The notes beneath the pieces were generated by a model that worked only from the letters and a program-made list of their open reading frames with translations, was not told the DNA's origin and ran no database searches. DNA of 64,000 nt from a virus, in the IMG/VR virus record IMGVR_UViG_3300017991_000010, positions 30,029 to 94,028 of that record; one strand, written 5' to 3'. The position numbers and the translations under genes were made by a program. Below are positions 1 through 64,000 of the stretch, piece by piece (within the stretch, counting starts at the first letter, position 1; each line of letters begins with the position of its first letter).

Positions 1-78
1 GTCCACGCGCATGTACTGGGCGACCTCGCCGATCGTGAGCAGGTGGTGCGGCGGGAGGCGGGTTTGCAGGGGGCGCAT
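1..78 (-). CDS. Excisionase-like HTH DNA-binding protein, N-terminal part (runs off the window)
   Basis: Manual translation MRPLQTRLPPHHLLTIGEVAQYMRVD; the LLTxxEVAxY motif is typical of MerR-like/Xis HTH proteins. Confidence 0.7.
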   Translation of the reverse strand, partial: MRPLQTRLPPHHLLTIGEVAQYMRVD

Positions 79-86
79 ATGGTAGC

Positions 87-115
87 ATCATACTAGATCG
101 TAGAGCGTCGGTCAA
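87..115 (-). promoter_or_regulatory. Sigma70-type promoter for the HTH gene
   Basis: TTGACC-17nt-TATGAT on the - strand, 8 nt before the ATG. Confidence 0.65.
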
Positions 116-184
116 CGCGCGAAGATCATTGCACCCGACCAAGAAGACCACCTTCCTTCTGGGCGCGCACGCCCGCGAGACGTA

Positions 185-214
185 TTGACTCCCTCCCTCC
201 AGCGCGCGTACTCT
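185..214 (+). promoter_or_regulatory. Sigma70-type promoter of the structural operon
   Basis: TTGACT-18nt-TACTCT, divergent from the HTH gene promoter. Confidence 0.65.
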
Positions 215-272
215 TGATCGCGTACCCACCGATGCGCCGCCCGGCCTCATCGGCCAACGAAAGGGCGGCTCT

Positions 273-1889
273 ATGGCTCGAGTGACCTACCGCAGCAGGC
301 GCCGGACGGCCAAACCCAACCCGGGCTTCCTGACCCTGGTCAATCCGGGCAAACCCCCCCGCAAGCGGAAACGAGCCAAGCCCAAGAAGCGAACCACGGG
401 GGCCAGCCGGCGCCCGAGAGCAAACAGCACTGGAGGAACAATGCTGAGAAGGAAAAAGCGGCGCGCAGCCCCGAAGCGTCGGCGCAAGGTCGCCAAGCGC
501 AACCCGATGTCGGCTGCCAAGCGCAAGGCCGCAGCCAAAAAGGCTGCCCGGACCCGCGCTGCCAACAAGCGGAAGCGGTCCCTCGCGGCCAAGAAGGCCG
601 CCCGGACGCGCAAGCGCAAGTCGCGCAAGCGTGCAGCCCCGAAGCGCTCGTACCGGCGCAATGCTTCCAAAAAGCGGAAGCTGACCGCGGCGCAGAAAAA
701 GCGGCGCGCAGCTGCCCTCAAGGGCATCCGGCTCAAGAAGGGCCGCAAGGGCAAAAAGCGCAAGGTCACCAAGGGCGTCAGCCCCCGGCCCAACCGCAGG
801 CGGCGCGTGACCCGTCGGCGTAGGAGCTACATGCGCAACAGGCCCGTCCGTAGGCGGCGCATCAGGCGCAGGGCCAAGCGGAACGTCGGGCTGGAGATGC
901 TCAAGAGCGTGGGCGCTGGCTTCGCCGGCTTCCTGGCGGGTCGACTGACCGCCAACATGCTTGCTCGGGCGACCTTCCTGCCCGCAGCTGTGCAGCCCTA
1001 CGTGCCCCTCGTCGGAACCGTCGGCGCTGTGGCGCTGGCCTACTACCTCCCGAAGAAGGTCAAGGCCCTCAGGGTCAAGCCGGCCACGCACACCGCTCTG
1101 GTGCTCGGCACCGGCATCGCGGCTGCGGACGTGCTCTTCTCGTCCCTGGCCCCCGCCAGCGTGCGTCAGTACGTCGGCGCTCCCCCGCCTGTGGCCATCC
1201 CCGGCCTCTCGGGCGACCTGAGCGTCTACGAGGCCTCGCTGCGCGGCTTCGGCACCCCGCCCGCCTTCCTCGACGAGAGCGGCGACTGGGGCATGCAGCC
1301 CATGTTGCCCGGCCGGAGCTACCCCGTGGGCAAGTCCATGGCCGAGTACGTGCAAGAGCCCCTGGGCGCCACCGTACACGAGGCGATGGCCGAGTACATC
1401 CAGGAGCCCGGCATGGGCGAGTACGTCGTGGACGAGGATGGCGCAGTCCTCTCCGGCCATGACGAGCTGGACGCAGGCGTCGTGAGCGACGGCCTGTTCG
1501 GCGACGACGTGGACATCATGGCTCTCGATGGGGACGAACTCCCTTTTGAGGGTAGCGCAGCTGCCGGCGCCGCCGCGGCTGCAGCGCGTCGCATGGCTCA
1601 GATCGGCGCAGCCAACGGCCGCCCCGAGGCTGAGGTCCACCGTGCCGGCTACGGCGCAGCGTGCCAGGCCATTGGCGCGGGTCAGCTCTCGAGCGCCCTG
1701 CGTGCGATGGTCGAGGCGGAGATCCAGAAGGCCATGGGCCGCGTGCAGGCGTTCACGCCCGTGCAGGACCCGGCCGCTGGCGCCCCGATGGCCGTCGGCC
1801 CGATCCGCGCCCCCCAGCCCGCCAAGTGGACCTACGGGTCCGTGAGCGAGGGCGGAGGCGTCTTCGGGAAGTCGAGCATCGGCGGCTAG
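273..1889 (+). CDS. Tripartite virion core protein: Arg/Lys-rich tract, hydrophobic segments, acidic repeat tail
   Basis: First ~204 aa contain no D/E and are very K/R-rich; three hydrophobic stretches follow, then MAEYxQEP repeats; an alternative in-frame ATG at 441 has a GGAGG SD. Confidence 0.75.
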   Translation: MARVTYRSRRRTAKPNPGFLTLVNPGKPPRKRKRAKPKKRTTGASRRPRANSTGGTMLRRKKRRAAPKRRRKVAKRNPMSAAKRKAAAKKAARTRAANKRKRSLAAKKAARTRKRKSRKRAAPKRSYRRNASKKRKLTAAQKKRRAAALKGIRLKKGRKGKKRKVTKGVSPRPNRRRRVTRRRRSYMRNRPVRRRRIRRRAKRNVGLEMLKSVGAGFAGFLAGRLTANMLARATFLPAAVQPYVPLVGTVGAVALAYYLPKKVKALRVKPATHTALVLGTGIAAADVLFSSLAPASVRQYVGAPPPVAIPGLSGDLSVYEASLRGFGTPPAFLDESGDWGMQPMLPGRSYPVGKSMAEYVQEPLGATVHEAMAEYIQEPGMGEYVVDEDGAVLSGHDELDAGVVSDGLFGDDVDIMALDGDELPFEGSAAAGAAAAAARRMAQIGAANGRPEAEVHRAGYGAACQAIGAGQLSSALRAMVEAEIQKAMGRVQAFTPVQDPAAGAPMAVGPIRAPQPAKWTYGSVSEGGGVFGKSSIGG

Positions 1890-1964
1890 CAACTGAAACG
1901 ACCGGCGCCTCTCCTCGCCATGGAGGCTAAAGAAACGGCGTCGGCAAGCATAGAGGAGGCAGTA

Positions 1965-2576
1965 ATGCCTAAGATTCGCGGAGCAAGAGAGAAGCGCCAC
2001 CAGCCGTTCTGGGATAGCCTGATTCGCGGCACGGCGGGCAGCTACACGTTCGCATCCGGCGCAAACGCGCTGGGCGCGACCAACAACCTGTTCCAGACCC
2101 AGTCGGGCGGGAACCTGGCGATCACCAACATGGAAGGCAGCGGCGTCTTCCCGTCGGATCAGACCTACCGAATCCTCGCGATGCGCGTGGGACTGCACTT
2201 CCGCGGGATCACCGGCGGCGGCCTGACCGATCACATCATGTACCACCGAGCCGCCTGCCAGCTCTTCTGGGAGCTGTTCGTCGCCCAGAAGTCGGCGTTC
2301 CAGGCGTACACGCCCTACCTGCCCCTCGGCGGCGGGCTCTTCGGTGACGTCGGCAACGACACGACCGTGTACTTCAACAACGGAAACCCGGGCATGGACG
2401 CGACCATGGTTCTCGCCCGCAGCATCGCCCTCCCGGCGAGGCAGAACTTCCGCGTCGTGAACACGATCGTGGCCTGCGGCGCCGCCAACTTCCTCACCGA
2501 CATCGGCAGCGTGACCGGCGGGGAAATCTGGATCTGGTACACGGTGGACGGCTTGCACGTCCGCGACATCCTGTAG
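1965..2576 (+). CDS. Putative major capsid protein (single-jelly-roll-like)
   Basis: Strong SD GAGGAGG; 203 aa with alternating beta-strand pattern; first of three similar-sized genes; followed by hairpins; paralog at 39949. The fold is inferred. Confidence 0.55.
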   Translation: MPKIRGAREKRHQPFWDSLIRGTAGSYTFASGANALGATNNLFQTQSGGNLAITNMEGSGVFPSDQTYRILAMRVGLHFRGITGGGLTDHIMYHRAACQLFWELFVAQKSAFQAYTPYLPLGGGLFGDVGNDTTVYFNNGNPGMDATMVLARSIALPARQNFRVVNTIVACGAANFLTDIGSVTGGEIWIWYTVDGLHVRDIL

Positions 2577-2585
2577 CAGCTGCTC

Positions 2586-2701
2586 CCACGCGGGAGTTTC
2601 GACTGCAGGATAGTTCGAGTTTCATACCCCCCACCGTCTGGCGTGACGCTGGGCGGTGGGGGAGTGCCCCTGCCAGGGGGCTACCCACTGCCCCGGGCAG
2701 T
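2586..2701 (+). promoter_or_regulatory. Structured intergenic region after the putative MCP gene
   Basis: Hairpins ctccc/gggag, cccccaccgtctggcg-tga-cgctgggcggtggggg, cccct/agggg, actgcc/ggcagt. Confidence 0.5.
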
Positions 2702-2717
2702 TAGGAGAAAGCAAAAG

Positions 2718-3356
2718 ATGACCATCCCCTCCCTCAACAACCTGGCCAAGGCCATCCGCACGATCGATGGTAGGTTCAAGGCGCTCCAGCAGAACATCCT
2801 CCAGCGCCAGGACAACCTCGACAAGCTCCTCGTAGGGCGCGAGCCCACCGAGTCAGATCGCTTGGTTGCGTGCGCGGCGAAGATCATCCCCTTCCACTAC
2901 GTGATCGACATCGACTTCGACGCGGCAGACACGGCCAGAAGGCCCGGCACCGTGACCATCACACAAGAGGGCTACTTCTTGATGGATCGGCTGTACGCTT
3001 GCTGGCGCCCCACTGACGGCGCATTCATCGGTCGTTACCAGCCGATCTCGAGCGACAGTCCTGCTATCGCCAACGCCGAGTTAGTCAGCGGTGGTCAGTT
3101 CGCAAACAAGGTCGACTTCACCTGGGAACTCGTCGAGGGCGCGGCCCAAAGGGGTCGTCAGGACTTCGCAGTCCCCGGCGCGATCCTCTACCGGACCGAT
3201 GACGACGGCTACACCCAGAAGTGCAGCGACATCTTCATGCCGGCCTCGGTCGTCACGCTCTCCTGCACCCCGCTGTACGCGACGGCCACCGCAGGCACCT
3301 TCACCTTCGTGCTCGCTGGCCGCCAGCTCCTCAACGTCGTGGAGGGCGGAGCGTGA
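2718..3356 (+). CDS. Putative capsid protein 2 (N-terminal coiled coil plus beta-sandwich)
   Basis: SD AGGAG; beta-rich C-terminal ~140 aa (PFHYVIDIDF...FTFVLAGRQL). Confidence 0.5.
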   Translation: MTIPSLNNLAKAIRTIDGRFKALQQNILQRQDNLDKLLVGREPTESDRLVACAAKIIPFHYVIDIDFDAADTARRPGTVTITQEGYFLMDRLYACWRPTDGAFIGRYQPISSDSPAIANAELVSGGQFANKVDFTWELVEGAAQRGRQDFAVPGAILYRTDDDGYTQKCSDIFMPASVVTLSCTPLYATATAGTFTFVLAGRQLLNVVEGGA

Positions 3357-3991
3357 GTGTGACTCGCCCAAACAGGCGGCTGCGCGCGGGAGACCCGGCG
3401 CCCGCTGTGGCCGGCAAGCCCTCTGCAGGCGGCATCATCCGCCCCGGCGCGCCCGAGGCGGAGGCATGCGGCTGCAACTGGAATCGCAACGTCTTCTGGG
3501 AGGACTTCCCCTGGGAGAAGGTAAGTTGGTTCAGTCGCGAGGCGCGCGTCAGTATAGCCGCCGGGCCTGGCCAGTATGTCGTCGACACATTCACGATCCC
3601 ACGGGGACAAGTGCTTGCCCTGACGTCGGTCTTGTTCCGCGTGGTCGTCCAGCTGGGGGGTGTTGCGGGACCTTACTTCTTCCTGCCGGATGACGGTGTC
3701 TTGTTTCAGTGCGCCTTTGGGTTCATGATCGGCGGCACGTCTCCATTCGATCGCTACTTCAATATGGGGCTAGGCGACCAGAACCGCTGGGAGGTACTCA
3801 ACCGGAACATTGCAACCGCTGGCGTTCCGTGGCGCACCTACGCTTTTGAGGGGCAGGATGTCGTCTCGGTCTTCGACGCGCCTCTCCTTCCAGCCAACGC
3901 AACATTTGCGCTTGTCGAGTACCAGGGCGTCTGGATTCCCAAGAGGACCTACGACATGTACCGAGAGAAGTTCACCGGGGGGCGTGGCTGA
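3353..3991 (+). CDS. Putative capsid/penton protein 3 (beta-sandwich)
   Basis: GTG overlaps the upstream stop; DTFTIPRGQVL...FEGQDVVSV pattern is reminiscent of single-jelly-roll capsid proteins. Confidence 0.5.
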   Translation: MSVTRPNRRLRAGDPAPAVAGKPSAGGIIRPGAPEAEACGCNWNRNVFWEDFPWEKVSWFSREARVSIAAGPGQYVVDTFTIPRGQVLALTSVLFRVVVQLGGVAGPYFFLPDDGVLFQCAFGFMIGGTSPFDRYFNMGLGDQNRWEVLNRNIATAGVPWRTYAFEGQDVVSVFDAPLLPANATFALVEYQGVWIPKRTYDMYREKFTGGRG

Positions 3992-4644
3992 TGGCTGCTG
4001 CTGAACAGGTCGCCGGCCGAGCACCTACCGAAGTCGAGAAGCGCGATGTGGCCGCGCGCCTCGAGCGCCTGCGCAAGTCCATCAGCGCGTTCCATCGGGC
4101 GCGCCTGAAGACCGGCGAGTACCTCATGGGCATGCGCAAGATGCGCTACCCCCAGGCCCAAGGCATCGAGGTGGCGCGATCGCTCCGTAGCCCCGTGGAC
4201 GAGGAGCGCGCCGTTGGCGGCCTGCGCTCGCTCAACCAGCTCTTGCTCGGGCGCGATCCTACGGTCGCCGAGATGGAGGCTGGCGTAGCGGTCCAGGAGA
4301 CAGGCCTCGGGATCATCCCTGCGCTGCCTGCCACTTGGGTCGCCGTCACGGCCATCGCAGGCGGGGCCTGGTCCCTGTCCTCGATCTTCGACGCCCTGAC
4401 CGAGCGCGAGCGCCGCATCCAGCGCGAGCTGAACCCCTCGGCGGCATTCTGGTCGGACGTAGCCAACACCGCAGCGACCTGGGTCTTGCCCGTGCTCATC
4501 GTGGGGGGCGTGGTCGTGGGCGGCTGGTACCTCTGGTCCAGGATGAAGAAGGGCAAGGGCCGCAAGCGCAAGGGCAAGCTCCAGAGCAAGCGCCCTGCCA
4601 AGAAACTGCCGCCGAAGCCGGCGGAGAAAGAGAAAGAGGAGTAG
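3991..4644 (+). CDS. Virion membrane protein
   Basis: Two hydrophobic segments; C-terminal TM followed by a basic tail. Confidence 0.7.
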   Translation: MAAAEQVAGRAPTEVEKRDVAARLERLRKSISAFHRARLKTGEYLMGMRKMRYPQAQGIEVARSLRSPVDEERAVGGLRSLNQLLLGRDPTVAEMEAGVAVQETGLGIIPALPATWVAVTAIAGGAWSLSSIFDALTERERRIQRELNPSAAFWSDVANTAATWVLPVLIVGGVVVGGWYLWSRMKKGKGRKRKGKLQSKRPAKKLPPKPAEKEKEE

Positions 4645-4647
4645 CCA

Positions 4648-5259
4648 ATGCAGACTCCTGTCAACGACTACATCGCCCGGCTTGCGACGCGGCTGGCCAA
4701 CAGGACCTTGCGCCGGCTCGCGACGATCCCCATGGCGCAGAAGCGCGCGCTCTCTCTCCGCGGCATCCTGCGCCAGCTGAACGTGGAGAAGGTCTACGAG
4801 GCGGCTGTCTCCGGCGGCATGAACCCCAAGACCGCCCTCGTCGCAGCCTACGCCGAGTACCTACGCAGACAGGGCGGCCTACCCCAAGGCGGCCTTGCTG
4901 ACTTCGAGGAGGACATGGCCCAGGCCGAGCAGATCATGGGCGCCATCGAACAGGGCGCGGACACGCTGGAGCACGTCGTCGACACGGGCACCTCCATCTA
5001 CGGCTCGATCGCCGGGGCCATCCGCGGCGAGACCACGGGCGAGTCCCCGCCCCAGCTCACCGAGGAGGGCGCGCGGCGCCTGGCCCAGATCCGCGCGGGC
5101 GGTATCGCCGTGGGCCAGCCGGTCGCGGCGCCTGGCGTGCTCGATTCCATACTCGGCGGCGGCCCGGGAGGCATGTCGACATCCATCCTGATCGGCGGGG
5201 CGGCGGCTGGCGCAGCGCTGCTCTACTTCCTCGCGACCAAAAAGAAGAAGCGGAAGTGA
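4648..5259 (+). CDS. C-terminally anchored membrane protein
   Basis: Ends ILIGGAAAGAALLYFLATKKKKRK. Confidence 0.7.
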   Translation: MQTPVNDYIARLATRLANRTLRRLATIPMAQKRALSLRGILRQLNVEKVYEAAVSGGMNPKTALVAAYAEYLRRQGGLPQGGLADFEEDMAQAEQIMGAIEQGADTLEHVVDTGTSIYGSIAGAIRGETTGESPPQLTEEGARRLAQIRAGGIAVGQPVAAPGVLDSILGGGPGGMSTSILIGGAAAGAALLYFLATKKKKRK

Positions 5260-5265
5260 TCACCG

Positions 5266-6546
5266 ATGAACGCCGGCAACGCCCGCTCGCTCACGTGGCT
5301 CGAGTACTACGGCATCCTGCGCGCCCAGGGGAAGTCCCCTCGGGCCGCAGCCGTCTTCTGTGAGCAGCCCTCCGAGGAGGCAGCCGAGCGCTTCACCCAG
5401 CTCTCCGAGATCGCTAGCCTCATGCAGCAGTCGCGCTCGGCCGTCCGCGACGTAGCCTTCACCACCCAGGCCAACATCATCTCGGCCGTGCCTGTCGTGG
5501 GCAACTTTGCCGCGCGCGTGCTCGGCTGGATGCGCGACCTCGTCTCCGCCATCGAGAAGGTGCAGCGTCAGGCGTGCGAGGACGACTGCCCAGGCATCAA
5601 CAGCTGGGCGCGACGCAACATCATTGGCATCAACCCGGGCCCCGGTGGCATGGAGGTCATGGGCACGCTCATCTGGAGCCTGCACGACGGCCTCGTTGTC
5701 GACGGGCTCGGGGGCGGCGCCGACGCGCTGGGGCGGTACGTGGGCGTGATCACGCGCGTGGGCCCGGCCGACTCCGGCAGGACGACCTCCGAGGGCGTGT
5801 GGTCCACCGACTCGCGCTATGCCTCCCTGCTCGACCCGCGGGTGGCGCGAGAGGGCCGCTACGCCAACTGGCCGCCGGCTGGCATCCCCGAGGGCAACTA
5901 CGCCCACCCCGAGGCTGCCCCCGGCAACAACTTCTGGTACAGGGCCTGGCGCGTCCAGCAGATCCTGAACTGGATGGAGAACAAGATGAGCTGCCGGGAC
6001 GCCTGGTGCTTCCGCGAGCAGCTGCGCACCTTCTCCATGGCGATCAAGGGCGCGCTCAAGGAGGAGGGCGTCGCCGCTGAGCAGGCCGACCGCGTCGCGG
6101 ACCAGGCCACCCGCCGCAAGGGCTCGCGCTGGTACGCGTCGATGTGGCAGCTCCACAAGGACGTCTGGGACCTCGCCGCCGGCCGCCCCGAGGTCGCAGA
6201 CGTGGCGCAGGCCCTCGGCGAGACGACCTTCGCGAGCGAGTACCGCGCGGCCATCGCCGGCAAGACGTACCCCGAGCGCGACCTGCGCATGTGGCCCTGG
6301 TGGCCCATCACGAAGAAGCTCTCGTGGGACGGGGCGCGCGCTCTGCTCCTCGAGATCGCTCCCGTGCCCCAGCTCACGGCAGCGGGCGCGGCGCGCCTTG
6401 CTCAGATCCGAGCAGGCGGCATTGCGCTCCAGCAGGCCCAGGCAGCGCGCCCCGTGGCCAGGGACCCCGGACTACCCTCCTGGGCGCTCCCGGCCGGTGT
6501 GGTTGCCGCTAGCGGCCTTCTCTGGTACCTTCTGAAGGGAAAGTAA
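5266..6546 (+). CDS. C-terminally anchored membrane protein with a globular domain
   Basis: Ends WALPAGVVAASGLLWYLLKGK; shares PQLTxxGAxRLAQIRAGGIA with the previous gene. Confidence 0.7.
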   Translation: MNAGNARSLTWLEYYGILRAQGKSPRAAAVFCEQPSEEAAERFTQLSEIASLMQQSRSAVRDVAFTTQANIISAVPVVGNFAARVLGWMRDLVSAIEKVQRQACEDDCPGINSWARRNIIGINPGPGGMEVMGTLIWSLHDGLVVDGLGGGADALGRYVGVITRVGPADSGRTTSEGVWSTDSRYASLLDPRVAREGRYANWPPAGIPEGNYAHPEAAPGNNFWYRAWRVQQILNWMENKMSCRDAWCFREQLRTFSMAIKGALKEEGVAAEQADRVADQATRRKGSRWYASMWQLHKDVWDLAAGRPEVADVAQALGETTFASEYRAAIAGKTYPERDLRMWPWWPITKKLSWDGARALLLEIAPVPQLTAAGAARLAQIRAGGIALQQAQAARPVARDPGLPSWALPAGVVAASGLLWYLLKGK

Positions 6547-6554
6547 GAGGTAGC

Positions 6555-7469
6555 ATGCCTACGTTCGGAAAGAGTGTCACCGTACAGGCCGCCCCTGGGA
6601 CGACCACGACCACCACGCAGGCGCCCACGACGGCAGCCGCGCAGTCGGCGTCACTGCCCACAACCTCGGGCACCACGGCCCTGCTCGCAGGCGTGGTCAC
6701 CGTGCCCGACAGCGAGCGCGGCGGCTACATCGCTTGGAAGGGGCGCTACAGCGGTAGGTGGCCGACCCCCGGCCCTGACGGCAAGGTCACGGCCCAGGCC
6801 ATCGACCTCTCGGCCTATCGCGTGGCGCGTGATCGCGTCGCAGCCCTCCTGGCGCGCGATGGCGCCGTGGCGGGCCCTGCGGCTAGCGCCGAACGTGCTG
6901 CGCTCGAGGCCCTTTGGCGCGAGGCCGACCCGCACGGGCTGGCCGCCTTCGACCGACGCGTCGTGGCCGCTGCAACCTTCCAGGGCAACCGGGGCAAGGC
7001 GTTGACCTTCGCCCCCCGCGCCTTCAAACAGTGGTTCGACGGCGCCGTGCATCAGGAGGCCGAGCAGCTCGGGATCAACCGAGACGCCGCCCGCGCGAAC
7101 ATCGTCGCCAAGGGCGTGCCCAACACGGACAAGCAGCGCGTCTTCGGCTTCGACCTGACCGCGGCCCAGCGCTCCTTCGCTTCGGGCGGCGCGACCACGG
7201 GCGGCGAGCCCGAACCCCAGGTGTCGGTGGGCCGGCGCGAGATCTACTCGCCGACCGGGCGCGTGCCCTCGACCACGCCCCCTGCCACGGACATGACGAT
7301 CCCCCCTGGCGCGCCGGCGCCTGATTATGTAGGATACGGAATCTGGGGCGCCCTCGGGGGCGTTCTTGGCGGTGTGGGCGCAGCAGTGCTCAAACAAGAC
7401 GCGAAGATCGGGGCGGGCCTGGGCGCGCTCCTTGGCCTCGGCGCGAAGTACGTGACCGGGAGGAGGTAG
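6555..7469 (+). CDS. Membrane protein with a Thr/Ser/Ala-rich N-terminus
   Basis: TTTTTTQAPTT tract; C-terminal glycine-zipper hydrophobic hairpin. Confidence 0.7.
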   Translation: MPTFGKSVTVQAAPGTTTTTTQAPTTAAAQSASLPTTSGTTALLAGVVTVPDSERGGYIAWKGRYSGRWPTPGPDGKVTAQAIDLSAYRVARDRVAALLARDGAVAGPAASAERAALEALWREADPHGLAAFDRRVVAAATFQGNRGKALTFAPRAFKQWFDGAVHQEAEQLGINRDAARANIVAKGVPNTDKQRVFGFDLTAAQRSFASGGATTGGEPEPQVSVGRREIYSPTGRVPSTTPPATDMTIPPGAPAPDYVGYGIWGALGGVLGGVGAAVLKQDAKIGAGLGALLGLGAKYVTGRR

Positions 7470-7472
7470 ATC

Positions 7473-7787
7473 ATGAACATCAGGAACTGGCTACTGTCGC
7501 AGGTCGACGAGACCGAGGAGCTTGAGGACCTCGCCTACCACGGCGCGGCCTCCGGCGCGTTCGGTCCACTGACTTACTACAGGGACACGATCGCGTTCTA
7601 CGACGAGCACGAGGACGAGATCTGGGAGCGCGCCTCCGAGATGGCAGACGACATGGGCGCCAGCAGCACGCTGGAGTTCATCGCGAGCCTCCAGGGCGCG
7701 CGGCAGGTAGAGGACGACGCCACCTTCAAAAACCTCATGGCGTGGCTCGCTGCCGAGGAGGTAGCGCGCGAGATCGTGGAGGAGTAG
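7473..7787 (+). CDS. Small acidic phage protein
   Basis: SD GGAGG; very D/E-rich; HG..SG...LTYY.DT..FY..H..EIW pattern recalled from phage proteins. Confidence 0.7.
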   Translation: MNIRNWLLSQVDETEELEDLAYHGAASGAFGPLTYYRDTIAFYDEHEDEIWERASEMADDMGASSTLEFIASLQGARQVEDDATFKNLMAWLAAEEVAREIVEE

Positions 7788-7791
7788 GATC

Positions 7792-8181
7792 ATGACCAAA
7801 GAAGAGCTACTCGAAAAGATCAGCCGCAACGACTTCATGTCGGGGTATTTCGAGGCGATCTTGTGGGCTGAGACGGACGACGACGGGGAGCCCTTGGAAA
7901 CCTACCATGGGATCGAGGACTTCTACGCAGGGGATCTCAAAGAGGCTCACTCCGAAGCGCTGGTGTTCTACCGTCAAGCCGAGCCCATCCTCGACGAGAT
8001 CGACGGCGATGACGCGCAGGCTGGGCATGACTTCTGGCTCACGCGCGTAGGACATGGTGCAGGCTTCTGGGATGGCGACTGGCCCGAGCCAGCAGCAACG
8101 AAGCTCACGGAGCTGGCCGAGGACTTCGGGGAGGTGTGGGTGTACGTAGGGGACGACGGTAAACTCGGATTCAGCCGCTAA
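7792..8181 (+). CDS. Small acidic phage protein (GHDFWLTR family)
   Basis: Motif AGHDFWLTRVGHGAGFWDGDWP. Confidence 0.7.
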   Translation: MTKEELLEKISRNDFMSGYFEAILWAETDDDGEPLETYHGIEDFYAGDLKEAHSEALVFYRQAEPILDEIDGDDAQAGHDFWLTRVGHGAGFWDGDWPEPAATKLTELAEDFGEVWVYVGDDGKLGFSR

Positions 8182-8193
8182 CCAACGAGCCCG

Positions 8194-8223
8194 TTGCCAA
8201 CGCCCCCGTTGGCGTGATATCCT
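8194..8223 (+). promoter_or_regulatory. Leaderless-type promoter
   Basis: TTGCCA-18nt-TATCCT with extended TG; ATG 6 nt downstream and no SD. Confidence 0.6.
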
Positions 8224-8229
8224 CCCCAC

Positions 8230-8685
8230 ATGCCTGGTCCTTTCGATCGATCCATTCTCGACGCGCTGACCGGCTCCCTGGTTGACACCGTCAAGGGCGC
8301 CGCCTACTCCGCCATCCCCGAGTGCAACTGCTGCGACCAGAAGGCCGTGCCCATCCCGTGCGTGGCCTGCGGCGAGTACTCCTGCATCGATCATGGGTTC
8401 TTCAACAAGCGCCTACAGGCGATCTGCGGCCAGTGCGCCATGGCGCTCGAGGTCGACCTCGACGAGGACGAGCCCCAGGTGGCCGACGTCGACGCCGAGC
8501 GCATCGACTGGGCGTTCTCGATCCTGGGCCTGAGTAAGAGCGCGACAAGCGACGAGATCAAGGCCGCGCACCGCAAGCTGGCCATGCAGTACCACCCCGA
8601 CCGTGGGGGCAATGAGACGGACTTCTCGCAGGCGCAGAAGGCCTTCGAGGTCGCGTCGGAGTACGCAAAGCAGGAGGGACGATAG
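8230..8685 (+). CDS. Zn-finger plus J-domain co-chaperone
   Basis: Cys/His-rich N-terminus; ILGL...EIKAAHRKLAMQYHPDRGG with the HPD motif. Confidence 0.85.
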   Translation: MPGPFDRSILDALTGSLVDTVKGAAYSAIPECNCCDQKAVPIPCVACGEYSCIDHGFFNKRLQAICGQCAMALEVDLDEDEPQVADVDAERIDWAFSILGLSKSATSDEIKAAHRKLAMQYHPDRGGNETDFSQAQKAFEVASEYAKQEGR

Positions 8686-8686
8686 C

Positions 8687-9091
8687 GTGCAGGACTCGTA
8701 CAAGGGTGTCAACCAGGTCTCGCAGATAGCGCGCGTGCCCGGCCGCAAGGTCTACCTCTACTACCGCACGGGCCAGGTCTACCTCGAGTGCGAGCTATAC
8801 GACAAGCCGCACCAGGACAGCGAGGGGAAGGTCCCCCCAGAGCTGCACATCCAGTGCCCGGCCTGCGGCGGCGAGTCCATCATCCCAGGCTCCAAGGTCA
8901 AGAAGACCATCCACGTCGAGTACCTCAAGCCCCCCCGTCGCCTCGAGATGCCCGACAACGGCGAGGTCGTCCAGCAGACGGCGCGCGTGACGGTTGACGA
9001 GGTCTGCCAGTGCGGCTATCCTGACCCGGCTGGAAAGGGGAAATGTGGATGGCGCTTCAAGCTGACGGACAACGTGGTCGAGCGAGTGTAG
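8687..9091 (+). CDS. Cys-containing hypothetical protein
   Basis: GTG after SD AGGAGGG; CPACG and C-terminal Cys residues. Confidence 0.65.
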   Translation: MQDSYKGVNQVSQIARVPGRKVYLYYRTGQVYLECELYDKPHQDSEGKVPPELHIQCPACGGESIIPGSKVKKTIHVEYLKPPRRLEMPDNGEVVQQTARVTVDEVCQCGYPDPAGKGKCGWRFKLTDNVVERV

Positions 9092-9166
9092 AGGGTCGAT
9101 GGGAGCCGGCGGAGGCGCGCCGGAAATACTGGTGGGGGCGCTTTGCGTTCCCGAAAGGAGAGACAC

Positions 9167-10765
9167 ATGATCTACTTCGTGGCGAGCATCCTAGGCAGGG
9201 GCGAGTGGGCGATCAGGGCGAGGGAGTGGGCGCGGGCCCTCTATCCACTCGCCGACTGCAGGCTCTACTCGACCGATAGGCAGCCCCTCCAGTCCGCCAT
9301 CCTGCCGCGCTACAACCCGACCATCACCAAGGAGCACCCCAACGGCAGCTCGCCCTACGACTTCCTGCTCGAGATGGCGACGCGCGAGCCCAAGGCGGCG
9401 CACTGCACGATCCGCTTCGGTCCCATCCAGACCCTGATGAACATCACCGATCGCGCGCCCTACGAGATCGCGATCACGGACATCCCCGAGAACCTCACCG
9501 GGCGCCAGCGGCGCGTCCTCGAGCGCTTCGACGAGGTCTGGGTTCCCACTCTGGCGATGCAGGAGCTGTACGGGAGTGGGAACTGCGTGGCGTGGGCCGA
9601 GCCACACGCGGGCGGGGGTTTCTGGGGGGCGATCAAGCCGCTCAGCATCGACGACGAGGGGCGCGAGATCACGGCCGCATTCGGGACGTGGGAGGAGATC
9701 GAGCCGCGTGCCGCGCGCTTCTTTGCTCAGCACCCGCCCGACGGGCCCCACCGCTTCTTGGCCGTGTGCCCCGACTGTCCGATCACGACCTCGGGGCAGC
9801 TCGTCAAGGCCTTTGGCCTGGGCGATGTGCGCCTGCCCTTCTCCCTCAGCCCAGCGCTGCCAACGGACATCGAGACCCTGATCGCGATCCGCAAGGCGTG
9901 CAACAACGTCTCTGAAGTGCCCCGCCCCATGGGCCCCTCCTACTGGGATCGCATGAGCTGCTACGCAACCCCGCCGGCCTGGAAGGTGCGCAACCGCCTC
10001 GCGGAGATCCCCAACGACACCGTCGAGCCCGAGCCTGTGCAGGCGAGCGGCCCGGCCTCGAGCGGCACCGACATCTGCTACGTGATCCCCTTCCGCGACC
10101 GGCCTCGGTACATGCTCGAGGACTGCCTGGCTGCGATCCGCGAGGGCGAGCTGCCCAAGGGCGATCGCATTGTGGTCTCCGACCAGTCGCCCGAATTCGA
10201 CCCCGAGGTCCTCGCGCTGTGCGCCCAGTTCGATGCGACGCTCGTGCGCGACATGGCGCCTCCGCACCGCTGGAACGCAGCCAAGTGCCGCAACATTGGC
10301 GTCAGGGCGTGCCCCGAGGCGGACTACTATGCGCTCGTGGACGTGGACTGCACCGTGCCGCCCGACTATGGTGATCGCATCCGCGAAGAGCTGGCCTACG
10401 CGCCCGGCACGCCGATCACGCCCATGGTCTCCGACCTCGACGAGGAAGGTGCCCCTGCTGACTCGCGCCCGGCGCCCGGCTGCACGGTCTACCCGCACCA
10501 CCTCTACTGGGCGGCGAGCGGCATGGATGAGGGCTTCGAGCGCTGGGGCTCCGAGGACATGGACTTGCTCTGGCGCCTGCGGCAGGGCGGGATCGAAGCG
10601 AGCCTGCTCGAGGACGTGATCCTGGAGCACGCCTACCACCCCCCTCAGGAGGGCAAGGCCGAGAGCGGCGAGGCGAACCTCGAGCGCATCAACAGGCGCC
10701 AGCGCGGCGAGCTAGGCGCAGCCAACCCCGACGGATGGGGCGAGGGCGGGGAGGTGGTGGCGTGA
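9167..10765 (+). CDS. Two-domain glycosyltransferase (degenerate GT-B-like N-terminus plus GT2/GT7C)
   Basis: FDEVWVPT; YVIPFRDR, DVD (DxD), GMDEGFERWGSEDMDL. Confidence 0.8.
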   Translation: MIYFVASILGRGEWAIRAREWARALYPLADCRLYSTDRQPLQSAILPRYNPTITKEHPNGSSPYDFLLEMATREPKAAHCTIRFGPIQTLMNITDRAPYEIAITDIPENLTGRQRRVLERFDEVWVPTLAMQELYGSGNCVAWAEPHAGGGFWGAIKPLSIDDEGREITAAFGTWEEIEPRAARFFAQHPPDGPHRFLAVCPDCPITTSGQLVKAFGLGDVRLPFSLSPALPTDIETLIAIRKACNNVSEVPRPMGPSYWDRMSCYATPPAWKVRNRLAEIPNDTVEPEPVQASGPASSGTDICYVIPFRDRPRYMLEDCLAAIREGELPKGDRIVVSDQSPEFDPEVLALCAQFDATLVRDMAPPHRWNAAKCRNIGVRACPEADYYALVDVDCTVPPDYGDRIREELAYAPGTPITPMVSDLDEEGAPADSRPAPGCTVYPHHLYWAASGMDEGFERWGSEDMDLLWRLRQGGIEASLLEDVILEHAYHPPQEGKAESGEANLERINRRQRGELGAANPDGWGEGGEVVA

Positions 10766-11820
10766 TCACCTTCTACGGCCACTTCAGCGGCTACTCGAGC
10801 TACCCGACGGTCTGCCGCGCGATCGCCAACTACTTGCACTCGATCGGCACGAAAGACTTGCAGCTGTGCGACCTGCGGCCCCAGGGCGCGTACGACGGCG
10901 TCCCCGGCATCTCGCGCGTGCCTTCGAGCACGTGGCGTGCGGTGCAGGAGGGGCGGGCCGACCGATGGAACAAGCGCCCAGGCACTGCGCTCGTCTTCGG
11001 CTTCCCCGAGTGGGTGCGGCGCGTCGCCCAGCACGAGCGCATGGTAGGCTACCACGTGTGCGACGTGGACCGAATCCCCCGGCACTGGGCGCACATCATA
11101 AACACCGAGGACCTCGTCATCACGCCCTCGCAGTGGTGCCACGGCGTGTTCCGCAACTGCGGCGTGACGACCCCGATCGCGATTGTGCACCACGGCGTCG
11201 ATGTGGCCTTCGGGGCGGTCAAGCGTCCGAAGCTCCCGCGCGAGCCCCTGACCTTCCTGCACACCTGCTCGGCGGGAGAGCCCGATCGCAAGGGCACCCT
11301 GCAGCTCGTCGAGGCGTGGGAGCGGCTGGCGTCGATGGGCGAGATCGACGCGAAGCTCACGATCCTGTCGTCCTTCCCCGAGGCGCACGCTCCCCTGGCC
11401 AAGAAGAGCTTAGGCATCAAGGTCATCAGCGGCAAGGTGGCCCGGACGCCTGCTGAGATGGCCCAGTGCGTTGCGGGCTTCCACGGCCTCGTACAGCCGT
11501 CCCGCGCCGAGGGCTTCGGCATGCTGCCCCTCGAGTGCGCCGCTGCAGGCCTCCCAACGCTCGCTACGGACTGCACGGGCCACGCAGAGCATGACAGGTA
11601 CTCGACCTCCTGGAGCATTCCCACGGGCCCCTTGGCCCCCTGCGGAGGCGCCCAAGCACCTAGCCTTGACCTTGGCCACGTTGCCAACGCCCTCTTGTAC
11701 ATGATCGAGAACTACGATACACTCCAAGACGAGGCCAATGCCCGGCGCTCAACCATCATGGAGACGTGGGCGTGGCACAAGGTCCTCGAAAACCTGCCGG
11801 AATTGTTGACACCCTCCTGA
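10762..11820 (+). CDS. GT4 glycosyltransferase
   Basis: ITPSQW, HHGVD, DRKG, PSRAEGFGMLPLECAAAGLP (EX7E motif). Confidence 0.9.
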   Translation: MITFYGHFSGYSSYPTVCRAIANYLHSIGTKDLQLCDLRPQGAYDGVPGISRVPSSTWRAVQEGRADRWNKRPGTALVFGFPEWVRRVAQHERMVGYHVCDVDRIPRHWAHIINTEDLVITPSQWCHGVFRNCGVTTPIAIVHHGVDVAFGAVKRPKLPREPLTFLHTCSAGEPDRKGTLQLVEAWERLASMGEIDAKLTILSSFPEAHAPLAKKSLGIKVISGKVARTPAEMAQCVAGFHGLVQPSRAEGFGMLPLECAAAGLPTLATDCTGHAEHDRYSTSWSIPTGPLAPCGGAQAPSLDLGHVANALLYMIENYDTLQDEANARRSTIMETWAWHKVLENLPELLTPS

Positions 11821-11870
11821 GCGTCAGCGCCGGTCTGCTCGCCCTCCTCCTCTTTCCTCAGAGGTAGTCA

Positions 11871-12425
11871 ATGCCCGGTGAGCAGGGATCGCATCCTATC
11901 CAGCAACTGGCGCCGATCGTAGCGCAGGAAACGTCCTACTCCGTCTCGGGCGTGGGCGCGAACGAGACCCGTACGGTACTGTGTGACGCTACAGGCCGGC
12001 TGGTCGTCGTAGCGCCCGCGGCAGGCATCGGCGTCGACATCCAGTTCGTCGATGGCAACCCCGTCCAGAGCGATGGCGCCGGCACCATGAACGTCGCAGT
12101 CCAGGGCGTCGAGGGCGACGACACGACCCTGACCCCAGTCCCCGCAGCGCGCTTCTCGCCCGTCGACAGCGAGGGCGGCTCGCAGGCCGTGACGAACGTG
12201 AGCGCGCGCATCGGTCCCTTGACGGTCAACAAGGCCATCCAGTTCTTCTGCGACGAGATTTGTTGGTGCGCCAAGGGGAACAACACCGTGGTAGCGACCA
12301 ACAACGACACGCCCATCCAGGCTGGCGTGGTCTACGAGTACGTGCCCACGGCGGGGAACGACTATCTCGCGTTCATCCACGACGCGAACGACGGCGACCT
12401 CAAATACGGTCGGGCGGAGGCGTAG
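11871..12425 (+). CDS. Putative spike base/adaptor structural protein
   Basis: Beta-rich and acidic; directly upstream of the spike genes. Confidence 0.5.
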   Translation: MPGEQGSHPIQQLAPIVAQETSYSVSGVGANETRTVLCDATGRLVVVAPAAGIGVDIQFVDGNPVQSDGAGTMNVAVQGVEGDDTTLTPVPAARFSPVDSEGGSQAVTNVSARIGPLTVNKAIQFFCDEICWCAKGNNTVVATNNDTPIQAGVVYEYVPTAGNDYLAFIHDANDGDLKYGRAEA

Positions 12426-12428
12426 ATC

Positions 12429-14069
12429 ATGGGCTCAACGCTCTGGGGCACGACGCTACCGAGGGGCGGTGGTGCTGGTGGTGCGCTTTCACTGCCCGAC
12501 ATCCAGCAGATCCTCATCGTGGACAAGACCGCAGGCACTTACGCGCCCGACGGCACGCAGCAGCGTCCCTTCAACTCGATCGGTGCGGCCGTGACTGCCG
12601 CAGTAGCGCTTGCGCCCACGACGACCAATCGCATTCTGATCTACATCCACCCGGGCATCTACGAAGAAGCCGTAGCCATCACCAACGACTTCATCTACCT
12701 CCAGGGCGAGGATCGGGACACGACGATCATCACGAGCGACACGGTGACCCTGGGGATCACGGCCGACGAGGTCTCGGTTTCGGACCTGACGATCCACAGC
12801 GAGGATGCGTTCTACGCGATCGGCCTCAATGGCTCCTTCAACGAGTTCGTCCGGTTCTTCAACTGCCTGATCGATGTTGGTGACCCTGACGGGTACGTGT
12901 TCATCGAGGGCGGCGCCTCTGCGTGGTTCGAGCGCTGCGATTGGATCGTGGACGATGGTGCAGGAGGCGACCCTGCGCTTGCAACAGACGATGACGCGTC
13001 CAACCGCGTGGTCCTCAACGACTGCACCATCTCAGGTGGCTATATCGACTTCGACGGCGGCGCGCTCACAGTCCGGGACGGCTCGATCTCGTCCGACTCC
13101 GCCAACGGCTGTGTGCGCCTGACTGACGCCAACGTAGGCGTAGTCACGCTCGACAGCGTACACTTCATTGGCTTGGCTGCTGGGGCGCGCAAGATCTACG
13201 TGACCGCGGCGCCCACTCAGGGAATCGTGCGCAACTGCCTCTTTGACTCGGGCGCGAACAACCCCGACATCGACTCGACCGTAGCACTCACCGGCTGGAT
13301 CATTGAGGGCAACGTGATGGAGGCAGGGATCGACTCCAATGTCTCGCACGTGGCCCCGACGCGCTACGTGGGTGCGGCAGGGGACGTCGACTTTTATGCA
13401 GCCATCCAGGACGCTCTCGACGCGTGCACCTTCGACGACATCACCGTGCACCTGCTGCAGGACTTCACGATCGCCGCAGCGCTGACTCCGCCTTCAAGGC
13501 CCGTGATCATCGATGGCCATGGGTTCACGATAACGCGCGCGGCAGGCTCTCCGGCCATAACGATCGGCTCCAGTGACGACCTCGAGACACGGGACGTGAA
13601 CATCGTTGGCAGCATCGACTTTGCTCCCGCGCAAGGAGGCGCTACGCTGCTCCTGGGCCCCGGCACGGTTCTTACGGGCATGCTTGACGTGCAGAGCGGT
13701 GACGCTACAGCCACAGTTGACCTGGACGGAGCTACCGTGAACGGCGACGCGAGCGACAACTACTGCATCCGTCTCGCCGACGCAGACCCGGTCGTGACGA
13801 TCAAGCGCTCCTACCTGAAGGGCAATAGCGGCAACGTGGCCATCTACTGGGATACGGTCACGAACGACGACCTACAGCTCGCGTGGTCTACGGTGATCCA
13901 CGGGAGCGTGGGCGCCAACAACCCTTTCGGGAGGTCGGGTGCGCAGACGCCAGACTACAAGTCGCACCACGACGCGTACAACAGCGATCCCGAAGCAGGG
14001 GCGATCTGGACCAACCTGGTGGCTGCTGGGCAGCGGTTTGACAGCCTAGACGTGAACACGGACTACTAG
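12429..14069 (+). CDS. Beta-helix (pectin-lyase-like) spike/receptor-binding protein 1
   Basis: DGTQQRPFNSIGAA, IYIHPGIYEE, YLQGEDRDTTII, repeated F.NC/V.NC strands. Confidence 0.75.
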   Translation: MGSTLWGTTLPRGGGAGGALSLPDIQQILIVDKTAGTYAPDGTQQRPFNSIGAAVTAAVALAPTTTNRILIYIHPGIYEEAVAITNDFIYLQGEDRDTTIITSDTVTLGITADEVSVSDLTIHSEDAFYAIGLNGSFNEFVRFFNCLIDVGDPDGYVFIEGGASAWFERCDWIVDDGAGGDPALATDDDASNRVVLNDCTISGGYIDFDGGALTVRDGSISSDSANGCVRLTDANVGVVTLDSVHFIGLAAGARKIYVTAAPTQGIVRNCLFDSGANNPDIDSTVALTGWIIEGNVMEAGIDSNVSHVAPTRYVGAAGDVDFYAAIQDALDACTFDDITVHLLQDFTIAAALTPPSRPVIIDGHGFTITRAAGSPAITIGSSDDLETRDVNIVGSIDFAPAQGGATLLLGPGTVLTGMLDVQSGDATATVDLDGATVNGDASDNYCIRLADADPVVTIKRSYLKGNSGNVAIYWDTVTNDDLQLAWSTVIHGSVGANNPFGRSGAQTPDYKSHHDAYNSDPEAGAIWTNLVAAGQRFDSLDVNTDY

Positions 14070-14070
14070 C

Positions 14071-15672
14071 ATGCCTGGAATGCACATCTCGACACTCCCC
14101 CGCGGCGCAGTCGGCCTTGGGCGCCTCTCCCTGCCCGACATCACAAACGTTCTCTTCGTGGACAAGTCCTCCGAGGTGGGCTCGCAGGACGGCACGCAGC
14201 AGAACCCCTACCACACGATCCAGGCGGCCATCACGGCAGCCAACGCGCTCGCCGCTGTGGCTACGCCGTACCTGGTCTACGTGTATCCAGGCATCTACGA
14301 CGAGGCGATCACGCTCTCGACCGACTACGTGTACCTCGCTGGCGCGAACCGGGACACGACGATCGTAGAGAACTCGGGGGCGAACGTCGTCACGATCACC
14401 TCTGACCTGACGAGCATCAACGACCTCACGATCAGGGCAAGCAGCACGCGCCGCACGATCAGCATGGGCGTGGCTGCCAGCAACTACGTCCCGGTCTTCA
14501 ACTGCATTCTGGCTGGCGCGACAGCGAACAACTACGTCGACGCTTCCCTTGGCGCGATGCTGCGGTTTGTTGACTGCGCCTTCGTCAGTGACGTAGACGG
14601 CGTGGTCCTCCTGACTCTTACGGCTACTACTGACGTGCTGGTCGAGAACTGCGCCATCACAGGAGGTCTGCACCACAGGCAAGGGAGCTTGCTCGTACAG
14701 GACTCCAGCATCCTTGCAGAGGCAGTCGACGGCATCCTGATGAACACTGCCGCGGCTTCTTTGTCCGTGCGAAATAGCCACATTGTGAGCACAAACAACT
14801 CGGCGATCATGGTGAACTTCGCGCCGGTGTCGATCGTGCTTCAGAACAACCTGATGTCAGCCAACGCGGCATCCTACGCGATCGGAGCGGGGGTAGCGGT
14901 CACGGGTGCCGTAGTCGAGGACAACATCCTGACCACAGGGCTCGGCATCGACCCGGACGTCTCCCATGTGGCGCCCCACCGGAACGTAGGATCTAACGGG
15001 ATGCGGGACTGGTACGCAACCACACAGAACGCGCTGGACTCCTGCACCTTCGACGGGATCACGGTGCACCTCCTAAAAGATGAGGCTACTGCTGCGCTGC
15101 TTAGGCCGCCTGACTTCTGTGTGATCGTCGACGGACACAACCACACGATCTCGCGCGCTGGGGGCGTGCTCACCATACTGTCGGGAGAGTGCATAATAAC
15201 CAAGCGTTTGGGTTTGGTCGGTAAGATCGTCGTAGCTGGCACCAACGGCCAGTTGTATCTGACAGATAGGAGTTCAGTTCTTGGTGGGATTCAGTTTGCT
15301 GTGACGTCAGCAGGCGCGATGCTAATACAAGACACCGAAATAGTGGGCTCTGCAGTGTGGAACTACCCCGTGCAGATTGACACTAACCCAGGCTTCTCCA
15401 TCCTGATCAACCGCTCGAGGCTCGAAGGGGTATCTGGGTCCCCTGCAGTCTACTGGACGAGCGCGAACGACGACCTATCGATCAAGTACAGCACACTGTG
15501 GCACGGCTCTGGCGCGGGAAACAACCCCTTTGGGCGTAGCGCTGCTCAGACGCCCGACTACAAGAGCTACCAGAGCGCCTACAACTCAGACCCCGAGGCT
15601 GGAGGCATCTGGACAAATCTGGTTGCGGCCGGGCAGCGCTGTGACTCGCTCGACGTCAACACGAACTACTGA
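14071..15672 (+). CDS. Beta-helix spike protein 2 (tandem paralog)
   Basis: DGTQQNPYHTIQAA, VYPGIYDE; C-terminal ~50 aa nearly identical to spike 1. Confidence 0.75.
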   Translation: MPGMHISTLPRGAVGLGRLSLPDITNVLFVDKSSEVGSQDGTQQNPYHTIQAAITAANALAAVATPYLVYVYPGIYDEAITLSTDYVYLAGANRDTTIVENSGANVVTITSDLTSINDLTIRASSTRRTISMGVAASNYVPVFNCILAGATANNYVDASLGAMLRFVDCAFVSDVDGVVLLTLTATTDVLVENCAITGGLHHRQGSLLVQDSSILAEAVDGILMNTAAASLSVRNSHIVSTNNSAIMVNFAPVSIVLQNNLMSANAASYAIGAGVAVTGAVVEDNILTTGLGIDPDVSHVAPHRNVGSNGMRDWYATTQNALDSCTFDGITVHLLKDEATAALLRPPDFCVIVDGHNHTISRAGGVLTILSGECIITKRLGLVGKIVVAGTNGQLYLTDRSSVLGGIQFAVTSAGAMLIQDTEIVGSAVWNYPVQIDTNPGFSILINRSRLEGVSGSPAVYWTSANDDLSIKYSTLWHGSGAGNNPFGRSAAQTPDYKSYQSAYNSDPEAGGIWTNLVAAGQRCDSLDVNTNY

Positions 15673-15682
15673 GAGGACTCTG

Positions 15683-16327
15683 ATGGCCAACGCTTTCTCC
15701 GATTCGTACACCGCGATGATCGATCAGCTGCGCGACATCGAGGAGGCGCTGCGCGGCGTGCAGGAGGTCTGGGACGACCTAGTAGATGAGCAGGTCCCGC
15801 ACCTGGCGGCGCTGGACATGGACGGAGACCCCAGCCCCTTCGACGCCAAGCTCGCTGAGATGGGCACGTGGACGAACGGAGTAGAGCTACGCCCTGCGGA
15901 TCTTGCCGCGTCTGCGCGTTCGCGCTTTGCTTCCGAGGCGCTAGGCATTCGCGCAGCGTCGATCGAGGTGATGCGAAAGCGCGCTCGCAGCATGGCAGAA
16001 CGTCTAGCGCGGACGGCGCGGGAGCAAGCAAGAGGCGTCAGCCTTGTGACGCGCGCTCATGCGGACGCAGTAAAGGACCCGCACGATCTTGCTTGGGTGG
16101 CCAAGCTCCTGCTAGGCCTCCACGCGCTTGACCAAACGGGCGTGCCGAAGGGCGTCGAACCTACTGCGGCAGCCTTGATCGACGACGGGATGAAGCTGTG
16201 CGTGACGCGCGGGGCTACCTTGGCTCGCGTGGTCCGCACTCTGCTCCGCCAGTACCCGGATCACGTGCAGTCCCACGAGGTGCTGAAGGCCGCGCGCTAC
16301 GCAGCGGGGTTGCAGGATGGTAGCTAA
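15683..16327 (+). CDS. Helical hypothetical protein
   Basis: SD GAGGA; coupled to its neighbours. Confidence 0.6.
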   Translation: MANAFSDSYTAMIDQLRDIEEALRGVQEVWDDLVDEQVPHLAALDMDGDPSPFDAKLAEMGTWTNGVELRPADLAASARSRFASEALGIRAASIEVMRKRARSMAERLARTAREQARGVSLVTRAHADAVKDPHDLAWVAKLLLGLHALDQTGVPKGVEPTAAALIDDGMKLCVTRGATLARVVRTLLRQYPDHVQSHEVLKAARYAAGLQDGS

Positions 16328-17234
16328 GCTCAACCACCACATCGGAGCGCATGCGGGAGATGCAGCAGCCAACGCGTTCATCGCGGCAGCTGGTTGGACT
16401 GTCGAGAGCGGCTGGATGTACGACGACACGTCTTCAGGAAAGCTCAAGACCTGGGACGACCAGCAAAACGCTTGGCTCTTCTTCGGCGGCGCGTCGGGCG
16501 AGTCTGGACAAGAAACGCTTTGGGAGTGGAACGGCAACGACATCTCGCAGTTCGATAGTCCGCTGTCATACGGCGGAGGAAACGGCACACTCTCGGTGGC
16601 GACCTATCCTGCAGGTCTAGACGTGCCGCGCCGCAACCGCTTGGTGTACACCCATGACGGAAGCCCTGCAGTGCGCGCCGGCCGCCTGTACTGGATCAAC
16701 GACCTCCCCACGCTGCCTGATGCCTACGTAGTGGAAGCCACGCTGGGCCCGCGCAACGAGCTAACCCTCGGCGCCAACACGGCCCCAGGTGTAGCTGTCC
16801 TGGGGCAGGATACGGCGCACTTCTTGCTGTTTGGCCGAGGGGGTGCCGGCTTCCAGGACGACCTCAACCTGGAGATCACCAACGGGGTGACATACGACGT
16901 TGGCGCACGGTGGACTACCATGCTGACCGGCGCGATGGATCGCACGGACGAAGGGTACCGAGTTCGGATGCTTGTCGATCTCCGAGACCCCACGGGCTCG
17001 ACAGACCCTGGCATCAGCCTGTACCTGCTTCGCCCTGGCATGGAGGCCGTAACACGCGCCAGCTCGGTCGGCTGGACTGGATCTGGCGGTTCTCCGCCCC
17101 CAGACCCCTCGTCGTCCTGGGATGCGGGTTGGCAGTCCGGCGGCACATGCAAGAACGTAGGGCTGAACTTCCTGCATGACGCCACCGCCGCCGGCTCTGC
17201 GTACATCACAGACTTCCGTGTTCTAACCGTCTAG
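16317..17234 (+). CDS. Fibre/decoration protein: N-terminal anchor plus lectin-like beta domain
   Basis: N-terminus HHIGAHAGDAAANAFI...GW is shared with 38365-38928; beta-rich C-terminus. Confidence 0.6.
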   Translation: MVAKLNHHIGAHAGDAAANAFIAAAGWTVESGWMYDDTSSGKLKTWDDQQNAWLFFGGASGESGQETLWEWNGNDISQFDSPLSYGGGNGTLSVATYPAGLDVPRRNRLVYTHDGSPAVRAGRLYWINDLPTLPDAYVVEATLGPRNELTLGANTAPGVAVLGQDTAHFLLFGRGGAGFQDDLNLEITNGVTYDVGARWTTMLTGAMDRTDEGYRVRMLVDLRDPTGSTDPGISLYLLRPGMEAVTRASSVGWTGSGGSPPPDPSSSWDAGWQSGGTCKNVGLNFLHDATAAGSAYITDFRVLTV

Positions 17235-17243
17235 GAGCAGATC

Positions 17244-17339
17244 ATGTCAGGACTCATTCCACACTACCTCGGGCCCTTCGACCGGCACCACCTGGGTCGC
17301 GACGGGGTTCTGATGTCCCCTGGACAGCGCCTCGCCTAG
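17244..17339 (+). pseudogene. 31-codon remnant of an anchor-domain gene
   Basis: SD AGGAG, then MSGLIPHYLGPF, matching MSTLVPHYIGQF at 38928, then unrelated sequence and a stop. Confidence 0.5.
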
Positions 17340-17350
17340 CGTGATATCAT
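17321..17350 (+). promoter_or_regulatory. Leaderless-type promoter of the second glycan operon
   Basis: TGGACA-18nt-TATCAT with extended TG; ATG 6 nt downstream. Confidence 0.6.
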
Positions 17351-17356
17351 CCCCCC

Positions 17357-18124
17357 ATGCCTGGTTTGACTTACGGCGTCATCATCCCTACCAGCGGCAA
17401 CCGATACGTCCCCTACCTCCAGAACACCCTGGGCGCGATCCGGCGCCAGCGCTCCGAGGTCGGGATCAAGGTCGTGTGCCTCTACGACGAGCTGGAGGAC
17501 TTCAAGCCGCTGGCCGACGTGTGCTGCGAGCACGACGCCGACCTGATCGTCACCGCGGGCAAGCACCCCGCCTTCTGCGCCCCCCGCGCGCGCAACATCG
17601 GAACGCGCGCGTCAGAGGCCGACGTGCTCCTCCACATCGACAGCGACATCGTGCTCCACCCGTCCACTTTCGATGAGCTGGACGCGCTCTTCACTGCCGA
17701 GCAGGGCATCGCGGTCATCCTGTCCGTGTACCTGATGACGGGCTGCTGGCCCGCCGACCCGATCTTCCAGATCACCGACCCCGCCGCCTTCGACTCGGTG
17801 TGCCGAGGGGGCAAGTTCACCCCTACGGGCTACGGCGCCGTGGCGGTCAAGCGTGCGGACGTTGAGCACATGCGCGGCCATGACGAGCGCTTCTACGGGC
17901 CCTGGGCCGACGACGTGGACTTCGTCCGGCGCCTCGAGCGCATGGGCCGGCGCGTCGTGCGTACGCAGGACGAGTGCAGGATGAGCATGATGCACCAGCA
18001 CCACAGCTACCCCGGCGGCAAGATCCCCAACGCCTCGAACCCCTTCACGGCGCGCAACCGCAAGATCCTTGCCGAGTCGACCGACATCATCCGCAACCCG
18101 GACGGGTGGGGGGACCAGGACTGA
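17357..18124 (+). CDS. GT2/GT7C glycosyltransferase
   Basis: GVIIPT, ARNIG, HIDSD, GHDERFYGPWADDVDF, HQHH. Confidence 0.88.
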   Translation: MPGLTYGVIIPTSGNRYVPYLQNTLGAIRRQRSEVGIKVVCLYDELEDFKPLADVCCEHDADLIVTAGKHPAFCAPRARNIGTRASEADVLLHIDSDIVLHPSTFDELDALFTAEQGIAVILSVYLMTGCWPADPIFQITDPAAFDSVCRGGKFTPTGYGAVAVKRADVEHMRGHDERFYGPWADDVDFVRRLERMGRRVVRTQDECRMSMMHQHHSYPGGKIPNASNPFTARNRKILAESTDIIRNPDGWGDQD

Positions 18125-18984
18125 TGCATCCCACAGTGGCCCGGCGCATCCAGAGCGGCGAGATGAAGGACCCGCGCACCGGGGGCTTTTGGACCTTCGT
18201 ACCCTACATGCCCAACCGGCCCGTGAGCTGCCTGACGCGCGCGCTCATCGCGCTGGACCGCGCCGTCGTGGACGCACGCCACAGGGTCGAGGTCGTCGTC
18301 CAGGGCCCCTGCAAGCACGAGCTGCCCGACCCCGACGTGTTCGACTTCGACCTGCACTACGTCCACAACGAGCGCAACGAGGGCAACGCCAAGCCCCCCG
18401 CGGACTCCATCCGACGCTTCCTCGACAGCGACTGCGCCTGGTGGTGCCGCCTGCAAGACGACATCATCCTCGCCGATCGCGCTTGGCACCAGCTCGTGCT
18501 GATGATCCAGCAGGAGGCAGACAGAGGCGTGCGCATCGCCTGCGCGCAGGTCTCCACCGGCAACGCCAAGTGGATGAAGCCCTGGTGCTTCGAGATCAAG
18601 CCCGTGCCCGGCGGCGTCCCGCATCTAGCCCTCGTCGAGCACGCGCACGCCACCCACTCGGGCGGCTGGATGCAGTGGCACGTGGCTGAGTGCGTCGGCT
18701 TTGGTTCCACCGTGATCCGTCGCGAGCCTCTCGAGGAGGGTTGCATCCCGGACGAGCGCTATTTCGTCGGCGGCGTTGACACCGACCTCGCGCTGCAGTT
18801 CCACGCGGCGGGCTATCGGTCGATCCTGACGGTCGACCCCGTCTGCAAGCACATCCACAGCCAGTGCTCCACCGAGGCCTACGACAACGCGCGCTACTCG
18901 AAGGAGCGGCACATGGAGGCGTGGCGCGTCTGGCGCGACAAGTGGGGCATGGACTTCGAGTTCCTCAGGACCTTCGGGAGGTAG
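18124..18984 (+). CDS. GT2-like glycosyltransferase
   Basis: NEGNA, LQDDI, GFGSTVIRR, DERYFVGGVDTDL. Confidence 0.75.
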   Translation: MHPTVARRIQSGEMKDPRTGGFWTFVPYMPNRPVSCLTRALIALDRAVVDARHRVEVVVQGPCKHELPDPDVFDFDLHYVHNERNEGNAKPPADSIRRFLDSDCAWWCRLQDDIILADRAWHQLVLMIQQEADRGVRIACAQVSTGNAKWMKPWCFEIKPVPGGVPHLALVEHAHATHSGGWMQWHVAECVGFGSTVIRREPLEEGCIPDERYFVGGVDTDLALQFHAAGYRSILTVDPVCKHIHSQCSTEAYDNARYSKERHMEAWRVWRDKWGMDFEFLRTFGR

Positions 18985-18986
18985 GA

Positions 18987-19655
18987 ATGAACCGCAAGAC
19001 CCTCGAGTTCGATCGCAGGACGGTCGAGACCAACCAGCGCGAGTGGACCGGCGAAGGCCTCTGGGAGGCGATCTGGAGGGACCTGCTGCCCCCCGGCGCC
19101 GACGGCCATCTCCTCGACATCGGCTGCGCCGTGCATTGCTGGTCCTGCAGCGACTACAAGGTGATCCGCTGCGACCAGTACGCCACGCGCGATCAGGGCG
19201 GCTGGACCCACTTCAAGACGGGCGACATCAACGGCCGCTGGCCCTACGGAGATCAGTCTTGCGAGGGCGTGATCGCTGTCGAGGTGCTCGAGCACATCGA
19301 AAACGTCTGGCACTTCTACCGCGAGGCAGCTCGGGTCGCGCGCCGCTTCGTGCTGGTGACCACGCCCAACGTCGAGTGCCAGATCAGCCGCCGCCTCTTC
19401 GCCAAGACCGGACACTTGTTCAACTTCTCGCCCGAGGAGCGCGAACGCCACCGCCACATCAGCCCGATCTTCGGCTGGCAGATCGAGCACGCGGCCGAGG
19501 CTGCAGGCTGGCGGATCGAACACATCGGCTACGAGAGCCCCGACCTCGCGAAGGAGCCCCTCGTCAAGTCGACCGTCGATGCGCACCCTGAGCTGTCGCA
19601 CCTCGCGCCGGCGGGCATCAACCAGAGGACCCTCGTTGCCCTATGCGTACGCTAG
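18987..19655 (+). CDS. Class I SAM-dependent methyltransferase
   Basis: LLDIGC, GDIN..WPY, EVLEHIEN, VTTPN. Confidence 0.85.
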   Translation: MNRKTLEFDRRTVETNQREWTGEGLWEAIWRDLLPPGADGHLLDIGCAVHCWSCSDYKVIRCDQYATRDQGGWTHFKTGDINGRWPYGDQSCEGVIAVEVLEHIENVWHFYREAARVARRFVLVTTPNVECQISRRLFAKTGHLFNFSPEERERHRHISPIFGWQIEHAAEAAGWRIEHIGYESPDLAKEPLVKSTVDAHPELSHLAPAGINQRTLVALCVR

Positions 19656-20485
19656 CGATCATCGGACAGGACCGCTGCGGCAGCACGATCCTGGCGCGCA
19701 TGCTCGACCGAGTCCCGGGCCTAGCGTCCGCGGGCGAAGTCCACTGGCTTGTCGACGCGCCCCCTCACCGCCCCCTAGCAACGCGCATTCGGGGCTGGCA
19801 CATCTCGCGACGCTGTATGCGGCACGGCGCGTCCTGCCCCGTCTTCGATGAGCCTTTCATCACGCAGCGCTTTCCCGAGGGGGACTTGTATGCGATCGTG
19901 GCCAAACGGCTCGGGTGCGACACGCTCGTAAGCGCCGACAAGTCGCCCCAGCACTTCGAGCGCTTTACCGAGCGGGGGCAGCCCTTCGGCGTGATCTTGT
20001 ACAAGCGGCCCCAGCGCGCGATCTACTCGCACATGGTCGGCGAGGCGAAGACCTTCGAGGAGGCGCTCGAGGCCTGGCACCGATTCTACGCGCTCGCGAT
20101 CCGCTGGGCGCCTCAGTGGTGTAAGGAGTACGTCGCGCTCTCCTACGAGGACATCGTGCGGTCGCCGGGCTGGAGCGTCTACGCGATCACGCGCATGCTG
20201 GGCGCGCCCCGCACCGAGATCCCCCTCGCGCTCCCCGACGAGTACCACTTCATCGGCGGCAATCGCAACGCGCACCTCTGGGGGCGCATCAGCGAGGACC
20301 GCCGGTGGGAGAAGAACCTGGCCGCGCATCTGCAGGCCCAGGCAGACAAGGACCCCAGGACCAAGCGGATACTGCGCCACCTCGAGCCCCTGCGACGAGA
20401 GAGTCTGCATGGCTGGCGACGCGCACAGGAGGAAGCTGATGCTACCGGGCGTGACGATCGTGATCCCGATCACGCGACTGACTGA
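19643..20485 (+). CDS. Sulfotransferase-like protein
   Basis: IIGQDRCGSTILARML (PAPS 5'-PSB loop), GEVHW, DKSP, LSYEDIVRSP, RWEKNL. Confidence 0.75.
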   Translation: MRTLAIIGQDRCGSTILARMLDRVPGLASAGEVHWLVDAPPHRPLATRIRGWHISRRCMRHGASCPVFDEPFITQRFPEGDLYAIVAKRLGCDTLVSADKSPQHFERFTERGQPFGVILYKRPQRAIYSHMVGEAKTFEEALEAWHRFYALAIRWAPQWCKEYVALSYEDIVRSPGWSVYAITRMLGAPRTEIPLALPDEYHFIGGNRNAHLWGRISEDRRWEKNLAAHLQAQADKDPRTKRILRHLEPLRRESLHGWRRAQEEADATGRDDRDPDHATD

Positions 20486-21302
20486 GGACTATGCGACGCG
20501 CCTGGGCTGCTGCCTGCGCTCGATCTCGCGCCAGACGCTAACCCGCGAGCGACGCGACACGATCATCTCGCTCTGCCTGCAGCCCAGGTCGATCGAGGAG
20601 AAGGCAGACGTGCTATCGGCGCTCCTAGGCGAGGCGATCATCCACCAGGCCTCGATCGTCTGCACCAAGCACATGCTCAACACGGACTACCCCACCGCGC
20701 TCGTGCGCAACATCGGGGGCAGGTGGGGCCGGCGCGAGTACCTGACCTTCGCCGACGTAGACGGCGTGCTCCACCCTGAGGCACTCGAGGTTTCGCTGGA
20801 GCGCCTGGACGCAGCCCCCGAGACGTCGCCCCCCGCCGTGACGTGCATCCAGACGGCGATGACCAACTGGCCCCTGGGCTCGGCTAACTACGAGACGAGC
20901 GACCCTGAGGTCTTCGAGCACCGCTGCAACCAGTTCCCTCTAGCCATCGGCACGGGCTGCTGTACCGTGACGACCCAGCGCGTCTTCGAGTACGTCCGCG
21001 GCTTCGACGAGCGCTACACCTGGTATGGCGCGTCCGACGTCGACTTCACCGACCGACTCGTGCGTGGGGGCTACAGAGTCGAGAACCTGACCGAGACCTG
21101 TGGCTTGATGAACATGCACCAGCACCATGACAGAGGCGATCGCGACAAGGGCCACAGGCTCAGCGAGAAGCGCCGGGCCATGCACGACATCCTCGAGTCC
21201 TCGAAGGGCCAGCTCGTCCGCAACGAGGGCGAGCCCTGGGGCGGGATCGATTTGGCCGCGGATGCGCTTGATGGCTGGCCAAATCCAACGGAAGGATCAT
21301 GA
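20439..21302 (+). CDS. GT2/GT7C glycosyltransferase
   Basis: TIVIPI, VRNIG, FADVD, GFDERYTWYGASDVDF, HQHH. Confidence 0.85.
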   Translation: MLPGVTIVIPITRLTEDYATRLGCCLRSISRQTLTRERRDTIISLCLQPRSIEEKADVLSALLGEAIIHQASIVCTKHMLNTDYPTALVRNIGGRWGRREYLTFADVDGVLHPEALEVSLERLDAAPETSPPAVTCIQTAMTNWPLGSANYETSDPEVFEHRCNQFPLAIGTGCCTVTTQRVFEYVRGFDERYTWYGASDVDFTDRLVRGGYRVENLTETCGLMNMHQHHDRGDRDKGHRLSEKRRAMHDILESSKGQLVRNEGEPWGGIDLAADALDGWPNPTEGS

Positions 21303-22447
21303 GAGTCTACATCCTAGGCATCGACGGGTACATCGGCTGGGCGCTGGCCCAGTACCTCTCCTACCACGGGCACGACGTCCACGGCATGGACAACGGCGCC
21401 AAGCGACGCTGGGCTGCGGGCCTAGGCGCGCGCTCAGTGCTCAAGACGCCGCTAATGTCAGAGCGATTCGCCGCTCTCGAGAGCGCCACGCAGAACCGCG
21501 GCATGCGTCCCTTCTCCGCGCTGAGCTATCACATCCTGCGCAACGAGCTGGCAGCCTTCGCCCCCGACGCGATCGTCAACCTCGCGCAGCAGCCGAGCGC
21601 GCCCTATTCGATGAAGGGGCCCGAGGAGTGCGCCGAGACCAAGCGCAACAATGAGATCGGCATGACCAACGTGCTGTGGGCGATGCGCGAGGCCTGCCCC
21701 GACGCGCACCTGGTCGCGATCGGAAGCATGGGGGAACTCGGCACCCCTCCCTGCCCGATCCCGGAGCCCCCTTTCTCGCTCAGCGTCCACGGTGTGGACT
21801 GGGAGCCTCAGCACTTCCCGCGCTGTCCCTCGAGCCTGTACCACAGCGCAAAGGTGGCGAGCACCCACGACATCGAGCGCGCCTGCGAGTGGTGGGGCCT
21901 GAGCGCGACGGACATCATGCAGGGCGTGGTCTACGGCGTCGATCACCCGGGCAGGTTCGGGGGGCTCTCGGGCAACCCCTCCATCTGGGCAGACGAGTGC
22001 TTCGGCACCGCGCTCAACCGCTTCTGCGCCCAGGCTGCGATCGGGATGCCGCTCACCGTCTACGGCGCCGGGACGCAGCGGCGCGGCTTCTTGCCCCTGC
22101 GCGACAGCCTGCAGTGCCTGCGGCTCGTCCTCGAGAACCCCGCTGAGGGCTACCGCTGCATCCACCAGTTCGATCGGGCCTACCATGTCCTCGAGCTGGC
22201 CGAGGCGGTCCAGGGCGTAGGCAGGCCGATGGGCCTCAACGTCCGCATCGAGCACCTCGACAACCCCCGCTACGAGGCCGAGGAGCACGTCTACTCGCCC
22301 GAGGTGCGCTGGCTCCCCGAACACGGCTACGACCCCGCGGGGGACCTGCACGGCGAGATCGAAGAGATGCTGCGCGTCATGATCGCCAACCGCGAGCGTA
22401 TCGAGGGGATGCGCGGCGTGCTGGCTCCGACGACGCGCTGGCGCTAG
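21299..22447 (+). CDS. sqdB: UDP-sulfoquinovose synthase (SQD1/SqdB/Agl3 family)
   Basis: GIDGYIGW, QPSAPYSM, GSMGE, YHSAK, QGVVYG, FGTALNRFC.QA, PLTVYG, NPR.EAEEH: family-specific motifs along the whole length. Confidence 0.9.
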   Translation: MRVYILGIDGYIGWALAQYLSYHGHDVHGMDNGAKRRWAAGLGARSVLKTPLMSERFAALESATQNRGMRPFSALSYHILRNELAAFAPDAIVNLAQQPSAPYSMKGPEECAETKRNNEIGMTNVLWAMREACPDAHLVAIGSMGELGTPPCPIPEPPFSLSVHGVDWEPQHFPRCPSSLYHSAKVASTHDIERACEWWGLSATDIMQGVVYGVDHPGRFGGLSGNPSIWADECFGTALNRFCAQAAIGMPLTVYGAGTQRRGFLPLRDSLQCLRLVLENPAEGYRCIHQFDRAYHVLELAEAVQGVGRPMGLNVRIEHLDNPRYEAEEHVYSPEVRWLPEHGYDPAGDLHGEIEEMLRVMIANRERIEGMRGVLAPTTRWR

Positions 22448-22491
22448 CCGCCTTTCACGCGCACGACACCTTTCGTGATCACGAACAGTCG

Positions 22492-22500
22492 TGGTACACT
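22492..22500 (+). promoter_or_regulatory. Extended -10 element, leaderless
   Basis: TGgTACACT, 6 nt before ATG 22507. Confidence 0.55.
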
Positions 22501-22506
22501 CGGAGC

Positions 22507-22785
22507 ATGGGCGAGCGCCGACTAGCCGTCATCATGATCTACGCACGCAAAGGCGAAGTCCAGGAGGTGCGCGGGATCGTTGGGCGTGCGATCCGCTCGT
22601 CGCTGGGCGTGCGCCGGTGGCTCGAGGACGACCACTGGGTGGCGTACCATCGGCGCGAGGGCGATCAGTCCCCACGCTACACGCTCTACGTGACCGACGC
22701 AGAGATGGATCGACTGGTGGGCGAGATCGAGGACCTGGAGGTCGGGCTGGGCTGGCGCCTCCCCATCGAGATCTTCCACGACTGA
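22507..22785 (+). CDS. Hypothetical protein
   Basis: ORF with its own promoter, in the operon direction. Confidence 0.6.
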   Translation: MGERRLAVIMIYARKGEVQEVRGIVGRAIRSSLGVRRWLEDDHWVAYHRREGDQSPRYTLYVTDAEMDRLVGEIEDLEVGLGWRLPIEIFHD

Positions 22786-22793
22786 GGTAAGCG

Positions 22794-23438
22794 ATGGCCA
22801 AGTACATCTTTCCGAAGGAGAAGAAGTTCCCCGTCGGGGACAAGGAGCACGAGCGGCGGGCCTACGCCTACGCGCTCGCTGGCCGCATCTCCGAGGACCA
22901 GATCATGCCCGTGTTCCGCTACCTTGCCAAGCACGCCAAGGACGAGGACACGAAGCTCCGGGCCTTGGGCGCGCTGCTCCAGTGGCGCAACTACCAGACC
23001 GGCGACGTCGCCAAGGCCTACGGGGTCGTGCGGCGGAAGGGGGCGCGGCGGAATAGCAGCAAGACCGACTACATGAACTACAAGGCGCGCCTGTGGGACG
23101 GCGTAAGAGCCGCGCAGGAGCTGGATCGCTTCACCTTCATCGTCCTGTTCGTCGCTCGCATGACGCGGCGCAAGGTAGATCGGGACGTGACCGAGGGCTA
23201 CATGGTGCACCGGACTCGCGGCGGCTGGGTCTACGGTTGGGGCACGCGCCCCGACGATTGGCTCAACCGCCCCACCAAGGACGCCTACCGCCTGTACGAT
23301 ATGATCCGTAGGACCCCGCTGAACTTCTACGTGCGACAAGCCGAGGAGTTCAGGATCGATGTTCACGAGAGGCAGCCGTTTGGCACGGCTGACGCGCGGA
23401 AGCGGCGCGCGGTCGAACAGGGAACGGAGGGCTGGTGA
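22794..23438 (+). CDS. Basic two-module hypothetical protein
   Basis: SD GAGG; FPKEKKFPVGDKEH module; RRKGARRN linker. Confidence 0.65.
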   Translation: MAKYIFPKEKKFPVGDKEHERRAYAYALAGRISEDQIMPVFRYLAKHAKDEDTKLRALGALLQWRNYQTGDVAKAYGVVRRKGARRNSSKTDYMNYKARLWDGVRAAQELDRFTFIVLFVARMTRRKVDRDVTEGYMVHRTRGGWVYGWGTRPDDWLNRPTKDAYRLYDMIRRTPLNFYVRQAEEFRIDVHERQPFGTADARKRRAVEQGTEGW

Positions 23439-24016
23439 AACTCCTCTACTCCCTAGGCCTGGGCGCCCTCGTAGCGGCTTTGCTCTCGCGCCTGCACCGA
23501 GCCCGCGTGTCCATCAACAACGGCATCATGGCAGGCCCTGGGGACGTCCGCTACCGCATCACGCCCACGGACCTGCTCTGGACCAAGCGCATGCTCGCAG
23601 GCGAGGTGGGCGAGAGCCCCCCCGAGCGCTCTGCCGCCGCGTGCCTCTGGGCCATGACCAACTACCACATGCTCGTGATCGGGCCCCGCGGCGCCCGGCC
23701 CAAGTTCAGCACCTTCACCGAGCTGCTCCGCGCGTACTCGCAGCCCATCAACTCCGCTTGGGACTCCGCCTCCGACAGCAAGTGCCAGGCCTACCCCTCG
23801 AGCTGCACGCCCGAGCGCCTGGCCCGGCGCGCCCGTATCACGAGAATGACATTGTTTAGTTCTGTGATAGAGAGGGTCGTGTCCGAGTGGTACGCTGGCC
23901 GCCTGGCCAACCCGGTCCCGGGCTTGACCGACTGGCACGCGCGCCACTGGGAGGGGGCGACGGTCGAGGTCGGCGGCAACTGGTTCGGCGTCGGATCGAC
24001 CCGGAGGCTTGCGTGA
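23435..24016 (+). CDS. Membrane-anchored putative cell-wall hydrolase (SleB-like)
   Basis: N-terminal TM; DLLWTKRMLAGEVGE...AACLWAMTN resembles the SleB/Hydrolase_2 catalytic Glu helix. Confidence 0.45.
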   Translation: MKLLYSLGLGALVAALLSRLHRARVSINNGIMAGPGDVRYRITPTDLLWTKRMLAGEVGESPPERSAAACLWAMTNYHMLVIGPRGARPKFSTFTELLRAYSQPINSAWDSASDSKCQAYPSSCTPERLARRARITRMTLFSSVIERVVSEWYAGRLANPVPGLTDWHARHWEGATVEVGGNWFGVGSTRRLA

Positions 24017-24186
24017 CCGAGCTGCAGCACTACCGCTGCCTGACGTGCAGCCACGAATGGGACTGGGCCCCGCAGAGCGGCGATCCAAAACAGGTCCTCC
24101 TGCCCTCTTGCTCCCGGTGTGGCGCCATCTACATCCTGTGGGTGGACTCCGACGGGTGGCGCGAGCGCAACCCACTCAGGTACTAG
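24013..24186 (+). CDS. Small zinc-ribbon protein
   Basis: YRCLTCSHEW...CSRCGA; GTG overlaps the upstream stop. Confidence 0.6.
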   Translation: MTELQHYRCLTCSHEWDWAPQSGDPKQVLLPSCSRCGAIYILWVDSDGWRERNPLRY

Positions 24187-24189
24187 TGC

Positions 24190-24218
24190 TTGCGTAGCTG
24201 TCTCACCTGGTGTATCAT
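24190..24218 (+). promoter_or_regulatory. Sigma70-type promoter
   Basis: TTGCGT-17nt-TATCAT. Confidence 0.55.
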
Positions 24219-24244
24219 CCTGTCTCAGGAAAGGAACCGTGTAC

Positions 24245-24505
24245 ATGCCCGAATCGCCCCTCGTCCCAACCCTGCGAGCCAACCTCGGAAAGCGCGTCAT
24301 GATCATGATGCCTGGAGCGCCGCCGGTCGACGTCCTTGTGCTGGAGGAGACGCCAAGTGGCGCCTGGGTCCTCGAGCTTCAGATCGCAGGCCCCCAGGGC
24401 GTCAACAAGACCGCCATGACCTTCGACCCGACATTCATCGGGGGGATCAGCACCAAGGATGACGAGCTGATCCAAGCCCCTACGGCCCCGCCCCTCATCC
24501 AATAG
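24245..24505 (+). CDS. Small beta protein, possibly Sm/LSm-like
   Basis: SD AAAGGA; helix-LGKRVMI-beta pattern. Confidence 0.45.
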   Translation: MPESPLVPTLRANLGKRVMIMMPGAPPVDVLVLEETPSGAWVLELQIAGPQGVNKTAMTFDPTFIGGISTKDDELIQAPTAPPLIQ

Positions 24506-24506
24506 C

Positions 24507-24539
24507 ACGCCCCCGGGCCCCGTGGTCTGGAGGGGGCGT
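24507..24539. terminator. Hairpin between convergent genes
   Basis: acgcccc...ggggcgt stem. Confidence 0.4.
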
Positions 24540-24595
24540 CGATTTGGCCTGCCGAGAGAAACCGGTAGGCGCCGGGCATGAGATCGACGTCCCCT

Positions 24596-25720
24596 TCAGG
24601 CCCCGGGGTCCTCCTCGCCCTCCCCCAAGTCCCATAGATCTCCAGCACTTGTAGAGCGGTCCAGCTTGTCCCCGTGGTACAGGAGCGTCGTCTGGACGTC
24701 CCGGTGGCCGTGGTAGCGCTGGACCGAGGGCAGGGGCGCCCCGGCGTCGAGGGCCTCGGTGATGGAGGTCGCTCGGAGCGCATGGGGCCCGACAGGCCGC
24801 CCCAGGGCCGCTGAGACGCGCTTGCGGACGATCTTGGTGACCGAGGACGTCGAGAGCGGGAGCGCTCTGTGGACCTTCCCAGCGCCACGGATGACGGGGA
24901 ACAGCACGTCGTCGAGGTCGAGGGTGGCCATGTACTCCGAGAGGGCTCGCTCGAGGTCGCGGGGGACGAGCACGATCTGGCGCTTGTCGCCCTTGCGCCT
25001 GAGCGTGACCTGGAGCCCCCCGTCTGGCGCGCGATCGAAGTCGCCCACGGTCATTTCGGCCGCCTCCTCGCGTCGCAGGCCCATGCGCACGATCGTTCGG
25101 ATCAGCATCCAGTCGCGGTAGCCGATGGGTGTCGTGCGGTCGATCGCGTCCAGGACCTCGCGCACCTGCTCGAGCGGGAGCGGCGGCTGGTGGTAGGCGC
25201 GATCGGGGCGCTTGCGCGTGATCTTCTCGGTGGGCTCGTCGGTGCGCTTGCCTAGCTCGATAGCCTGGAGGAACAGCGAGCGCAGGGCCGAGAGGCGGTT
25301 GTTGATCGTCGAGCGCTCGAAGCCAACCTTCTTGTTGCCCCGCTTGTCGACCATGGGCTTGTTCAGCAGCGCGTTCTCGTAGGCTTGGATCTCGACGGTC
25401 GTGATGTCGCCGACGTGATCGTCCAGCCACGCCAGCGCCTGCTCGGTGACCTCGATGCGGAAGGCGCGCTCGGTGTTGGCCCAGTCGGCCAGGGGGCGCT
25501 CCTCGCGGAAGGCCTGCAAGAACAGCGACGCGTCGACCCAGTTGCGCCGGTAGCGCGCCGCGGTGCCCGCGGGCGCCTGGCCCGTCATGGCCTCCCGGCG
25601 CGATCTGCGGCCCACCTGGGCGTGCTCGGCCTGCTTGGTAGCGCTCTCGCGCAGGGGCTTGCGCCGGACGATCGCGCCCTGGGCTGGGGCAAGCTTGTCT
25701 GTCACTCGGGGAACCTGCAT
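24596..25720 (-). CDS. int: Tyrosine recombinase/integrase (XerC/D-like)
   Basis: RDWMLI...GLRREE, KGDK, HALR, HGH, TTLLY give the full R-K-H-R-H-Y set; start uncertain. Confidence 0.92.
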   Translation of the reverse strand: MQVPRVTDKLAPAQGAIVRRKPLRESATKQAEHAQVGRRSRREAMTGQAPAGTAARYRRNWVDASLFLQAFREERPLADWANTERAFRIEVTEQALAWLDDHVGDITTVEIQAYENALLNKPMVDKRGNKKVGFERSTINNRLSALRSLFLQAIELGKRTDEPTEKITRKRPDRAYHQPPLPLEQVREVLDAIDRTTPIGYRDWMLIRTIVRMGLRREEAAEMTVGDFDRAPDGGLQVTLRRKGDKRQIVLVPRDLERALSEYMATLDLDDVLFPVIRGAGKVHRALPLSTSSVTKIVRKRVSAALGRPVGPHALRATSITEALDAGAPLPSVQRYHGHRDVQTTLLYHGDKLDRSTSAGDLWDLGEGEEDPGA

Positions 25721-25946
25721 GGGGTCTTCTTGACGACGGGGCGTCCGCTGTGGCGCGCTTGTCGGCTGTTGGTGACCAGGTTCGGCATCGCCTGAACGTG
25801 CCCGGACCAGCGCGCATTCACCCTGGGGCCATCGTTCGGTAGGCATCTACGATCGCGAAGGCCCTTGTAATTGGGCGATCGCGCAACTGTAACGGCCCGC
25901 CGCACCTCTGCTGTGTCCTCCGCCAGCTCCTCGATCTCGTCGAACA

Positions 25947-26234
25947 TCAGCAGTCCTCCAGCATCACGTCGGTCTCGTCCGAGCACCACTCCACAGCGGA
26001 CCAGGCGCAGTTGGGCAAGGCCTCGACGCAGTTGTAGTAGTCCATCGTGGCGTTGCGGCATTGCCAGCTGGCGGCCTCACGGTACTCCTCGGGGCAGCGT
26101 CCGACGCAGCGCGCCTCGTCGATCAGGCCGCAGCTCGCGTCGCGCCTGCAGCGGTCCTCGCACGCGTCGATGAACGCGGCCTCTGATGCGCACCCCGTGA
26201 GCGCGGCTACTAGCAGCAGACTAAAGGCTTTCAT
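25947..26234 (-). CDS. Cys-rich lipoprotein
   Basis: Lipobox LTGC; regularly spaced Cys. Confidence 0.7.
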   Translation of the reverse strand: MKAFSLLLVAALTGCASEAAFIDACEDRCRRDASCGLIDEARCVGRCPEEYREAASWQCRNATMDYYNCVEALPNCAWSAVEWCSDETDVMLEDC

Positions 26235-26760
26235 GATACATCTCCTCAATGATCTCGCGATCGTGATCGGTCACCTCGCCCAAAGAGTCAAGCGGACTCG
26301 ACATGATACTGCGCAGATCGACTGTCACGGGCGGTCCAGGATCGTCGTCGAGGCCGAGGGGGCAGTGGCCCAGTTCGTGACGCAAGGCCTGCAGGGCCGT
26401 TGCGCGATCATACGCGTAGTCGGACGCGATGGTAATGACACACCCGAGGATGGCGCCATCGCGAGCGTAGTCGATGTCTGCCCGACCCAGCGCGTCCGGG
26501 TTGGGAATGTACCCCACACCCACGACAACGTCGGAGGCACCCAACGGGGTGTACTCCATGAGGGGCAGACCTACTTGGTCGTTCCACCACTCGGCTGCTT
26601 CCTCCGCAAGGGCGTCCGACATCGTGCCGTCGGTAGTTACGTAGCGCGGGAACGTGCCTGAATGTAACTCGACACCGTCCCGCACAAGGAGTCCGTTGTC
26701 CATCCAGTCGGGGGCACATCCCGCGAGCGCGACGGCTAGAATGATGGCGGCGGTTCGCAT
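26221..26760 (-). CDS. Lipoprotein zinc metalloprotease (matrixin-like)
   Basis: Lipobox LAGC; HELGHCPLGL and SIM Met-turn. Confidence 0.75.
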   Translation of the reverse strand: MRTAAIILAVALAGCAPDWMDNGLLVRDGVELHSGTFPRYVTTDGTMSDALAEEAAEWWNDQVGLPLMEYTPLGASDVVVGVGYIPNPDALGRADIDYARDGAILGCVITIASDYAYDRATALQALRHELGHCPLGLDDDPGPPVTVDLRSIMSSPLDSLGEVTDHDREIIEEMYHESL

Positions 26761-27960
26761 GGCTTTGCCTCCTCCTCTTTGCGCGGGTCCTCGGCGAGTT
26801 CGAGCAGCGCGCGCAGCACATCGGCCAGGTACCCGGCCTTCTGCTTGAAGATCGCTTCCACGCCGTGGCGCTCGTTGTGCTCGTCGCACATGCCGAGCGC
26901 TTGGGTCCACTCCTCGGTCTCCAGGAGCAGCGTGCAGTGCCCCTCCTCCTCGCGGCGGAGCGTGATCGTCCCGCCCACCCTAGTCCGGCTCATCCTTGGC
27001 TCCTTTCACAGCGCAGCTCCTTCCTGATCTCGGCCTGCAGCAGCTTCCAGTTGCACCAGTCCTTCTTGTCCGCCTCGAGCACCTGCTGCAGGAGCGCCTG
27101 TCGCGTCCCTGCGCACGCCTTCCAGGCTGCAGCGGCCCACCGTGCGCTGTCGGTCTCCGTGCCGTCGGGCAGCTTGTAGATCATCCCTCGTCCTCCTTGA
27201 TCAGCCACTCGTCGGCACTGGCCCGAATGGCCCTCGAGATGTTTTTGGTGATCGCGACGTCACGCATGATGAGGGTGGCGTCCCGAACAAGCCCGGTCAA
27301 CGCGCGCACCTTGGCGAGGTCCTGGTCATGCCGCTCCAGCAGCGTCCTGCACAGATCTATGGCGTCTCCCCACGGACCGGAAGCCCCGAGGCTCGTCTCC
27401 AGTCCTCGTAGGACGCGTAGCGTCGGGCGTGCGAGGCGCGCTTCGTTACCGCCGCGAGCCTCCACGAATGCTATGCAGTCCCGAACGGCCTCCAAGGCCT
27501 GCATGCGCTCTTCTTGCTCTCGGGTCATGTCTGGCTTGCTCATCTCCCCTCCAGTCCCTTCTTCGCCTGAATCAGGGCGCGATACTCCGGCGCCCCGCCA
27601 GCGAGAAACGCGGCCAGCTCGGCCACGGTCGAGTCCTCCTTGAGTAGGCGCTCGATCAGGCGGCGCCGTGCCCGGTTGACGATCTCCTTGGCGCGCTTGG
27701 TCGGGTAGTAGCGCATCAGCACGCGGTCGACGAAGCTCGTGACGCGCAACTCGATCGCCAAGTCAGTCGCCCTGAGCAGCATCGCTCCCCTCCTCTTGCT
27801 TGCCATGCACGGGACAGTCGCCTCTGACGTCCCAGCCGTACTTGGTGCCATCGCCCCAGTACCCGCGGCCGTAGTGGTTGTCCCACACAGCGCAGATGCA
27901 CCCGGCCTCTACCGCCTCCTGCGAGCCTGGCGCGCCCCTGGGCCACTGCGTCTCAGGCAT
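26736..27960 (-). other. Run of small coupled hypothetical genes (26736-26993, 26990-27184, 27181-27543, 27540-27782, 27763-27960)
   Basis: ATGA-type overlaps and SD sequences. Confidence 0.6.
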
Positions 27961-28519
27961 CGCGCACCTCGATCACGCCGCTCAGGCCGCGCGCTTGCGT
28001 CAGCTCGTCGATGGCGCGTGCCATGCCCTTGTCGACCTCGACCCACACGCCGCGCTTGAGCTTCTCGACACACACGCGATCGCGCCCGTAGCGCAGCCGC
28101 CGCCGGCCCTCGCCGCGTGTCTTGTCGACGTAGTCGGCCATGGCGTTGACGATGCCCTCGACGTAGTCCATGGTGCGGTAGGTGCTGCCCTCCCATCTGA
28201 GTCCGCGCGTGACGTCGTAGGGGGCCATGTCGCCCGCGTGATGGCAGTCGAAGCCCTCCCAGTTGTACTCGCAGTCCTCCTCACAGACACCTGCGCCGGG
28301 CTTGAGACGGCCGCCGTAGGTGAGCCCCCCATGCGCGATCTCCTCCAGCCCATTGCTGTCGTAGCGCACGCCCTTGGGGATGCCCACGTAGCCGCAGAGG
28401 TGCCCGCCCTTAGGCATGCGGAGGATCAGGCACACCAGCCCGTGACGCACCCACTCCTTGCGGTCGGGCTCGTCGTCCCAGGGCCCTGCGATCCACTTCC
28501 TGGCTTTCTTGACGTTCAT
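27953..28519 (-). CDS. Conserved phage hypothetical protein
   Basis: GPWDDEPD, GHLCGYVGIP, HGGLTY, GFDCHHAGD motifs. Confidence 0.7.
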   Translation of the reverse strand: MNVKKARKWIAGPWDDEPDRKEWVRHGLVCLILRMPKGGHLCGYVGIPKGVRYDSNGLEEIAHGGLTYGGRLKPGAGVCEEDCEYNWEGFDCHHAGDMAPYDVTRGLRWEGSTYRTMDYVEGIVNAMADYVDKTRGEGRRRLRYGRDRVCVEKLKRGVWVEVDKGMARAIDELTQARGLSGVIEVRDA

Positions 28520-29145
28520 TGGCTCTCTCCCTTCCCCCCGAGCATACCAGCCAGGGCGGCGAGCGTCGAGGGGCCCAGCTCGATCACCTTGGCGTTGCGC
28601 TGCGTCGCTAGCGCCTTGTACTCCTGGCCCCAGCGCGAGAGCAGAGCCAGCGCCTTCTCGACCGTGACCTCCTTGGCGCCCTCGCACGCGGGGCAGGGCG
28701 CGGCGTCGAGGGGCTCGGGGGCCTTGGGCGCGCTTCCCGGCTCGTCGATGATCCAGGGCTGGAACACGGCGTAGTGCTCGCCCGTGCCGTGGCACCGGGG
28801 GCAGGCGATCTTCTGCTTGGCGAGGGGCGTGGCCGCAAGCGGCGCGCTAGGCGGCCCGGAGTGCTCGTCGCACTGCATGCAACGGTCCGGCGTGGCCGTG
28901 TGCCCCTTCTCGCAGACGCCGTTGTCGGGGCAGTAGTGCGCGCAGCTCTCGGTCCCCGCGTCGAGCGGCAGCTGCGGCTGGAGCATCGGGTGCTCGGGCT
29001 TGAGGTAGAGGAACATGGCGTGCTTGCGCAGGGGGCAGTCCTCCTGGGGCGGATCGCCGGGCTTGATGTCCGTGTCGTCCCAGGCGCAGTCACACAGCGG
29101 GCACTCCCCGCACTTCACGATCTCAATGCTCTTCGTCTTCATCAC
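28516..29145 (-). CDS. Cys-rich protein with DnaJ-type CxxCxGxG zinc finger
   Basis: CPRCHGTG and CPACEG. Confidence 0.65.
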   Translation of the reverse strand: MMKTKSIEIVKCGECPLCDCAWDDTDIKPGDPPQEDCPLRKHAMFLYLKPEHPMLQPQLPLDAGTESCAHYCPDNGVCEKGHTATPDRCMQCDEHSGPPSAPLAATPLAKQKIACPRCHGTGEHYAVFQPWIIDEPGSAPKAPEPLDAAPCPACEGAKEVTVEKALALLSRWGQEYKALATQRNAKVIELGPSTLAALAGMLGGKGESQ

Positions 29146-29353
29146 TGACCTCCTCCAGCTCGACAGCCGTTGCTTCGCCGCATTCGATGTTGACCATTGG
29201 CGGGCCTCCGAAGTAGGTCATGTGCGCCAGTTCCTCCCCGGCCACCAGCTCCGCATCGGCCCGGCTCCGCGCCCAGACTCTGACCTGCACGGTGACGGTG
29301 CCCCGGAACTTCCTGAAGCCTCGCTTCCGCCACTCCGTCGCACAGATTGCCAT
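29123..29353 (-). CDS. Hypothetical protein
   Basis: SD AGGAGG upstream. Confidence 0.5.
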   Translation of the reverse strand: MAICATEWRKRGFRKFRGTVTVQVRVWARSRADAELVAGEELAHMTYFGGPPMVNIECGEATAVELEEVSDEDEEH

Positions 29354-29498
29354 CTCTAGCCTCCTTTCAAAAGGTGGGCCCCGGGCATCGAGGCGTGAGC
29401 GCCCTGCGCGCTATGAACACACGCCGCTCGACCTCGATTCGTCAGGCACTGCGCGAAGGATGGGCACGCAGCCTGAAGCCCGGGAGCCCTGGGCGCGT

Positions 29499-29780
29499 CT
29501 ACTCGCCGTCCTCCGCGTACTCCATGATCGTGACCACGATGCGCTCTTCCCCGTCCTGCACCCACACGCGCGCTGGACCAAGGACGCAGATCTCCTTTCG
29601 TGAGCCGCGCTGCACGAACTCGTGCCGGGGCAAGCCCGTCGGCCCGTCGAGTTGGCGCTGGATCTTCTCGAGCGCGTCGGCGATGTGGCAGTACACGGGC
29701 GTGACCGGGAGCGTCTCGGCGAGGCGCCTGATCTCCTGGCAGTGCTCGATGACCTTCTGTCCTGTCGGTGTGCGGATCAT
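29499..29780 (-). CDS. Hypothetical protein
   Basis: ATG overlaps the upstream stop; SD GGAGG. Confidence 0.55.
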   Translation of the reverse strand: MIRTPTGQKVIEHCQEIRRLAETLPVTPVYCHIADALEKIQRQLDGPTGLPRHEFVQRGSRKEICVLGPARVWVQDGEERIVVTIMEYAEDGE

Positions 29781-30583
29781 TTCGTCCCTCCCGGCCACTC
29801 GGGCAGCTCGCGCCGGGTGTCTCGGGCCTGGAGGCGTAGCTCCGCCGCCGCCGCCGCCGCCCTCGCCGCCGCCCACGCCGCCTCCCTCGCCGCCCACGCT
29901 GCCTCCGCCGCCCACGCCGCCCTCGCCGCCCGCGCCGCTGCCTCCGCCGAGCGGTCCTCGCCGCTGATCCAGCGCTTAGCCCAGCGCCGCCAGTCAGCAG
30001 CCCAAGGCTCACGGACGCCGCAGATCGCGCGCACGCCGCGCTCGATGGCCCGCTCCACGATCCTCTCGATGGCCACTTTGGGGATCGAGATCCCCTCAGC
30101 TCGAAGGGCCCAGATCATCCAATCCCCGCGGGGACAGACTTTCCAAGCGGAGGCCGTCTCGTAGCTCTCCAGCCACTCGACGGCCTTGCGGCAGGGCTTC
30201 CTACCATTGAGGCGAGCAGTTGAGATCCAGTCACTCGGTTTCATCGTCCGCCTCCCGTTCCAGCTCGGCAACTCGCGCCGGATGTCACGGGCCTGGAGGC
30301 CCAGCTCCGCCTCCCTCGCCGCCCTCGACGCCGCCCACGCCGCCCACGCCTCCGCCTCCCACGCCGCCGCCGCCGCCGCCGCCCTCACCGCCCACGCCGC
30401 CCCCGCCGCCCTCGCCTCCGCCCTCGCCTCTGCCGCCGAGCGGTCCTCCCAGCGACGGGCCCACCGCCGCCACTCCGTGGCCCAGAGCTTGCGGACACCG
30501 CGCAGCGATTTCAGGCCTCGAGCTACGATCCGCTCGACTGCTGCGGGGGGCACTTCCAGCCCCTTCCACTCGCTCGGTTTCAT
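29777..30583 (-). CDS. Ala/Trp-repeat protein made of two paralogous units fused in frame
   Basis: Each unit runs MKPS.W...ERIV.R...WRRWA.RW...DRSA-(AAWAA)n-LQARD.RRELP; second SD and ATG at 30244. Confidence 0.7.
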   Translation of the reverse strand: MKPSEWKGLEVPPAAVERIVARGLKSLRGVRKLWATEWRRWARRWEDRSAAEARAEARAAGAAWAVRAAAAAAAWEAEAWAAWAASRAAREAELGLQARDIRRELPSWNGRRTMKPSDWISTARLNGRKPCRKAVEWLESYETASAWKVCPRGDWMIWALRAEGISIPKVAIERIVERAIERGVRAICGVREPWAADWRRWAKRWISGEDRSAEAAARAARAAWAAEAAWAAREAAWAAARAAAAAAELRLQARDTRRELPEWPGGTK

Positions 30584-30795
30584 CGCCACGCCCCCATCCG
30601 CTTCAGCTGCAGCTGCGCGAGAGCGCGATCGAGCCGCTGGGCGACCTTGCGCGCCTCCACTGGCCCCTGCCCGGGGTAGTGCAGCGGGACGTAGTCGCCC
30701 TCGGTGTAGTACTGCCCACAGACGCACAGCACAGCTCCGCCGGCTGGGATGCGCGAGCCCGAGCCCGCGCAGATGTCCTTGTTCCTGTTGCTCAT
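30580..30795 (-). CDS. Small Cys-containing protein
   Basis: SD GGAGG; CAGSG...CVCGQ. Confidence 0.55.
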   Translation of the reverse strand: MSNRNKDICAGSGSRIPAGGAVLCVCGQYYTEGDYVPLHYPGQGPVEARKVAQRLDRALAQLQLKRMGAWR

Positions 30796-31286
30796 ACCTC
30801 CATCCTCCTTATGGACACAGGCGGGCCCCCACGCAGGTTCTGCTGGGACTGGCTCTCGTGCCCCAACTGCAACGCAGTGAGCGCCGCTGTCTTGCCCCCA
30901 TGTCCGTTGAGTCGGTAGAAGTCCCACTCGAGGTTCTGCTGCAGGAGAAGGCGCAAGGTGACGAAGTGGTCCGTGGAGTCGAGGGCAAACCAGCACTCGG
31001 CATACTCCCGCAGGCGCTCCTCGGAGATGGTCGACGGCTCGTAGCACTCGAACACGAGCCACCAGCGCTCCGCCTCGTCCTGCTCCCACACCGGGCGGAA
31101 GTCCTTCGGCTCGGGCACGTGGTGGGGCATCTCGTCATCGACGAAGGCCTCCCACTCCTCCGGCGTCGTGCCTTCTTCGATGGGCTCCTGGCGGCAGCAC
31201 GCTTCGATCGCGCACCAGAGCGCTTCCTCGAGCGTGTCGGCATCCAGGATGGCGTCCACGGTCTTGTCATCATCAAGTGGGTTCAT
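30792..31286 (-). CDS. Acidic hypothetical protein
   Basis: Strong SD AGGAG. Confidence 0.6.
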   Translation of the reverse strand: MNPLDDDKTVDAILDADTLEEALWCAIEACCRQEPIEEGTTPEEWEAFVDDEMPHHVPEPKDFRPVWEQDEAERWWLVFECYEPSTISEERLREYAECWFALDSTDHFVTLRLLLQQNLEWDFYRLNGHGGKTAALTALQLGHESQSQQNLRGGPPVSIRRMEV

Positions 31287-31344
31287 CTCGTCTCTCCTCT
31301 CTCTGATCTACGCCCGGGGGGTGGCGTGGTATTCCCAAAGGTGA

Positions 31345-31450
31345 AGTGAAACTGGGTTTTTCAGAGCCTACACGTGTAAGTACTTGAAATCATTGAGGAA
31401 TCCCACAATCCGCGTGTGAGATCCCCCTGCAACCTCCCGTAATCACTCAA
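31345..31450. promoter_or_regulatory. AT-rich, probably non-coding segment with an IHF-like site
   Basis: taagtacttgaaatcattg; its reverse complement contains TTTCAAGTACTTA, close to WATCAAnnnnTTR. Confidence 0.4.
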
Positions 31451-31662
31451 CCGCCGTTCTCGACGGCAGATCACCCCCGATCCGCGTGCCGTATGCACAC
31501 CGGAACGTACTCTCTCAGGCTCGCCAGCATCTGTCGGCGAGCCCGCTCGACAACGCCCTGCGTGGTCTCCGGACGCTCCGACGGCCACCTCCCCCCAGGA
31601 AGAGGCGCCACAACAGGGCTCGGGCAGCTCGCCCCACATGCCTTCCACGCTACCCCAGCTGA

Positions 31663-32119
31663 TCATGCTTCGATCCTCTCCCGCTCGAGGTCGACTCGGT
31701 ACGTGTGGCGCTCTCCCGTCTCCGGGTCGACATACGCGACCTGGCGATCGATCAGCGGCGTGCGGGCCTCCCACAGCTCGTTGTAGTCGCGGCACGCCCG
31801 GCCGTACATGTGGATCGCCTCGATGGTCATGGCGCGCCAGTGCACCCTCGCGTGGGCGTAGCCGTAGGCGAAGCCTATCAGGAGCGCCGCTACGACGAAG
31901 ATGGCGCTGATCAGCAGTGTCATCTCACTCCTCCTCGCAGATCACGTGGTACTCGGCGCCGTCGGGCAGCAGGCACACGAGGTGCCCGTCGCACGTCTCG
32001 ACGACCTCGCCGACGCAGTCCAGCTCGCAGGGCTCGCGGGTCTGCGCCACGCAGTAGCCGAAGCCGAACGCGGGCGCGAGCAGGACGAGCACGGACGCGA
32101 TGGCCCTGGCCCAGGTCAT
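31663..32119 (-). other. Two small membrane/secreted proteins (31663-31923, 31925-32119)
   Basis: Hydrophobic N-termini; both contain FxYG/FGY motifs. Confidence 0.6.
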
Positions 32120-33075
32120 GACACTCCCCCCACGATCTTGCGCAGCAGGCTCCTGTCCTGCATCTCCTGGGCGATGACCGCGTCGACCATCACCTGATCG
32201 ATCAGGTCCCCCAGGCGAGCCTCGATGAGACGCTGGAGCACCTCAGGCCGCAGCGCGTCGACCTCCCAGGAGTGGTGCCCGTGCTCGGCGATGTACGCCG
32301 CCGCGCGCGAGTCCTTGAGCTTGGTCGGGTTGGGAGGCGGCCCATACTTCGCGACCTGCTCGGGCGTGATCGCGATCTTCTCCACGCGCACCTGGACCGG
32401 GAGTGCGTCGCTCACGTCGATGAACCATCCCGTAGGCGAGATGCGCTCGTCGCCGTCCTGGTAGCCCCACAGGAAGTCGTTCAGCCGGCTGCGCACGTCG
32501 CGCACCATGTCCTCGCCCGACGGGTCCAGGTCGCCCAGGTAGAGGATGATGGGCTCAGCCTGCGGCACGCCGTCTGCGTTGCGGCAGGCGTGGTCGATTC
32601 GGCACGCGGCCTCGTACATGGCCGACTGCGAGGAGTACCCCCGGTTGACCATGAGGGTGATGTGCCAGTGCTTCGCGATGGGGGCGAGCACGCCAGCCAG
32701 CGCGTCCTTCTCGACCCACAGCTCGACGTAGTTGGGCTGCCCCTCCATGCGTGGGCGCCGGTAGGAGTCCAGCGCCACCTTCACAAGCTCGTCGAGGTCG
32801 GCGAACTCGTTCGGGCGCTCTGGACGCCTGATGCGATCCTCGATCGCGTCCCAGTCGGTCAGCCCGGCCAGGCGCGCCTTCGACAAGAGTGACGAGAGCC
32901 GCTTGTACTCGCGCTCCTCGTTGGCGATGATGTTCTGTGTCACGAGCTGGTAGTAGAGCTGCCGGAGCGTGAGCCGCAGCCCCTGCTTCTGGTAGTGCTC
33001 CACGACCTCGTTGACCTGAGCCAAGCGCGCGAGCGTGTCCAGGCGCATCCTGGGCGGCTTGTAGCACTGCTTCAT
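32116..33075 (-). CDS. Toprim-domain protein (Topo VI-A/JetD-like)
   Basis: LTLRQLYYQL winged helix, VELWVEKDAL, RGYSS, YLGDLDPSG (DxD), EVDAL. Confidence 0.8.
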   Translation of the reverse strand: MKQCYKPPRMRLDTLARLAQVNEVVEHYQKQGLRLTLRQLYYQLVTQNIIANEEREYKRLSSLLSKARLAGLTDWDAIEDRIRRPERPNEFADLDELVKVALDSYRRPRMEGQPNYVELWVEKDALAGVLAPIAKHWHITLMVNRGYSSQSAMYEAACRIDHACRNADGVPQAEPIILYLGDLDPSGEDMVRDVRSRLNDFLWGYQDGDERISPTGWFIDVSDALPVQVRVEKIAITPEQVAKYGPPPNPTKLKDSRAAAYIAEHGHHSWEVDALRPEVLQRLIEARLGDLIDQVMVDAVIAQEMQDRSLLRKIVGGVS

Positions 33076-33979
33076 GACACGGCCTCCAACGTCTTCTTCT
33101 TGATCGACAGAGCCTTGCCCTCCCAGATCGCGCCCTTGGCCCACGCGGCGCAATCCTCGGTGCGTGCCCACGGCTTCAGAGGCATGTAGTCGGCGCGCCG
33201 CCTGCGCTCGCGCGTCACGCTCTTGTCCTTGTGCTCGGTCTCGACGATCTCCGTGAACCGCTCCCGGTGGGCACGGCGCAGGACCTTCATGTTCACGATC
33301 AGCAGCATTGTCTCTCCTCCTTTGCTCGGCGCGAGCATGCGGGACAGTAGTCCGTGACCTTGCCGTCCACTTTGCTGCACGTCCACCCAAACCTTTTGAG
33401 TTCCTGTCTCACATCAGCTACGCGGCTTCCAGAACGCTGCTCCCACCGCCAGCATCCAGAGGCGTCGCACCAGATGGTTGTCTCTCTGGACCAGCTCATT
33501 CCGTGACCTTGTCCCGCAGCGCGTCACGCACCAGCGCGCCCATGATGTGGAGTGCATCCTCGGCGTCACACAGCTCTTCCTCCGTCATCTCCGCTAGGCC
33601 CTTGTTCTGGACCATGACCATGGCGGATAGCACGTCGTTGAGTGTGGCGACCTCTTTCGGGGTGCGGCTGTTCATGTCGTCCCTCCTACAGCAGCGTCCA
33701 GTCGCCCACGTACACCTCCTCAAGGATCTCGTGGACCATCTGTCGGGCGCGCCGGGCAAACGTGACTTCCGCCTCGGCCTCGGAGTACTTCGCTTGCATC
33801 CGCAACTCCTCGTCGAGGCTCTGCAGGGCACCGAGCAGGTGGCGTCCGCGCATCAGGAGCAGCATCAGGTCGTCGTTGCTCCCGTCCTGGGGCAGGTCGA
33901 GCGTGACGCGTTTGTCGATGCCCTCGAGACGCGCTAGGCGCTCTTCGAGGTCAGCCAGCTTGGCTGTGATCTCGTCCAT
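33072..33979 (-). other. Four small hypothetical genes (33072-33308, 33299-33499, 33496-33675, 33686-33979)
   Basis: Coupled ORFs with SD sequences. Confidence 0.6.
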
Positions 33980-34133
33980 CGTTCTCCTCCTCCAGCCACC
34001 AGCGCACCGCGTCCTCTACGATCGCGCTCAGGCTCGCAGGCGCTTTGGCTGCGCGCCGGCGGCGCTGCTCCAGCTCGAGGCGCTTGCGCAGGTCCTCGTC
34101 GATCTCGATCACCGTCGGTACTTGGCGTGCCAT
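33951..34133 (-). CDS. Ribbon-helix-helix transcription regulator
   Basis: TVIEIDEDLRKRL...SLSAIVEDAVRWWL matches the CopG/Arc pattern. Confidence 0.7.
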   Translation of the reverse strand: MARQVPTVIEIDEDLRKRLELEQRRRRAAKAPASLSAIVEDAVRWWLEEENDGRDHSQAG

Positions 34134-34150
34134 TCGTCTCTCCCTCCTCT

Positions 34151-34194
34151 AGAGTGCCTCGACTGTGAGGCGATTGTCAACGCTATTCGCCTCA
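34151..34194 (-). promoter_or_regulatory. Promoter with inverted-repeat operator
   Basis: TTGACA-18nt-CACTCT; TGAGGCGA/TCGCCTCA inverted repeat flanks the -35. Confidence 0.65.
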
Positions 34195-34583
34195 GGCGCG
34201 ATCCCCCTCCGGCAGGCACGCGAGCAGGTAGGCGCCTACGTCGACGTCCTCGTAGCGCTCCAGCTCGTCGATCGTCTGCGCGCGCACCTCGAGCACGAGG
34301 CGCCCCACGACGGGCGTGCCGTCGGGCGGCACGACGATCCCGTAGGCTCGAGCCGGGTACTCTCGGTGGTAGCCCAGCAGGCGTTTGATGGCTTCCTTGA
34401 TCACGACGGCACCTCCTCCACCTTGATCTCGCCGGGCTCGGCGCAGCCCTCGGCCTGGAGCGCGTCGTAGTCGCGGTAGCCGGCCTCCTGGGCCAGCGCG
34501 TCCAGCGCACCCTCCTCGGTGAAGGCGTTGTGCTCCCCGAGCACGTGGCCCGAGATCACGTTGGTGATGCGGTAGCGGTTCAT
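34192..34583 (-). other. Two small hypothetical genes (34192-34404, 34401-34583)
   Basis: SD GGAGG; overlapping stop/start. Confidence 0.6.
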
Positions 34584-34613
34584 CTCTTGTCCTCCGTCAT
34601 GCCCTCCCCTATC

Positions 34614-34630
34614 TGCTATCCCCGTGCCAA
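34614..34630 (-). promoter_or_regulatory. Sigma54 (-24/-12) promoter
   Basis: TTGGCACGGGGATAGCA = TGGCACG-N4-TAGCA with GG-N10-GC spacing, 30 nt before ATG 34583. Confidence 0.6.
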
Positions 34631-34670
34631 CGCGCAACCTACCGGGATCACGCCAAGCGGTCAACTCCCT

Positions 34671-34754
34671 ATTGCGCAGAGGATTGCGCACCTATTGCGC
34701 GTTTTGCGCTTTGAAATCTGAAATGACTAGTGATCGCGCAGCGTTGTATTGCGC
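34671..34754. repeat. Clustered (A/T)TTGCGC repeats in an AT-rich spacer
   Basis: Copies at about 34671, 34683, 34694, 34703 and 34748. Confidence 0.6.
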
Positions 34755-34784
34755 GCTCTCCGGTGCGAAGAGCAATACGCAGCG

Positions 34785-35516
34785 TTACGCAGTAGGGATC
34801 GGAATGCGCGGTAGCGGCCAGCCCGTGATCCACAGCTCGGCTGCTTTGCCTCGCATGGCATCGCGCCAGGCGTCCCTGAGCCGCTCCTCGCACCAGGCGC
34901 CCTCGCCCCAGACGAGATCGAGTACCGATAGCCCAGGCTGCCCCGCCTGCCCCCAGCCGCTGGGGAACTCCCTCGCCGCGGGGTTGGCGGTGACGTGTCC
35001 TACGGTCGCGTGCGCGCGTACACTACCTCTCCAGCCCAGCGCGTAGAGCGCGTCGCGGAGCCGCGCGGCCACGCCCCGCTCGCCCCCGGGCCCGTAGCTG
35101 CCGGCGTACCAGTCGGGCTCGCCCGGGTTCGCGGCGGTGCGGCAGTTGGCCAGGCCGATCACGCCACGCTGCACGGTCACGTGCGCGAGGCCTCGAGCCA
35201 GGCGCGCGAGGTCGAGGTTGTACTGGGGCAGGATCTCGCGTGGGGTGCCGTGGCCGACGATCACGACCGGGCCGGCGGAGCGGCGGGGTCGGGACTCGAG
35301 GGCGCGGTAGACATCGGCGGCGCTGCCTACGGGCACGCGGTCGCCCTGGAGTACGTTGTGGATGCGGTCGGCAGTCTCGCGCATCTCGGAGACTCCCGTG
35401 TCCGCGCGCGTCTGGTAGAGGACCAGGGGGCGGCCTCTCGCGCGCATGAGCGAGACGATCCAGGCGAGAGCGCCGGCGCCAAGCCCCGCGAGCAGCCATT
35501 TGGGGGGACGTCGCAT
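34785..35516 (-). CDS. Membrane-anchored caspase-fold-like (HG...C) protein A
   Basis: N-terminal TM; VVIVGHG and IGLANCRTA; paralog of 37522. Confidence 0.55.
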   Translation of the reverse strand: MRRPPKWLLAGLGAGALAWIVSLMRARGRPLVLYQTRADTGVSEMRETADRIHNVLQGDRVPVGSAADVYRALESRPRRSAGPVVIVGHGTPREILPQYNLDLARLARGLAHVTVQRGVIGLANCRTAANPGEPDWYAGSYGPGGERGVAARLRDALYALGWRGSVRAHATVGHVTANPAAREFPSGWGQAGQPGLSVLDLVWGEGAWCEERLRDAWRDAMRGKAAELWITGWPLPRIPIPTA

Positions 35517-35517
35517 C

Positions 35518-35547
35518 TTGCCCTGATCCTACCAGAGGTGGTACTCT
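35518..35547 (+). promoter_or_regulatory. Promoter for the polyprotein operon, overlapping a divergent promoter
   Basis: TTGCCC-18nt-TACTCT with extended TG; TGgTAGGAT on the - strand. Confidence 0.55.
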
Positions 35548-35573
35548 TAGTCTACAAGAGAGGACGCGCGCAC

Positions 35574-37370
35574 ATGAAAGCCACCGCCAAGAAGACCGCC
35601 TCTGGATACTCCGTCTCCATCGTCGACCGCAACGGCAGGAAGCTGACCATCGCGGTCTCGTCCAAGGCCAAGGCCGACAAGATCAAGAAGCTCGTCACCG
35701 TCGACGGCTTCACCGTCGGTCAGATCAAGATGCTCTACGGCAAGCGGCCGAAGGGCAAGGCCAAGCCAAAGCGCTCGACCACGAAGCCGCGCAAGAAGAA
35801 GCCAAGCGCGGCTGCTGTGCGGCGGGGAGCCGAAGCCCCCAAGCGCAAAGCCAAGCGTAACGTTTCGCGAGCGAAGACCAAGGCCAAGGTCACGATCCGC
35901 AAGCTCGCCAAGGGCTACTCGGTCAGTGGCAAGGACCGCCTGGGCAAGGCGATCCCCAAGATCACCGTGACGACCAAGGCGAAGGCCGACAACGCCAAGC
36001 GCCTCGTCGAGCAGAAGGGCATGACCGCCAAGCAAATCAAGATGCTCTTCGGAGCCGCGAAGAGGGCCGTCAAGCGCGTCGTGCGCAAGGCCAAGGCTCC
36101 GCAGCGCAACGCGGGCAAGACGGTCAAGCTGCTCCTTGGGGAGTACGGAGCCTACGTCGACGTCCCCATCAACGCCTGGGTCTACCAAGGTGACCCCAAA
36201 GAGGACAAGTACGGCGACTGGGAGGTCAGAGTCAAGAGCATGCGCGCGAAGGACGTCCCTAAGGGCCAGATGGCCTTCGAGACGAGGCACGAGGCCGAGA
36301 AGGACGTACAGCACTGGCTCAAGTCCAACCCCGGGCGCAAGGCGACTGCGAAGCGGCAGGCGGCGAAGCGCAATGCCCCCGGCATCACGATGGTGCTGGC
36401 AGACTACGGCGGGGACTACACCACCAGCGTGCCGCCCAACAAGTTCCTCTACATGTTCAAGCGCGGCGTGCTCCAGCGCATCAAGGCCAAGGACGTGCCC
36501 AAGTCGAAGCGGCTGACTGGAGACGTGTGGGAGTCCAAGCAGGGCGCGATCCAAGACGCACAGGACTACGCCGCTGGGGGACCTCGCGGACCGCGTAGTA
36601 GGGGCATGGCCGAGTACAACCCCAAGCGCACGCGCCGCAACAAGTGCAAGAACCCCAGCCCCCACGACCGCGTAGCGACGTACAAGATCAAGGGGAAGGT
36701 GGGCATCGACGCCGGCACGTACAACTACATCGTCTACGCCATGACCAACAAGGGGCGGAAGGATCTCGCGTACTACAAGAGCTACCGGTCTGCTAGCGCA
36801 GCCGCCAACTCGATCAACAAGCACGGCAAGTGGACTGGGGGGCGGGACCCAAAGCGCGGCATCTCCGTCATTCAGGTCCGGGGCAAGACGGCGACGGTGC
36901 ACTACACCGGCAGCCGCAAGAACCCCGCGAAGCCCAAGCGCAAGAAGCACTCCAACGCCGCGCTCAAGAAGGCCTTCCTCGCGATGCGCGCGAAGGTCGC
37001 CAAGCGCTGCCCGCAGATCAAGTCCATCGGTTTCGGCATCGATCCCAAGATCCACGACAAGCCCCGGCACTTTGGCCTGTACTACCCGATGACGAAGAGC
37101 CGTGGCGGCCAGGTTGGCCTCGCGCCCGAGATCGCCTACCAGCCCATGAGCGTCGTCCGCGGCATCATCCTCCACGAGCTGGGCCACGCCCTCATCGACC
37201 TCGGTTGCTTCCCCAAGGCCAAGAGTTGCAGCTACGACGCCATCGAGCGTCGGGCCGACGCCGCCGCCAAAGCCGCTTCGGGCATGCAGATCTACTACGG
37301 CAAGGACAACGTACAGCGCGCAGGGCCGGGCGCTAGCGGCAAGAAGCTCCGCCCGAAGGGTCTGCGGTGA
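35574..37370 (+). CDS. Basic modular polyprotein with a C-terminal HExxH metallopeptidase domain
   Basis: SD GAGAGGA; duplicated modules (GYSVS...QIKML twice, AKDVPK twice); IILHELGH...ERRAD. Confidence 0.8.
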   Translation: MKATAKKTASGYSVSIVDRNGRKLTIAVSSKAKADKIKKLVTVDGFTVGQIKMLYGKRPKGKAKPKRSTTKPRKKKPSAAAVRRGAEAPKRKAKRNVSRAKTKAKVTIRKLAKGYSVSGKDRLGKAIPKITVTTKAKADNAKRLVEQKGMTAKQIKMLFGAAKRAVKRVVRKAKAPQRNAGKTVKLLLGEYGAYVDVPINAWVYQGDPKEDKYGDWEVRVKSMRAKDVPKGQMAFETRHEAEKDVQHWLKSNPGRKATAKRQAAKRNAPGITMVLADYGGDYTTSVPPNKFLYMFKRGVLQRIKAKDVPKSKRLTGDVWESKQGAIQDAQDYAAGGPRGPRSRGMAEYNPKRTRRNKCKNPSPHDRVATYKIKGKVGIDAGTYNYIVYAMTNKGRKDLAYYKSYRSASAAANSINKHGKWTGGRDPKRGISVIQVRGKTATVHYTGSRKNPAKPKRKKHSNAALKKAFLAMRAKVAKRCPQIKSIGFGIDPKIHDKPRHFGLYYPMTKSRGGQVGLAPEIAYQPMSVVRGIILHELGHALIDLGCFPKAKSCSYDAIERRADAAAKAASGMQIYYGKDNVQRAGPGASGKKLRPKGLR

Positions 37371-37525
37371 GGCTCCTCGCACGCGCCATCGTCTCCCTGA
37401 TCTTCCTGCTCTTCGTCGCGTTCGTGCTGCCCTTCTACTCGTCCACCGCCGCCGTCGTCACGGGCCTCGTCATGTGCGCCGCGATCCTCGTGCATTGGGC
37501 CTGGACTGAGAGGAGGTACAGATGA
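37367..37525 (+). CDS. Small 2-TM membrane protein (52 aa, not in the ORF track)
   Basis: GTG overlaps the upstream stop and its stop overlaps the next ATG; hydrophobic throughout. Confidence 0.65.
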   Translation: MRLLARAIVSLIFLLFVAFVLPFYSSTAAVVTGLVMCAAILVHWAWTERRYR

Positions 37526-38250
37526 GAGTCGGCTTCTACTTGGTCAAGGACAGGCCGCGCAGGGTCCGTACCTTCATGCGCGCCGCGCGCTGGTGGCGCC
37601 AGCAGTGCTACGGGGACGAGGTGCGCATGTTCGCCTTCGCCGAGGGGCAGGACGTGCTCGCCGTGCTCGAGGACTTCCCCGACGACAGCCTCGAGCAGGT
37701 GGCCTTCTTCTGCCACGGGATCTCGTATGCGCTCGGCCGCCCCGGCAGGCTCGGCTTCGACGTCAGGCCCAAGCGCTACTCGCCCCCCGAGATCTGCGCG
37801 CACACCGAACTAGCCGAAGTCCTCGCGCGCAAGATGAAGCAAGGCGGGCTCGTCTCCCTCTGCGCGTGCCTGTGCTCTCGCTCGCCCCGCTGGCGCATCC
37901 GACAGCTCTTCGGCCGCATCCTCGACCCGTGGTCCCCGCAGTCCTACAAGGACGGGGGCGACGCCTCTTTCTCCTCGCGCTTGTGTCGGACGATCGACCG
38001 CATCGGCAAGCGCGTCCAGGTGCGCGGGCACGTCGCTGCGGGGCACACGATCAACCTCGCCTTGCTGCGCCAGCACGAGGGCGACGAGGCTGTGGGGCGC
38101 GCCTTGTTCCAGATGGTGCACGGCACCGGGACCAAGCCAACCTTGCGTTTGCGCCGCCAGTGGAATAGGATCGTGCGAGGCCGGCTGGCCGCGCGCTGGC
38201 TCTTGGGCCTGTGTGAGGTGGACGATGTGCGACGAACTCTGCAGCGATAG
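37522..38250 (+). CDS. Caspase-fold-like (HG...C) protein B
   Basis: VAFFCHG and VSLCACLCS; paralog of 34785. Confidence 0.55.
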   Translation: MRVGFYLVKDRPRRVRTFMRAARWWRQQCYGDEVRMFAFAEGQDVLAVLEDFPDDSLEQVAFFCHGISYALGRPGRLGFDVRPKRYSPPEICAHTELAEVLARKMKQGGLVSLCACLCSRSPRWRIRQLFGRILDPWSPQSYKDGGDASFSSRLCRTIDRIGKRVQVRGHVAAGHTINLALLRQHEGDEAVGRALFQMVHGTGTKPTLRLRRQWNRIVRGRLAARWLLGLCEVDDVRRTLQR

Positions 38251-38368
38251 CCTTCCGACCTGCCCCGAGTGCGGCTCCGAGCTAGAAGAGCGCGGCGGCC
38301 TGCGCTACTGCCTGGACTGCTCGTACCAGGAGGAGATCCCCGACGACCTCTTCTGCGACGCTACCTAG
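38225..38368 (+). CDS. Small zinc-ribbon protein (47 aa)
   Basis: CPECGSEL...YCLDCSY by manual translation. Confidence 0.5.
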   Translation: MCDELCSDSLPTCPECGSELEERGGLRYCLDCSYQEEIPDDLFCDAT

Positions 38369-38928
38369 GCGGGGGGCGGCGCTGGGTTCTGGAAGGTAAA
38401 CGCCTGATAGCTATCGAGCACGTCCCATGTGCCGGCCTCGGCACAGCCTACCTCCAGAGATCCTCCGATCACAGCCATGCGTGCGAAGAAGGCGCCTTCG
38501 TTGCGGAAGCCTTCGCCCCCTTGAGGTCGAATGTCTAGGTTGACGGAGTCCCACGCCTGCGTGAAGTGGTAATGCAGTCCAACGGTGGCCGTGGGTAGGT
38601 TGAGCGTCCAGTCACTCTCCGAGGCGGTGTTGATGATCCACTTGCCTGTATCATCAGCCAAGATGTTGTAGGGAGAGGACGCAGGCGCGACGATGTCCAG
38701 TAGCCCATCATCGCCTGAGGCCCCGCCTAGCGCCTCCCACCCGCTGGCGCCGTAGATGCGGTACAGGCCCGAGGTGCTGTTCTTGTACAGCAGGCCAGGG
38801 GTGAGGGTGGTTGTTGCCTGCTGCTGCACGGCCGAGCCCGTCGGGCGCCAGCCCATCGACGAGATAAAGGCGCTTGCAGCCGCGTCCGATGCAAACTGTC
38901 CGATGTAATGGGGGACGAGCGTGCTCAT
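38365..38928 (-). CDS. Fibre/decoration protein with the shared N-terminal anchor
   Basis: HYIGQFASDAAASAFI...GW; TLNLPTATVGLHYHF fibre-type motif. Confidence 0.65.
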   Translation of the reverse strand: MSTLVPHYIGQFASDAAASAFISSMGWRPTGSAVQQQATTTLTPGLLYKNSTSGLYRIYGASGWEALGGASGDDGLLDIVAPASSPYNILADDTGKWIINTASESDWTLNLPTATVGLHYHFTQAWDSVNLDIRPQGGEGFRNEGAFFARMAVIGGSLEVGCAEAGTWDVLDSYQAFTFQNPAPPPA

Positions 38929-39233
38929 ACGTACACCTTTCCAAGCTCTGTGGCTGACGGCTCTGGCTCGTGCTCGCCGTGGGGGAGCATCGCCGCCTTG
39001 GTCGCGTAGCTCGCGCCCGTGAGGATGAGCGCCGCGAGCCAGGGCTTGTCGCTGAACGCCGGGACGGCCCAGAGCCCTAGAGGGACGCCGATGGCCGTGC
39101 CGACGAGGCCCACGATCGTGAGCTGCGTCGCGAGGTCCTTCTGCTCGTCGCTCAGGACGTGCCGGCCGACGAGCACGCCGCCGGTGGTGAGGATCGCGAG
39201 CGCCCCGAGCATGCCAAGCTGAGCTTGAGTCAT
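38925..39233 (-). CDS. 3-TM membrane protein (holin-like)
   Basis: 102 aa, three hydrophobic segments, coupled to the M23 gene. Confidence 0.5.
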   Translation of the reverse strand: MTQAQLGMLGALAILTTGGVLVGRHVLSDEQKDLATQLTIVGLVGTAIGVPLGLWAVPAFSDKPWLAALILTGASYATKAAMLPHGEHEPEPSATELGKVYV

Positions 39234-39883
39234 CGGTTCCACCTCTCGCGCGCGTAGGCCGTGCCATTGGAGCGGAGCCACGCCACGGGGTCGAGCCTCC
39301 GGGGCGTGCGGCCTAGCCGCGGACGTGACCAGGGATGCACCTCCATGTGCAAGTGCGGCCCCATCGCGGCTGCCTGCCCTGGCGCCCAGTCTGGCGGCCT
39401 CCCGCCGGGGCCATGAGTCGTGGCACCCACGTCGCCGATGCGCCAGCCGGGGACTACGCTCTGCCCCACGCGGACGCGGATGCGGCTCAGGTGGCCGTAG
39501 AGCGTGCTCTGGCCGTCCCCATGATCGATCTGGACCGTCTCGCCGTAGCCGCTGATGGGGCTGGCGTGGACGACCGTCCCGCCCTTGACTGCGTAGATCG
39601 CCGTCCCGACAGGTGCTGCGATGTCGACGCCCCAGTGGGGGCTGATCTCGCCCGCGCCCGTGCGCCGCTGCATGTCGAGCCCGCGTACGAAGTTGCCCTG
39701 TGCGAGGACGTACTGGGCCGCGCCGCGCGTTGTGGTTCGGGGGGCCTCGCCGGGCTTGGTGCCGGGGCTGGGAAGCGTGCCGCCTGCGGCGAACCACTCA
39801 CGAGCTGTGCGGCGTTTGAGGGCGAGGATGGCAGCGACACCGAGGCCGGCGCCAGCAGCGGCTAGGAGGGCTCCACCTGGCAT
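39230..39883 (-). CDS. M23 peptidase (endolysin or entry enzyme) with N-terminal anchor
   Basis: HWGVD, GYG, TLYGHL, GPHLHMEV. Confidence 0.92.
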   Translation of the reverse strand: MPGGALLAAAGAGLGVAAILALKRRTAREWFAAGGTLPSPGTKPGEAPRTTTRGAAQYVLAQGNFVRGLDMQRRTGAGEISPHWGVDIAAPVGTAIYAVKGGTVVHASPISGYGETVQIDHGDGQSTLYGHLSRIRVRVGQSVVPGWRIGDVGATTHGPGGRPPDWAPGQAAAMGPHLHMEVHPWSRPRLGRTPRRLDPVAWLRSNGTAYARERWNR

Positions 39884-39888
39884 TGGAC

Positions 39889-39918
39889 ACCTTTCCGCCG
39901 GGCACCCCTAGGGTACCA
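39889..39918 (-). promoter_or_regulatory. Extended -10 plus conserved leader CCCGGCGGAAAGGT (copy 1)
   Basis: TGgTACCCT-7nt-motif-5nt-ATG. Confidence 0.65.
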
Positions 39919-39933
39919 TGATCGCGCGCGATG

Positions 39934-39942
39934 TGCTAGACT
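39934..39942 (+). promoter_or_regulatory. Extended -10 element, leaderless
   Basis: TGcTAGACT, 6 nt before ATG 39949. Confidence 0.6.
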
Positions 39943-39948
39943 CGTGGC

Positions 39949-40557
39949 ATGCCACGGATCAAAGGCCCTCGCGAGACCCGCCAGCTGCTATTCTACGACA
40001 CGCTCCTCCTGGACTACCGGGAGGACCCTTATCTGGAGTCCTACCACTGGGAGTGGGACAAGCAGACGACCTACCCGGGCATGATCTTCGTCAACATGTT
40101 CCAAGCGGCGTCAGGGGGGGACCTACGCGTCACCAACATGGAAGGCCTCGGGTGCTTCCCCTTCGATCAGAGCGCGTCCGTAAACGGGCTTGACCTGCAC
40201 TGCGCCTTCAGCGACCCTACGATGATCCGAGACCTGTTCCTGGGCTGCACATTCGAGCTGTTCGTCGCGCAGATGTCTCAGACCAACCTGCCCTTTGCCG
40301 CCTTTGCCGACCCAGCGCGTTGGGAGTGCTCGGAAGCGGGAGTGCCCGTCACGGCCTACCCCCACGGCATCTCGGCTGGCTATCCATTGCAGACGCGTCC
40401 CATCGACATCCCTCCACGACAGAACTTCCGCGTGGTCACCTATCTGGACCGCGCGTTCGCGGACAAGCTCTGGACCCTCTACGAGCGCAAGGAGCGCGGC
40501 ACCTTCGCCATGATCCGCATCGGGCTTGACTGCCTCCTCACGCGGGACATCCTGTAG
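39949..40557 (+). CDS. Paralog of the putative major capsid protein (1965-2576)
   Basis: MPRIKGPRETR, TNMEGLGCFPFDQ, ELFVAQ, PPRQNFRVV and terminal RDIL all match. Confidence 0.8.
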   Translation: MPRIKGPRETRQLLFYDTLLLDYREDPYLESYHWEWDKQTTYPGMIFVNMFQAASGGDLRVTNMEGLGCFPFDQSASVNGLDLHCAFSDPTMIRDLFLGCTFELFVAQMSQTNLPFAAFADPARWECSEAGVPVTAYPHGISAGYPLQTRPIDIPPRQNFRVVTYLDRAFADKLWTLYERKERGTFAMIRIGLDCLLTRDIL

Positions 40558-40845
40558 CCTCGCGCCATGATCATGGGGCGGTCAACTGCCCAGGGGGTCG
40601 AGCGTCCCAGGCCAGAGCGGCGGAGGGGCAAGCCGAAGGAGTAGTCGGGCGCCTCCGGCCAAGGCTGGATCGTCTCGAGCAGATCGTCGATGATGCTAGC
40701 CTTTGCGCGCGTCACGCGTACCTCACGTAGAGCGGGACCTGACCGTGCGCGGGGCAGACGTAGGCGACCTCGCCGCAGCACAGCCGGACTAGGACCGCAC
40801 GCCGGCCGCACTCGCAGGCGAGCACCTTGCGCGCCGGGCGGCGGG

Positions 40846-41247
40846 CTACTCGACGTCGCACGCGGGCCTCCGCAGCGACCGGATGTCATCGCGGATGATG
40901 CGCAAGTCGGAAGCCCTCCCCGCAGCCGAGATCTTGAACTGCTCCTTGATGATCTCGATATCCTTGGTGTGCTCGTTGACCATGGTGCGCGTCTCGACGG
41001 CCTGGTCTCGGTGCTGCGAGCAGGTGACCAGGAAGCCGCCAGAGAGGCCGATGAGCGCGACCGTGAGCGCGATGCCCCAGGTGCGCAGGCCCTTCCAGCG
41101 GCTCTCGTGGACGGCGCAGGGGAGGTCCGCGAGCTGCTCGAGGTGCTCCTTGATCCAGCGCACGTCGGACTCGAGCGCGCCGGCCGCCTTCTCGCGCGCG
41201 AGCTTGTCCTCGAGTGGCAGGCTGTCTCGCTTCTTGGCGGCGGCCAT
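40846..41247 (-). CDS. Single-TM coiled-coil protein (lysis-module-like)
   Basis: WGIALTVALIGLSGGFLV. Confidence 0.6.
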   Translation of the reverse strand: MAAAKKRDSLPLEDKLAREKAAGALESDVRWIKEHLEQLADLPCAVHESRWKGLRTWGIALTVALIGLSGGFLVTCSQHRDQAVETRTMVNEHTKDIEIIKEQFKISAAGRASDLRIIRDDIRSLRRPACDVE

Positions 41248-41450
41248 CAGTCCTGCGCCATGACCAGGCGCTTGGCCTTCTCGGTCTCGAGCGCCATGAC
41301 CTCCTCGGACTGGAGGCGCTCGCCAGGTGGGAGGACCTGCTGGACCTTCTCGAGCTTCGAGGGGTCGCCGTTGACGTAGGCCTCGACGGCCTCGGTGACA
41401 GTGGAGACGAGCGACTGGATCAGCCGCCCCAAAACCTGAGTGAAGTTCAT
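41247..41450 (-). CDS. Small helical protein
   Basis: Coupled ORF with SD GAGG. Confidence 0.6.
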   Translation of the reverse strand: MNFTQVLGRLIQSLVSTVTEAVEAYVNGDPSKLEKVQQVLPPGERLQSEEVMALETEKAKRLVMAQD

Positions 41451-41454
41451 GGAT

Positions 41455-41967
41455 CTACCTCGAGAAGTAGGGGCCGGCTACAGCGCAGGCCTCGTCCAAC
41501 ATGCCAACGACGGTGCGCACCTGCTCCGGGATGCCGTCCACGCCCGCAGCGTCGAGCGCTTCGAGTAGATGACTCGCTGCGTCACCGACGCCGTCGCAGA
41601 AGGGCCCCCACTCCTCAGGCAGCTCGCCGCCCTCGATCCAGGCCGTGAGCGCGCCCTGGGCCGTGAGGAGTGCCTCCTTGATCACGCGCAGTGCCCTCGT
41701 CACCTGGGCCAGGGGCTCGAGCCGAACGACGAGCACGCTGAGCCAATGCTCGGGCGGCATCTCGACGGGGGACTCGAGGCGCTCGCGACGGACCTCGTGG
41801 GCGATCTCCTCGACCATGGGTGGGATGCGCGAGGCAAGCTCCTGGTCGACGGCCGCGACCACGTGGGCTGCGGCGGTGAGGCTGGACTGCACGGCGACCT
41901 GGGCGCGCTGCTGGCTGCAGGAGCACAGCACGAGGGCTAGTGCGAGCAAGAGGGCATGGATACGCAT
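41455..41967 (-). CDS. Lipoprotein (possibly spanin-like)
   Basis: Signal peptide with lipobox LCSC; helical. Confidence 0.65.
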   Translation of the reverse strand: MRIHALLLALALVLCSCSQQRAQVAVQSSLTAAAHVVAAVDQELASRIPPMVEEIAHEVRRERLESPVEMPPEHWLSVLVVRLEPLAQVTRALRVIKEALLTAQGALTAWIEGGELPEEWGPFCDGVGDAASHLLEALDAAGVDGIPEQVRTVVGMLDEACAVAGPYFSR

Positions 41968-41972
41968 AGAGG

Positions 41973-42002
41973 ACCTTTCCGCCGGGTCTCTCTAGTGTAT
42001 CA
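41973..42002 (-). promoter_or_regulatory. Extended -10 plus conserved leader CCCGGCGGAAAGGT (copy 2)
   Basis: TGaTACACT-7nt-motif-5nt-ATG. Confidence 0.65.
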
Positions 42003-42455
42003 GTCGCGCGCACGTTCCTCAACCCTCGCTTTAGTTTCGTGCCCAAACCGCCCCAGCAGCCAGCGCGCGATGTAGTCGGTCACCGACGCCGGGTGCGGGA
42101 TCTCGGGGTTGCTGCTGCGTCCGGGCATCATGCCGCAGGGCTCGAAGCGCTTGCCGATCTCGCCCCGGACCAGGACCTCGAGCGGGATGCCGTGCTGGAG
42201 TCCCTTTGACACGGCCGTGCACCACGCGTCGACAATCGCGCTCAGGGTCGAGCCTGCCTGGCCGATCGAGCAGAAGACCTCGGCGAGGCTGCCGTCCTCG
42301 TAGGGGTTGGCCGTGAGGTAGATGTCGGTCTTCACCGAGCACGCTGTCTTGCCGTCTGGGCCCACCTCTGACGAGTAGATCACGACGTGGTGGTCGATGC
42401 CCTCGCGCGTGTTTGGGAGCCTGTGGCGGGGCGGCTGGGGCGGGGGGCTATCCAC
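42000..42455 (-). CDS. Stand-alone class II ribonucleotide reductase C-terminal (TSCPD-type) domain
   Basis: RLP..R.G, YLTANPYEDG.L.EVF, GSTL, SKGLQHGIPLE, RFEP.G, S..DYIARWL. Confidence 0.8.
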   Translation of the reverse strand: MDSPPPQPPRHRLPNTREGIDHHVVIYSSEVGPDGKTACSVKTDIYLTANPYEDGSLAEVFCSIGQAGSTLSAIVDAWCTAVSKGLQHGIPLEVLVRGEIGKRFEPCGMMPGRSSNPEIPHPASVTDYIARWLLGRFGHETKARVEERARD

Positions 42456-43377
42456 CGCTGTCGTTGCCCAGCGCAGCCTCGCCAGCTTGCGTGATCACCC
42501 AGCCGCTGGGATCGTGGGACCATGCAGCCGGCCCCATGTCCTGAAGCTGTCGCAGAAGCCTCCCAGCAGGGCGAGCGTAGTGCTGCGGCAGCCGAAAGGA
42601 CCTACCCCAAAGGAAGAACCCTAGCCAGCCAGGTAGTTTGGGCTTCTGAGTGAGCTGCGAGAGCATCTTGTGCTGTGCGACGGTCAGTTCCATCGTTCGT
42701 CCGTGTCTCTCCTCCCTTATCGCGCATCTCCGGGCTCCCCCAACTGCCGAAGACGCTCTGCCATGAACTCGATCGTCGACTGCCGTCCCCCCTGCCACCA
42801 CGGACTGATCACGCGATCGATCTCGGCGAGCAACTCGGCGCGCATCCTAGACACCTCCCGGGGATGGCTCGGCGGACGGAATGCAGTAAGCGACGCCTCA
42901 CACGACCTGGCGCAGTCATAGGCCTCCTCGGATGTCGAGTACAGCCTGCTGCAGTAGAAACACTCGTAGCCGTATTTCTCCTCGAGCATCCGTCTCTCCT
43001 CTCCCCTACTTCTTGTGTCGTCGCCGCCCAGTCCTACTCCCACAGACGGGGCACTTGGCCCACTCGGCCACGATCTGCATGTCGCATGGCCAGCACCAGA
43101 AGGCTCCAAGACGAGGCGCGCGGACCTGCTCGCGGTTGCTGCGCTTACGGCCCCACTCGTCCTCGCCCCGCTTGTGCATCTTCGGCTCTCCCTACCGAGT
43201 CTAACGCACCTCGGCCGGAAAGTCTTCCCCGAGATCACCTACCGGGATCACCACGGGCTCGAGGCGCATGATCTCGCGGGCCTCTACCTCGCCACCGTCG
43301 AGCCACCAGAGCGTGACGACGCAGGCCGCAATGATAGCAGCGATCAGCGAGGCGATCATCTGGAGCCGGCCGCTCAT
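42448..43377 (-). other. Small genes: 42448-42693, 42717-42989 (Zn finger), 43006-43179 (Zn ribbon), 43201-43377 (TM)
   Basis: Manual translation; CxxC pairs; SD or -10 element upstream. Confidence 0.55.
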
Positions 43378-43527
43378 GAGGGGGAGACTACCGCGGCTTG
43401 CGGCGCCTGTCCAGAGGAGAGTGCATCAGGAAGTACGCCCGCCAGAGCATGCACTGGAGGCACAGCCACTTACGGGAGACGTGATCGTAGATCCAGAAGT
43501 ACGTGCGGCAGGTGGGACAAGGCTCGA

Positions 43528-44367
43528 TCAGAGGGACACCTCGGAGAAGGCCATCTCGCGCGTGGCGGGGATGATGGTGATGCAGGCGTGGCCGATGGGC
43601 GTCGCCTGGTAGCCCTTCATCTCGCCGTAGCCGCCCTCGCCCTCGGAGTAGGTCCGGAGGTAGGTGCCGGTCATCACGCCCAGCTGGGACGCGTTGCCGA
43701 TGCCCTCTTCGGTCTGGCGCAGGCGGATGGACGTGACCTTCATCGTGTCGTGCAGGTGGCCCATGAGGACGAGGTCGCTGTCGACCATGTCGCAGTACTT
43801 CTTGAGCCTCTGCATCTTGCCGCCGGGCGTGGCCGCATTTCCCGCGCCGTGGGTCGCGAAGACGGACAACTTGGCGCGCTTCTTCGTGGACTTCTCGACA
43901 AAGATAAGCGTGAACAGGCCCGAGTAGCCCAGGTAGCGGCACCCGAGCCGGTCCGCGATCGCGCGCCCGAGGTTGCGGTGCGTCTTGACGCTCATCGTGT
44001 TCTCGTGGTTGCCCTTGAGAGCGCCGATGATCTTGCCAGGGCCGCCGGCGCTGCCGCCGCGCAAAGGGCGAGCGACGGACGCGATCTTGTCGATCAAGAA
44101 GTCGGCCCAGTCGCCCAAGTCCTCGACCTTCGCGTCCTGGCACACCGCCATCGGATCGAAGCGGTTATCGCTCGGGATGATGAACTCCCCGAGGTCGCCC
44201 ATGAGCAGCACGATCGCGTTGCGCTTGCGCCCGACCCTCTCCATCGTCGCCCGGAGACGGTTCTCGGCGCACCCCCGGGCGCCTAGGTGCCAGTCCCCCG
44301 TGGCATGGATCTCGTAGGGCTTGGTGAGGTCGTCAACGACGATCTCGGTTGGCGTGAATACCTGCAT
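43528..44367 (-). CDS. Calcineurin-like metallophosphoesterase
   Basis: GDWHLG, MGDL, GNHE, THG, GHLH. Confidence 0.9.
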   Translation of the reverse strand: MQVFTPTEIVVDDLTKPYEIHATGDWHLGARGCAENRLRATMERVGRKRNAIVLLMGDLGEFIIPSDNRFDPMAVCQDAKVEDLGDWADFLIDKIASVARPLRGGSAGGPGKIIGALKGNHENTMSVKTHRNLGRAIADRLGCRYLGYSGLFTLIFVEKSTKKRAKLSVFATHGAGNAATPGGKMQRLKKYCDMVDSDLVLMGHLHDTMKVTSIRLRQTEEGIGNASQLGVMTGTYLRTYSEGEGGYGEMKGYQATPIGHACITIIPATREMAFSEVSL

Positions 44368-46093
44368 CTATCGCATCTCCTCCTGCAGCATGGCCCTGAC
44401 CAGGTCGATCGCCTGGTCCAGGGCGTTATTGGGCGGACCGCTCGACAGCATGCGCTCGGTCACGCGCTTGATCATCTCGGGCATGTCGCCGAGGGCGGGC
44501 GCCGTCGCTTCCTCGGCATCCTCCTCGAACTCGGCGTCGATGACGTCGGGGTCGGTCAGGTCGATCGTATTCGGCTCTGTTGGCGGTTTTGGTGACTTCT
44601 TCGGCGGGGGCTGAGAGGGCGCAGCTGCGTCAGGTATCGGGCGCGCCCGCCGGATCGACCCGTCTGGGTTCCTTCGACTCTCGGCGTACTTCTTGTAGCA
44701 CCCGCTGCACCTGCCAGTACCAGCGCCTTTGCAGTACTCACCGCAGTCGATGCAGTACCCTGCCTCACCCTTCTTGGGGCCGCCGTTCTTCAGTGGCATC
44801 TCTCTCACTCTCCTCTCTGCCCTAGAGTCGGTATCGGTCCGCTCCGGGCGTTACGGTACTTGGCGCGCTTGAGGCCCTCGAGCACGTCTCGCAGCGACCT
44901 TCTCACTCGAGCGGATCGCTGGCACTCTGCGCACTCTCCCTTGAGCCGCGTTTCCCTACCACAGGTGACGCAGCGTCGTTGCACCTTGATCTCCACCATC
45001 TCCGCATCCGACGGAGTCGATCCGAACGTGATCATCCTAGATCCTCCAGGTACTCAGCGAACACCTCGGCGACCTCGGGGGCAGGCCGCGTCTCCATCGG
45101 AGTGAAGAGCTGGCACTGCGTGCACGTGAACGAGCGCCAGTTCTCCTTGGCCGCCTTCCAGAGGCACTCATCGTAGAACGGGCACGGGTAGGGACCGTCG
45201 CCCGGCCCCTGCGCCCTGTGCTCGTCGACCTTGGCGTCCGTGCCCAGCTCCTCGCGCAGCCTCACCGGGTTGGGCTTGCCCGGCGGGATCAGGGACTTCA
45301 CTTGAGCATCCCCAGCCCGCGCGCCTGGGCAGCCAGTTTGAGGACCTGATCGAGCCGGATGGGCTTCATGATCGACACGTCGCGCAGGTTGACCTTGCCC
45401 CCGGGCGTGTTCGGGTTGAGGTTGCGCCCCTCGCCCTTGTAGCTGCCGTAGCACTTCGGGCAGTAGGCGTGGAGCAGGTAGCCCGTGGTCGTCTTGATGA
45501 TGTCGACCTCGGCGCCGGGCGTCTTGCCTATGGGCTGGTGTTGCGCCATGCGCGAGAGGTCGTCCATCGAGAGAATCCCGTAGGAGTGGTATGTGCAGGT
45601 GGTGCAGTCCATCGGGACCGTGACCACGCCCTCCTTCACCATGAGCTTGGGGCGGTCGGGGTTGCGCTCGTCGTCGTGGTGTCCGATCGAGCCCTGGTTC
45701 CAGATGCTACGCATGTTGCTATTCCTCCTCTGGCCAAATGTAGCCTGTCTTGATCTCCTCTAGAAGCGCCCAAAGGGCCTCCTCGATACAGTCCCCGTTC
45801 CGCGTGAGGCTCTCTGCCGTGCCGCGAAGCCGTGCCGTAGCGCAGCCCTGCTCCGCGTCTGGGCTCTGGACGGCGAAGACCGCGTCGTATTGCTCGAGGC
45901 GCTTTGCCTCGGACTCGGTCAGCCCCTCGTCAAATCCCCGGAGACCTTGCCTCTCTCCGATGAACGCGCGCGACCAGCAGTTGGGGCACCACAGGACAGG
46001 CTTGCGGCGCTTGTCCGGCTTCAAAGTCGCCCCGTGAGTCAGGCAAAAGGGGCAGAAGACCTTGGAACCATCCTCCTCGAACTTGAACTCCAT
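44368..46093 (-). other. Five Cys-rich hypothetical genes (44368-44808, 44805-45035, 45032-45301, 45298-45714, 45719-46093)
   Basis: Coupled ORFs, each with CxxC motifs. Confidence 0.6.
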
Positions 46094-46096
46094 GTC

Positions 46097-47842
46097 TTAT
46101 TCCTCCTCCCCGAGGCGGATGAGCTTCCAGCCCTCGGGCGCTTTGCCCTTGTACGATACCGCGCAGACGATCGCCTGGCCAGGCCCTCCGTCGCTCTCGA
46201 CTGCCTTGCGCAGCGTCTTGCACAGCTCGCGCAGGCGCTTGGGGTCGAACCAGACCTCGTCGATCACGATCATGTTGACGTGCTCGTCGCCCAGCAGCGC
46301 GCTGGCGAAGGCCGTGACGAGCAGGGTGCGCTCGGCGCCGCTCAGGGCCCGGAGGTCGCGCGCGGGGTCCTTGCCCGTCTTGAGCGCGATCTGGCAAACG
46401 TCCCTCGAGCCGTCACGCAACTTGATCGAGCAGTTGGTCCCGCGGGGCAGGAAGGCGTTGATGCGCTTCTCGAGGCCCTCCACGCGGCTGTCGAGCAGGT
46501 CGCCCACGATGCGCTTGGCCGTGGCCTGCAGGCTCTCGGCGGTCTGGATGGCCTTCTCGCACGCCACCTTGGTCTCGGCTGCGCGAGCACGCTGCTCGAT
46601 CGCGCCCTGCCGCCGCTCCAGCTCGGCAAGGCGGCCCTGGTCGACGGGCTCGGCCAGCGTAGCCTGGTTGAGCTGCTTGGACAGCGCGTTACGGTCGGCC
46701 TTGAGGGCGCGCAGCCCCGCGGCCTTGCGTTCCTGGCCCTCGATCTGGGCGAGGCTGTCCTGGCTGCGGGCGAGGATGCCGCCGATAGCCCCCGCGCAGT
46801 CCTCCAGGGTCCGGAGCGCTACGCCCTTGGTACCGCAGCACGCGCAGTTAGCCTGCTGCACGCCCGCGTTGGACATGCGCTGCCGAAGCCAGATGTTGAC
46901 GTCGCGCGCTTGCTTGAGCGCCGTCACGGTCGCGTGATCGAGCGCGCCGGGCGGGGGCTGCATGGCTGCGACCTCGGCCGCGAGGACACGGATGTCAGCG
47001 TCGAGGTTGTCACGCCGGGCGCGCATGCTGTTGATCTGCTCCTCGGTCATGCCCGTGCGCGCAGAGGCCGCAGCGAGCGCCTCGAACTCCTCGATCTCGT
47101 CGGGGGAGAGCGGCTCGGGCTCGTCTTCGAGGACCTCCTCGGCGAGCTTCAGCTCCTTGCGCTGGGCTGTCTTGCGCTTCTTGAGCGCTGCCTCGGTCGC
47201 GAGGATCGCGTCGATGTCCCAGAGCACGCCGGGCGTGTCGTCGGTCGCGCCGCACCAGTCGTCCCACAGCTCGGCGGGGATCTTGCCCTTCAGCTCCTCG
47301 GTGGGCAGCTCGGCGCCGAGGCGCGAGAGCAGCGCTGCGCGGATGCGCTTCGGGTCGCCCCGGAGGAGCGCCTGCGCCTCCTCGTTGATGATCGCCGCGA
47401 CGGGCGTGTGTATGGCCGTCTCGCCTTCGCGGTCGGTCAGTTGGCCTAGCCACTCGGCGCGCTTGGCCTTGGCCGTCGTGCCCTCGGCCGTCCAGCGCAG
47501 GACCGTCCCATCGGACAGGTCGACACGCGAGCGCAGCGAGGTGTCCTCGAGCGGCTTGAGCGTCATCAGGTCGATCTCGCGCTTGCCCAGCCCGGCGGAT
47601 CGCGCCGTGCCCGTGAGCGCCAGGGACAGCGAGTCCACAACGCGGCTCTTGCCCGATCGGTTCTCGCCGACGATCAGGGTGCAGGGTTCGAGGTCGTGGT
47701 TGAGCAGCCCCTTGACATTGCTCTCGACGTGCTTCGCAAACGCCTTCTCGGTCTTCTTCTCTTCGGTCACGTTGTCTCTCCTCCTCCGCTTGCGCGGCTT
47801 GGTCTTTGACTCGAGCGGTAGGTCCATCTGTGCGGCGGTCAT
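46097..47842 (-). CDS. Rad50/SbcC-like ABC ATPase
   Basis: GENRSGKS Walker A, coiled coil with CACC hook, LSGAE signature, IVIDE Walker B; alternative GTG start at 47770. Confidence 0.85.
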   Translation of the reverse strand: MTAAQMDLPLESKTKPRKRRRRDNVTEEKKTEKAFAKHVESNVKGLLNHDLEPCTLIVGENRSGKSRVVDSLSLALTGTARSAGLGKREIDLMTLKPLEDTSLRSRVDLSDGTVLRWTAEGTTAKAKRAEWLGQLTDREGETAIHTPVAAIINEEAQALLRGDPKRIRAALLSRLGAELPTEELKGKIPAELWDDWCGATDDTPGVLWDIDAILATEAALKKRKTAQRKELKLAEEVLEDEPEPLSPDEIEEFEALAAASARTGMTEEQINSMRARRDNLDADIRVLAAEVAAMQPPPGALDHATVTALKQARDVNIWLRQRMSNAGVQQANCACCGTKGVALRTLEDCAGAIGGILARSQDSLAQIEGQERKAAGLRALKADRNALSKQLNQATLAEPVDQGRLAELERRQGAIEQRARAAETKVACEKAIQTAESLQATAKRIVGDLLDSRVEGLEKRINAFLPRGTNCSIKLRDGSRDVCQIALKTGKDPARDLRALSGAERTLLVTAFASALLGDEHVNMIVIDEVWFDPKRLRELCKTLRKAVESDGGPGQAIVCAVSYKGKAPEGWKLIRLGEEE

Positions 47843-49115
47843 GACCTTACCTCGTGGAAGCCCGCCTCGCCCTTGTACAGGATCGTCTCTCCATCCTCGG
47901 GGTAGTCCGGATGTACGCCCTTTCGCGCCAGGCCTAGCACCAGCAACGCTTCGTCGCACCCGAGTTGGTAGTAGTCGAAGTCGTACTCGTATATCTCCTC
48001 CCACAACTCGTGCGCCTCTGCTAGGGCGTCGCCTCCGCCGACCTTGGCGAGGTAGGTGAAGAACCGGGCGAACAAGCGCGCTGAAGTTCTATCTGCCATC
48101 GTTTACCTCCTCCTCGAAGTACCTGCAGATCTCCGTGCGACGGCGGTCTCCAGAGTTCAGCGCTGCAAACCAAGGCTCCATGGACGCCGCGGTGTGGACG
48201 CTCTCGTAGATCTTGGCGCGGTCCCCGCCAGTGAGGACGCGGAGAGCCGCCACGAGCATCGAGTGTGCCGAGTCGAGCGGGCTGATCCTGCGGTAGCCCC
48301 AGCTCTCGTGGCGCGCCCTCTCGACCTCGCGCAAGTGTGCCAGAGCGCCTAGGACGCAGCGCGCGCCTTCGAGGCACGTCTCGCAGTCTGCCGGCCCTTG
48401 AGTGAGCCGCGCCAGCTGCTCCTCTAGATCCTCGAGACGCTGCTCAAAGCTCTTGTTGCTCATCCCAGCACCGCCGTCGCATACGCGCCCTTCCAGTCCC
48501 CGTCGGGCAGGACGCTCACGCCCACCATGCGGGAGAAGATGCCTGCGCGCCAGACGTAGCAGCGTGTGCCCTTCTCGAGGGCCGCCTCGGCGATCGTGGT
48601 CTGTCCCTTGGCGAGGAAGTGGCCGTGCTCGTCGGAGCCCTCGATGAAGATCAAGGCCTCGTAGGCCCCGGCCACGTAGCGGTACCCGCCGTTCCAGCCG
48701 CCGTGGTTCGCGCGCAGGCCCTTCCAGTCCAGCTCACCGTCGAGCGTGACCTCGTGGCCTGCGCCCTCGAGCTGGTCCCGTGCGCCGTAGACCGCCTCTT
48801 GCTCTCGCGTCGTCTTGTTCAGCCGTGACAGGATGATGCAGCGTTTCATGAGTCGTCCTCCTTGCGCGAGCGCTCTTCGACCTCGAGAACGGCCTCTCTG
48901 ACCACGCTCTCGTAGCACACGCAGAGCAGGCATTCCTTGACGCGTCGGTAGCCGATCCACTCCCCGCAGCCAGCGAAGGTCCCCTTGCAGTGCTCGGGGT
49001 GCCGAATGCAGCGCTCGCCGCCGCCTGTGCGGTGGTAGATGCACGTGTAACACAGCACGGTCTTGTCGATCCTCGCACGCACCTCGGCCATCTCTTTGGC
49101 GCTAAGCAGCTTCAT
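47839..49115 (-). other. Four small hypothetical genes (47839-48099, 48089-48463, 48460-48849, 48846-49115)
   Basis: Overlapping stop/start codons. Confidence 0.6.
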
Positions 49116-51669
49116 CTAGATCCCTCCAGTTAGGCCCGACACCCAGGTCAGTGGGTAGGGGCATTCCTTCCAAGTGAGACGCCATCAGCTCTTGCACTCT
49201 ACGCCCCACAGTCCATCCCATATCCTCGGGCACCTCGAGCCCAAGGCTGTCGTAGTTGTAGTGGATCACGCCGGTCGACTCGCCCGCGAATCCCCAGGGG
49301 AACTCCGCGATCACGCGCTCGGTTGCGTCGTTGACATCTGCGGCTCCCAGGCTCTGCACGGGGAAGTTGTTTTGAGCCTCTTTGACCGACTCGTCTCCGC
49401 CGCCGTCGAGGAAGTAGCGCCTGCGGTTGTGCAGGGGCTCCTCTAGGTACCCCTGCTCAGCCCACAGGTCCTGGTTTGCCTTCTGGTACACCTTGATCGC
49501 GTTGCGCTGGCGCCAAAAGCGCTTGTACAACGTCTCTATCTGCCCGATGGTCCGGTCTCGATAAGGACGCTGACCAAACTCGTCTCGGTGGTTGCGGATC
49601 ATACGGAAAGCAGTGTTGAGCGCCGCCCCATACTGCACCGCATATACAAAGGCCTTGGTGAACTTGCGCGCCCCTTTGTTGACCCGCTCGATTGGCATCT
49701 CAAGGAGCTTTGACGCATTGAACGTGTGAACGTCGAACTTGTCCTCCTGGAACACACGGATCAGCTCCCAGTCCTGCGCCAGCCAAGCAATGATACGCAA
49801 CTCGAGCTGCTTCTTGTCACAGAAGACCAAGATGTGGCCTGGGGGCGCCGCCCACATGGAGCGCAGATCGCCCTTGACGTTCATGACGTTGGGGTCAGAG
49901 CACGAGAGGCGGCCCGAGACGACGACGTGGGGGTTCCAGTTGGGCCGGACGCGCCCGTCCTCCATCGGGACGATCGAGCAGTAGCCGCGCAGCTTGCTTG
50001 CCTCGCGGTAGTCGATGATCAGCTGGACGGTCTCCTCGAGCTGGGGCGTCAGGCCCTTGTCAACGAGGTAGAGCAGGTTGTCCTTGCTCACGCTGGGCTC
50101 GCCCGTGTCGGTGTAGCCGCCCTCCTTGCCGGGGACGGGAGCGACGCCGCAGACCTCGAACATGAACGCACCGACCTGCTGCGGGCTGTTGGGGTTGAGC
50201 CCCTCGGCCAGCTTGCGCGCGCCCTTGCTCGCGTCCGAGGGCAACGCCTGGACCGCCATGGCCTGCGCCGCGACGCGCGCCTCGTCCATGCGCTCGGTGA
50301 AGACCTTGTAGTGGCGCTTCATCTCGGGGACGTCGAGCCACATGCCGACCTCGTGCAGCTCGCGACAGAAGCGAGACAGGCGCATGTCGGCCTCGAAGGC
50401 GCGCTTCTGCCCCCAGAGGCGCACGTCCTTGACCATGAGGTCGCCCACGCGCGATGTTCCCGCGCAGTCGAGCATGCAGTATTTGGCGATGTCCTCGTCC
50501 GACGCCCACTTGTCGTGGTCGACGTTCTTGTGCTGTGGGCTGTCGGTGTACTGGGCCATGACGAAGCCCAGGTTGTGGGGCAGCTCGCTCCAGATCACGT
50601 GGTGCGAGATCACGGTGTCGAACTCGCGGCGCAGGACCGGGATGTCGGGGCACTGGTGCCGCATGACGAGCGCGTCGTACTGGACGTTGTGAGCCATGAT
50701 GGCCTGGTCGGGGGCACCAAAGAACTCGCGCAGCAGCGCACGCACTCGCGCCTGGTCCTCGGGCGAGTAGAACGCGCTCATGCCGAAGGGCTTCTTGCGA
50801 TCGACGACGGACTCGAAGTGCACGCAGGTGGCGAGGTCCTTGTCACTGATGCCGATGCAGCGCAGCACGTCCGTTGTGGGGTCGAAGGGGTGGTCGGGGC
50901 TCTTGGGCCGGGTCTCGACGTCGTAGGTGATGGGGCTCCTGAGACGCGCCAGGATGTCGCGCAGCTGGTCCACGGTGGGATTGAACACCATGTCGGGATC
51001 GCGCCACTGGAGCCGGCCTCGCGCCATCCTGACAGCCTTGTCGAGGTCGCCCTCGTAGATGGTCGTCCAGCGCCTGGAGCGCAGAACGAAGGCCGGGTGC
51101 ACCGACGAGAGGAGGTTGTACTCGCGCCCGTCGATCACCTTACGATCAGGGAAGCCCCGCGACGCCATCATGGACTTCTCGGAGCCCTCCTTGCTCTCGA
51201 GTAGGACCTGGCGCGCGGTCGCGCCGAGCAGGAGCAAGTTGTCGTGCCCCTTGATCTCCTCGAAGAGGTGTGCCGAGCAGCAGGCGATGGGCGAGGGAAG
51301 GGGCTCTTCGCCCTTGGCCTTGCGGCGCTTGTTGCGCTTGGACCAGCCCGCCATGAGCTTCTTCAGGTCGTTGCCGGGCGGCCGGCACAACAGCGCGTTG
51401 GTCAGGGAGGTGCGCTCACGCGACGACCCTGCCTTGAGCAGCGCGCGGCTGTGCTCACGGCCCGACGACCCCACGAGGGGCCGGCGTAGCTCCTCCTCGG
51501 TATGGCCCGGGGCCTCGGCTATCACGAGCAGCTCAGCGCCTTGCCTGATCTCCGGCGGCACGTACTTGTTTTGCCTCCGCACTGGATACAGGATGCACTC
51601 GCTGCAGCGACAGCCGTGGTCCTCGGGCACATACCGGCTGGTGTCGTTGATGGTGTTGTACGCCGTCAC
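49102..51669 (-). CDS. polA: Family A DNA polymerase with N-terminal family-4 uracil-DNA glycosylase and 3'-5' exonuclease domains
   Basis: UDG: CxxC, EAPG, TNALLCRPP, HPA. Exonuclease: DVET, HN..YD, Y...D. Polymerase: SGRLS, DKKQLELR, RKFTKAFVYAVQYG, NFPVQS. Confidence 0.93.
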   Translation of the reverse strand: MTAYNTINDTSRYVPEDHGCRCSECILYPVRRQNKYVPPEIRQGAELLVIAEAPGHTEEELRRPLVGSSGREHSRALLKAGSSRERTSLTNALLCRPPGNDLKKLMAGWSKRNKRRKAKGEEPLPSPIACCSAHLFEEIKGHDNLLLLGATARQVLLESKEGSEKSMMASRGFPDRKVIDGREYNLLSSVHPAFVLRSRRWTTIYEGDLDKAVRMARGRLQWRDPDMVFNPTVDQLRDILARLRSPITYDVETRPKSPDHPFDPTTDVLRCIGISDKDLATCVHFESVVDRKKPFGMSAFYSPEDQARVRALLREFFGAPDQAIMAHNVQYDALVMRHQCPDIPVLRREFDTVISHHVIWSELPHNLGFVMAQYTDSPQHKNVDHDKWASDEDIAKYCMLDCAGTSRVGDLMVKDVRLWGQKRAFEADMRLSRFCRELHEVGMWLDVPEMKRHYKVFTERMDEARVAAQAMAVQALPSDASKGARKLAEGLNPNSPQQVGAFMFEVCGVAPVPGKEGGYTDTGEPSVSKDNLLYLVDKGLTPQLEETVQLIIDYREASKLRGYCSIVPMEDGRVRPNWNPHVVVSGRLSCSDPNVMNVKGDLRSMWAAPPGHILVFCDKKQLELRIIAWLAQDWELIRVFQEDKFDVHTFNASKLLEMPIERVNKGARKFTKAFVYAVQYGAALNTAFRMIRNHRDEFGQRPYRDRTIGQIETLYKRFWRQRNAIKVYQKANQDLWAEQGYLEEPLHNRRRYFLDGGGDESVKEAQNNFPVQSLGAADVNDATERVIAEFPWGFAGESTGVIHYNYDSLGLEVPEDMGWTVGRRVQELMASHLEGMPLPTDLGVGPNWRDLDEAA

Positions 51670-51691
51670 GGTCCCTCACGTGAAGGGGGAA

Positions 51692-51733
51692 CGGCAGACC
51701 GAGAGCCCCGGGCACGACACCCTCGGTCTGCCG
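51692..51733. terminator. Perfect 12-bp inverted repeat between the SSB and polA genes
   Basis: cggcagaccgag...ctcggtctgccg. Confidence 0.55.
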
Positions 51734-51744
51734 GACCCAGCTAG

Positions 51745-52428
51745 CTACACGGCGAAGCCGCCGCCCCCGGTGGGCTGGGACTGCGTCTGGCCGCCGCCCG
51801 TGCCGAGGAAGTTGTCGACGTCACCGTTGACCCCCGCTGCCCCGTTGTCGGGGGCTGCGTTCTGGTCACCGCCGCCCATCATCTCGGGGGCCTCGCCCTG
51901 GGGCGCAGGCTCGCTCCAGACGGTCACGCAGGTGGGGCCAGCGTCCTTGGCGTACTCCTCGGCGTCCATGAAGTAGGCGACGCGGGAGGACTGGCGGTCG
52001 GACGAGTCGTCATCGACGATGAAGGCACACAGCTCCTTGCCCTCGAGCTTGGAGGGGGTGACGTCGATCCGGCCTGCGGCGCGGGCGTCTTCGAGGCGCC
52101 CCTCGGCGCTCATGATCGAGGCGAAGAAGTTGGCGAAGTTGCGCTGCGCCTTGGCGAGGTCGTCGCCGGTCTTCTCGTTGTCGGGCACGGTCTGGTAGTG
52201 CACGATCTTGGTGCCCAGGGCGTCGCAGCCGGGGGGGCCAACGATCTTCATGGACGTCTTGAGCGTGAGCTTGTTCTTGCGGTACCACTCCGCCTTGCTG
52301 ATCTTGAGGCGGTAGTTGCCCTCGTCGCAGAAGCCGGAGGTGTCGCCCCCGAACTTCTGCCCCTCCATGTCGACGGTGACCGCCGTCCCCTGGTCGCCCG
52401 ACTGGACCTTTGCCAAATGCTCGTTCAT
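51745..52428 (-). CDS. Putative ssDNA-binding protein
   Basis: EGNYRLKISKAE OB-fold-type start; acidic/Gly tail ending in an aromatic residue; replication context. Confidence 0.6.
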   Translation of the reverse strand: MNEHLAKVQSGDQGTAVTVDMEGQKFGGDTSGFCDEGNYRLKISKAEWYRKNKLTLKTSMKIVGPPGCDALGTKIVHYQTVPDNEKTGDDLAKAQRNFANFFASIMSAEGRLEDARAAGRIDVTPSKLEGKELCAFIVDDDSSDRQSSRVAYFMDAEEYAKDAGPTCVTVWSEPAPQGEAPEMMGGGDQNAAPDNGAAGVNGDVDNFLGTGGGQTQSQPTGGGGFAV

Positions 52429-52467
52429 CTCTTCTCTTCCCTTTCCCCGCGCCCTCGCGCGGATTGT

Positions 52468-52914
52468 TCATTTACTTGCAGGCGCGTCCACGTACACGCT
52501 CTTGGGCGTGTACGGGAACTCGATGTAGACGCGACTGTCGCGGTTCGTGAAGCAAGCCCCCGACGGCTCACGGAAGATCCTCCCCTCGCTGTCATAGGCC
52601 CGCCCGTTGGACTCCTTGAAAACGTGGGGGCACCGCTTGTTCTGCCACTTCGGCTTGCACTTCGCGCTCCCGACCTCCGTCCACTCCTCGTCTGCGCCAG
52701 TCAAGGGCGTCACGGGCTCCCAGCGCGCCACCTTGTTGAAGATGGACAGGATTATCGGAGCTGACGCCCCCGAGTGCCCCTGCTTCTCGAACACGTCGAT
52801 CAGCTCGAGGACGTTCTCTGCGGCCCACTTGTTGGGCCCCTCCTCGGGGTCGTCGACGCGGCTGCCGATCAGCTCCAGCTCCCTCTCCGCGAACTTCCTA
52901 AAGCTGCTGCTCAT
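52468..52914 (-). CDS. Conserved phage hypothetical protein
   Basis: QGHSGASA, PLTGADEEW, QNKRC..VFK. Confidence 0.7.
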   Translation of the reverse strand: MSSSFRKFAERELELIGSRVDDPEEGPNKWAAENVLELIDVFEKQGHSGASAPIILSIFNKVARWEPVTPLTGADEEWTEVGSAKCKPKWQNKRCPHVFKESNGRAYDSEGRIFREPSGACFTNRDSRVYIEFPYTPKSVYVDAPASK

Positions 52915-53309
52915 GATCCTGATCCTCCCTTGCAGTCGCCGCCCGCGCATCCGTCGCCCGAGCCGCAGCAGTCCTTGGCGCCACCCTTGCGGTGCTTCTC
53001 GTTCCATTTCACACGGAAGTTCATGCACGTGAAGCAGTTGGGCCAGTCCCCCGTCTGGTGGAGCGTCTTCGTCTTGTGATCGATGTGCCACTCACGCCCG
53101 CACTGGGTGCAGTGTCCTGATTCGAGGTTGCACTTCGATTTGCAGGTGCTACTTTCCATCGCTGCCGTCTCCTCGGTCTGGGGCGTCCCTAGGTTAGCAA
53201 GGGAGTCGCACTCTGGACACACGCCTCCCGGCTCGGGCAGCATGCCCATGTAGAAGCGCTTCCCGCATGAGGGACAGTCGAACGGTGCGCCATACCTGAT
53301 CCTTGGCAT
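52911..53309 (-). CDS. Cys-rich hypothetical protein
   Basis: Multiple CxxC motifs. Confidence 0.55.
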   Translation of the reverse strand: MPRIRYGAPFDCPSCGKRFYMGMLPEPGGVCPECDSLANLGTPQTEETAAMESSTCKSKCNLESGHCTQCGREWHIDHKTKTLHQTGDWPNCFTCMNFRVKWNEKHRKGGAKDCCGSGDGCAGGDCKGGSGS

Positions 53310-53929
53310 CAGCCCAGCCTCCTCTCCTCGCGCGGCACCGACTCGAGGATCTGCAGCTGTCCGCCCCAAGCGAGAGTGCCCCAGTGGAACCAAGCGTATT
53401 CCTGCATGTCAGTCCGCCCGTTGATCGTGAACGACGGCCGGTTGGGCAGCACGTGCGCGTCCGGCGGGTTCGCCCGCAGCCACTCGTTGCGCTTGTGCGA
53501 CGCCAACCAGTTGAGCCTCATGAGCAGGTACACGTCGTCGGCGACCTCGAGCCCGCGTTGCGCGAAGGCGAGGCCCAACGAGAAGGGCGGGTTGGTTACC
53601 ATGTTGTCGTGTCCATCGATCGCGGACGGCTTCGTGAAGTCGAAGACGTGCTGGGCTGCGTTGGTCCTGCGGATGTCGATCGTGGTCCACTGGCAGAACC
53701 CATCCCCTTGCATCTCGTCGATCGTGTGGACGATCGCGCCGTCGCCAACCGCAGGCTCGAGGCACTTGCCACTGATGGCCGGCGCGACCTCTCGCACGAA
53801 CTGCCGAACGACCCAGCACGGCGTCGAGTACACCTCGTAGAAGCAGGTGTCGCAGAGCATCTTCTTGCCCCGCGGTTGGAGCCGCCGCGGAGGGTTGACG
53901 ATCCGCTTGCACTTGTCGCAGACGTTCAT
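53309..53929 (-). CDS. DNA amino-methyltransferase (N6-adenine type)
   Basis: LEPAVGDGAI (motif I) and TNPPFS (motif IV). Confidence 0.88.
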   Translation of the reverse strand: MNVCDKCKRIVNPPRRLQPRGKKMLCDTCFYEVYSTPCWVVRQFVREVAPAISGKCLEPAVGDGAIVHTIDEMQGDGFCQWTTIDIRRTNAAQHVFDFTKPSAIDGHDNMVTNPPFSLGLAFAQRGLEVADDVYLLMRLNWLASHKRNEWLRANPPDAHVLPNRPSFTINGRTDMQEYAWFHWGTLAWGGQLQILESVPREERRLG

Positions 53930-55026
53930 CAGAACCCCACAGCCCGCACGGTCTTGCGCTCTACCCTCTCGCCGTCGCCATCGGCCAGCGCGTACACGTC
54001 AGCCAGCGAAGTGGGCCGGGTGAACTCGTGCTCCTTGCTCGTCAGCCGCTTGTACACGGCCGCAGCGTGCACCGGCTCGAGGTCGTCGATCTGGATGTGG
54101 CGGAAGGTCCGCCCCTTGCGCAGCACGGCGCGGTCGATCTTCTCGAGGGGCGCGTTGGTCGTGGCAATCAGGCGCGCGTCGAGCGACGAGCCAATGAGGC
54201 CGTCTGCCAGGTTGAGGATCGCGCTGATCGCGCCGAGGTCCCCGCTCTCACGTGGGACGAGACATCGGTCAGCGTCCTCGAGCACGAGTACGATCTGATC
54301 GTCCCCGTAGGACTCCTGGAGCAGCACCGGCAGCAGGGTAGGCCCGCTGATCTCCTCCACGAGCGCCGCCGGGATCACGATGAACCGCGCCTTCTCGGCT
54401 GCCTTGATCAGGCTGCGGATCATGAAGGTCTTGCCCGTGCCGGGCGGCCCCTCGATGATGGTCAGCTGGCCGCGGTCTTGGTGCGCGCCGCCAGTCCACT
54501 CGAGGATGTCCTTGTAGGCAACCTGAGCGTCCTTCGTGTAGTTGTCGGGCTCGAGGTCGCAGAACTCGCCTCGGGGCATCGGAGAGACGTCCAGCCCTTG
54601 CTTCGTGGCAACCAGCGCATAGACCTTCGTCTTGGCCTTCTTGGTCGCCTTCTCCGTGCACATCGACGCGATCCGATCAGCCGTGGCTTGGTCGAACGTC
54701 GTCAAGAGGACGTTGCACGACAGGCTCATGGGCCCAGGCTTCTTCGGTTTGAACACCGTCAGCACGCTCTGCGCGTTCGCGAACCCGCGCCAAACGCCCG
54801 CAGGGCCCTCTTTGCGGTAGAACAGCTTGAAGTAGTGGGGCAGCCACTCCAGAAGGGGCTCCACGTCCTCCACGGCCCACTTGTGCAACAAGCACGGGCG
54901 GCCAGTAGAGACGGCTCGCGCACAAAGGGCATCCTCGAAAGGAGCCTCTTCGTCCCAGCCTTGCATGAGCTGGCCATCCGTCAGGCCGTCGATGACGAAG
55001 TGCTCGATCTCCTCGATAGGTCTCAT
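53929..55026 (-). CDS. AAA+ ATPase
   Basis: GPPGTGKT, LVLEDAD, ILNLADG, ATTN, DRAVLRKGR. Confidence 0.88.
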   Translation of the reverse strand: MRPIEEIEHFVIDGLTDGQLMQGWDEEAPFEDALCARAVSTGRPCLLHKWAVEDVEPLLEWLPHYFKLFYRKEGPAGVWRGFANAQSVLTVFKPKKPGPMSLSCNVLLTTFDQATADRIASMCTEKATKKAKTKVYALVATKQGLDVSPMPRGEFCDLEPDNYTKDAQVAYKDILEWTGGAHQDRGQLTIIEGPPGTGKTFMIRSLIKAAEKARFIVIPAALVEEISGPTLLPVLLQESYGDDQIVLVLEDADRCLVPRESGDLGAISAILNLADGLIGSSLDARLIATTNAPLEKIDRAVLRKGRTFRHIQIDDLEPVHAAAVYKRLTSKEHEFTRPTSLADVYALADGDGERVERKTVRAVGF

Positions 55027-55251
55027 CTCTCCCTCCCGTACGTGTTCCTGTACTCGATGCGTGCGCCGCTCGGGGCCGTGCACCAGCACTGGCCTGAACT
55101 GCCCCGCGCCGAGTACCTCAGGCACTCGTGCGCCCTGCCGACGACCTCGCACTGCTGTGTGTGGCGTCCGTGCCTTGCGCCGCTGCAGACGAAAGGGCTA
55201 CCCACCAGCGACCCCACCCAGAGCAGCAGGCCCGCGAAGACCAGTACCACC
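55023..55251 (-). CDS. Small membrane/secreted protein (start uncertain)
   Basis: Hydrophobic segment followed by a Cys-rich part. Confidence 0.4.
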
Positions 55252-55279
55252 ACGAACACGACAACGTCCCCTGACGATC

Positions 55280-56014
55280 TCACAACAAACCTCCCCCTCC
55301 GCTGTTCTCCGCCATGCGGATCGGCTTCGGCGCGAACTCCGGCATCGGCTTGTCGCCTGCCATGATGCGCCAGAGGATCGGGCGCAGGTCGAGCGGCTGC
55401 TCCTTGGCAGCGGCGCCGTAGCGGCACTTCTGAATCCACATGGCGTCGGTCCCGTCACACTGGTAGACGCGCTTGCCGTTGACCACGGCCGCGCGGTAGA
55501 CCGCAGAGAACTTGCCTGCAATGGGCTGACGTAACTTGCGCCACCCGCACGCCGGGCCGCCCCGGAAGAAGCCGTCCGAGGTGGACTCGCTCTCCTCCTC
55601 GTGCCAGAGGGTCACGATCCAGATGGGCAGGGCGAGGAGCTTGTCCATCGTGCGTCGCAACTGGGTCGCAAACTTGGTGTAGCCCTGCCTCGAATCGCCC
55701 GCCTTGGACACGGCCGTCATGAGCAGGCCCTCGGCCCACGCGGTGCCAGAGTCGAGGATCAGGGAGGTGATCTCGCCCGTCTGCACGCGCGGGGTGATCT
55801 GCTTGTTGATCGTGTCGAGCATGGCCCGGTAGGGGTCGTCCGGCGCAATCAGCTCAAAGTGCTTGGGCTCGCGCCCCAGGTTTGCTGAGACGGAGTCGAG
55901 AGCGCCGCGCTCGGTGACGATGCCCCAGGCGCGCTCGAAACAGTGGAACGCATCCAGCGTCTTGCCGATGCCCGTGCGCCCGTAGATCAGGATCGTCCCT
56001 CCTCGACGTGTCAT
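55280..56014 (-). CDS. Sak4/AAA_24-like recombination ATPase
   Basis: ILIYGRTGIGKT, LILDS, TLWHE. Confidence 0.75.
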   Translation of the reverse strand: MTRRGGTILIYGRTGIGKTLDAFHCFERAWGIVTERGALDSVSANLGREPKHFELIAPDDPYRAMLDTINKQITPRVQTGEITSLILDSGTAWAEGLLMTAVSKAGDSRQGYTKFATQLRRTMDKLLALPIWIVTLWHEEESESTSDGFFRGGPACGWRKLRQPIAGKFSAVYRAAVVNGKRVYQCDGTDAMWIQKCRYGAAAKEQPLDLRPILWRIMAGDKPMPEFAPKPIRMAENSGGGGLL

Positions 56015-56228
56015 CTCTCCTCCGTTTCCCTCACGCGCTCCCAGTCTGAGCTGACCGCTAGATGCACCACAAGCCCGCAGCGGCAGCGTGCCCGGATGAG
56101 GTCTGCGGCAGAGCAATCGGCGAAGTCCCACTGCCGGCTGCCGCAAAAGGGACAGTCCTCGCAGAAACCGTGCGCCGCCATCCACCGCAGCCACAACTCG
56201 CCCCACTCGCAGGCCGGTCGCAAGGACT

Positions 56229-57020
56229 TCATCTCGCCACCTCGTACTGCCCCATCATCCGTCTCCCATACGTGCAGAGGTCGTCGTAAGCGCATCGGCC
56301 GAACCGGCCGTCGCACGCGCCCGACCGTGGATGCGCCCAGGGGTCAACGTCCTTGAGCGCCTCGACCATGCGCAGGTACCAGCAGATCGACCGCGGCATC
56401 TCCTCGAGCATGCGCTCAGGGAACCTGATCGGCTGGCGCCGGAACTCGTGCGCGTCCCCGCTGCCGATGAGGTTGAGCACGAAGCCGCCGTAGGGCAGCC
56501 CGAAGTGCGTCGGCAGCGTCGCACGGCCAATCAGCTCCTGCGTCGCGAGGGACCAGTCCTTGGTCGCTCCTCGCAGACGGTCGGGGATACGCGCTGCGCT
56601 CTTGTGATCCATAATCCAGATTCGGCCACTTCTCTTGTACACCAGGTCGAGCTTTCGCGTCAAGGGCAGCCCACCGAATTTGGCCTCGACCTCGTACTCC
56701 GTCGCCAGGACAACGAAGCTGCGGTCGTTGCCGTAGTGGTCCAAGTAGCGCTGCAACAGCTCCAGTCCCCTGGGGATGCAGTGCGCGAGGCGCTTGGGCG
56801 CCGCCGCGGCCGTCGCTTCGGCCAGGACGCGATTCCGGTTGTTGTTCTGGTAGAACGCCGCGAGCCCGTCGTGGAGCACCGTGCCCGAACCCGTGGCCAT
56901 CTTCTCGACAGCGGGGACGAGGCGCAGGCGCCACCTGTACGCGCCGCGCTGGGCGCACCTGATGTAGTCCGCGAGGCGGTGCCAGCCCGCCCGGGAGGGG
57001 CCTGATACGATCTGTGTCAT
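56229..57020 (-). CDS. Cas4/AddB-like PD-(D/E)xK exonuclease
   Basis: N-terminal Cys, GTVLH, E.E, KLDL, IMDHKS, C-terminal C..C....C. Confidence 0.85.
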   Translation of the reverse strand: MTQIVSGPSRAGWHRLADYIRCAQRGAYRWRLRLVPAVEKMATGSGTVLHDGLAAFYQNNNRNRVLAEATAAAAPKRLAHCIPRGLELLQRYLDHYGNDRSFVVLATEYEVEAKFGGLPLTRKLDLVYKRSGRIWIMDHKSAARIPDRLRGATKDWSLATQELIGRATLPTHFGLPYGGFVLNLIGSGDAHEFRRQPIRFPERMLEEMPRSICWYLRMVEALKDVDPWAHPRSGACDGRFGRCAYDDLCTYGRRMMGQYEVAR

Positions 57021-57741
57021 CGCGTGCACCTCTCGCGCGCCGTGATGACCTTCTCGACTAGCGGTCCGACGATGTGGCGCTCGAGGATCTCGCGCACGGC
57101 CGCACGCTCGGGCATCGGGCCCTCAAAGCCATCGGCTACGTCGACGTGACACCCTTCCTCGGACAGTTGCACGATCCCGATGCACTCGCCTTCGTAGCGC
57201 ACGACGTAGGCGGCGAGAGACGCTGTCGGGCCCACCACCAGCAGATCCTCCTGCAGACTCTTGCGGCACTCGGCCAGCTTCTGGGCCAAGCGGCGCTTGA
57301 TCTCGCGCTGGCGCGCGATCTCGGCGCGGGCCTTCTCGATCGCTACCTCGCGACACTCCCACGCTCGAGTCAAGTCGTGGTAGCGCTCGCGCACGTCACG
57401 CTCCCTGGAGAACTCAGGCATAAGCCAGTAGAGCAGCCCCGCGCCCAGGTCACACAGCTCTCGCACCAGCAGCGCTAGGCGGTTCATCTGGTTGCCTCCT
57501 TGGCGTAGCGCCACTCGGCTAGCTCTTGGATCGCGTCTCTTGCGTCCCGAATCAGCTCTTGCGCGACCTCCCTCTGGGGACGCGTTCTCGCTGCCCGCTC
57601 AGCCTGCAGCGCATCCCACAAGAACACCGCGGGGCAATCAGAGTGCATCCACGCATCCCACTCCCAGGAGAAGGCGTCGCAGCCGTCCATGTAACAGAAC
57701 CAACAGCCGCCCAGATTTGGATCGAGCCTCTTGCGGTTCAT
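57017..57741 (-). other. Two hypothetical genes (57017-57487, 57484-57741)
   Basis: Coupled ORFs. Confidence 0.55.
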
Positions 57742-58196
57742 CGTTCCCCCAGGATCGTGACAGCGTCCTCGACGTCCTCGGGCGTCAGACCCACAGTAGG
57801 GATCGTCTGGACGAAGTGGCCCTCGATCCCAGCGTCGGCGTAGTCGTCCAGGATCACGAACTGCTCGACGTCCTCACCGTGCCCGGCCAGCCACGCTTGG
57901 ATCTCCGAAGCACGCTGGTTGTACGAGATCCGGGGTGTCGCACCGATCACGTCGCCCAGGAAGCCGACCTCCTCGAGTACCTCCTGGAGCCATTCGAGCG
58001 TCGCGCCCTGCCTCCACGAGGAGGAGACCACGACCTGGGCGCCCGTGCGCTCGATGATCTCGTTGACCAGCGCCACGAGGTCGGGGTCGAGCCCCGCCGC
58101 ATACCACGGGATCGACAAGTGGGGCTGATCGTCAGCATCCGGCACCCACGAGGTGCTGTTGATCACGCCATCGAAGTCGAGGAAGATGACCTTCAT
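57738..58196 (-). CDS. HAD-family phosphatase (Swiss-Army-knife RNA-repair type)
   Basis: IFLDFDGV, VVSSSWR, FVILDD. Confidence 0.85.
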   Translation of the reverse strand: MKVIFLDFDGVINSTSWVPDADDQPHLSIPWYAAGLDPDLVALVNEIIERTGAQVVVSSSWRQGATLEWLQEVLEEVGFLGDVIGATPRISYNQRASEIQAWLAGHGEDVEQFVILDDYADAGIEGHFVQTIPTVGLTPEDVEDAVTILGER

Positions 58197-58732
58197 TGCT
58201 TGGCCTCCATGTCCGCCACGATCCGGACGCACTCGTCGACCATGCGGTCCACGTCGACACCCACGTCCGAGAGGTCCTCCTTCATCTCGTCCACGGTCAG
58301 CCCCAGGCTCGCCTCGATGACGAACTTGTCGATGTGCTCGGCCATCTTGCTCGCCAGCTTCCCTGCACAGTGTTGTGCCCAGAGCTTGCGCGCCTCGGGG
58401 ATGGCCCTGTTCGTGCTCGACAGTACCGTGTCGGGGGACACGCCGCGCGCCAGCGCAAGGAACGCAGCCTCTACGTCACCGTTTGGGATCTCGTAGATGG
58501 CCGGCGCCGTCTCGCCGCCACGCCCGCAGCACTCGCAGGTCTCGACGACAGCATCGCTGATCTTGCGCACCGGGAAGGGCACGCCCTCGTCGTTGGTCTG
58601 GTCAACGGTGTGCGACCAGGCGAACTTGGCGCCGCACTCCCGGCAGGTGTCTTTGCCGTCCCAGGCGTAGACGTCGATCTCGTCGTAATGCCCGTGGCGG
58701 CAGATCCTCTGAACGTAGCCCTCGAAGCTCAT
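58193..58732 (-). CDS. Cys-rich hypothetical protein
   Basis: C..GH, CxxC motifs. Confidence 0.6.
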   Translation of the reverse strand: MSFEGYVQRICRHGHYDEIDVYAWDGKDTCRECGAKFAWSHTVDQTNDEGVPFPVRKISDAVVETCECCGRGGETAPAIYEIPNGDVEAAFLALARGVSPDTVLSSTNRAIPEARKLWAQHCAGKLASKMAEHIDKFVIEASLGLTVDEMKEDLSDVGVDVDRMVDECVRIVADMEAKQ

Positions 58733-59958
58733 GACTCGTCCTCCTCGTCGCCCTCGTCGAAGGCAGACACGTTGTCCAGCTGGTTGAACTCGAACCACTC
58801 CTCCTCGTCGTCGCCCTCGTCATAGCGAGAGAAGTCGACCCAGGCTCCGAACTGGCCCACGTCCGTGACGCACCCGACGTGGTTGAACCTGTCCTCGCTC
58901 AGATCGACCACCCGAACGCGGTCGAGCCTCTCGAGGGGCCAGTGCTCGACGTCGCGCGCGACCACGCCGTAGCGATCATCGCCGTCAGTGGTGATCATGA
59001 CCATGTCGGACCTCTCGGGCTTGGCCGAGGTCGCGCGCCCGGTCAGCGGGAGTCCCTGCAGCAGTGCGTGGGGCGCGCGCACTAGATCACCGGCCTTGAA
59101 CTCTGGCTCCTCAAGCGCGTTGAACGCTCCAATGTCTGCGCAGGCCTCTAGCTCACTGGCAGAGTAGCAACAGCCCCTCCCACCGAAGTGCACGCCGTAG
59201 ACAAGCGTCTGCCGGTCCCAATGAATCTGAGTCACCGTACCCAACTCGCCCGCGTAGGCGTTGCCCGCACGAACGCGTACGCCCTGGCCGACCTTGAACT
59301 CCTGCTCATCTGCTTCCATCTGCCTCTTCACGTTCGGATGCTCCCAGTATGGGAGCGTCCTGCACTTCGCGCAGTAGAAGCGGCCGTCCTCAGACTTGAA
59401 CCAGCCCTCGGGCAGCTCAAAGTTGGTCGTCTTGCCGATCGCGCTACATCCCCCGCACTGGTACGTCAGATCTTCGTCCCCCCGCACCGCCGCAGCTACG
59501 GTCTCTCTGAACGCGCGCGACTCCCAGTGGACCGGCGTGAGCCCGCTCGCCGCGCAGTCGCGCGTCGTAGCGCCCCCTCTGCAGTTGCCGAACGACACGG
59601 TACTGTCCGCCCCGCAGTCCTGCAGCACCAGTTTCTCAGACGCGACAGGCCACTGATACCCGCAGTGCTCGCAGCGCAGGTCCGCCTCGTCGAAGGGCAG
59701 GTCCCACGGGCTCTCGCGACGAAACTCGAAGGGCCGGCCCTCCTCGACGGGACGCCAGAAGCCCTCGGCGGGTGTCAGGAGCACGACTGCCTCGCGCGAG
59801 GCGCCGCACTTCGGGCACGTGGGCTCGGGCTTGTCGGCTCGCACGGACTCGAGGCGCGTGCACCCGTCGTAGGGCTCGCAGACCTCGCCGGGCTCGTAGG
59901 GGCACCTGTAGCGGCCGGAGCCGATGGGCTCGGCCTTGGGACACTCGTCACACCTCAT
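58729..59958 (-). CDS. Zn-finger plus tandem SH3/KOW-like repeat protein
   Basis: FKVGQGVRV, FKAGDLVRA, LDRVRVV. Confidence 0.65.
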   Translation of the reverse strand: MRCDECPKAEPIGSGRYRCPYEPGEVCEPYDGCTRLESVRADKPEPTCPKCGASREAVVLLTPAEGFWRPVEEGRPFEFRRESPWDLPFDEADLRCEHCGYQWPVASEKLVLQDCGADSTVSFGNCRGGATTRDCAASGLTPVHWESRAFRETVAAAVRGDEDLTYQCGGCSAIGKTTNFELPEGWFKSEDGRFYCAKCRTLPYWEHPNVKRQMEADEQEFKVGQGVRVRAGNAYAGELGTVTQIHWDRQTLVYGVHFGGRGCCYSASELEACADIGAFNALEEPEFKAGDLVRAPHALLQGLPLTGRATSAKPERSDMVMITTDGDDRYGVVARDVEHWPLERLDRVRVVDLSEDRFNHVGCVTDVGQFGAWVDFSRYDEGDDEEEWFEFNQLDNVSAFDEGDEEDES

Positions 59959-60226
59959 CGTTCCCTCCCAGCACGGCTCTCGCGCGCGTTGCGAAGCGAC
60001 TGAAGGACTGGTCGAACTGGCGCCAGCGCTTGGCGAGGTACTTCGCTGCCGTGCGCAGCTGCTGGTCCGGGCCAGTCCGCCCAGCCTCACACGTTACCCG
60101 CACGATCGCGCGCATCGCCGTGAGCACGTCCCCAGGATGCGCCTCGCCCTCGAGGATGAGACGCGTCACCGGGTTCGGCTCCTTGCGCAGCTCGTCGTGC
60201 AGCTTCTCGGTCAGGGCGTCGCTCAC
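59948..60226 (-). CDS. Hypothetical protein
   Basis: Coupled ORF. Confidence 0.55.
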   Translation of the reverse strand: MSDALTEKLHDELRKEPNPVTRLILEGEAHPGDVLTAMRAIVRVTCEAGRTGPDQQLRTAAKYLAKRWRQFDQSFSRFATRARAVLGGNDEV

Positions 60227-61689
60227 AGTCCGATGCCCTCGCCCCCCTCAGAGGCTGCCTTCGGCGCCAGCATGGCCACCTTGGCGAAGAGGGGCTCCAG
60301 TTGGCCCAGGACCTCGGCGGACAGCTGCGCGGCCTCGCCGGTCATGGCGTAGCTGCACGCGGCCTGGACGCCCCTGGCGTGCGGGACGGTCTCGTGAAAG
60401 GCGTTGGCGGCGATGTGGAGCATCGTGATCAGGAGCGGGATCTCGACCTTCTGCCCGAGCGGCGTCGAGAAGAACTCCGGGTAGGCGTCGCCCGCCTGGG
60501 ACTTGATGAGGTCCCGCACGCCGTGGGCGACCTTCTGCGCGCCGGCGATCTTCACGCCGTCCTTCGCGGCCTCTGCCAACTGCCTCGTGCTCTGCTTCGC
60601 TGCCCTCGTGATCTTCTCCATCGTACTCTCCTCTTTCTCCCCCTCTCGGGGGTTGGTTGCTAGGATCTCGTCGTCTTCGGACGCGTAGTGCTCGAAGCGA
60701 CTCACACTGTACCATCTCATGCTGCCGCTTACTTGGATGCTGTTGAAGGCGCTAACGTCCTCCACCTCCACGACGTCACCCAGGGTCAGGTCGCTATGGT
60801 CGGCGCCGATTACCCGAACGTGCTCGCCATGCTTGAACTTCATCTTGCTCTTCTCCTTCTCGTTCGATCGCGCCGGGCCGGCGACCTTCTGGAGCCATCG
60901 CTCGTCAATGCGGAGACCTCCTCCACGCTCAGTGTGCTCCGCGTCGACAGTCCACCCACTACTCCCATCCCAACGGGTAGCCTGCAGCACCCGGCCCGCA
61001 AGGCCGCTCCACACTCGCACGGCTGAAGACTGGTGGCCCGACACATCGTCCGGCTTGAACACACGCACCCAGTCGCCCTTGACGATGGGCTCGGGGTCGA
61101 GGTCGCCCGGCAGGTATGCCTCCTTGCCGCCCCCGTCGAAGAGCACCACGGGGTACCCGCCCTCGTCCAGCTCTGCCACCGTCCCCGAGCTATGGTGGTA
61201 CGTCTTCACGCGGTCGCCTACCTGGTACCGCGGGGGCTTCTTGTCCGTGGCCGGCGTCAGCCAGCTCTCACGGGCGTAGCAGCGGTTGTCACCCGCAGCC
61301 ACGTAGTAGTTCCAGGTCCGATGGTTGTCACTCCACGCCCTGGACAGGATCTCGCAGGTCTGGCCGTCGAATACGTCCATGTGGTCAGTCCAGGAGGGCC
61401 ACTCGGCGCGGTCACTCGGGCAACTGACGATGACGCACTCGCCGACCTTGAACTTCGCGTCGAGGGTGCCACCATCGATCAGGCGATCCAGCGCGTCGGG
61501 GTCGATCAACTTCCACGTGCGAAAGTCCTGCTGCTGCACGACACCACGTTCCTCGAGCCACCGTGCCGCAGCGCCAAAACGGCTCCAACGGCCGCCCGGG
61601 GCAAAGAACCTCTCCCGCCCAGCCCCGCACTCTGTCCGGCACCACTCCCGGATCGTCTCCAACGCCTCTCGATCAGGTCTCTCCGTCAT
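60223..61689 (-). CDS. Tandem SH3/KOW-like repeat protein
   Basis: FKVGECVIV, YQVGDRVK, VKGDWVRV, FKHGEHVRV. Confidence 0.7.
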   Translation of the reverse strand: MTERPDREALETIREWCRTECGAGRERFFAPGGRWSRFGAAARWLEERGVVQQQDFRTWKLIDPDALDRLIDGGTLDAKFKVGECVIVSCPSDRAEWPSWTDHMDVFDGQTCEILSRAWSDNHRTWNYYVAAGDNRCYARESWLTPATDKKPPRYQVGDRVKTYHHSSGTVAELDEGGYPVVLFDGGGKEAYLPGDLDPEPIVKGDWVRVFKPDDVSGHQSSAVRVWSGLAGRVLQATRWDGSSGWTVDAEHTERGGGLRIDERWLQKVAGPARSNEKEKSKMKFKHGEHVRVIGADHSDLTLGDVVEVEDVSAFNSIQVSGSMRWYSVSRFEHYASEDDEILATNPREGEKEESTMEKITRAAKQSTRQLAEAAKDGVKIAGAQKVAHGVRDLIKSQAGDAYPEFFSTPLGQKVEIPLLITMLHIAANAFHETVPHARGVQAACSYAMTGEAAQLSAEVLGQLEPLFAKVAMLAPKAASEGGEGIGL

Positions 61690-62877
61690 TGGTCTCCTCC
61701 AAGGCCCCGCCGGCCACGATGGCCGGCTCCAACATTATCGTGAACGGCGCTTCGAGTAAAGGGCAATCGCCCGAGGACCCGTGTAGGGGGATCTTCCCCG
61801 GGCCCGCTGGGTGCCTGCACCAGGCGCGCGCGAAGGTCGCCTGCCTGAGCGGGCAGCCCCGACATCGGGACACGACGACCCGGCGCTTGAGGCTGTCGTG
61901 CGGGGGGCGTCCCTTGCGCGGGGGCATCAGTTCTCCTCCTCGTCCCAGATCGCGTAGTCAGCCATCACTCCTCCGGCGACCACGACACGACGGCCAACAG
62001 CTCGCAGGACTCGACGCGCTTGGCCGCGTCCCACAGACGCTGCGCCTCGTCGCGGGCCTCGTGCACGGTCTGGGTCGCGAACTCATAGACCACGCGCATG
62101 CCCTCACGCTCCTCGATCACGAAGCGGTACGATCTCATTCCGCGTCCCTTTCTGCTACAAGCCGATCGATTTCGGCCTCTGCGCGCTCGACCGATCGCGT
62201 TATGCGTGCGATGGCCGCCCGGCTCTCGCTCAGGATGGTGCGTTGGTTGTCGATGGCCTGCTCGAACGCGCCCTCTCTTGAGGCGAAAGCGCGAAACCCC
62301 ATCTCGTACCAGAGATCGGTCTGGGTGCAGCGCACCGAGCACTCGTCCTCCGGGTCTACCTCCGCGATCGTGGTCCGCACGTCCCCGTCCGCGGTGATGA
62401 TCCACATCGGCACGCGCTTGGCCGCGATCGCGTTTTCGCACCTGGCGCAATAGGCAGCCTTGCGTGTCATCCTTGCTCCTCCACCAGCCTCTTGCGCGCT
62501 GCCTCGAGCCACTTGATCTTGCGCTCGCAGGACGCGATCAGGCCGCGATTGTACGTGAGGTCCGCGTCGATCCAGCTGACTGCGGCAGCAACGGCCTCCT
62601 CACGCGTCGCGTAGTGGCACTCTGCTGCGTCCTCGCCGTTGATGGGCCAGAACACCTGATCATCAGGGTGGTCGTCGGGATGGTCGAGTGTGCCCTCACG
62701 CTCCACGACCTCGTAGCTCTCCAATCCCTCCCCGATGATCCAGCGCTTGATCACCTTGGGGTTGAGCATCACGGCCCAGCCGGTCTTGGCCGAGAGCTTG
62801 TCCGACGCGCACTGCGCGCAGTAGTGGCGGTCTTTGATGATCGTGGTTGCGTGCGCCCCACAGCTGCAGAGTCTCAT
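61673..62877 (-). other. Four small hypothetical genes (61673-61927, 61965-62138, 62135-62470, 62467-62877)
   Basis: Coupled ORFs with SD sequences. Confidence 0.55.
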
Positions 62878-64000
62878 TCCGATCGCTCCTTCCCGTTGCG
62901 CATGGCCCAGTCGTAGCCCCGCTTGCACCGGTCCTGCCACTGCACCCCGGTTTGGCCCTCGTCACCCACCGAGCACCGCAGCACGGGCCCGGTCCGCTGC
63001 TCGAGCGTCAGCCCGAGACACTTGGCGCCAGTCCCCTCGGGCCGGCACAGGTAGGGGCAGGGCGGGTGCTCGTCGTCGCCTCCGCAGGTGCGGAGGGGGC
63101 GGACAGCGTGCTCCATCTCGCTGACGGTGTACCAGAAGACCTTCGGATCTTGTCCGTCGGCGAGAGCCACCAGAAGCATGCCACCGTCAATCTCGCGGAT
63201 CACGCCGCTGCGCACCCGGTGCGACCCGCCCTGGTTGAAGCACTGCACGTAGTCTCCGACCTCAAACTGCTGCCGCTTTCGGTGCAGCACCAGTTCACGG
63301 CCTGGCACGGCGTCGTATGGGGTGCACGCGTCGGCGCCGATGTCGCCCAGGCCGCATGTGTCGTGGGACACGACGACCACCTGACGAACGCGGCCTTCGT
63401 GCACGACCAGATCGCCCAGTTCGAAGGCGTGCTCGTCCTCGGGGGGCGCGTCCTCGATCGCGCGCAGGTCTTTGGCCTGGCCCCAGAAACGCTCGTGCTC
63501 GTTGTCGAGAAAATAGATGCACACGCCGTCCTCGCGCCACTTACGCCCCACGACCTCGAACTTTTCCCGCGCCGATCGGACGAACTGGCCGACCTCGAAG
63601 ACAGGGGCCTCGACGCGCATGAGATCGCTGCCACGGCGAAAGGCTGCGCCCGTGAGCGTTTTCACGAACCAGCGGCCGTCGGGCATGCGCATGGTGATCT
63701 CGCCCTCCTGACCGTCGAACTTGCCCCTGAACACGCGCACCCAGTCTCCGGCCTTGAGCGCACCCAGCGCGCTGGCCTTCTCCGCCGGCGGGGCGACCTC
63801 GCGGAAGCCATCAAGCCCGCCGGTCACAGCCCACTTTTCGCCGGTCTCCCAGTCGATGATCGCGGCGCCTGCCTCGACAGCACGGAAGTGGCCAATTGGA
63901 GCGTGTCCGATCTCACGCACCCAGTCCCCGACGCCGAAGGGATCTTCGTGGAGGTTCCCGGGATTGGCCTTGAAGATCCGATCGTCGCTGCCGCCCTCGC
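62874..64000 (-). CDS. Tandem SH3/KOW-like repeat protein (5' end outside the window)
   Basis: FGVGDWVR, LKAGDWVRV, FEVGQFVR, FELGDLVV, FEVGDYVQ; frame open to the window edge. Confidence 0.7.
   Translation of the reverse strand, partial: EGGSDDRIFKANPGNLHEDPFGVGDWVREIGHAPIGHFRAVEAGAAIIDWETGEKWAVTGGLDGFREVAPPAEKASALGALKAGDWVRVFRGKFDGQEGEITMRMPDGRWFVKTLTGAAFRRGSDLMRVEAPVFEVGQFVRSAREKFEVVGRKWREDGVCIYFLDNEHERFWGQAKDLRAIEDAPPEDEHAFELGDLVVHEGRVRQVVVVSHDTCGLGDIGADACTPYDAVPGRELVLHRKRQQFEVGDYVQCFNQGGSHRVRSGVIREIDGGMLLVALADGQDPKVFWYTVSEMEHAVRPLRTCGGDDEHPPCPYLCRPEGTGAKCLGLTLEQRTGPVLRCSVGDEGQTGVQWQDRCKRGYDWAMRNGKERSE

Follow-up and report, generated by a model that had tools for sequence, protein, structure and literature searches.

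The segment from window position 9167 to 22447 in a viral genome, read on the + strand throughout, carries a cluster of enzymes predicted to build a sulfonated, sulfated, and methylated glycan, and we tentatively favor, at somewhat short of an even chance, the interpretation that the virus uses them to glycosylate a surface component of its virion in the cytoplasm. The window analyzed comprises 64,000 nucleotides (positions 30,029 to 94,028 of IMG/VR record IMGVR_UViG_3300017991_000010). The source of the DNA is an uncultured 94-kb marine-sediment virus. Five glycosyltransferase (GT) genes, a SAM methyltransferase gene, a Sulfotransfer_3 gene, and an SqdB homologue flank two paralogous genes for double beta-helix proteins, and eight glycan-related genes in 13 kb are far more than chance would place in a 94-kb genome. 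Pfam, PDB alignment, fold, and ESM Atlas matches confirmed the gene list of the original prediction, including a full-length SqdB, and its coordinates (Table 1). The count of five GT genes stood, but the first of them encodes two GT folds, which brings the number of GT-fold domains to six. The proposed layout of two blocks flanking "spike genes" also held, with the addition that three genes without annotated function (11871 to 12425, 15683 to 16327, and 16317 to 17234) lie between the blocks, and the supposed spikes are two paralogous double beta-helix proteins whose role in the virion we infer.

Table 1. Genes and promoter-like sites in and around the cluster (window coordinates)
Feature	Position	Strand	Evidence or remark
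Promoter-like site 1	8194..8223	+	TTGCCA-18-TG-TATCCT; ends 7 nt before ATG at 8230; heads operon 8230-17234
J-domain protein, first gene of operon 1	8230..8685	+	Cys-rich N-terminus; C-terminal J domain (DnaJ-like co-chaperone), PF00226 E 4e-13
Small basic protein with Cys pairs (zinc-ribbon-like)	8603..9091	+	translation; start codon uncertain
Two-domain glycosyltransferase	9167..10765	+	GT-B-like residues 1-285; GT-A/GT2 residues 295-530
GT4-family (GT-B) glycosyltransferase	10735..11820	+	PF13692 47 bits, E 4e-12; PF20706 GT4-conflict 42 bits, E 7e-11; phrog_2170 E 9e-24
184-aa protein	11871..12425	+	directly upstream of beta-helix genes
Spike-like protein A	12429..14069	+	two tandem right-handed parallel beta-helices; model pLDDT 81
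Spike-like protein B	14071..15672	+	paralogue of A, 43% identity
214-aa protein	15683..16327	+	translation; candidate assembly factor (a guess)
305-aa protein, last gene of operon 1	16317..17234	+	translation
Promoter-like site 2	17321..17350	+	TGGACA-18-TG-TATCAT; 10/12 matches; ends 7 nt before ATG at 17357; heads six-gene glycan operon
GT2 (GT-A) glycosyltransferase	17357..18124	+	PF10111 35.9 bits, E 8e-9; PF13641 E 2e-6
Fifth glycosyltransferase gene, GT-A fold	18124..18984	+	GT2 clusters by ESM Atlas features (0.98); GT2 models by structure (TM 0.69-0.73)
SAM-dependent class I methyltransferase	18987..19655	+	PF13489 E 1e-7; PF08241 E 5e-6
PAPS-type sulfotransferase	19643..20485	+	PF13469 34.5 bits, cut-off 27
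GT-A glycosyltransferase	20439..21302	+	PF02709 32 bits, E 1e-7; stop overlaps SqdB start (ATGA)
SQD1/SqdB-family UDP-sulfoquinovose synthase homologue	21299..22447	+	PDB 1qrr E 7e-73, residues 2-381
Third extended -10	22492..22500	+	TGGTACACT; 6 nt before ATG at 22507; heads three small genes (22507-24016)
Tyrosine integrase	24596..25846	-	PF00589 E 9e-16

The SqdB homologue aligns collinearly, end to end, with Arabidopsis SQD1. It retains the G-x-D-G-Y-x-G NAD-binding motif, Y182, H183, K186, and Q209, with Ser at T145, and thus has the same catalytic residues as the UDP-sulfoquinovose synthases SQD1 (PDB 1qrr/1i24), bacterial SqdB, and Sulfolobus Agl3, whereas its partner genes differ from those of the sulfolipid pathway. 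Against NF041015 it scored 361 bits across its full length, below the NCBIfam equivalog cut-off of 575; this shortfall, for an enzyme of predicted activity, counts against virion glycosylation. By sequence comparison, the protein belongs to a small and divergent clade of six members, found in metagenomes only, which are 51 to 57% identical to one another, have a loop insertion of their own, and lack the C-terminal tail of Chloroflexota-type proteins; its identity to any cellular or IMG/VR copy is at most 48%. The DxD and MHQHH motifs of the overlapping GT-A enzyme are invariant in four foreign homologues, two of which come from contigs of the same length (30,617 and 4,677 nt) as the contigs of SqdB homologues P0003 and P0078. 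Elsewhere, too, this GT-A gene thus seems to accompany SqdB, which makes its product a candidate sulfoquinovosyl transferase.

The remaining GTs are more varied. The two-domain protein fell just below the cut-offs of Pfam GT2 families, and its AlphaFold model (pLDDT 83) aligned in VIA-align to BshA (Z 14.3) and sucrose-phosphate synthase (Z 14.1) over residues 1 to 285 and to heparosan synthase 2 (Z 21.4) over residues 299 to 528; many of its 446 relatives in the representative library have an equal two-domain length. The GT4 enzyme is 26 to 29% identical to GTs in 127 Streptomyces and 9 Rhodococcus phage records, so that actinophages are its nearest cultured relatives. The fifth GT is too divergent in sequence for a Pfam match and displays weak local similarity to the neighboring GT2s near the DER-x-D-x-D region. 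In fold, the GT-A domains resemble the protein O-glycosyltransferase ppGalNAc-T, but also polysaccharide polymerases and teichoic-acid GTs. The methyltransferase weakly matches the oligosaccharide methyltransferase MftM (E 1e-4), and the N-terminal GQDRCGST of the sulfotransferase, of the 5'-phosphosulfate-binding type, aligns to RSGST of CurM-type 4gox, a match that is not significant overall. These families, motifs, and folds support a predicted chemistry in which an oligosaccharide carries sulfoquinovose, O-sulfate, and O-methyl. The original prediction placed such a glycan on capsid or spikes, or sulfoquinovose in the lipid SQDG; as to the target, nothing in the sequence shows either. No hydrophobic segment was found in the cluster proteins, and all of the enzymes are soluble by this measure. 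Moreover, no open reading frame of the 94-kb genome has more than two such segments, and multi-pass membrane proteins are thus absent; the virus encodes no flippase, polymerase, ligase, oligosaccharyltransferase, or polyprenyl-phosphate transferase of its own for lipid-carrier export.

All cluster genes fall into two predicted operons, one from 8230 to 17234 and a six-gene glycan operon from 17357 to 22447. Each is headed by a promoter-like site of the extended -10 type, the second being the top-scoring site of the promoter scan, and the two are near-identical: both contain GCGTGATATCNTCCCCNCATGCCTGGT, and 27 of 29 positions around the -10 element and start codon agree. This motif was found nowhere else in the genome, and GTGATATC occurs only twice in the 94 kb. 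Transcripts from both sites would be leaderless. Because the twin promoters are unique in the genome, the glycan and beta-helix genes are probably co-regulated. The link between them is thus stronger than adjacency alone, since the two GT genes at 9167 to 11820 are packed tightly into one predicted operon with the J-domain and beta-helix genes and the second block has the near-identical promoter. The three small genes behind the third extended -10 element stand between the cluster and the integrase. The glycan genes have GC3 values of 0.83 to 0.93, similar to core genes, and are therefore no recent insertion.

Protein A matched PL6 alginate lyases, mannuronan C5-epimerase, and pectin methylesterases in Foldseek at E values of 5e-5 to 1e-3 and phage tailspikes at about 1e-2, and it has only five foreign homologues. 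Its paralogue B combines a conserved N-cap, junction, and C-terminal 100 residues with a variable middle and has a lower GC3 than neighboring genes; some homologues of these proteins bear 230-residue N-terminal extensions. With conserved ends, a variable middle, and a modeled fold used by tailspikes, both look like receptor-binding proteins, in keeping with a putative spike role. The spike homologues lie on contigs whose lengths (106,262, 54,030, and 74,992 nt) do not match those of contigs with homologues of SqdB, the GT2b protein, or the two-domain GT, and the sulfo-sugar block may therefore be accessory, a point against virion glycosylation. As for the other neighbors, 8603-9091 and 15683-16327 had no family match, 16317-17234 no family or PDB match, and 11871-12425 nothing in Pfam, PHROG, or PDB. 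The protein encoded at 6555 to 7469 is Thr-rich and membrane anchored and carries a GTTTTTTQAPTT run; genes upstream encode small membrane-anchored proteins and one protein with 118 Lys plus Arg residues.

Our preferred reading is a virus-encoded, cytoplasmic glycan-building line that would operate independently of a lipid carrier. The host would provide UDP-glucose, sulfite, PAPS, SAM, and other nucleotide sugars. The SqdB homologue would convert UDP-glucose and sulfite to UDP-sulfoquinovose, the translationally coupled GT-A enzyme would transfer the sulfoquinovose, and the four remaining GT genes, with five GT-fold domains, would attach further sugars; the sulfotransferase would add O-sulfate and the methyltransferase O-methyl, perhaps as a cap. 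The acceptor would most likely be a virion surface component modified during cytoplasmic folding and assembly, with the two spike-like proteins, their neighbors, and the Thr-rich protein as candidates. In favor of this reading we count the enzyme identities, protein solubility, shared operon and promoter, core-like GC3, and the resemblance of the beta-helix proteins to receptor-binding proteins. The GTTTTTTQAPTT run together with the modeled likeness of the GT-A folds to ppGalNAc-T, and by analogy a similar island beside a phage tail tube gene and the mycobacteriophage precedent (both below), are consistent with it. On the other hand, the modeled GT-A folds match polysaccharide polymerases, teichoic-acid GTs, and protein GTs alike, and the promoters, which look like ordinary sigma-70 sites, are not necessarily late ones. 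In addition, the second block sits between spike-like genes and integrase, where P22- and Sf6-type phages keep serotype-conversion genes.

This last point leads to a serious rival, if on balance an unlikely one, in which the enzymes remodel the host envelope for lysogenic conversion or superinfection exclusion. These soluble enzymes would act at cytoplasmic steps of a host O-antigen, exopolysaccharide, teichoic-acid-like polymer, or S-layer glycan, and the added sulfoquinovose, sulfate, and methyl groups would keep rival viruses, or the beta-helix proteins of this virus itself, from binding infected or lysogenic cells. Temperate phages carry serotype-conversion modules such as P22 gtrABC and Sf6 oac, in the order tailspike, conversion genes, att-int. 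The same placement between receptor-binding protein genes and integrase is seen here: spike-like genes, a separately promoted glycan operon, small genes, and an integrase 2.1 kb past SqdB. Fold matches of the beta-helix proteins to enzymes of acidic polysaccharides suggest that the receptor may be an acidic glycan, and the fold matches of the GT-A enzymes include Staphylococcus aureus TarS and the prophage enzyme TarP (PDB 6h1j), soluble GT-A proteins, the latter altering a host wall polymer. Iyer et al. 2021 (PMC7824862) interpreted phage GT islands as diversifying outer polysaccharides and pre-empting attachment of other phages. Unlike these modules and TarP, however, the cluster has many more enzymes and no Gtr-type or other membrane component in the genome, and two of its GT genes lie in the predicted spike operon; with the same promoter on the second operon, this argues for expression alongside structural genes. 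So many GT domains point to a chain built de novo more than to side-branch modification, and the GC3 of the block is in line with that of the core genome.

Rather improbable is a glycolipid for an internal viral membrane, in which SQDG or a larger sulfoglycolipid, produced in the host membrane by SqdB and at least one GT, would enter the particle and could there, through its negative charge, pair with a polycationic membrane-anchored virion protein. Sulfolipid synthesis is the classic role of SQD1/SqdB (PDB titles), the upstream membrane-anchored and Lys/Arg-rich proteins would suit such a particle, and in two deltaproteobacterial genomes the SqdB neighbor is a GT2 rather than a GT4, which makes a GT-A partner compatible with cellular use. 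Nonetheless, the SQDG pathway proper fits poorly. One transferase suffices for SQDG, a need exceeded by six GT-fold domains, a sulfotransferase, and a methyltransferase, and the GT that seems linked to SqdB is a GT-A enzyme, not an SqdX-type GT4. The GT4 gene belongs to the other operon, at a distance of 9.5 kb from SqdB, and has no detectable similarity to SqdB-flanking genes at 240 SqdB-bearing loci (80 cellular), and no GT has an evident membrane-binding segment.

We consider it quite improbable that the beta-helix proteins act as epimerase, lyase, or esterase to tailor the product of a polysaccharide pathway, in which the two-domain GT would polymerize an acidic chain that is sulfated, methylated, trimmed, and exported by host machinery. 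Their top fold matches are such enzymes, glycosaminoglycan polymerases (heparosan synthase 2 and K4CP) are the closest matches to the C-terminal part of the two-domain GT, and the whole model of this GT aligns to EXTL3; but TM-scores to the lyases, epimerases, and esterases are low (0.16 to 0.31), the paralogues with their conserved ends, variable middle, and extended homologues resemble receptor-binding proteins, and the virus has no export components. DNA hypermodification, with sugars including sulfoquinovose placed on modified viral bases, is very improbable indeed: DNA-glycosylating phage GTs are well known (bioRxiv 10.1101/2023.12.21.572611), but a genome search found no thymidylate-synthase-type hydroxymethylase or C5 DNA methyltransferase (a TET/JBP search matched nothing here, nor in any control genome, and so carries no weight), and the neighbors of the cluster are virion-side genes, with the replication genes (PolA, 49102 to 51669) far away.

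The cluster has several parallels among known viral systems. On an unrelated tailed phage contig in IMG/VR (L164), a GT2+GT4 fusion is followed by methyltransferase, sulfotransferase-like, and SqdB genes, 1.5 kb upstream of the tail tube gene. The order of these three genes, with GTs and beside a structural gene, is the same, but the virus type differs and the proteins are not orthologous, with detectable similarity only for SqdB (48%) and the sulfotransferase (25%). Chlorovirus PBCV-1 and mimivirus decorate their capsid or fibril proteins with glycans assembled by multi-enzyme, host-independent lines of their own, in which multi-domain GTs and methyltransferase activity take part; these are eukaryotic giant viruses, and their glycans are not known to hold a sulfonated sugar. 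A Mu-like virus encoding an SqdB enzyme together with GTs, as here, has been published (Mara et al. 2020, PMC7785012). With SqdB homologues on at least 95 IMG/VR contigs and the tailed phage island besides, the original view that such a pathway would be unusual for a bacterial virus was overstated. In contrast to the L164 and Mu-like viruses, the present island is split around beta-helix genes under twin promoters. According to PMC12619734, which cites Freeman et al. 2023, GTs of mycobacteriophages Che8, Corndog, and Myrna make capsid and tail tube glycans; there, soluble phage-encoded GTs act in the cytoplasm on structural proteins of the same phage, as proposed here, where the glycan is predicted and the acceptors are candidates.

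Altogether, the cluster is not unique, since similar viral SqdB gene islands are already known; new here are soluble enzymes without virus-encoded export machinery, twin-promoter operons, a metagenome-only SqdB clade, and a candidate sulfoquinovosyl transferase. If virion glycosylation is correct, the particle would have a strongly anionic coat.

The sixteen genes at 8230-22447 are tightly packed and all lie on the + strand. The gene cluster that the original prediction placed at 9167-22447 is present, and family evidence was obtained for each enzyme class (see the table). Its count of five glycosyltransferase (GT) genes also held; because the model of the first GT protein shows two GT folds, these five genes carry six GT-fold domains. 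Block 1 consists of the two-domain GT and GT4 genes, block 2 of the six enzyme genes of operon 2, and the spike-like genes lie between the blocks.

Features of the glycan gene cluster and basis of each assignment
Feature	Position	Strand	Operon	Remarks
Operon 1	8230-17234	+	1	J-domain protein, zinc-ribbon-like protein, two GT genes, 184-aa protein, both beta-helix proteins, two unknowns
Two-domain GT	9167-10765	+	1	GT-B-like N-domain and GT-A C-domain, predicted from the model
GT4	10735-11820	+	1	above Pfam cut-offs
Spike-like A	12429-14069	+	1	beta-helix protein
Spike-like B	14071-15672	+	1	beta-helix protein
Operon 2	17357-22447	+	2	six-enzyme glycan operon; genes overlap or abut
GT2	17357-18124	+	2	above Pfam cut-off
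Divergent GT-A	18124-18984	+	2	ESM Atlas features and structure only
Class I SAM methyltransferase	18987-19655	+	2	family evidence
Sulfotransfer_3 enzyme	19643-20485	+	2	PF13469 above cut-off
GT-A (GT2b)	20439-21302	+	2	PF02709 above cut-off
SQD1/SqdB homologue	21299-22447	+	2	family evidence

In the model of the two-domain GT (pLDDT 83), a fold search matched the N-terminal domain to BshA (Z 14.3 over 253 residues) and sucrose-phosphate synthase (Z 14.1), and the C-terminal domain to heparosan synthase 2 (Z 21.4), K4CP (Z 19.8), and many GT-A structures (Z 18-21). The N-terminal domain is short (285 residues), and its fold points to a probable GT-B assignment. An ESM Atlas lead for this domain scored below 0.9 and was replaced by the fold search. 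A close relative has the two halves, GT-B-like and GT-A, as separate open reading frames (P0141 and P0286; 46% and 66% identity to the corresponding halves of the viral protein) on a single metagenome contig of 6,055 nt. The GT-A assignment held across the set; the weakest case was the divergent GT-A protein, which had no Pfam hit and was placed with ESM Atlas GT2 clusters through its features (0.98) and its structure (TM 0.69-0.73). The sulfotransferase scored 34.5 bits against PF13469 (gathering cut-off, 27), covers profile positions 3-215 of 216, and carries the 5'-phosphosulfate-binding motif GQDRCGST at residues 8-15. The nearest cultured relatives of the GT4 are in Streptomyces and Rhodococcus phages. 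PDB sequence searches with the GT4 and with the proteins of 11871-12425 and 16317-17234 returned nothing usable, and the genes at 11871-12425, 15683-16327, and 16317-17234 had no match in any of the searches that covered them.

The product of the last gene of operon 2 aligned collinearly and over its whole length with Arabidopsis SQD1 (1qrr_A), its residues 2-381 matching residues 3-382 of the chain (E 7.3e-73). It has the NAD-binding motif GIDGYIGW at residues 7-14, GSMGE with Ser replacing Thr145, YHSAKV with Tyr182, the family-specific His183, and Lys186 kept, and also Gln209; in SQD1, Thr145, Tyr182, and Lys186 are the catalytic residues. The score against NCBIfam NF041015 was 360.8 bits, short of the equivalog cut-off of 575, which seems to be tuned to one subgroup; because only one control genome in 14 scores above that threshold, though Sulfolobus acidocaldarius also matches the family, the lower score is weak evidence against activity. 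Among 5.8 billion proteins, the closest relatives were five metagenomic sequences (51-57% identity, contigs of 5-31 kb), followed by hundreds at about 48%, many from Anaerolineae. Identity elsewhere was at most 48% in the genome scan and at most 45% among the matches listed in the metagenome scan. In a FastTree tree of 163 sequences, the six SqdBs formed their own clade (SH-like 98) on a long branch nested in no cellular phylum; neither donor nor host can be read from it.

GT2b, whose gene adjoins sqdB and whose stop overlaps the SqdB start as ATGA, had only four foreign homologues (48-54% identity), in which its DxD (D106 and D108) is invariant. For two of the homologue clusters, the longest contigs (30,617 and 4,677 nt) have the sizes of those bearing the SqdB homologues P0003 and P0078. 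These equal contig sizes alone suggest that GT2b and SqdB travel together, which makes GT2b a candidate sulfoquinovosyl transferase.

Predicted promoters link the two blocks. Within 7000-26500, the top-scoring sigma-70-like site spans 17321-17350, its end 7 nt short of the ATG that opens block 2; another spans 8194-8223, at the same distance from the ATG of the J-domain protein gene. Both contain the stretch GCGTGATATCNTCCCCNCATGCCTGGT, and the octamer GTGATATC occurs at only these two places in the 94-kb genome. At 8194-8238 and 17321-17365, the homologous leaderless promoters read GCGTGATATCNTCCCCNC, then directly ATGCCTGGT; the first genes of both operons start Met-Pro-Gly, and only six arrangements of an extended -10 plus ATG exist genome-wide. 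Thus, with matching sites 7 nt before the ATGs and a private motif, the region is predicted to comprise two leaderless operons with homologous promoters. A third such promoter lies 5' of three small genes (22507-24016), which separate the cluster from the opposite-strand integrase. The product of the last of these genes (23435-24016) is 193 aa long, has a hydrophobic segment at its N terminus, and matched no family.

Spike-like A and B, the two beta-helix proteins of operon 1, are paralogues with 43% identity. The model of spike-like A (pLDDT 81) has two right-handed beta-helices in tandem. By Foldseek it matched PL6 alginate lyases, mannuronan C5-epimerases, and pectin methylesterases at E 5e-5 to 1e-3 and phage tailspikes at about E 1e-2, with low TM-scores for all matches; PHROG tail-protein and hydrolase matches were marginal (E 4e-4). 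Only five foreign homologues were found, on contigs of up to 106 kb. The N-cap, the helix junction, and the last 100 residues are conserved, with low identity between them; judged from the sequences, conserved ends around a variable middle would be the pattern expected of receptor-binding proteins. Virion spikes is a reasonable label for what these proteins may be. The segment 14071-17234, with spike-like B and the two genes that follow, has a GC content of 0.61 and GC3 below 0.78, against GC3 of 0.80-0.93 in its neighbours, and may be a more recently exchanged host-recognition module. At the head of the spike operon, 8230-9091 encodes a small protein with a Cys-rich N terminus and a C-terminal J domain, followed by a basic zinc-ribbon-like protein; the two may recruit host DnaK for beta-helix folding. 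Upstream, the 304-aa protein of 6555-7469 has a mucin-like Thr run (GTTTTTTQAPTT...LPTTSGTT) near its N terminus and a Gly-rich hydrophobic C terminus; it is a candidate O-glycan acceptor and a candidate membrane-anchored virion protein.

The IMG/VR virus record is a single sequence of 94,028 bp with direct terminal repeats (CheckV completeness, 100), of which the window covers bases 30029-94028. The genome has a GC content of 66% and no tRNA genes were found in it; it encodes a tyrosine integrase, a PolA-UDG fusion, an SbcC-like ATPase, an SNF2 helicase, and AAA ATPases. Pfam and PHROG matches are almost absent for about 40 of its proteins, among them those encoded upstream of the cluster that are presumed to be structural. 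Four further metagenome runs, from sediment and seawater, had the same sequence in their Logan contigs, with 0 differing letters in the contigs listed; two of these runs (X3 and X4) gave contigs of identical sizes and may be one data set filed twice. In all four (X2, X3, X4, and X6; 2018 sediment metagenomes and a 2021 seawater metagenome), low-depth contigs were identical to 7000-26500 of the window. This recurrence of an identical sequence indicates that the virus is a real, recurrent entity. No RNA run was among the listed runs containing the sequence. Contig joints reported in these runs had sides of only 20-22 nt and were treated as spurious. Spike profile searches for a host gave no match in 301 Chloroflexota genomes and generic N-cap matches only in 301 Actinomycetota genomes.

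INPHARED phages had no megablast match to the virus, and lowering the tblastn threshold to E 1e-3 gave no match to its SqdB. No kin came from scanning IMG/VR with any of five queries: SqdB by itself, the two-domain GT, the 5266-6546 protein, and the alignments of the spike and GT2b families. With the alignment of the SqdB clade as query, SqdB homologues of up to 48% identity were found in IMG/VR on at least 95 viral contigs. None of these contigs, L164 excepted, shared a further protein of the cluster or of the upstream module, and across 240 SqdB-bearing loci no other protein was common with the cluster apart from weak matches in L164 and L188. L164, a 54-kb contig of an unrelated tailed phage, carries at 2862-14559 a GT9-like gene, a GT2-GT4 fusion, a radical SAM gene, an unknown gene, Methyltransf_23, a sulfotransferase-like gene 25% identical to that of our virus, SqdB, and an NDP-sugar epimerase, and its Phage_tube_2 tail tube gene lies 1.5 kb downstream of the island. 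A putative UDP-sulfoquinovose synthase has also been described in a Mu-like virus (Mara et al. 2020, PMC7785012). The cluster belongs with the virus-encoded glycan islands containing SqdB, and the recurrence of SqdB with GTs in L164 and the Mu-like virus suggests a convergent, widespread strategy. Our cluster differs in that it also has a sulfotransferase and a methyltransferase, is wired to the spike-like genes by twin promoters, and belongs to an unusual virus.

In the proposed pathway, the SqdB homologue would first make UDP-sulfoquinovose, the coupled GT2b would transfer the sulfoquinovose, the other GT domains would extend the chain, and O-sulfation and O-methylation would come last. The genome has no APS kinase and no NTP/nucleotidyl transferase that the searches could find, and the virus must draw UDP-glucose, sulfite, and PAPS from its host. 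The original prediction, a sulfonated, sulfated, and methylated glycan built on capsid or spikes or as sulfolipid for a viral membrane, is partly supported: the enzyme set supports the predicted chemistry, the promoters and operons strengthen the link to the spike-like genes, and a virion target is favoured. We put the chance that the acceptor is a virion surface component at close to, but below, even. It is favoured because two GT genes are cotranscribed with the beta-helix genes and a co-chaperone, because operon 2 carries the private promoter of operon 1, because the cluster genes are compositionally native (GC3 0.83-0.93), and because the unrelated phage L164 sets an analogous island beside its tail tube gene. 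The fuller proposal, in which an oligosaccharide bearing sulfoquinovose, O-sulfate, and O-methyl groups is made by a temperate bacterial virus and placed on its spikes or capsid-associated proteins by a wholly cytoplasmic route with six GT domains and dedicated twin leaderless promoters, is tentative and more doubtful.

The main rival, remodelling of a host surface glycan, is somewhat unlikely. Block 2 lies between the spike-like genes and the integrase, and P22-like phages have serotype-conversion genes in the same position, between spike and integrase genes; the beta-helix fold also matches enzymes of acidic polysaccharides. Phage GT islands have been read likewise (Iyer et al. 2021, PMC7824862). 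The cluster enzymes have no hydrophobic segments, and no open reading frame in the 94-kb genome has more than two (19 residues, Kyte-Doolittle mean of at least 1.6); the virus therefore has no flippase, polymerase, ligase, oligosaccharyltransferase, or polyprenyl-phosphate transferase of its own. Nor does the genome encode, with the GTs, the Wzx/Wzy, ABC, or Gtr membrane components of a lipid-carrier pathway; host membrane components could still serve.

A glycolipid for the viral membrane is improbable. The GT4 lies 9.5 kb from SqdB, had no tblastn match (E 1e-5) to genes within 6-10 kb of SqdB in the 240 SqdB-bearing loci, and gave no SqdX-named NCBIfam hit. The neighbours of sampled cellular SqdB genes were GT2 or housekeeping genes, with no SqdX reference among them. 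At two deltaproteobacterial loci (L009:7457-8623 and L010:2438-3481, from a Desulfarculaceae MAG and strain NaphS2), a GT2 rather than an SqdX-type GT4 is directly 3' of SqdB, a neighbour that would fit a GT-A partner in cells as well, and in Chloroflexota SqdB lies between asd and hisD. Still less probable is that the beta-helix proteins serve as tailoring enzymes of a polysaccharide pathway, and DNA modification is the least credible reading: the searches showed no way for the virus to make a glycosylatable DNA base, with neither a ThyA-type hydroxymethylase nor a C5 DNA methyltransferase found, and a TET/JBP search, with no match in the viral genome or in any control genome, was uninformative.

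The fuller proposal, if true, would to our knowledge give the first sulfonated and sulfated virion glycan of a virus of bacteria and would identify a GT-A family as a sulfoquinovosyl transferase. The compact, fully soluble ten-enzyme set is a handy in vitro system for the target question. Should the product be confirmed, GT2b would represent a candidate GT-A class of sulfoquinovosyl transferase, from a very small family for which the searches gave no more than four foreign members, and sulfonated and sulfated sugars would join the short list of glycans that prokaryotic viruses make themselves. The virus would then tune the charge of its virion or of the host surface by means of host sulfite and PAPS, which would be relevant in sulfur-cycling marine sediments.

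Follow-up and report, generated by a model that had tools for sequence, protein, structure and literature searches.

What do two related viral genes do when they bracket the gene of a lysine-rich, modular protein? The question is raised by a locus in an uncultured 94-kb virus from sediment, whose record is complete, with terminal repeats; no terminase is recognisable in the 94-kb virus. The window, meaning the whole 64,000-nucleotide stretch analysed, was originally predicted to encode two caspase-fold-like proteases that cut the protein between them, along with other basic viral proteins, after Asn residues in K/R-N motifs. On balance, it seems probable that the locus encodes two catalytically competent clan CD endopeptidases, one membrane-anchored and one soluble, beside a polyvalent-type modular protein; the leading, though tentative, candidate for their work is limited proteolysis in the virus's own programme. 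Cleavage specifically after Asn is not supported.

All three predicted ORFs are present, with a GC3 of 0.86-0.91. Paralog 1 (34785..35516, minus strand, 243 aa) is transcribed divergently from a plus-strand cassette that comprises the gene of the 598-aa protein (35574..37370), a gene for a 52-aa protein with two hydrophobic helices (37367..37525, described from the ORF list and its sequence), paralog 2 (37522..38250, 242 aa) and a small zinc-ribbon gene. Paralog 2 is translationally coupled to the 598-aa gene via the gene for the small two-helix membrane protein: the start codon of the latter shares nucleotides with the stop codon of the 598-aa gene (GTGA), and its stop codon does so with the start codon of paralog 2 (ATGA); the ribosome-binding site GAGAGGAGG lies ahead of paralog 2. 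The cassette is a plus-strand island amid minus-strand genes and adjoins an M23 lysin. It lies away from the block of structural genes, with lysogeny/replication genes on one side and lysis genes on the other, a location that resembles that of an accessory island. In total, three peptidases are predicted from the locus, two of clan CD and one zincin-like.

As had been proposed, the two flanking genes are paralogs, sharing 27% identity across some 200 aa (BLASTP E 8e-12). Their family, which has no annotation, counts at least 652 representative clusters at E <= 1e-3, and neither protein matches any model in PADLOC, Pfam, PHROG or NCBIfam. The motifs noted earlier, strand-HG and strand-x-C, exist and are near-invariant: among 112 family members, His and Gly are each kept in 111 and Cys in all 112, while an additional His (H169 in paralog 1) is kept in 104. 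These positions correspond to nt 35252-35247 (H89-G90), 35144-35142 (C125) and 35012-35010 (H169) in paralog 1, and to nt 37714-37719 (H65-G66), 37867-37869 (C116) and 38029-38031 (H170) in paralog 2. The subfamily of paralog 2 is separate (36-45% identity), with H65, G66, C116 and H170 invariant. A membrane helix is confined to the paralog 1 type, where 32 of 63 members carry it; in paralog 1 itself, a hydrophobic helix at residues 6-26 precedes the predicted DUF4347/C80-like peptidase domain. The two paralogs represent old, separate subfamilies, with 19 strong members of each type. A large unannotated family with two subfamilies, both present in one complete virus, provides a concrete and cheap test system.

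Structural modelling supports the assignment of the flanking genes as clan CD caspase-fold cysteine peptidases. The AF2 model of paralog 1 (pLDDT 95.2, pTM 0.89) has the caspase fold of this clan, an alpha/beta/alpha sandwich with a central six-stranded sheet, in which H89-G90 follows strand 84-87 (strand 3) and C125 follows strand 118-123 (strand 4). The closest structure is Tce1, a Pseudomonas aeruginosa type VI effector of the DUF4347 type (Z 12.0, rmsd 3.1, 156 aa), followed by the cysteine protease domains (CPDs) of MARTX (Z 9.0) and TcdA (8.8), SAVED-CHAT (8.4), caspases (8.2) and legumain (8.1). Of the 22 best VIA matches, nearly all belong to clan CD (Z 6.8-12.0); rank 20 is the inactive caspase-like domain of Raptor. 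A family profile run against the PDB also found Tce1 (E 0.003), in an alignment that spans both motifs and places the His and Cys of the family on His186 and Cys240 of Tce1 (chain positions 77 and 131). These two residues superpose on the catalytic dyad of TcdB (PMC13323088). The structure check proposed with the original prediction supports, for both flanking proteins, a caspase-haemoglobinase fold with an aligned, conserved His/Cys dyad. We infer that the flanking enzymes would hydrolyse peptide bonds through the His-Gly/Cys dyad.

Comparison with characterized relatives makes the family of the flanking proteins a sister of both DUF4347/Tce and the self-cleaving C80 domains of toxins. Tce1 (PA0256; PDB 9qpe) and Tce2 (PA2372) are DUF4347 (PF14252) cargo effectors of the P. 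aeruginosa H3-T6SS and are only putative proteases, on the basis that Tce2 toxicity is relieved by C115S (PMC13323088). The likeness to Tce1 extends from fold and profile to the equivalence of the His-Gly/Cys pair and a domain of about 200 aa. However, identity is about 17%, and the flanking proteins fall below the Pfam DUF4347 model: neither matches PF14252 even at E <= 1, and the eight of 112 family members that do match lie below its gathering threshold of 24.6 bits (best E 0.0023). The flanking genes also differ from Tce1 in being virus-encoded, away from any T6SS and without an Hcp partner, in the membrane helix of one copy, and in the additional conserved positions of the family (H169, G144-G145, R182, W217).

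The C80 CPDs of MARTX (3fzy) and of Clostridioides difficile TcdA/TcdB (3ho6) share the clan CD fold and dyad order with the flanking proteins. In larger proteins of the family, the domain sits C-terminally, behind enzyme arrays such as Metallophos-CHAP-GDSL-M15, eCIS_core zincin, trypsin and S8; this is the place where C80 domains act as releasing peptidases. In contrast to C80 domains, which act in cis within one toxin, are activated by InsP6 and cut after Leu, the viral enzymes are encoded by separate, stand-alone genes. The flanking proteins do not match Peptidase C80 (PF11713), which one of 112 relatives reaches at E 0.006. Legumain, or asparaginyl endopeptidase (C13), which binds Asn in a zwitterionic S1 pocket, represents to our knowledge the only Asn-specific clan CD family. 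It shares the clan fold (143 aa aligned), with a Z-score typical of the whole clan, but the flanking proteins have no match to Pfam C13 and are no closer to legumain than to caspases, CHAT or metacaspases. As DUF4347/Tce1 and the C80 CPDs, rather than legumain, are the nearest relatives of the flanking enzymes, nothing points to Asn specificity.

The 598-aa protein is modular, as originally described from its sequence, and this is borne out by its translation, repeat statistics and composition (15% K, 8% R). In order, its modules are the repeats A1 and A2, the repeats B1 and B2, module C and, at the C terminus, a predicted HExxH zincin, separated by five basic, nearly acid-free linkers. Module A1 (35574..35744, plus strand; residues 1-57), consisting of three strands and two helices, is repeated in A2 (35883-36053, plus strand; residues 104-160) with an alignment z of 18.9 against shuffles. 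Modules B1 and B2 (36120..36578, plus strand; residues 183-251 and 270-335) form a diverged tandem repeat (z = 5.4; score reached by 1 of 2000 shuffles). The A module is the sole confident part of a single-sequence AF2 model (pLDDT about 86); among fold matches the AP2 DNA-binding domain 6sy0_A ranks first (Z 6.2; 54 aa at rmsd 2.4), which makes an AP2-like DNA-binding fold possible, as a lead only. Module C (36663..36911, plus strand; residues about 364-446), modelled at low confidence as mixed strands with one helix, has no family match or recognised fold. No family for the whole protein is found in Pfam, PHROG, PADLOC or NCBIfam.

The C-terminal module (36954..37367, plus strand; residues 461-598) carries HELGH at 534-538 and ERRAD at 558. 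A low-confidence model predicts the order helix-strands-helix-helix, with E558 in the helix after HELGH. An Atlas structure, likewise of low confidence, gives SprT-like, YgjP-like and WLM zincins as structural leads (target-normalised TM 0.42-0.52). The sole homologue found for the 598-aa protein is a stand-alone 136-aa protein, P0164, which covers the zincin domain (45% identity, E 4e-17) and shares HELGH, ERRAD and the C-terminal VQRAGPGA...RPKGL tail. The isolated domain matches no Pfam zincin family at E <= 10, and ImmA/IrrE (Peptidase_M78, PF06114) is likewise below threshold and without a match at that limit. Likeness to ImmA/IrrE is limited to the HExxH...E..AD motif.

By analogy, the best reading of the 598-aa protein is that of a multidomain, polyvalent-type protein carrying a predicted peptidase. 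Modular phage and plasmid proteins with built-in processing peptidases have already been described as polyvalent proteins of tailed phages and plasmids (PMC5512222); for these, which also occur in conjugative elements, autoproteolysis has been suggested as a way to release domains, and their architectures include a DNA-binding domain with a C-terminal zincin (Iyer et al. 2017, PMC5512222). The 598-aa protein combines several distinct domains in one polypeptide, as polyvalent proteins do. Like phage P1 DdrB and ArdC, it places nucleic-acid-binding-type modules first and a putative HExxH...E zincin last, and it originates from a mobile element. It differs in showing none of the catalogued polyvalent domains, in its small, repeated and very lysine-rich modules, and in a gene position away from head/MuF genes. 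In addition, clan CD is absent from the four peptidase superfamilies given for polyvalent proteins (PMC5512222).

Taken together, the locus would combine a paralog 1 anchored by its N-terminal membrane helix, a soluble paralog 2, and a protein in which the two A repeats, which probably bind DNA, the pair of B repeats and the C module are joined by basic, probably disordered linkers to the predicted HExxH...E zincin. Known clan CD caspase-fold peptidases comprise bacterial toxins, defence effectors, and death or processing enzymes of eukaryotes; we know of none that serve as maturation enzymes of prokaryotic viruses. What is new here is the virus context, the pairing of membrane-anchored and soluble forms, and the gene neighbourhood. 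The leading, still tentative, candidate for the job of the clan CD pair is limited proteolysis of proteins in the virus's own programme, where the substrate might be the 598-aa protein or the very basic 273 protein. The accessory-island-like position of the cassette and the divergent transcription of paralog 1 count against this reading.

Host proteins may instead be the targets, which is nearly as likely. The pair might act as host-directed effectors in takeover, counter-defence or envelope remodelling, comparable to T6SS or eCIS cargo, with the 598-aa neighbour being incidental. Host targets are favoured by the fact that the nearest characterised relatives are injected effectors: Tce1, the closest solved relative, and Tce2 are loaded onto Hcp, and the toxicity of Tce2 is Cys-dependent (PMC13323088). 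They are also favoured by fusions of family members to eCIS_core, a toxin marker (P0129, P0122, P0134), and others are fused to cell-wall or lipid hydrolases. The placement of the plus-strand island beside the M23 lysin fits the same role. However, PADLOC and other defence and anti-defence families gave no match, an immunity-like partner is not evident, and paralog 2 is tightly coupled to the 598-aa gene. Likewise, the equal membership of the two subfamilies would be expected of a conserved pair rather than of variable cargo. If host proteins are cut, the Tce/DUF4347 effector proteases would gain a branch that is carried by a virus.

The 598-aa protein has its own predicted HExxH peptidase, and self-processing is therefore a rival to cleavage by the clan CD enzymes. 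It would process itself, or act on DNA-bound proteins, with the clan CD pair uninvolved in its maturation. We regard this as rather unlikely. It accords with what has been proposed for phage P1 DdrB, ArdC-type polyvalent proteins and SprT/ImmA-like enzymes, and HELGH with a Glu in the predicted next helix would fit the definition of a zincin MPTase. The conservation of the domain as a stand-alone protein, its SprT, YgjP and WLM leads and the AP2-like lead for the N-terminal modules agree with it, and DNA-binding domains with a C-terminal MPTase are a common polyvalent architecture (PMC5512222). Against this, the domain reaches no Pfam zincin family, the models of the region are of low confidence, and some MPTase-bearing polyvalent proteins stay wholly uncleaved (PMC5512222).

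To return to limited proteolysis by the clan CD pair, a more specific version seems unlikely: that the membrane-anchored and soluble enzymes form a conserved two-enzyme maturation system that cuts the basic DNA-binding 598-aa and 273 proteins at linkers, as a caspase-fold counterpart, in a prokaryotic virus, of core maturation in adenovirus, ASFV or poxviruses. In the analogy first drawn, with adenovirus, a cysteine protease would occur with very basic, putatively DNA-associated precursors in a large dsDNA virus. The adenovirus protease, however, is of clan CE, with another fold and a defined, conserved consensus, whereas here there is no conserved consensus. If the enzymes do process neighbouring basic proteins, this would be a new way of virion or nucleoprotein maturation.

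Quite improbable is the original form of this idea, that the 598-aa, 273 and 22794 proteins are precursors cut by the clan CD pair after the Asn of K/R-N during adenovirus-like virion maturation. The confirmed fold and dyad fit it, and most virus-encoded proteases do process viral proteins. The sequence features behind it are also present: the first 206 residues of the 273 protein hold nine Asn and zero Asp/Glu, the 22794 protein contains ARRN-S, and both of the most basic proteins contain A[KR]RN repeatedly, in the 273 protein also at a tract border. When repeats and secondary structure are used to set the module limits independently, linkers of the 598-aa protein show an Asn enrichment of about 3-fold (8/128 versus 10/470 in modules; Fisher p 0.035), and each of the five linkers contains at least one Asn. 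The position is not significant: Asn lies within eight residues of the linker end in four of five, against 2.7 expected (p 0.22). These patterns and the motif counts were all picked post hoc, after sequence inspection, and are marginal: [KR]N is not enriched in the whole protein (7 versus 4.3 expected, p 0.11) but occurs 6 times in linkers versus 3.0 (p 0.03), and N followed by A, P, V or S occurs 12 times versus 5.3. Moreover, Pro occupies P1' at four of the nine proposed sites, and most endopeptidases refuse it there. Asn-Ala and Asn-Pro are also typical of helix and strand N-caps and of disordered basic linkers; for example, N461 starts a helix predicted at 461-478 in a low-confidence model. 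The R-N-A that precedes B1 and B2 (positions 178 and 266) belongs to the duplicated unit, so that it counts as one event, not two. The nearest relatives are Tce1 and the Leu-specific C80 CPDs. A K/R-Asn cleavage rule for the 598-aa protein would be a weak one; the original observation is partly confirmed and its interpretation partly supported.

It is very improbable that the flanking proteins are non-peptidases, either Rossmann-like or flavodoxin-like folds with other chemistry or a Raptor-like non-catalytic scaffold: Foldseek yields weak E-values (2.8e-3 at best) and has flavodoxins and PLP enzymes among its matches, and no activity is known for the family, but the top 22 VIA matches are nearly all clan CD enzymes with the top one well apart, and the dyad is kept at canonical strand ends and aligned in sequence to that of Tce1.

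Two minor observations concern the wider gene set. The predicted proteome contains six copies of A[KR]RN: two in each of the two basic proteins and one each in the 22794 and 5266 proteins; in the 273 protein, one copy falls precisely where the basic tract meets the membrane helices. The last gene of the plus-strand cassette, which overlaps the 3' end of paralog 2, encodes a 51-aa zinc-ribbon protein (38213..38368, plus strand) with a weak double zinc ribbon match (E 9e-4).

The original prediction, a basic polyprotein bracketed by two related caspase-fold-like proteases, placed three genes in the cassette, and all three were confirmed: paralog 1 (34785-35516, minus strand, 243 aa), the 598-aa protein (35574-37370, plus strand) and paralog 2 (37522-38250, plus strand, 242 aa). 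Each has the high third-position G+C content of real genes of this genome. The gene at 37367-37525, which separates the 598-aa gene from paralog 2, encodes 52 aa with two hydrophobic helices, a possible membrane partner of the cassette. It is translationally coupled on both sides: GTGA joins its start to the 598-aa stop, and ATGA its stop to the paralog 2 start. As a result of these overlaps, the 598-aa, 52-aa and paralog 2 genes form one plus-strand operon with the 51-aa zinc-ribbon gene that follows paralog 2, and the 598-aa protein and paralog 2 are tightly coupled. Paralog 1 lies beyond a 57-bp spacer and is divergently transcribed. A scan for promoters and terminators found nothing exceeding shuffled sequences.

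The flanking genes are paralogs as claimed (E 8e-12, 27% identity), and the structural part of the prediction, a clan CD fold with an aligned His/Cys dyad, is borne out. An AlphaFold2 model of paralog 1 with the family alignment as input (pLDDT 95.2, pTM 0.89) consists of an N-terminal helix (residues 6-26) followed by strand-helix-strand-helix-strand. His89-Gly90 ends the third strand and Cys125 the fourth, which in the model is the clan CD layout. When this model was scanned against 48,161 PDB representatives, the top match was Tce1 of P. aeruginosa (9qpe_G; Z 12.0, rmsd 3.1, 156 residues), followed by the MARTX CPD (Z 9.0), TcdA CPD (8.8), SAVED-CHAT (8.4), caspases (8.2 and 8.1), legumain (8.1) and a metacaspase (8.1); the remaining matches to rank 22 were almost all clan CD. 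Foldseek gave weak matches of the same kind. Tce1 was also reached from sequence by the family profile (E 0.003), with the family His and Cys aligned on chain positions 77 and 131; with residue 110 as the first of the chain, those positions correspond to His186 and Cys240, which superpose on the catalytic dyad of TcdB (PMC13323088). The yeast toxicity of Tce2 is lost in a C115S mutant (PMC13323088). Both flanking genes encode intact proteins of the clan CD peptidase type, of which one has a membrane helix, and both products are putative active endopeptidases. The HG...C...H motifs were also considered as a Cys-His arrangement of the alpha/beta-hydrolase or glutamine-amidotransferase type, and this reading was dropped on the fold-search result.

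None of the three proteins is matched in Pfam, PHROGs, PADLOC or NCBIfam. Across the 112-member family alignment, DUF4347 gave a sub-threshold Pfam match in eight members and Peptidase_C80 in one; this makes it a sister family rather than a Pfam member. Conservation is high at the His-Gly (111/112), the Cys (112/112) and an additional His (104/112; H169 in paralog 1). Searched with the family profile, 1.8 billion representative proteins yielded 652 clusters at E <= 1e-3, of which 41 reached E <= 1e-30. The homologues P0070, P0018, P0032, P0058, P0004 and P0008 are encoded on contigs of 87, 28, 27, 13, 12.6 and 11 kb, respectively. Metagenomic proteins of about 245 aa that share the N-terminal helix of paralog 1 have 40-46% identity to it; those nearest paralog 2, at 36-45% identity, form a separate, helix-less set. 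Leaving the two paralogs aside, the alignment comprises 63 members closer to paralog 1, 29 closer to paralog 2 and 18 ambiguous ones, 110 in all; the membrane helix occurs in 32 of the 63 and in none of the 29. Each paralog has 19 strong relatives, and the duplication is therefore old; the equal counts would fit joint inheritance of the two types, without proving it.

In longer proteins, the family domain comes after Metallophos-CHAP-GDSL-M15 arrays (archaeal) or eCIS_core zincin domains; in individual cases, its partner is a trypsin, subtilase or Hedgehog-type M15 domain. For example, a 1277-aa protein of a Methanosarcinales MAG (L003:10001-13831, CAYOQS010000003.1) carries Metallophos, CHAP-like, GDSL lipase and M15 peptidase domains, with the clan CD domain last. 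Its Woesearchaeota relatives align only up to residue ~1030 and are missing the protease end. With the retrieved protein P0023 as query, the genome contigs yielded this multi-enzyme protein, relatives without the protease domain and nothing else; the family was found in 3 of 301 sampled genomes of the same archaeal phylum. Such fusion contexts fit two roles, toxin module and C80-like releasing peptidase. The paralogs may process the virus's own proteins, though this is less likely than not; action on host proteins is only slightly less probable.

The 598-aa protein contains 15% Lys (4% in the proteome) and 8% Arg. Residues 1-57 (module A1) recur clearly as A2 at 104-160 (z 18.9), and B1 (183-251) and B2 (270-335) form a diverged repeat pair (z 5.4). 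A single-sequence AlphaFold2 model (pLDDT 41) is usable only for A1, the sole well-modelled part, and for rough secondary structure. A1 is modelled as a three-stranded, two-helix unit and matches an AP2 DNA-binding domain best (Z 6.2, 54 residues); an AP2-like identity is offered as a lead only. The last 138 residues carry HELGH (534-538) and ERRAD (558) on consecutive predicted helices. HELGH, ERRAD and the C-terminal tail are all kept in P0164, a 136-aa stand-alone homologue (45% identity, E 4e-17). An ESM Atlas model of this stretch shows low-TM similarity to SprT-like, YgjP-like and WLM zincins. The protein is modular, probably DNA-binding, and carries a zincin-like domain of its own, whose fold comes from low-confidence predictions. 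Searches for homologues of similar length found none; the shorter matches comprise one identical fragment, the stand-alone zincin and nothing else. As called in another assembly (P0163, 254 aa; 13-kb contig), the protein begins at Met345 (36606), in the linker before module C, which may be an artefact of the contig end or point to an internal start.

Another reading, compatible with action on either viral or host proteins, is that the 598-aa protein processes itself by its own zincin. The HELGH...ERRAD region would match the zincin core by which the MPTase domains of polyvalent proteins are defined (PMC5512222). In phages and plasmids such domains are often C-terminal to DNA-binding domains, and autoprocessing has been proposed for them (PMC5512222). 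Self-processing is judged unlikely. No Pfam zincin model was reached, Pfam searches with single modules gave nothing, nor did PADLOC and NCBIfam, and hhalign against P0129, a zincin-bearing family member fused to eCIS_core, found similarity at the HExxH level only.

The original prediction further held that the proteases cut after Asn in K/R-N motifs at module boundaries. For the 598-aa protein, module limits were taken from repeats and predicted secondary structure, and every pattern was picked after the sequence had been seen. Asn is commoner in the five linkers (8 of 18, in 128 residues) than in the modules (10, in 470 residues; Fisher p 0.035), and [KR]N is marginally enriched, post hoc, inside the linkers (6 seen, 3.0 expected, p 0.03). 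In the whole protein, [KR]N does not significantly exceed expectation (7 versus 4.3 expected, p 0.11), and neither do linkers with an Asn within 8 residues of their end (4 of 5 versus 2.7 expected, p 0.22). Asn with A, P, V or S as the next residue exceeds expectation (12 versus 5.3, p 4e-4); Asn-Pro and Asn-Ala are ordinary dipeptides of helix starts and linkers. R-N-A stands at equivalent positions ahead of B1 and B2 and was therefore copied along with the repeat. In addition, 4 of the 9 proposed sites have Pro after Asn, which most endopeptidases refuse. The best point left for the scheme is the recurrence of A[KR]RN, found six times in the predicted proteome: twice each in the 598-aa and 273 proteins and once each in the 22794 and 5266 proteins. 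The 273 protein (273-1889, 538 aa) begins with 206 Arg/Lys-rich residues that include nine Asn and no acidic residue, then has hydrophobic helices and an acidic C-terminal half; one of its copies lies exactly where the basic tract meets the membrane helices. Taken together, K/R-Asn polyprotein cleavage is improbable.

The 94,028-bp IMG/VR virus record, of which the window is bases 30029-94028, has direct terminal repeats, was judged complete and has a G+C content of ~66%. It encodes a tyrosine integrase, UDG-PolA fusion, helicase, SbcC-like ATPase, topoisomerase-like protein, glycosyltransferases and M23 lysin. Across all six frames of the record, HMMs for TerL_ATPase, Terminase_6N (two terminase families) and FtsK_SpoIIIE found no match, and none of the large plus-strand genes tested against PHROGs was recognised as a head, portal or tail protein. 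Relatives of the viral PolA among GenBank phages share <=26% identity, and these phages gave no match to either paralog (tblastn) or to the region (blastn). Queries with the family alignments, single members, the 598-aa protein and the viral PolA, not every one in each set, found no related locus in viral, metagenome or genome contigs. Near-identical DNA is present in several sediment and seawater metagenomes. In the contigs compared, from several studies (2018 and 2021) and at low depth, 34785-38250 shows zero differences, and the contigs of four sediment and seawater runs are identical to one another in sequence, without variants. No RNA run is among the sequencing runs listed with this sequence. 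Just downstream of the cassette, an M23 peptidase (39230-39883, minus strand) with an N-terminal hydrophobic helix and endolysin-type PHROG matches down to E 4.5e-22 argues for a host with peptidoglycan. A gene at 32116-33390 (minus strand) matches PHROG 6247, annotated as DNA topoisomerase, over residues 106-419 (E 5.7e-81), and the first 105 residues of its longest ORF are probably not translated.
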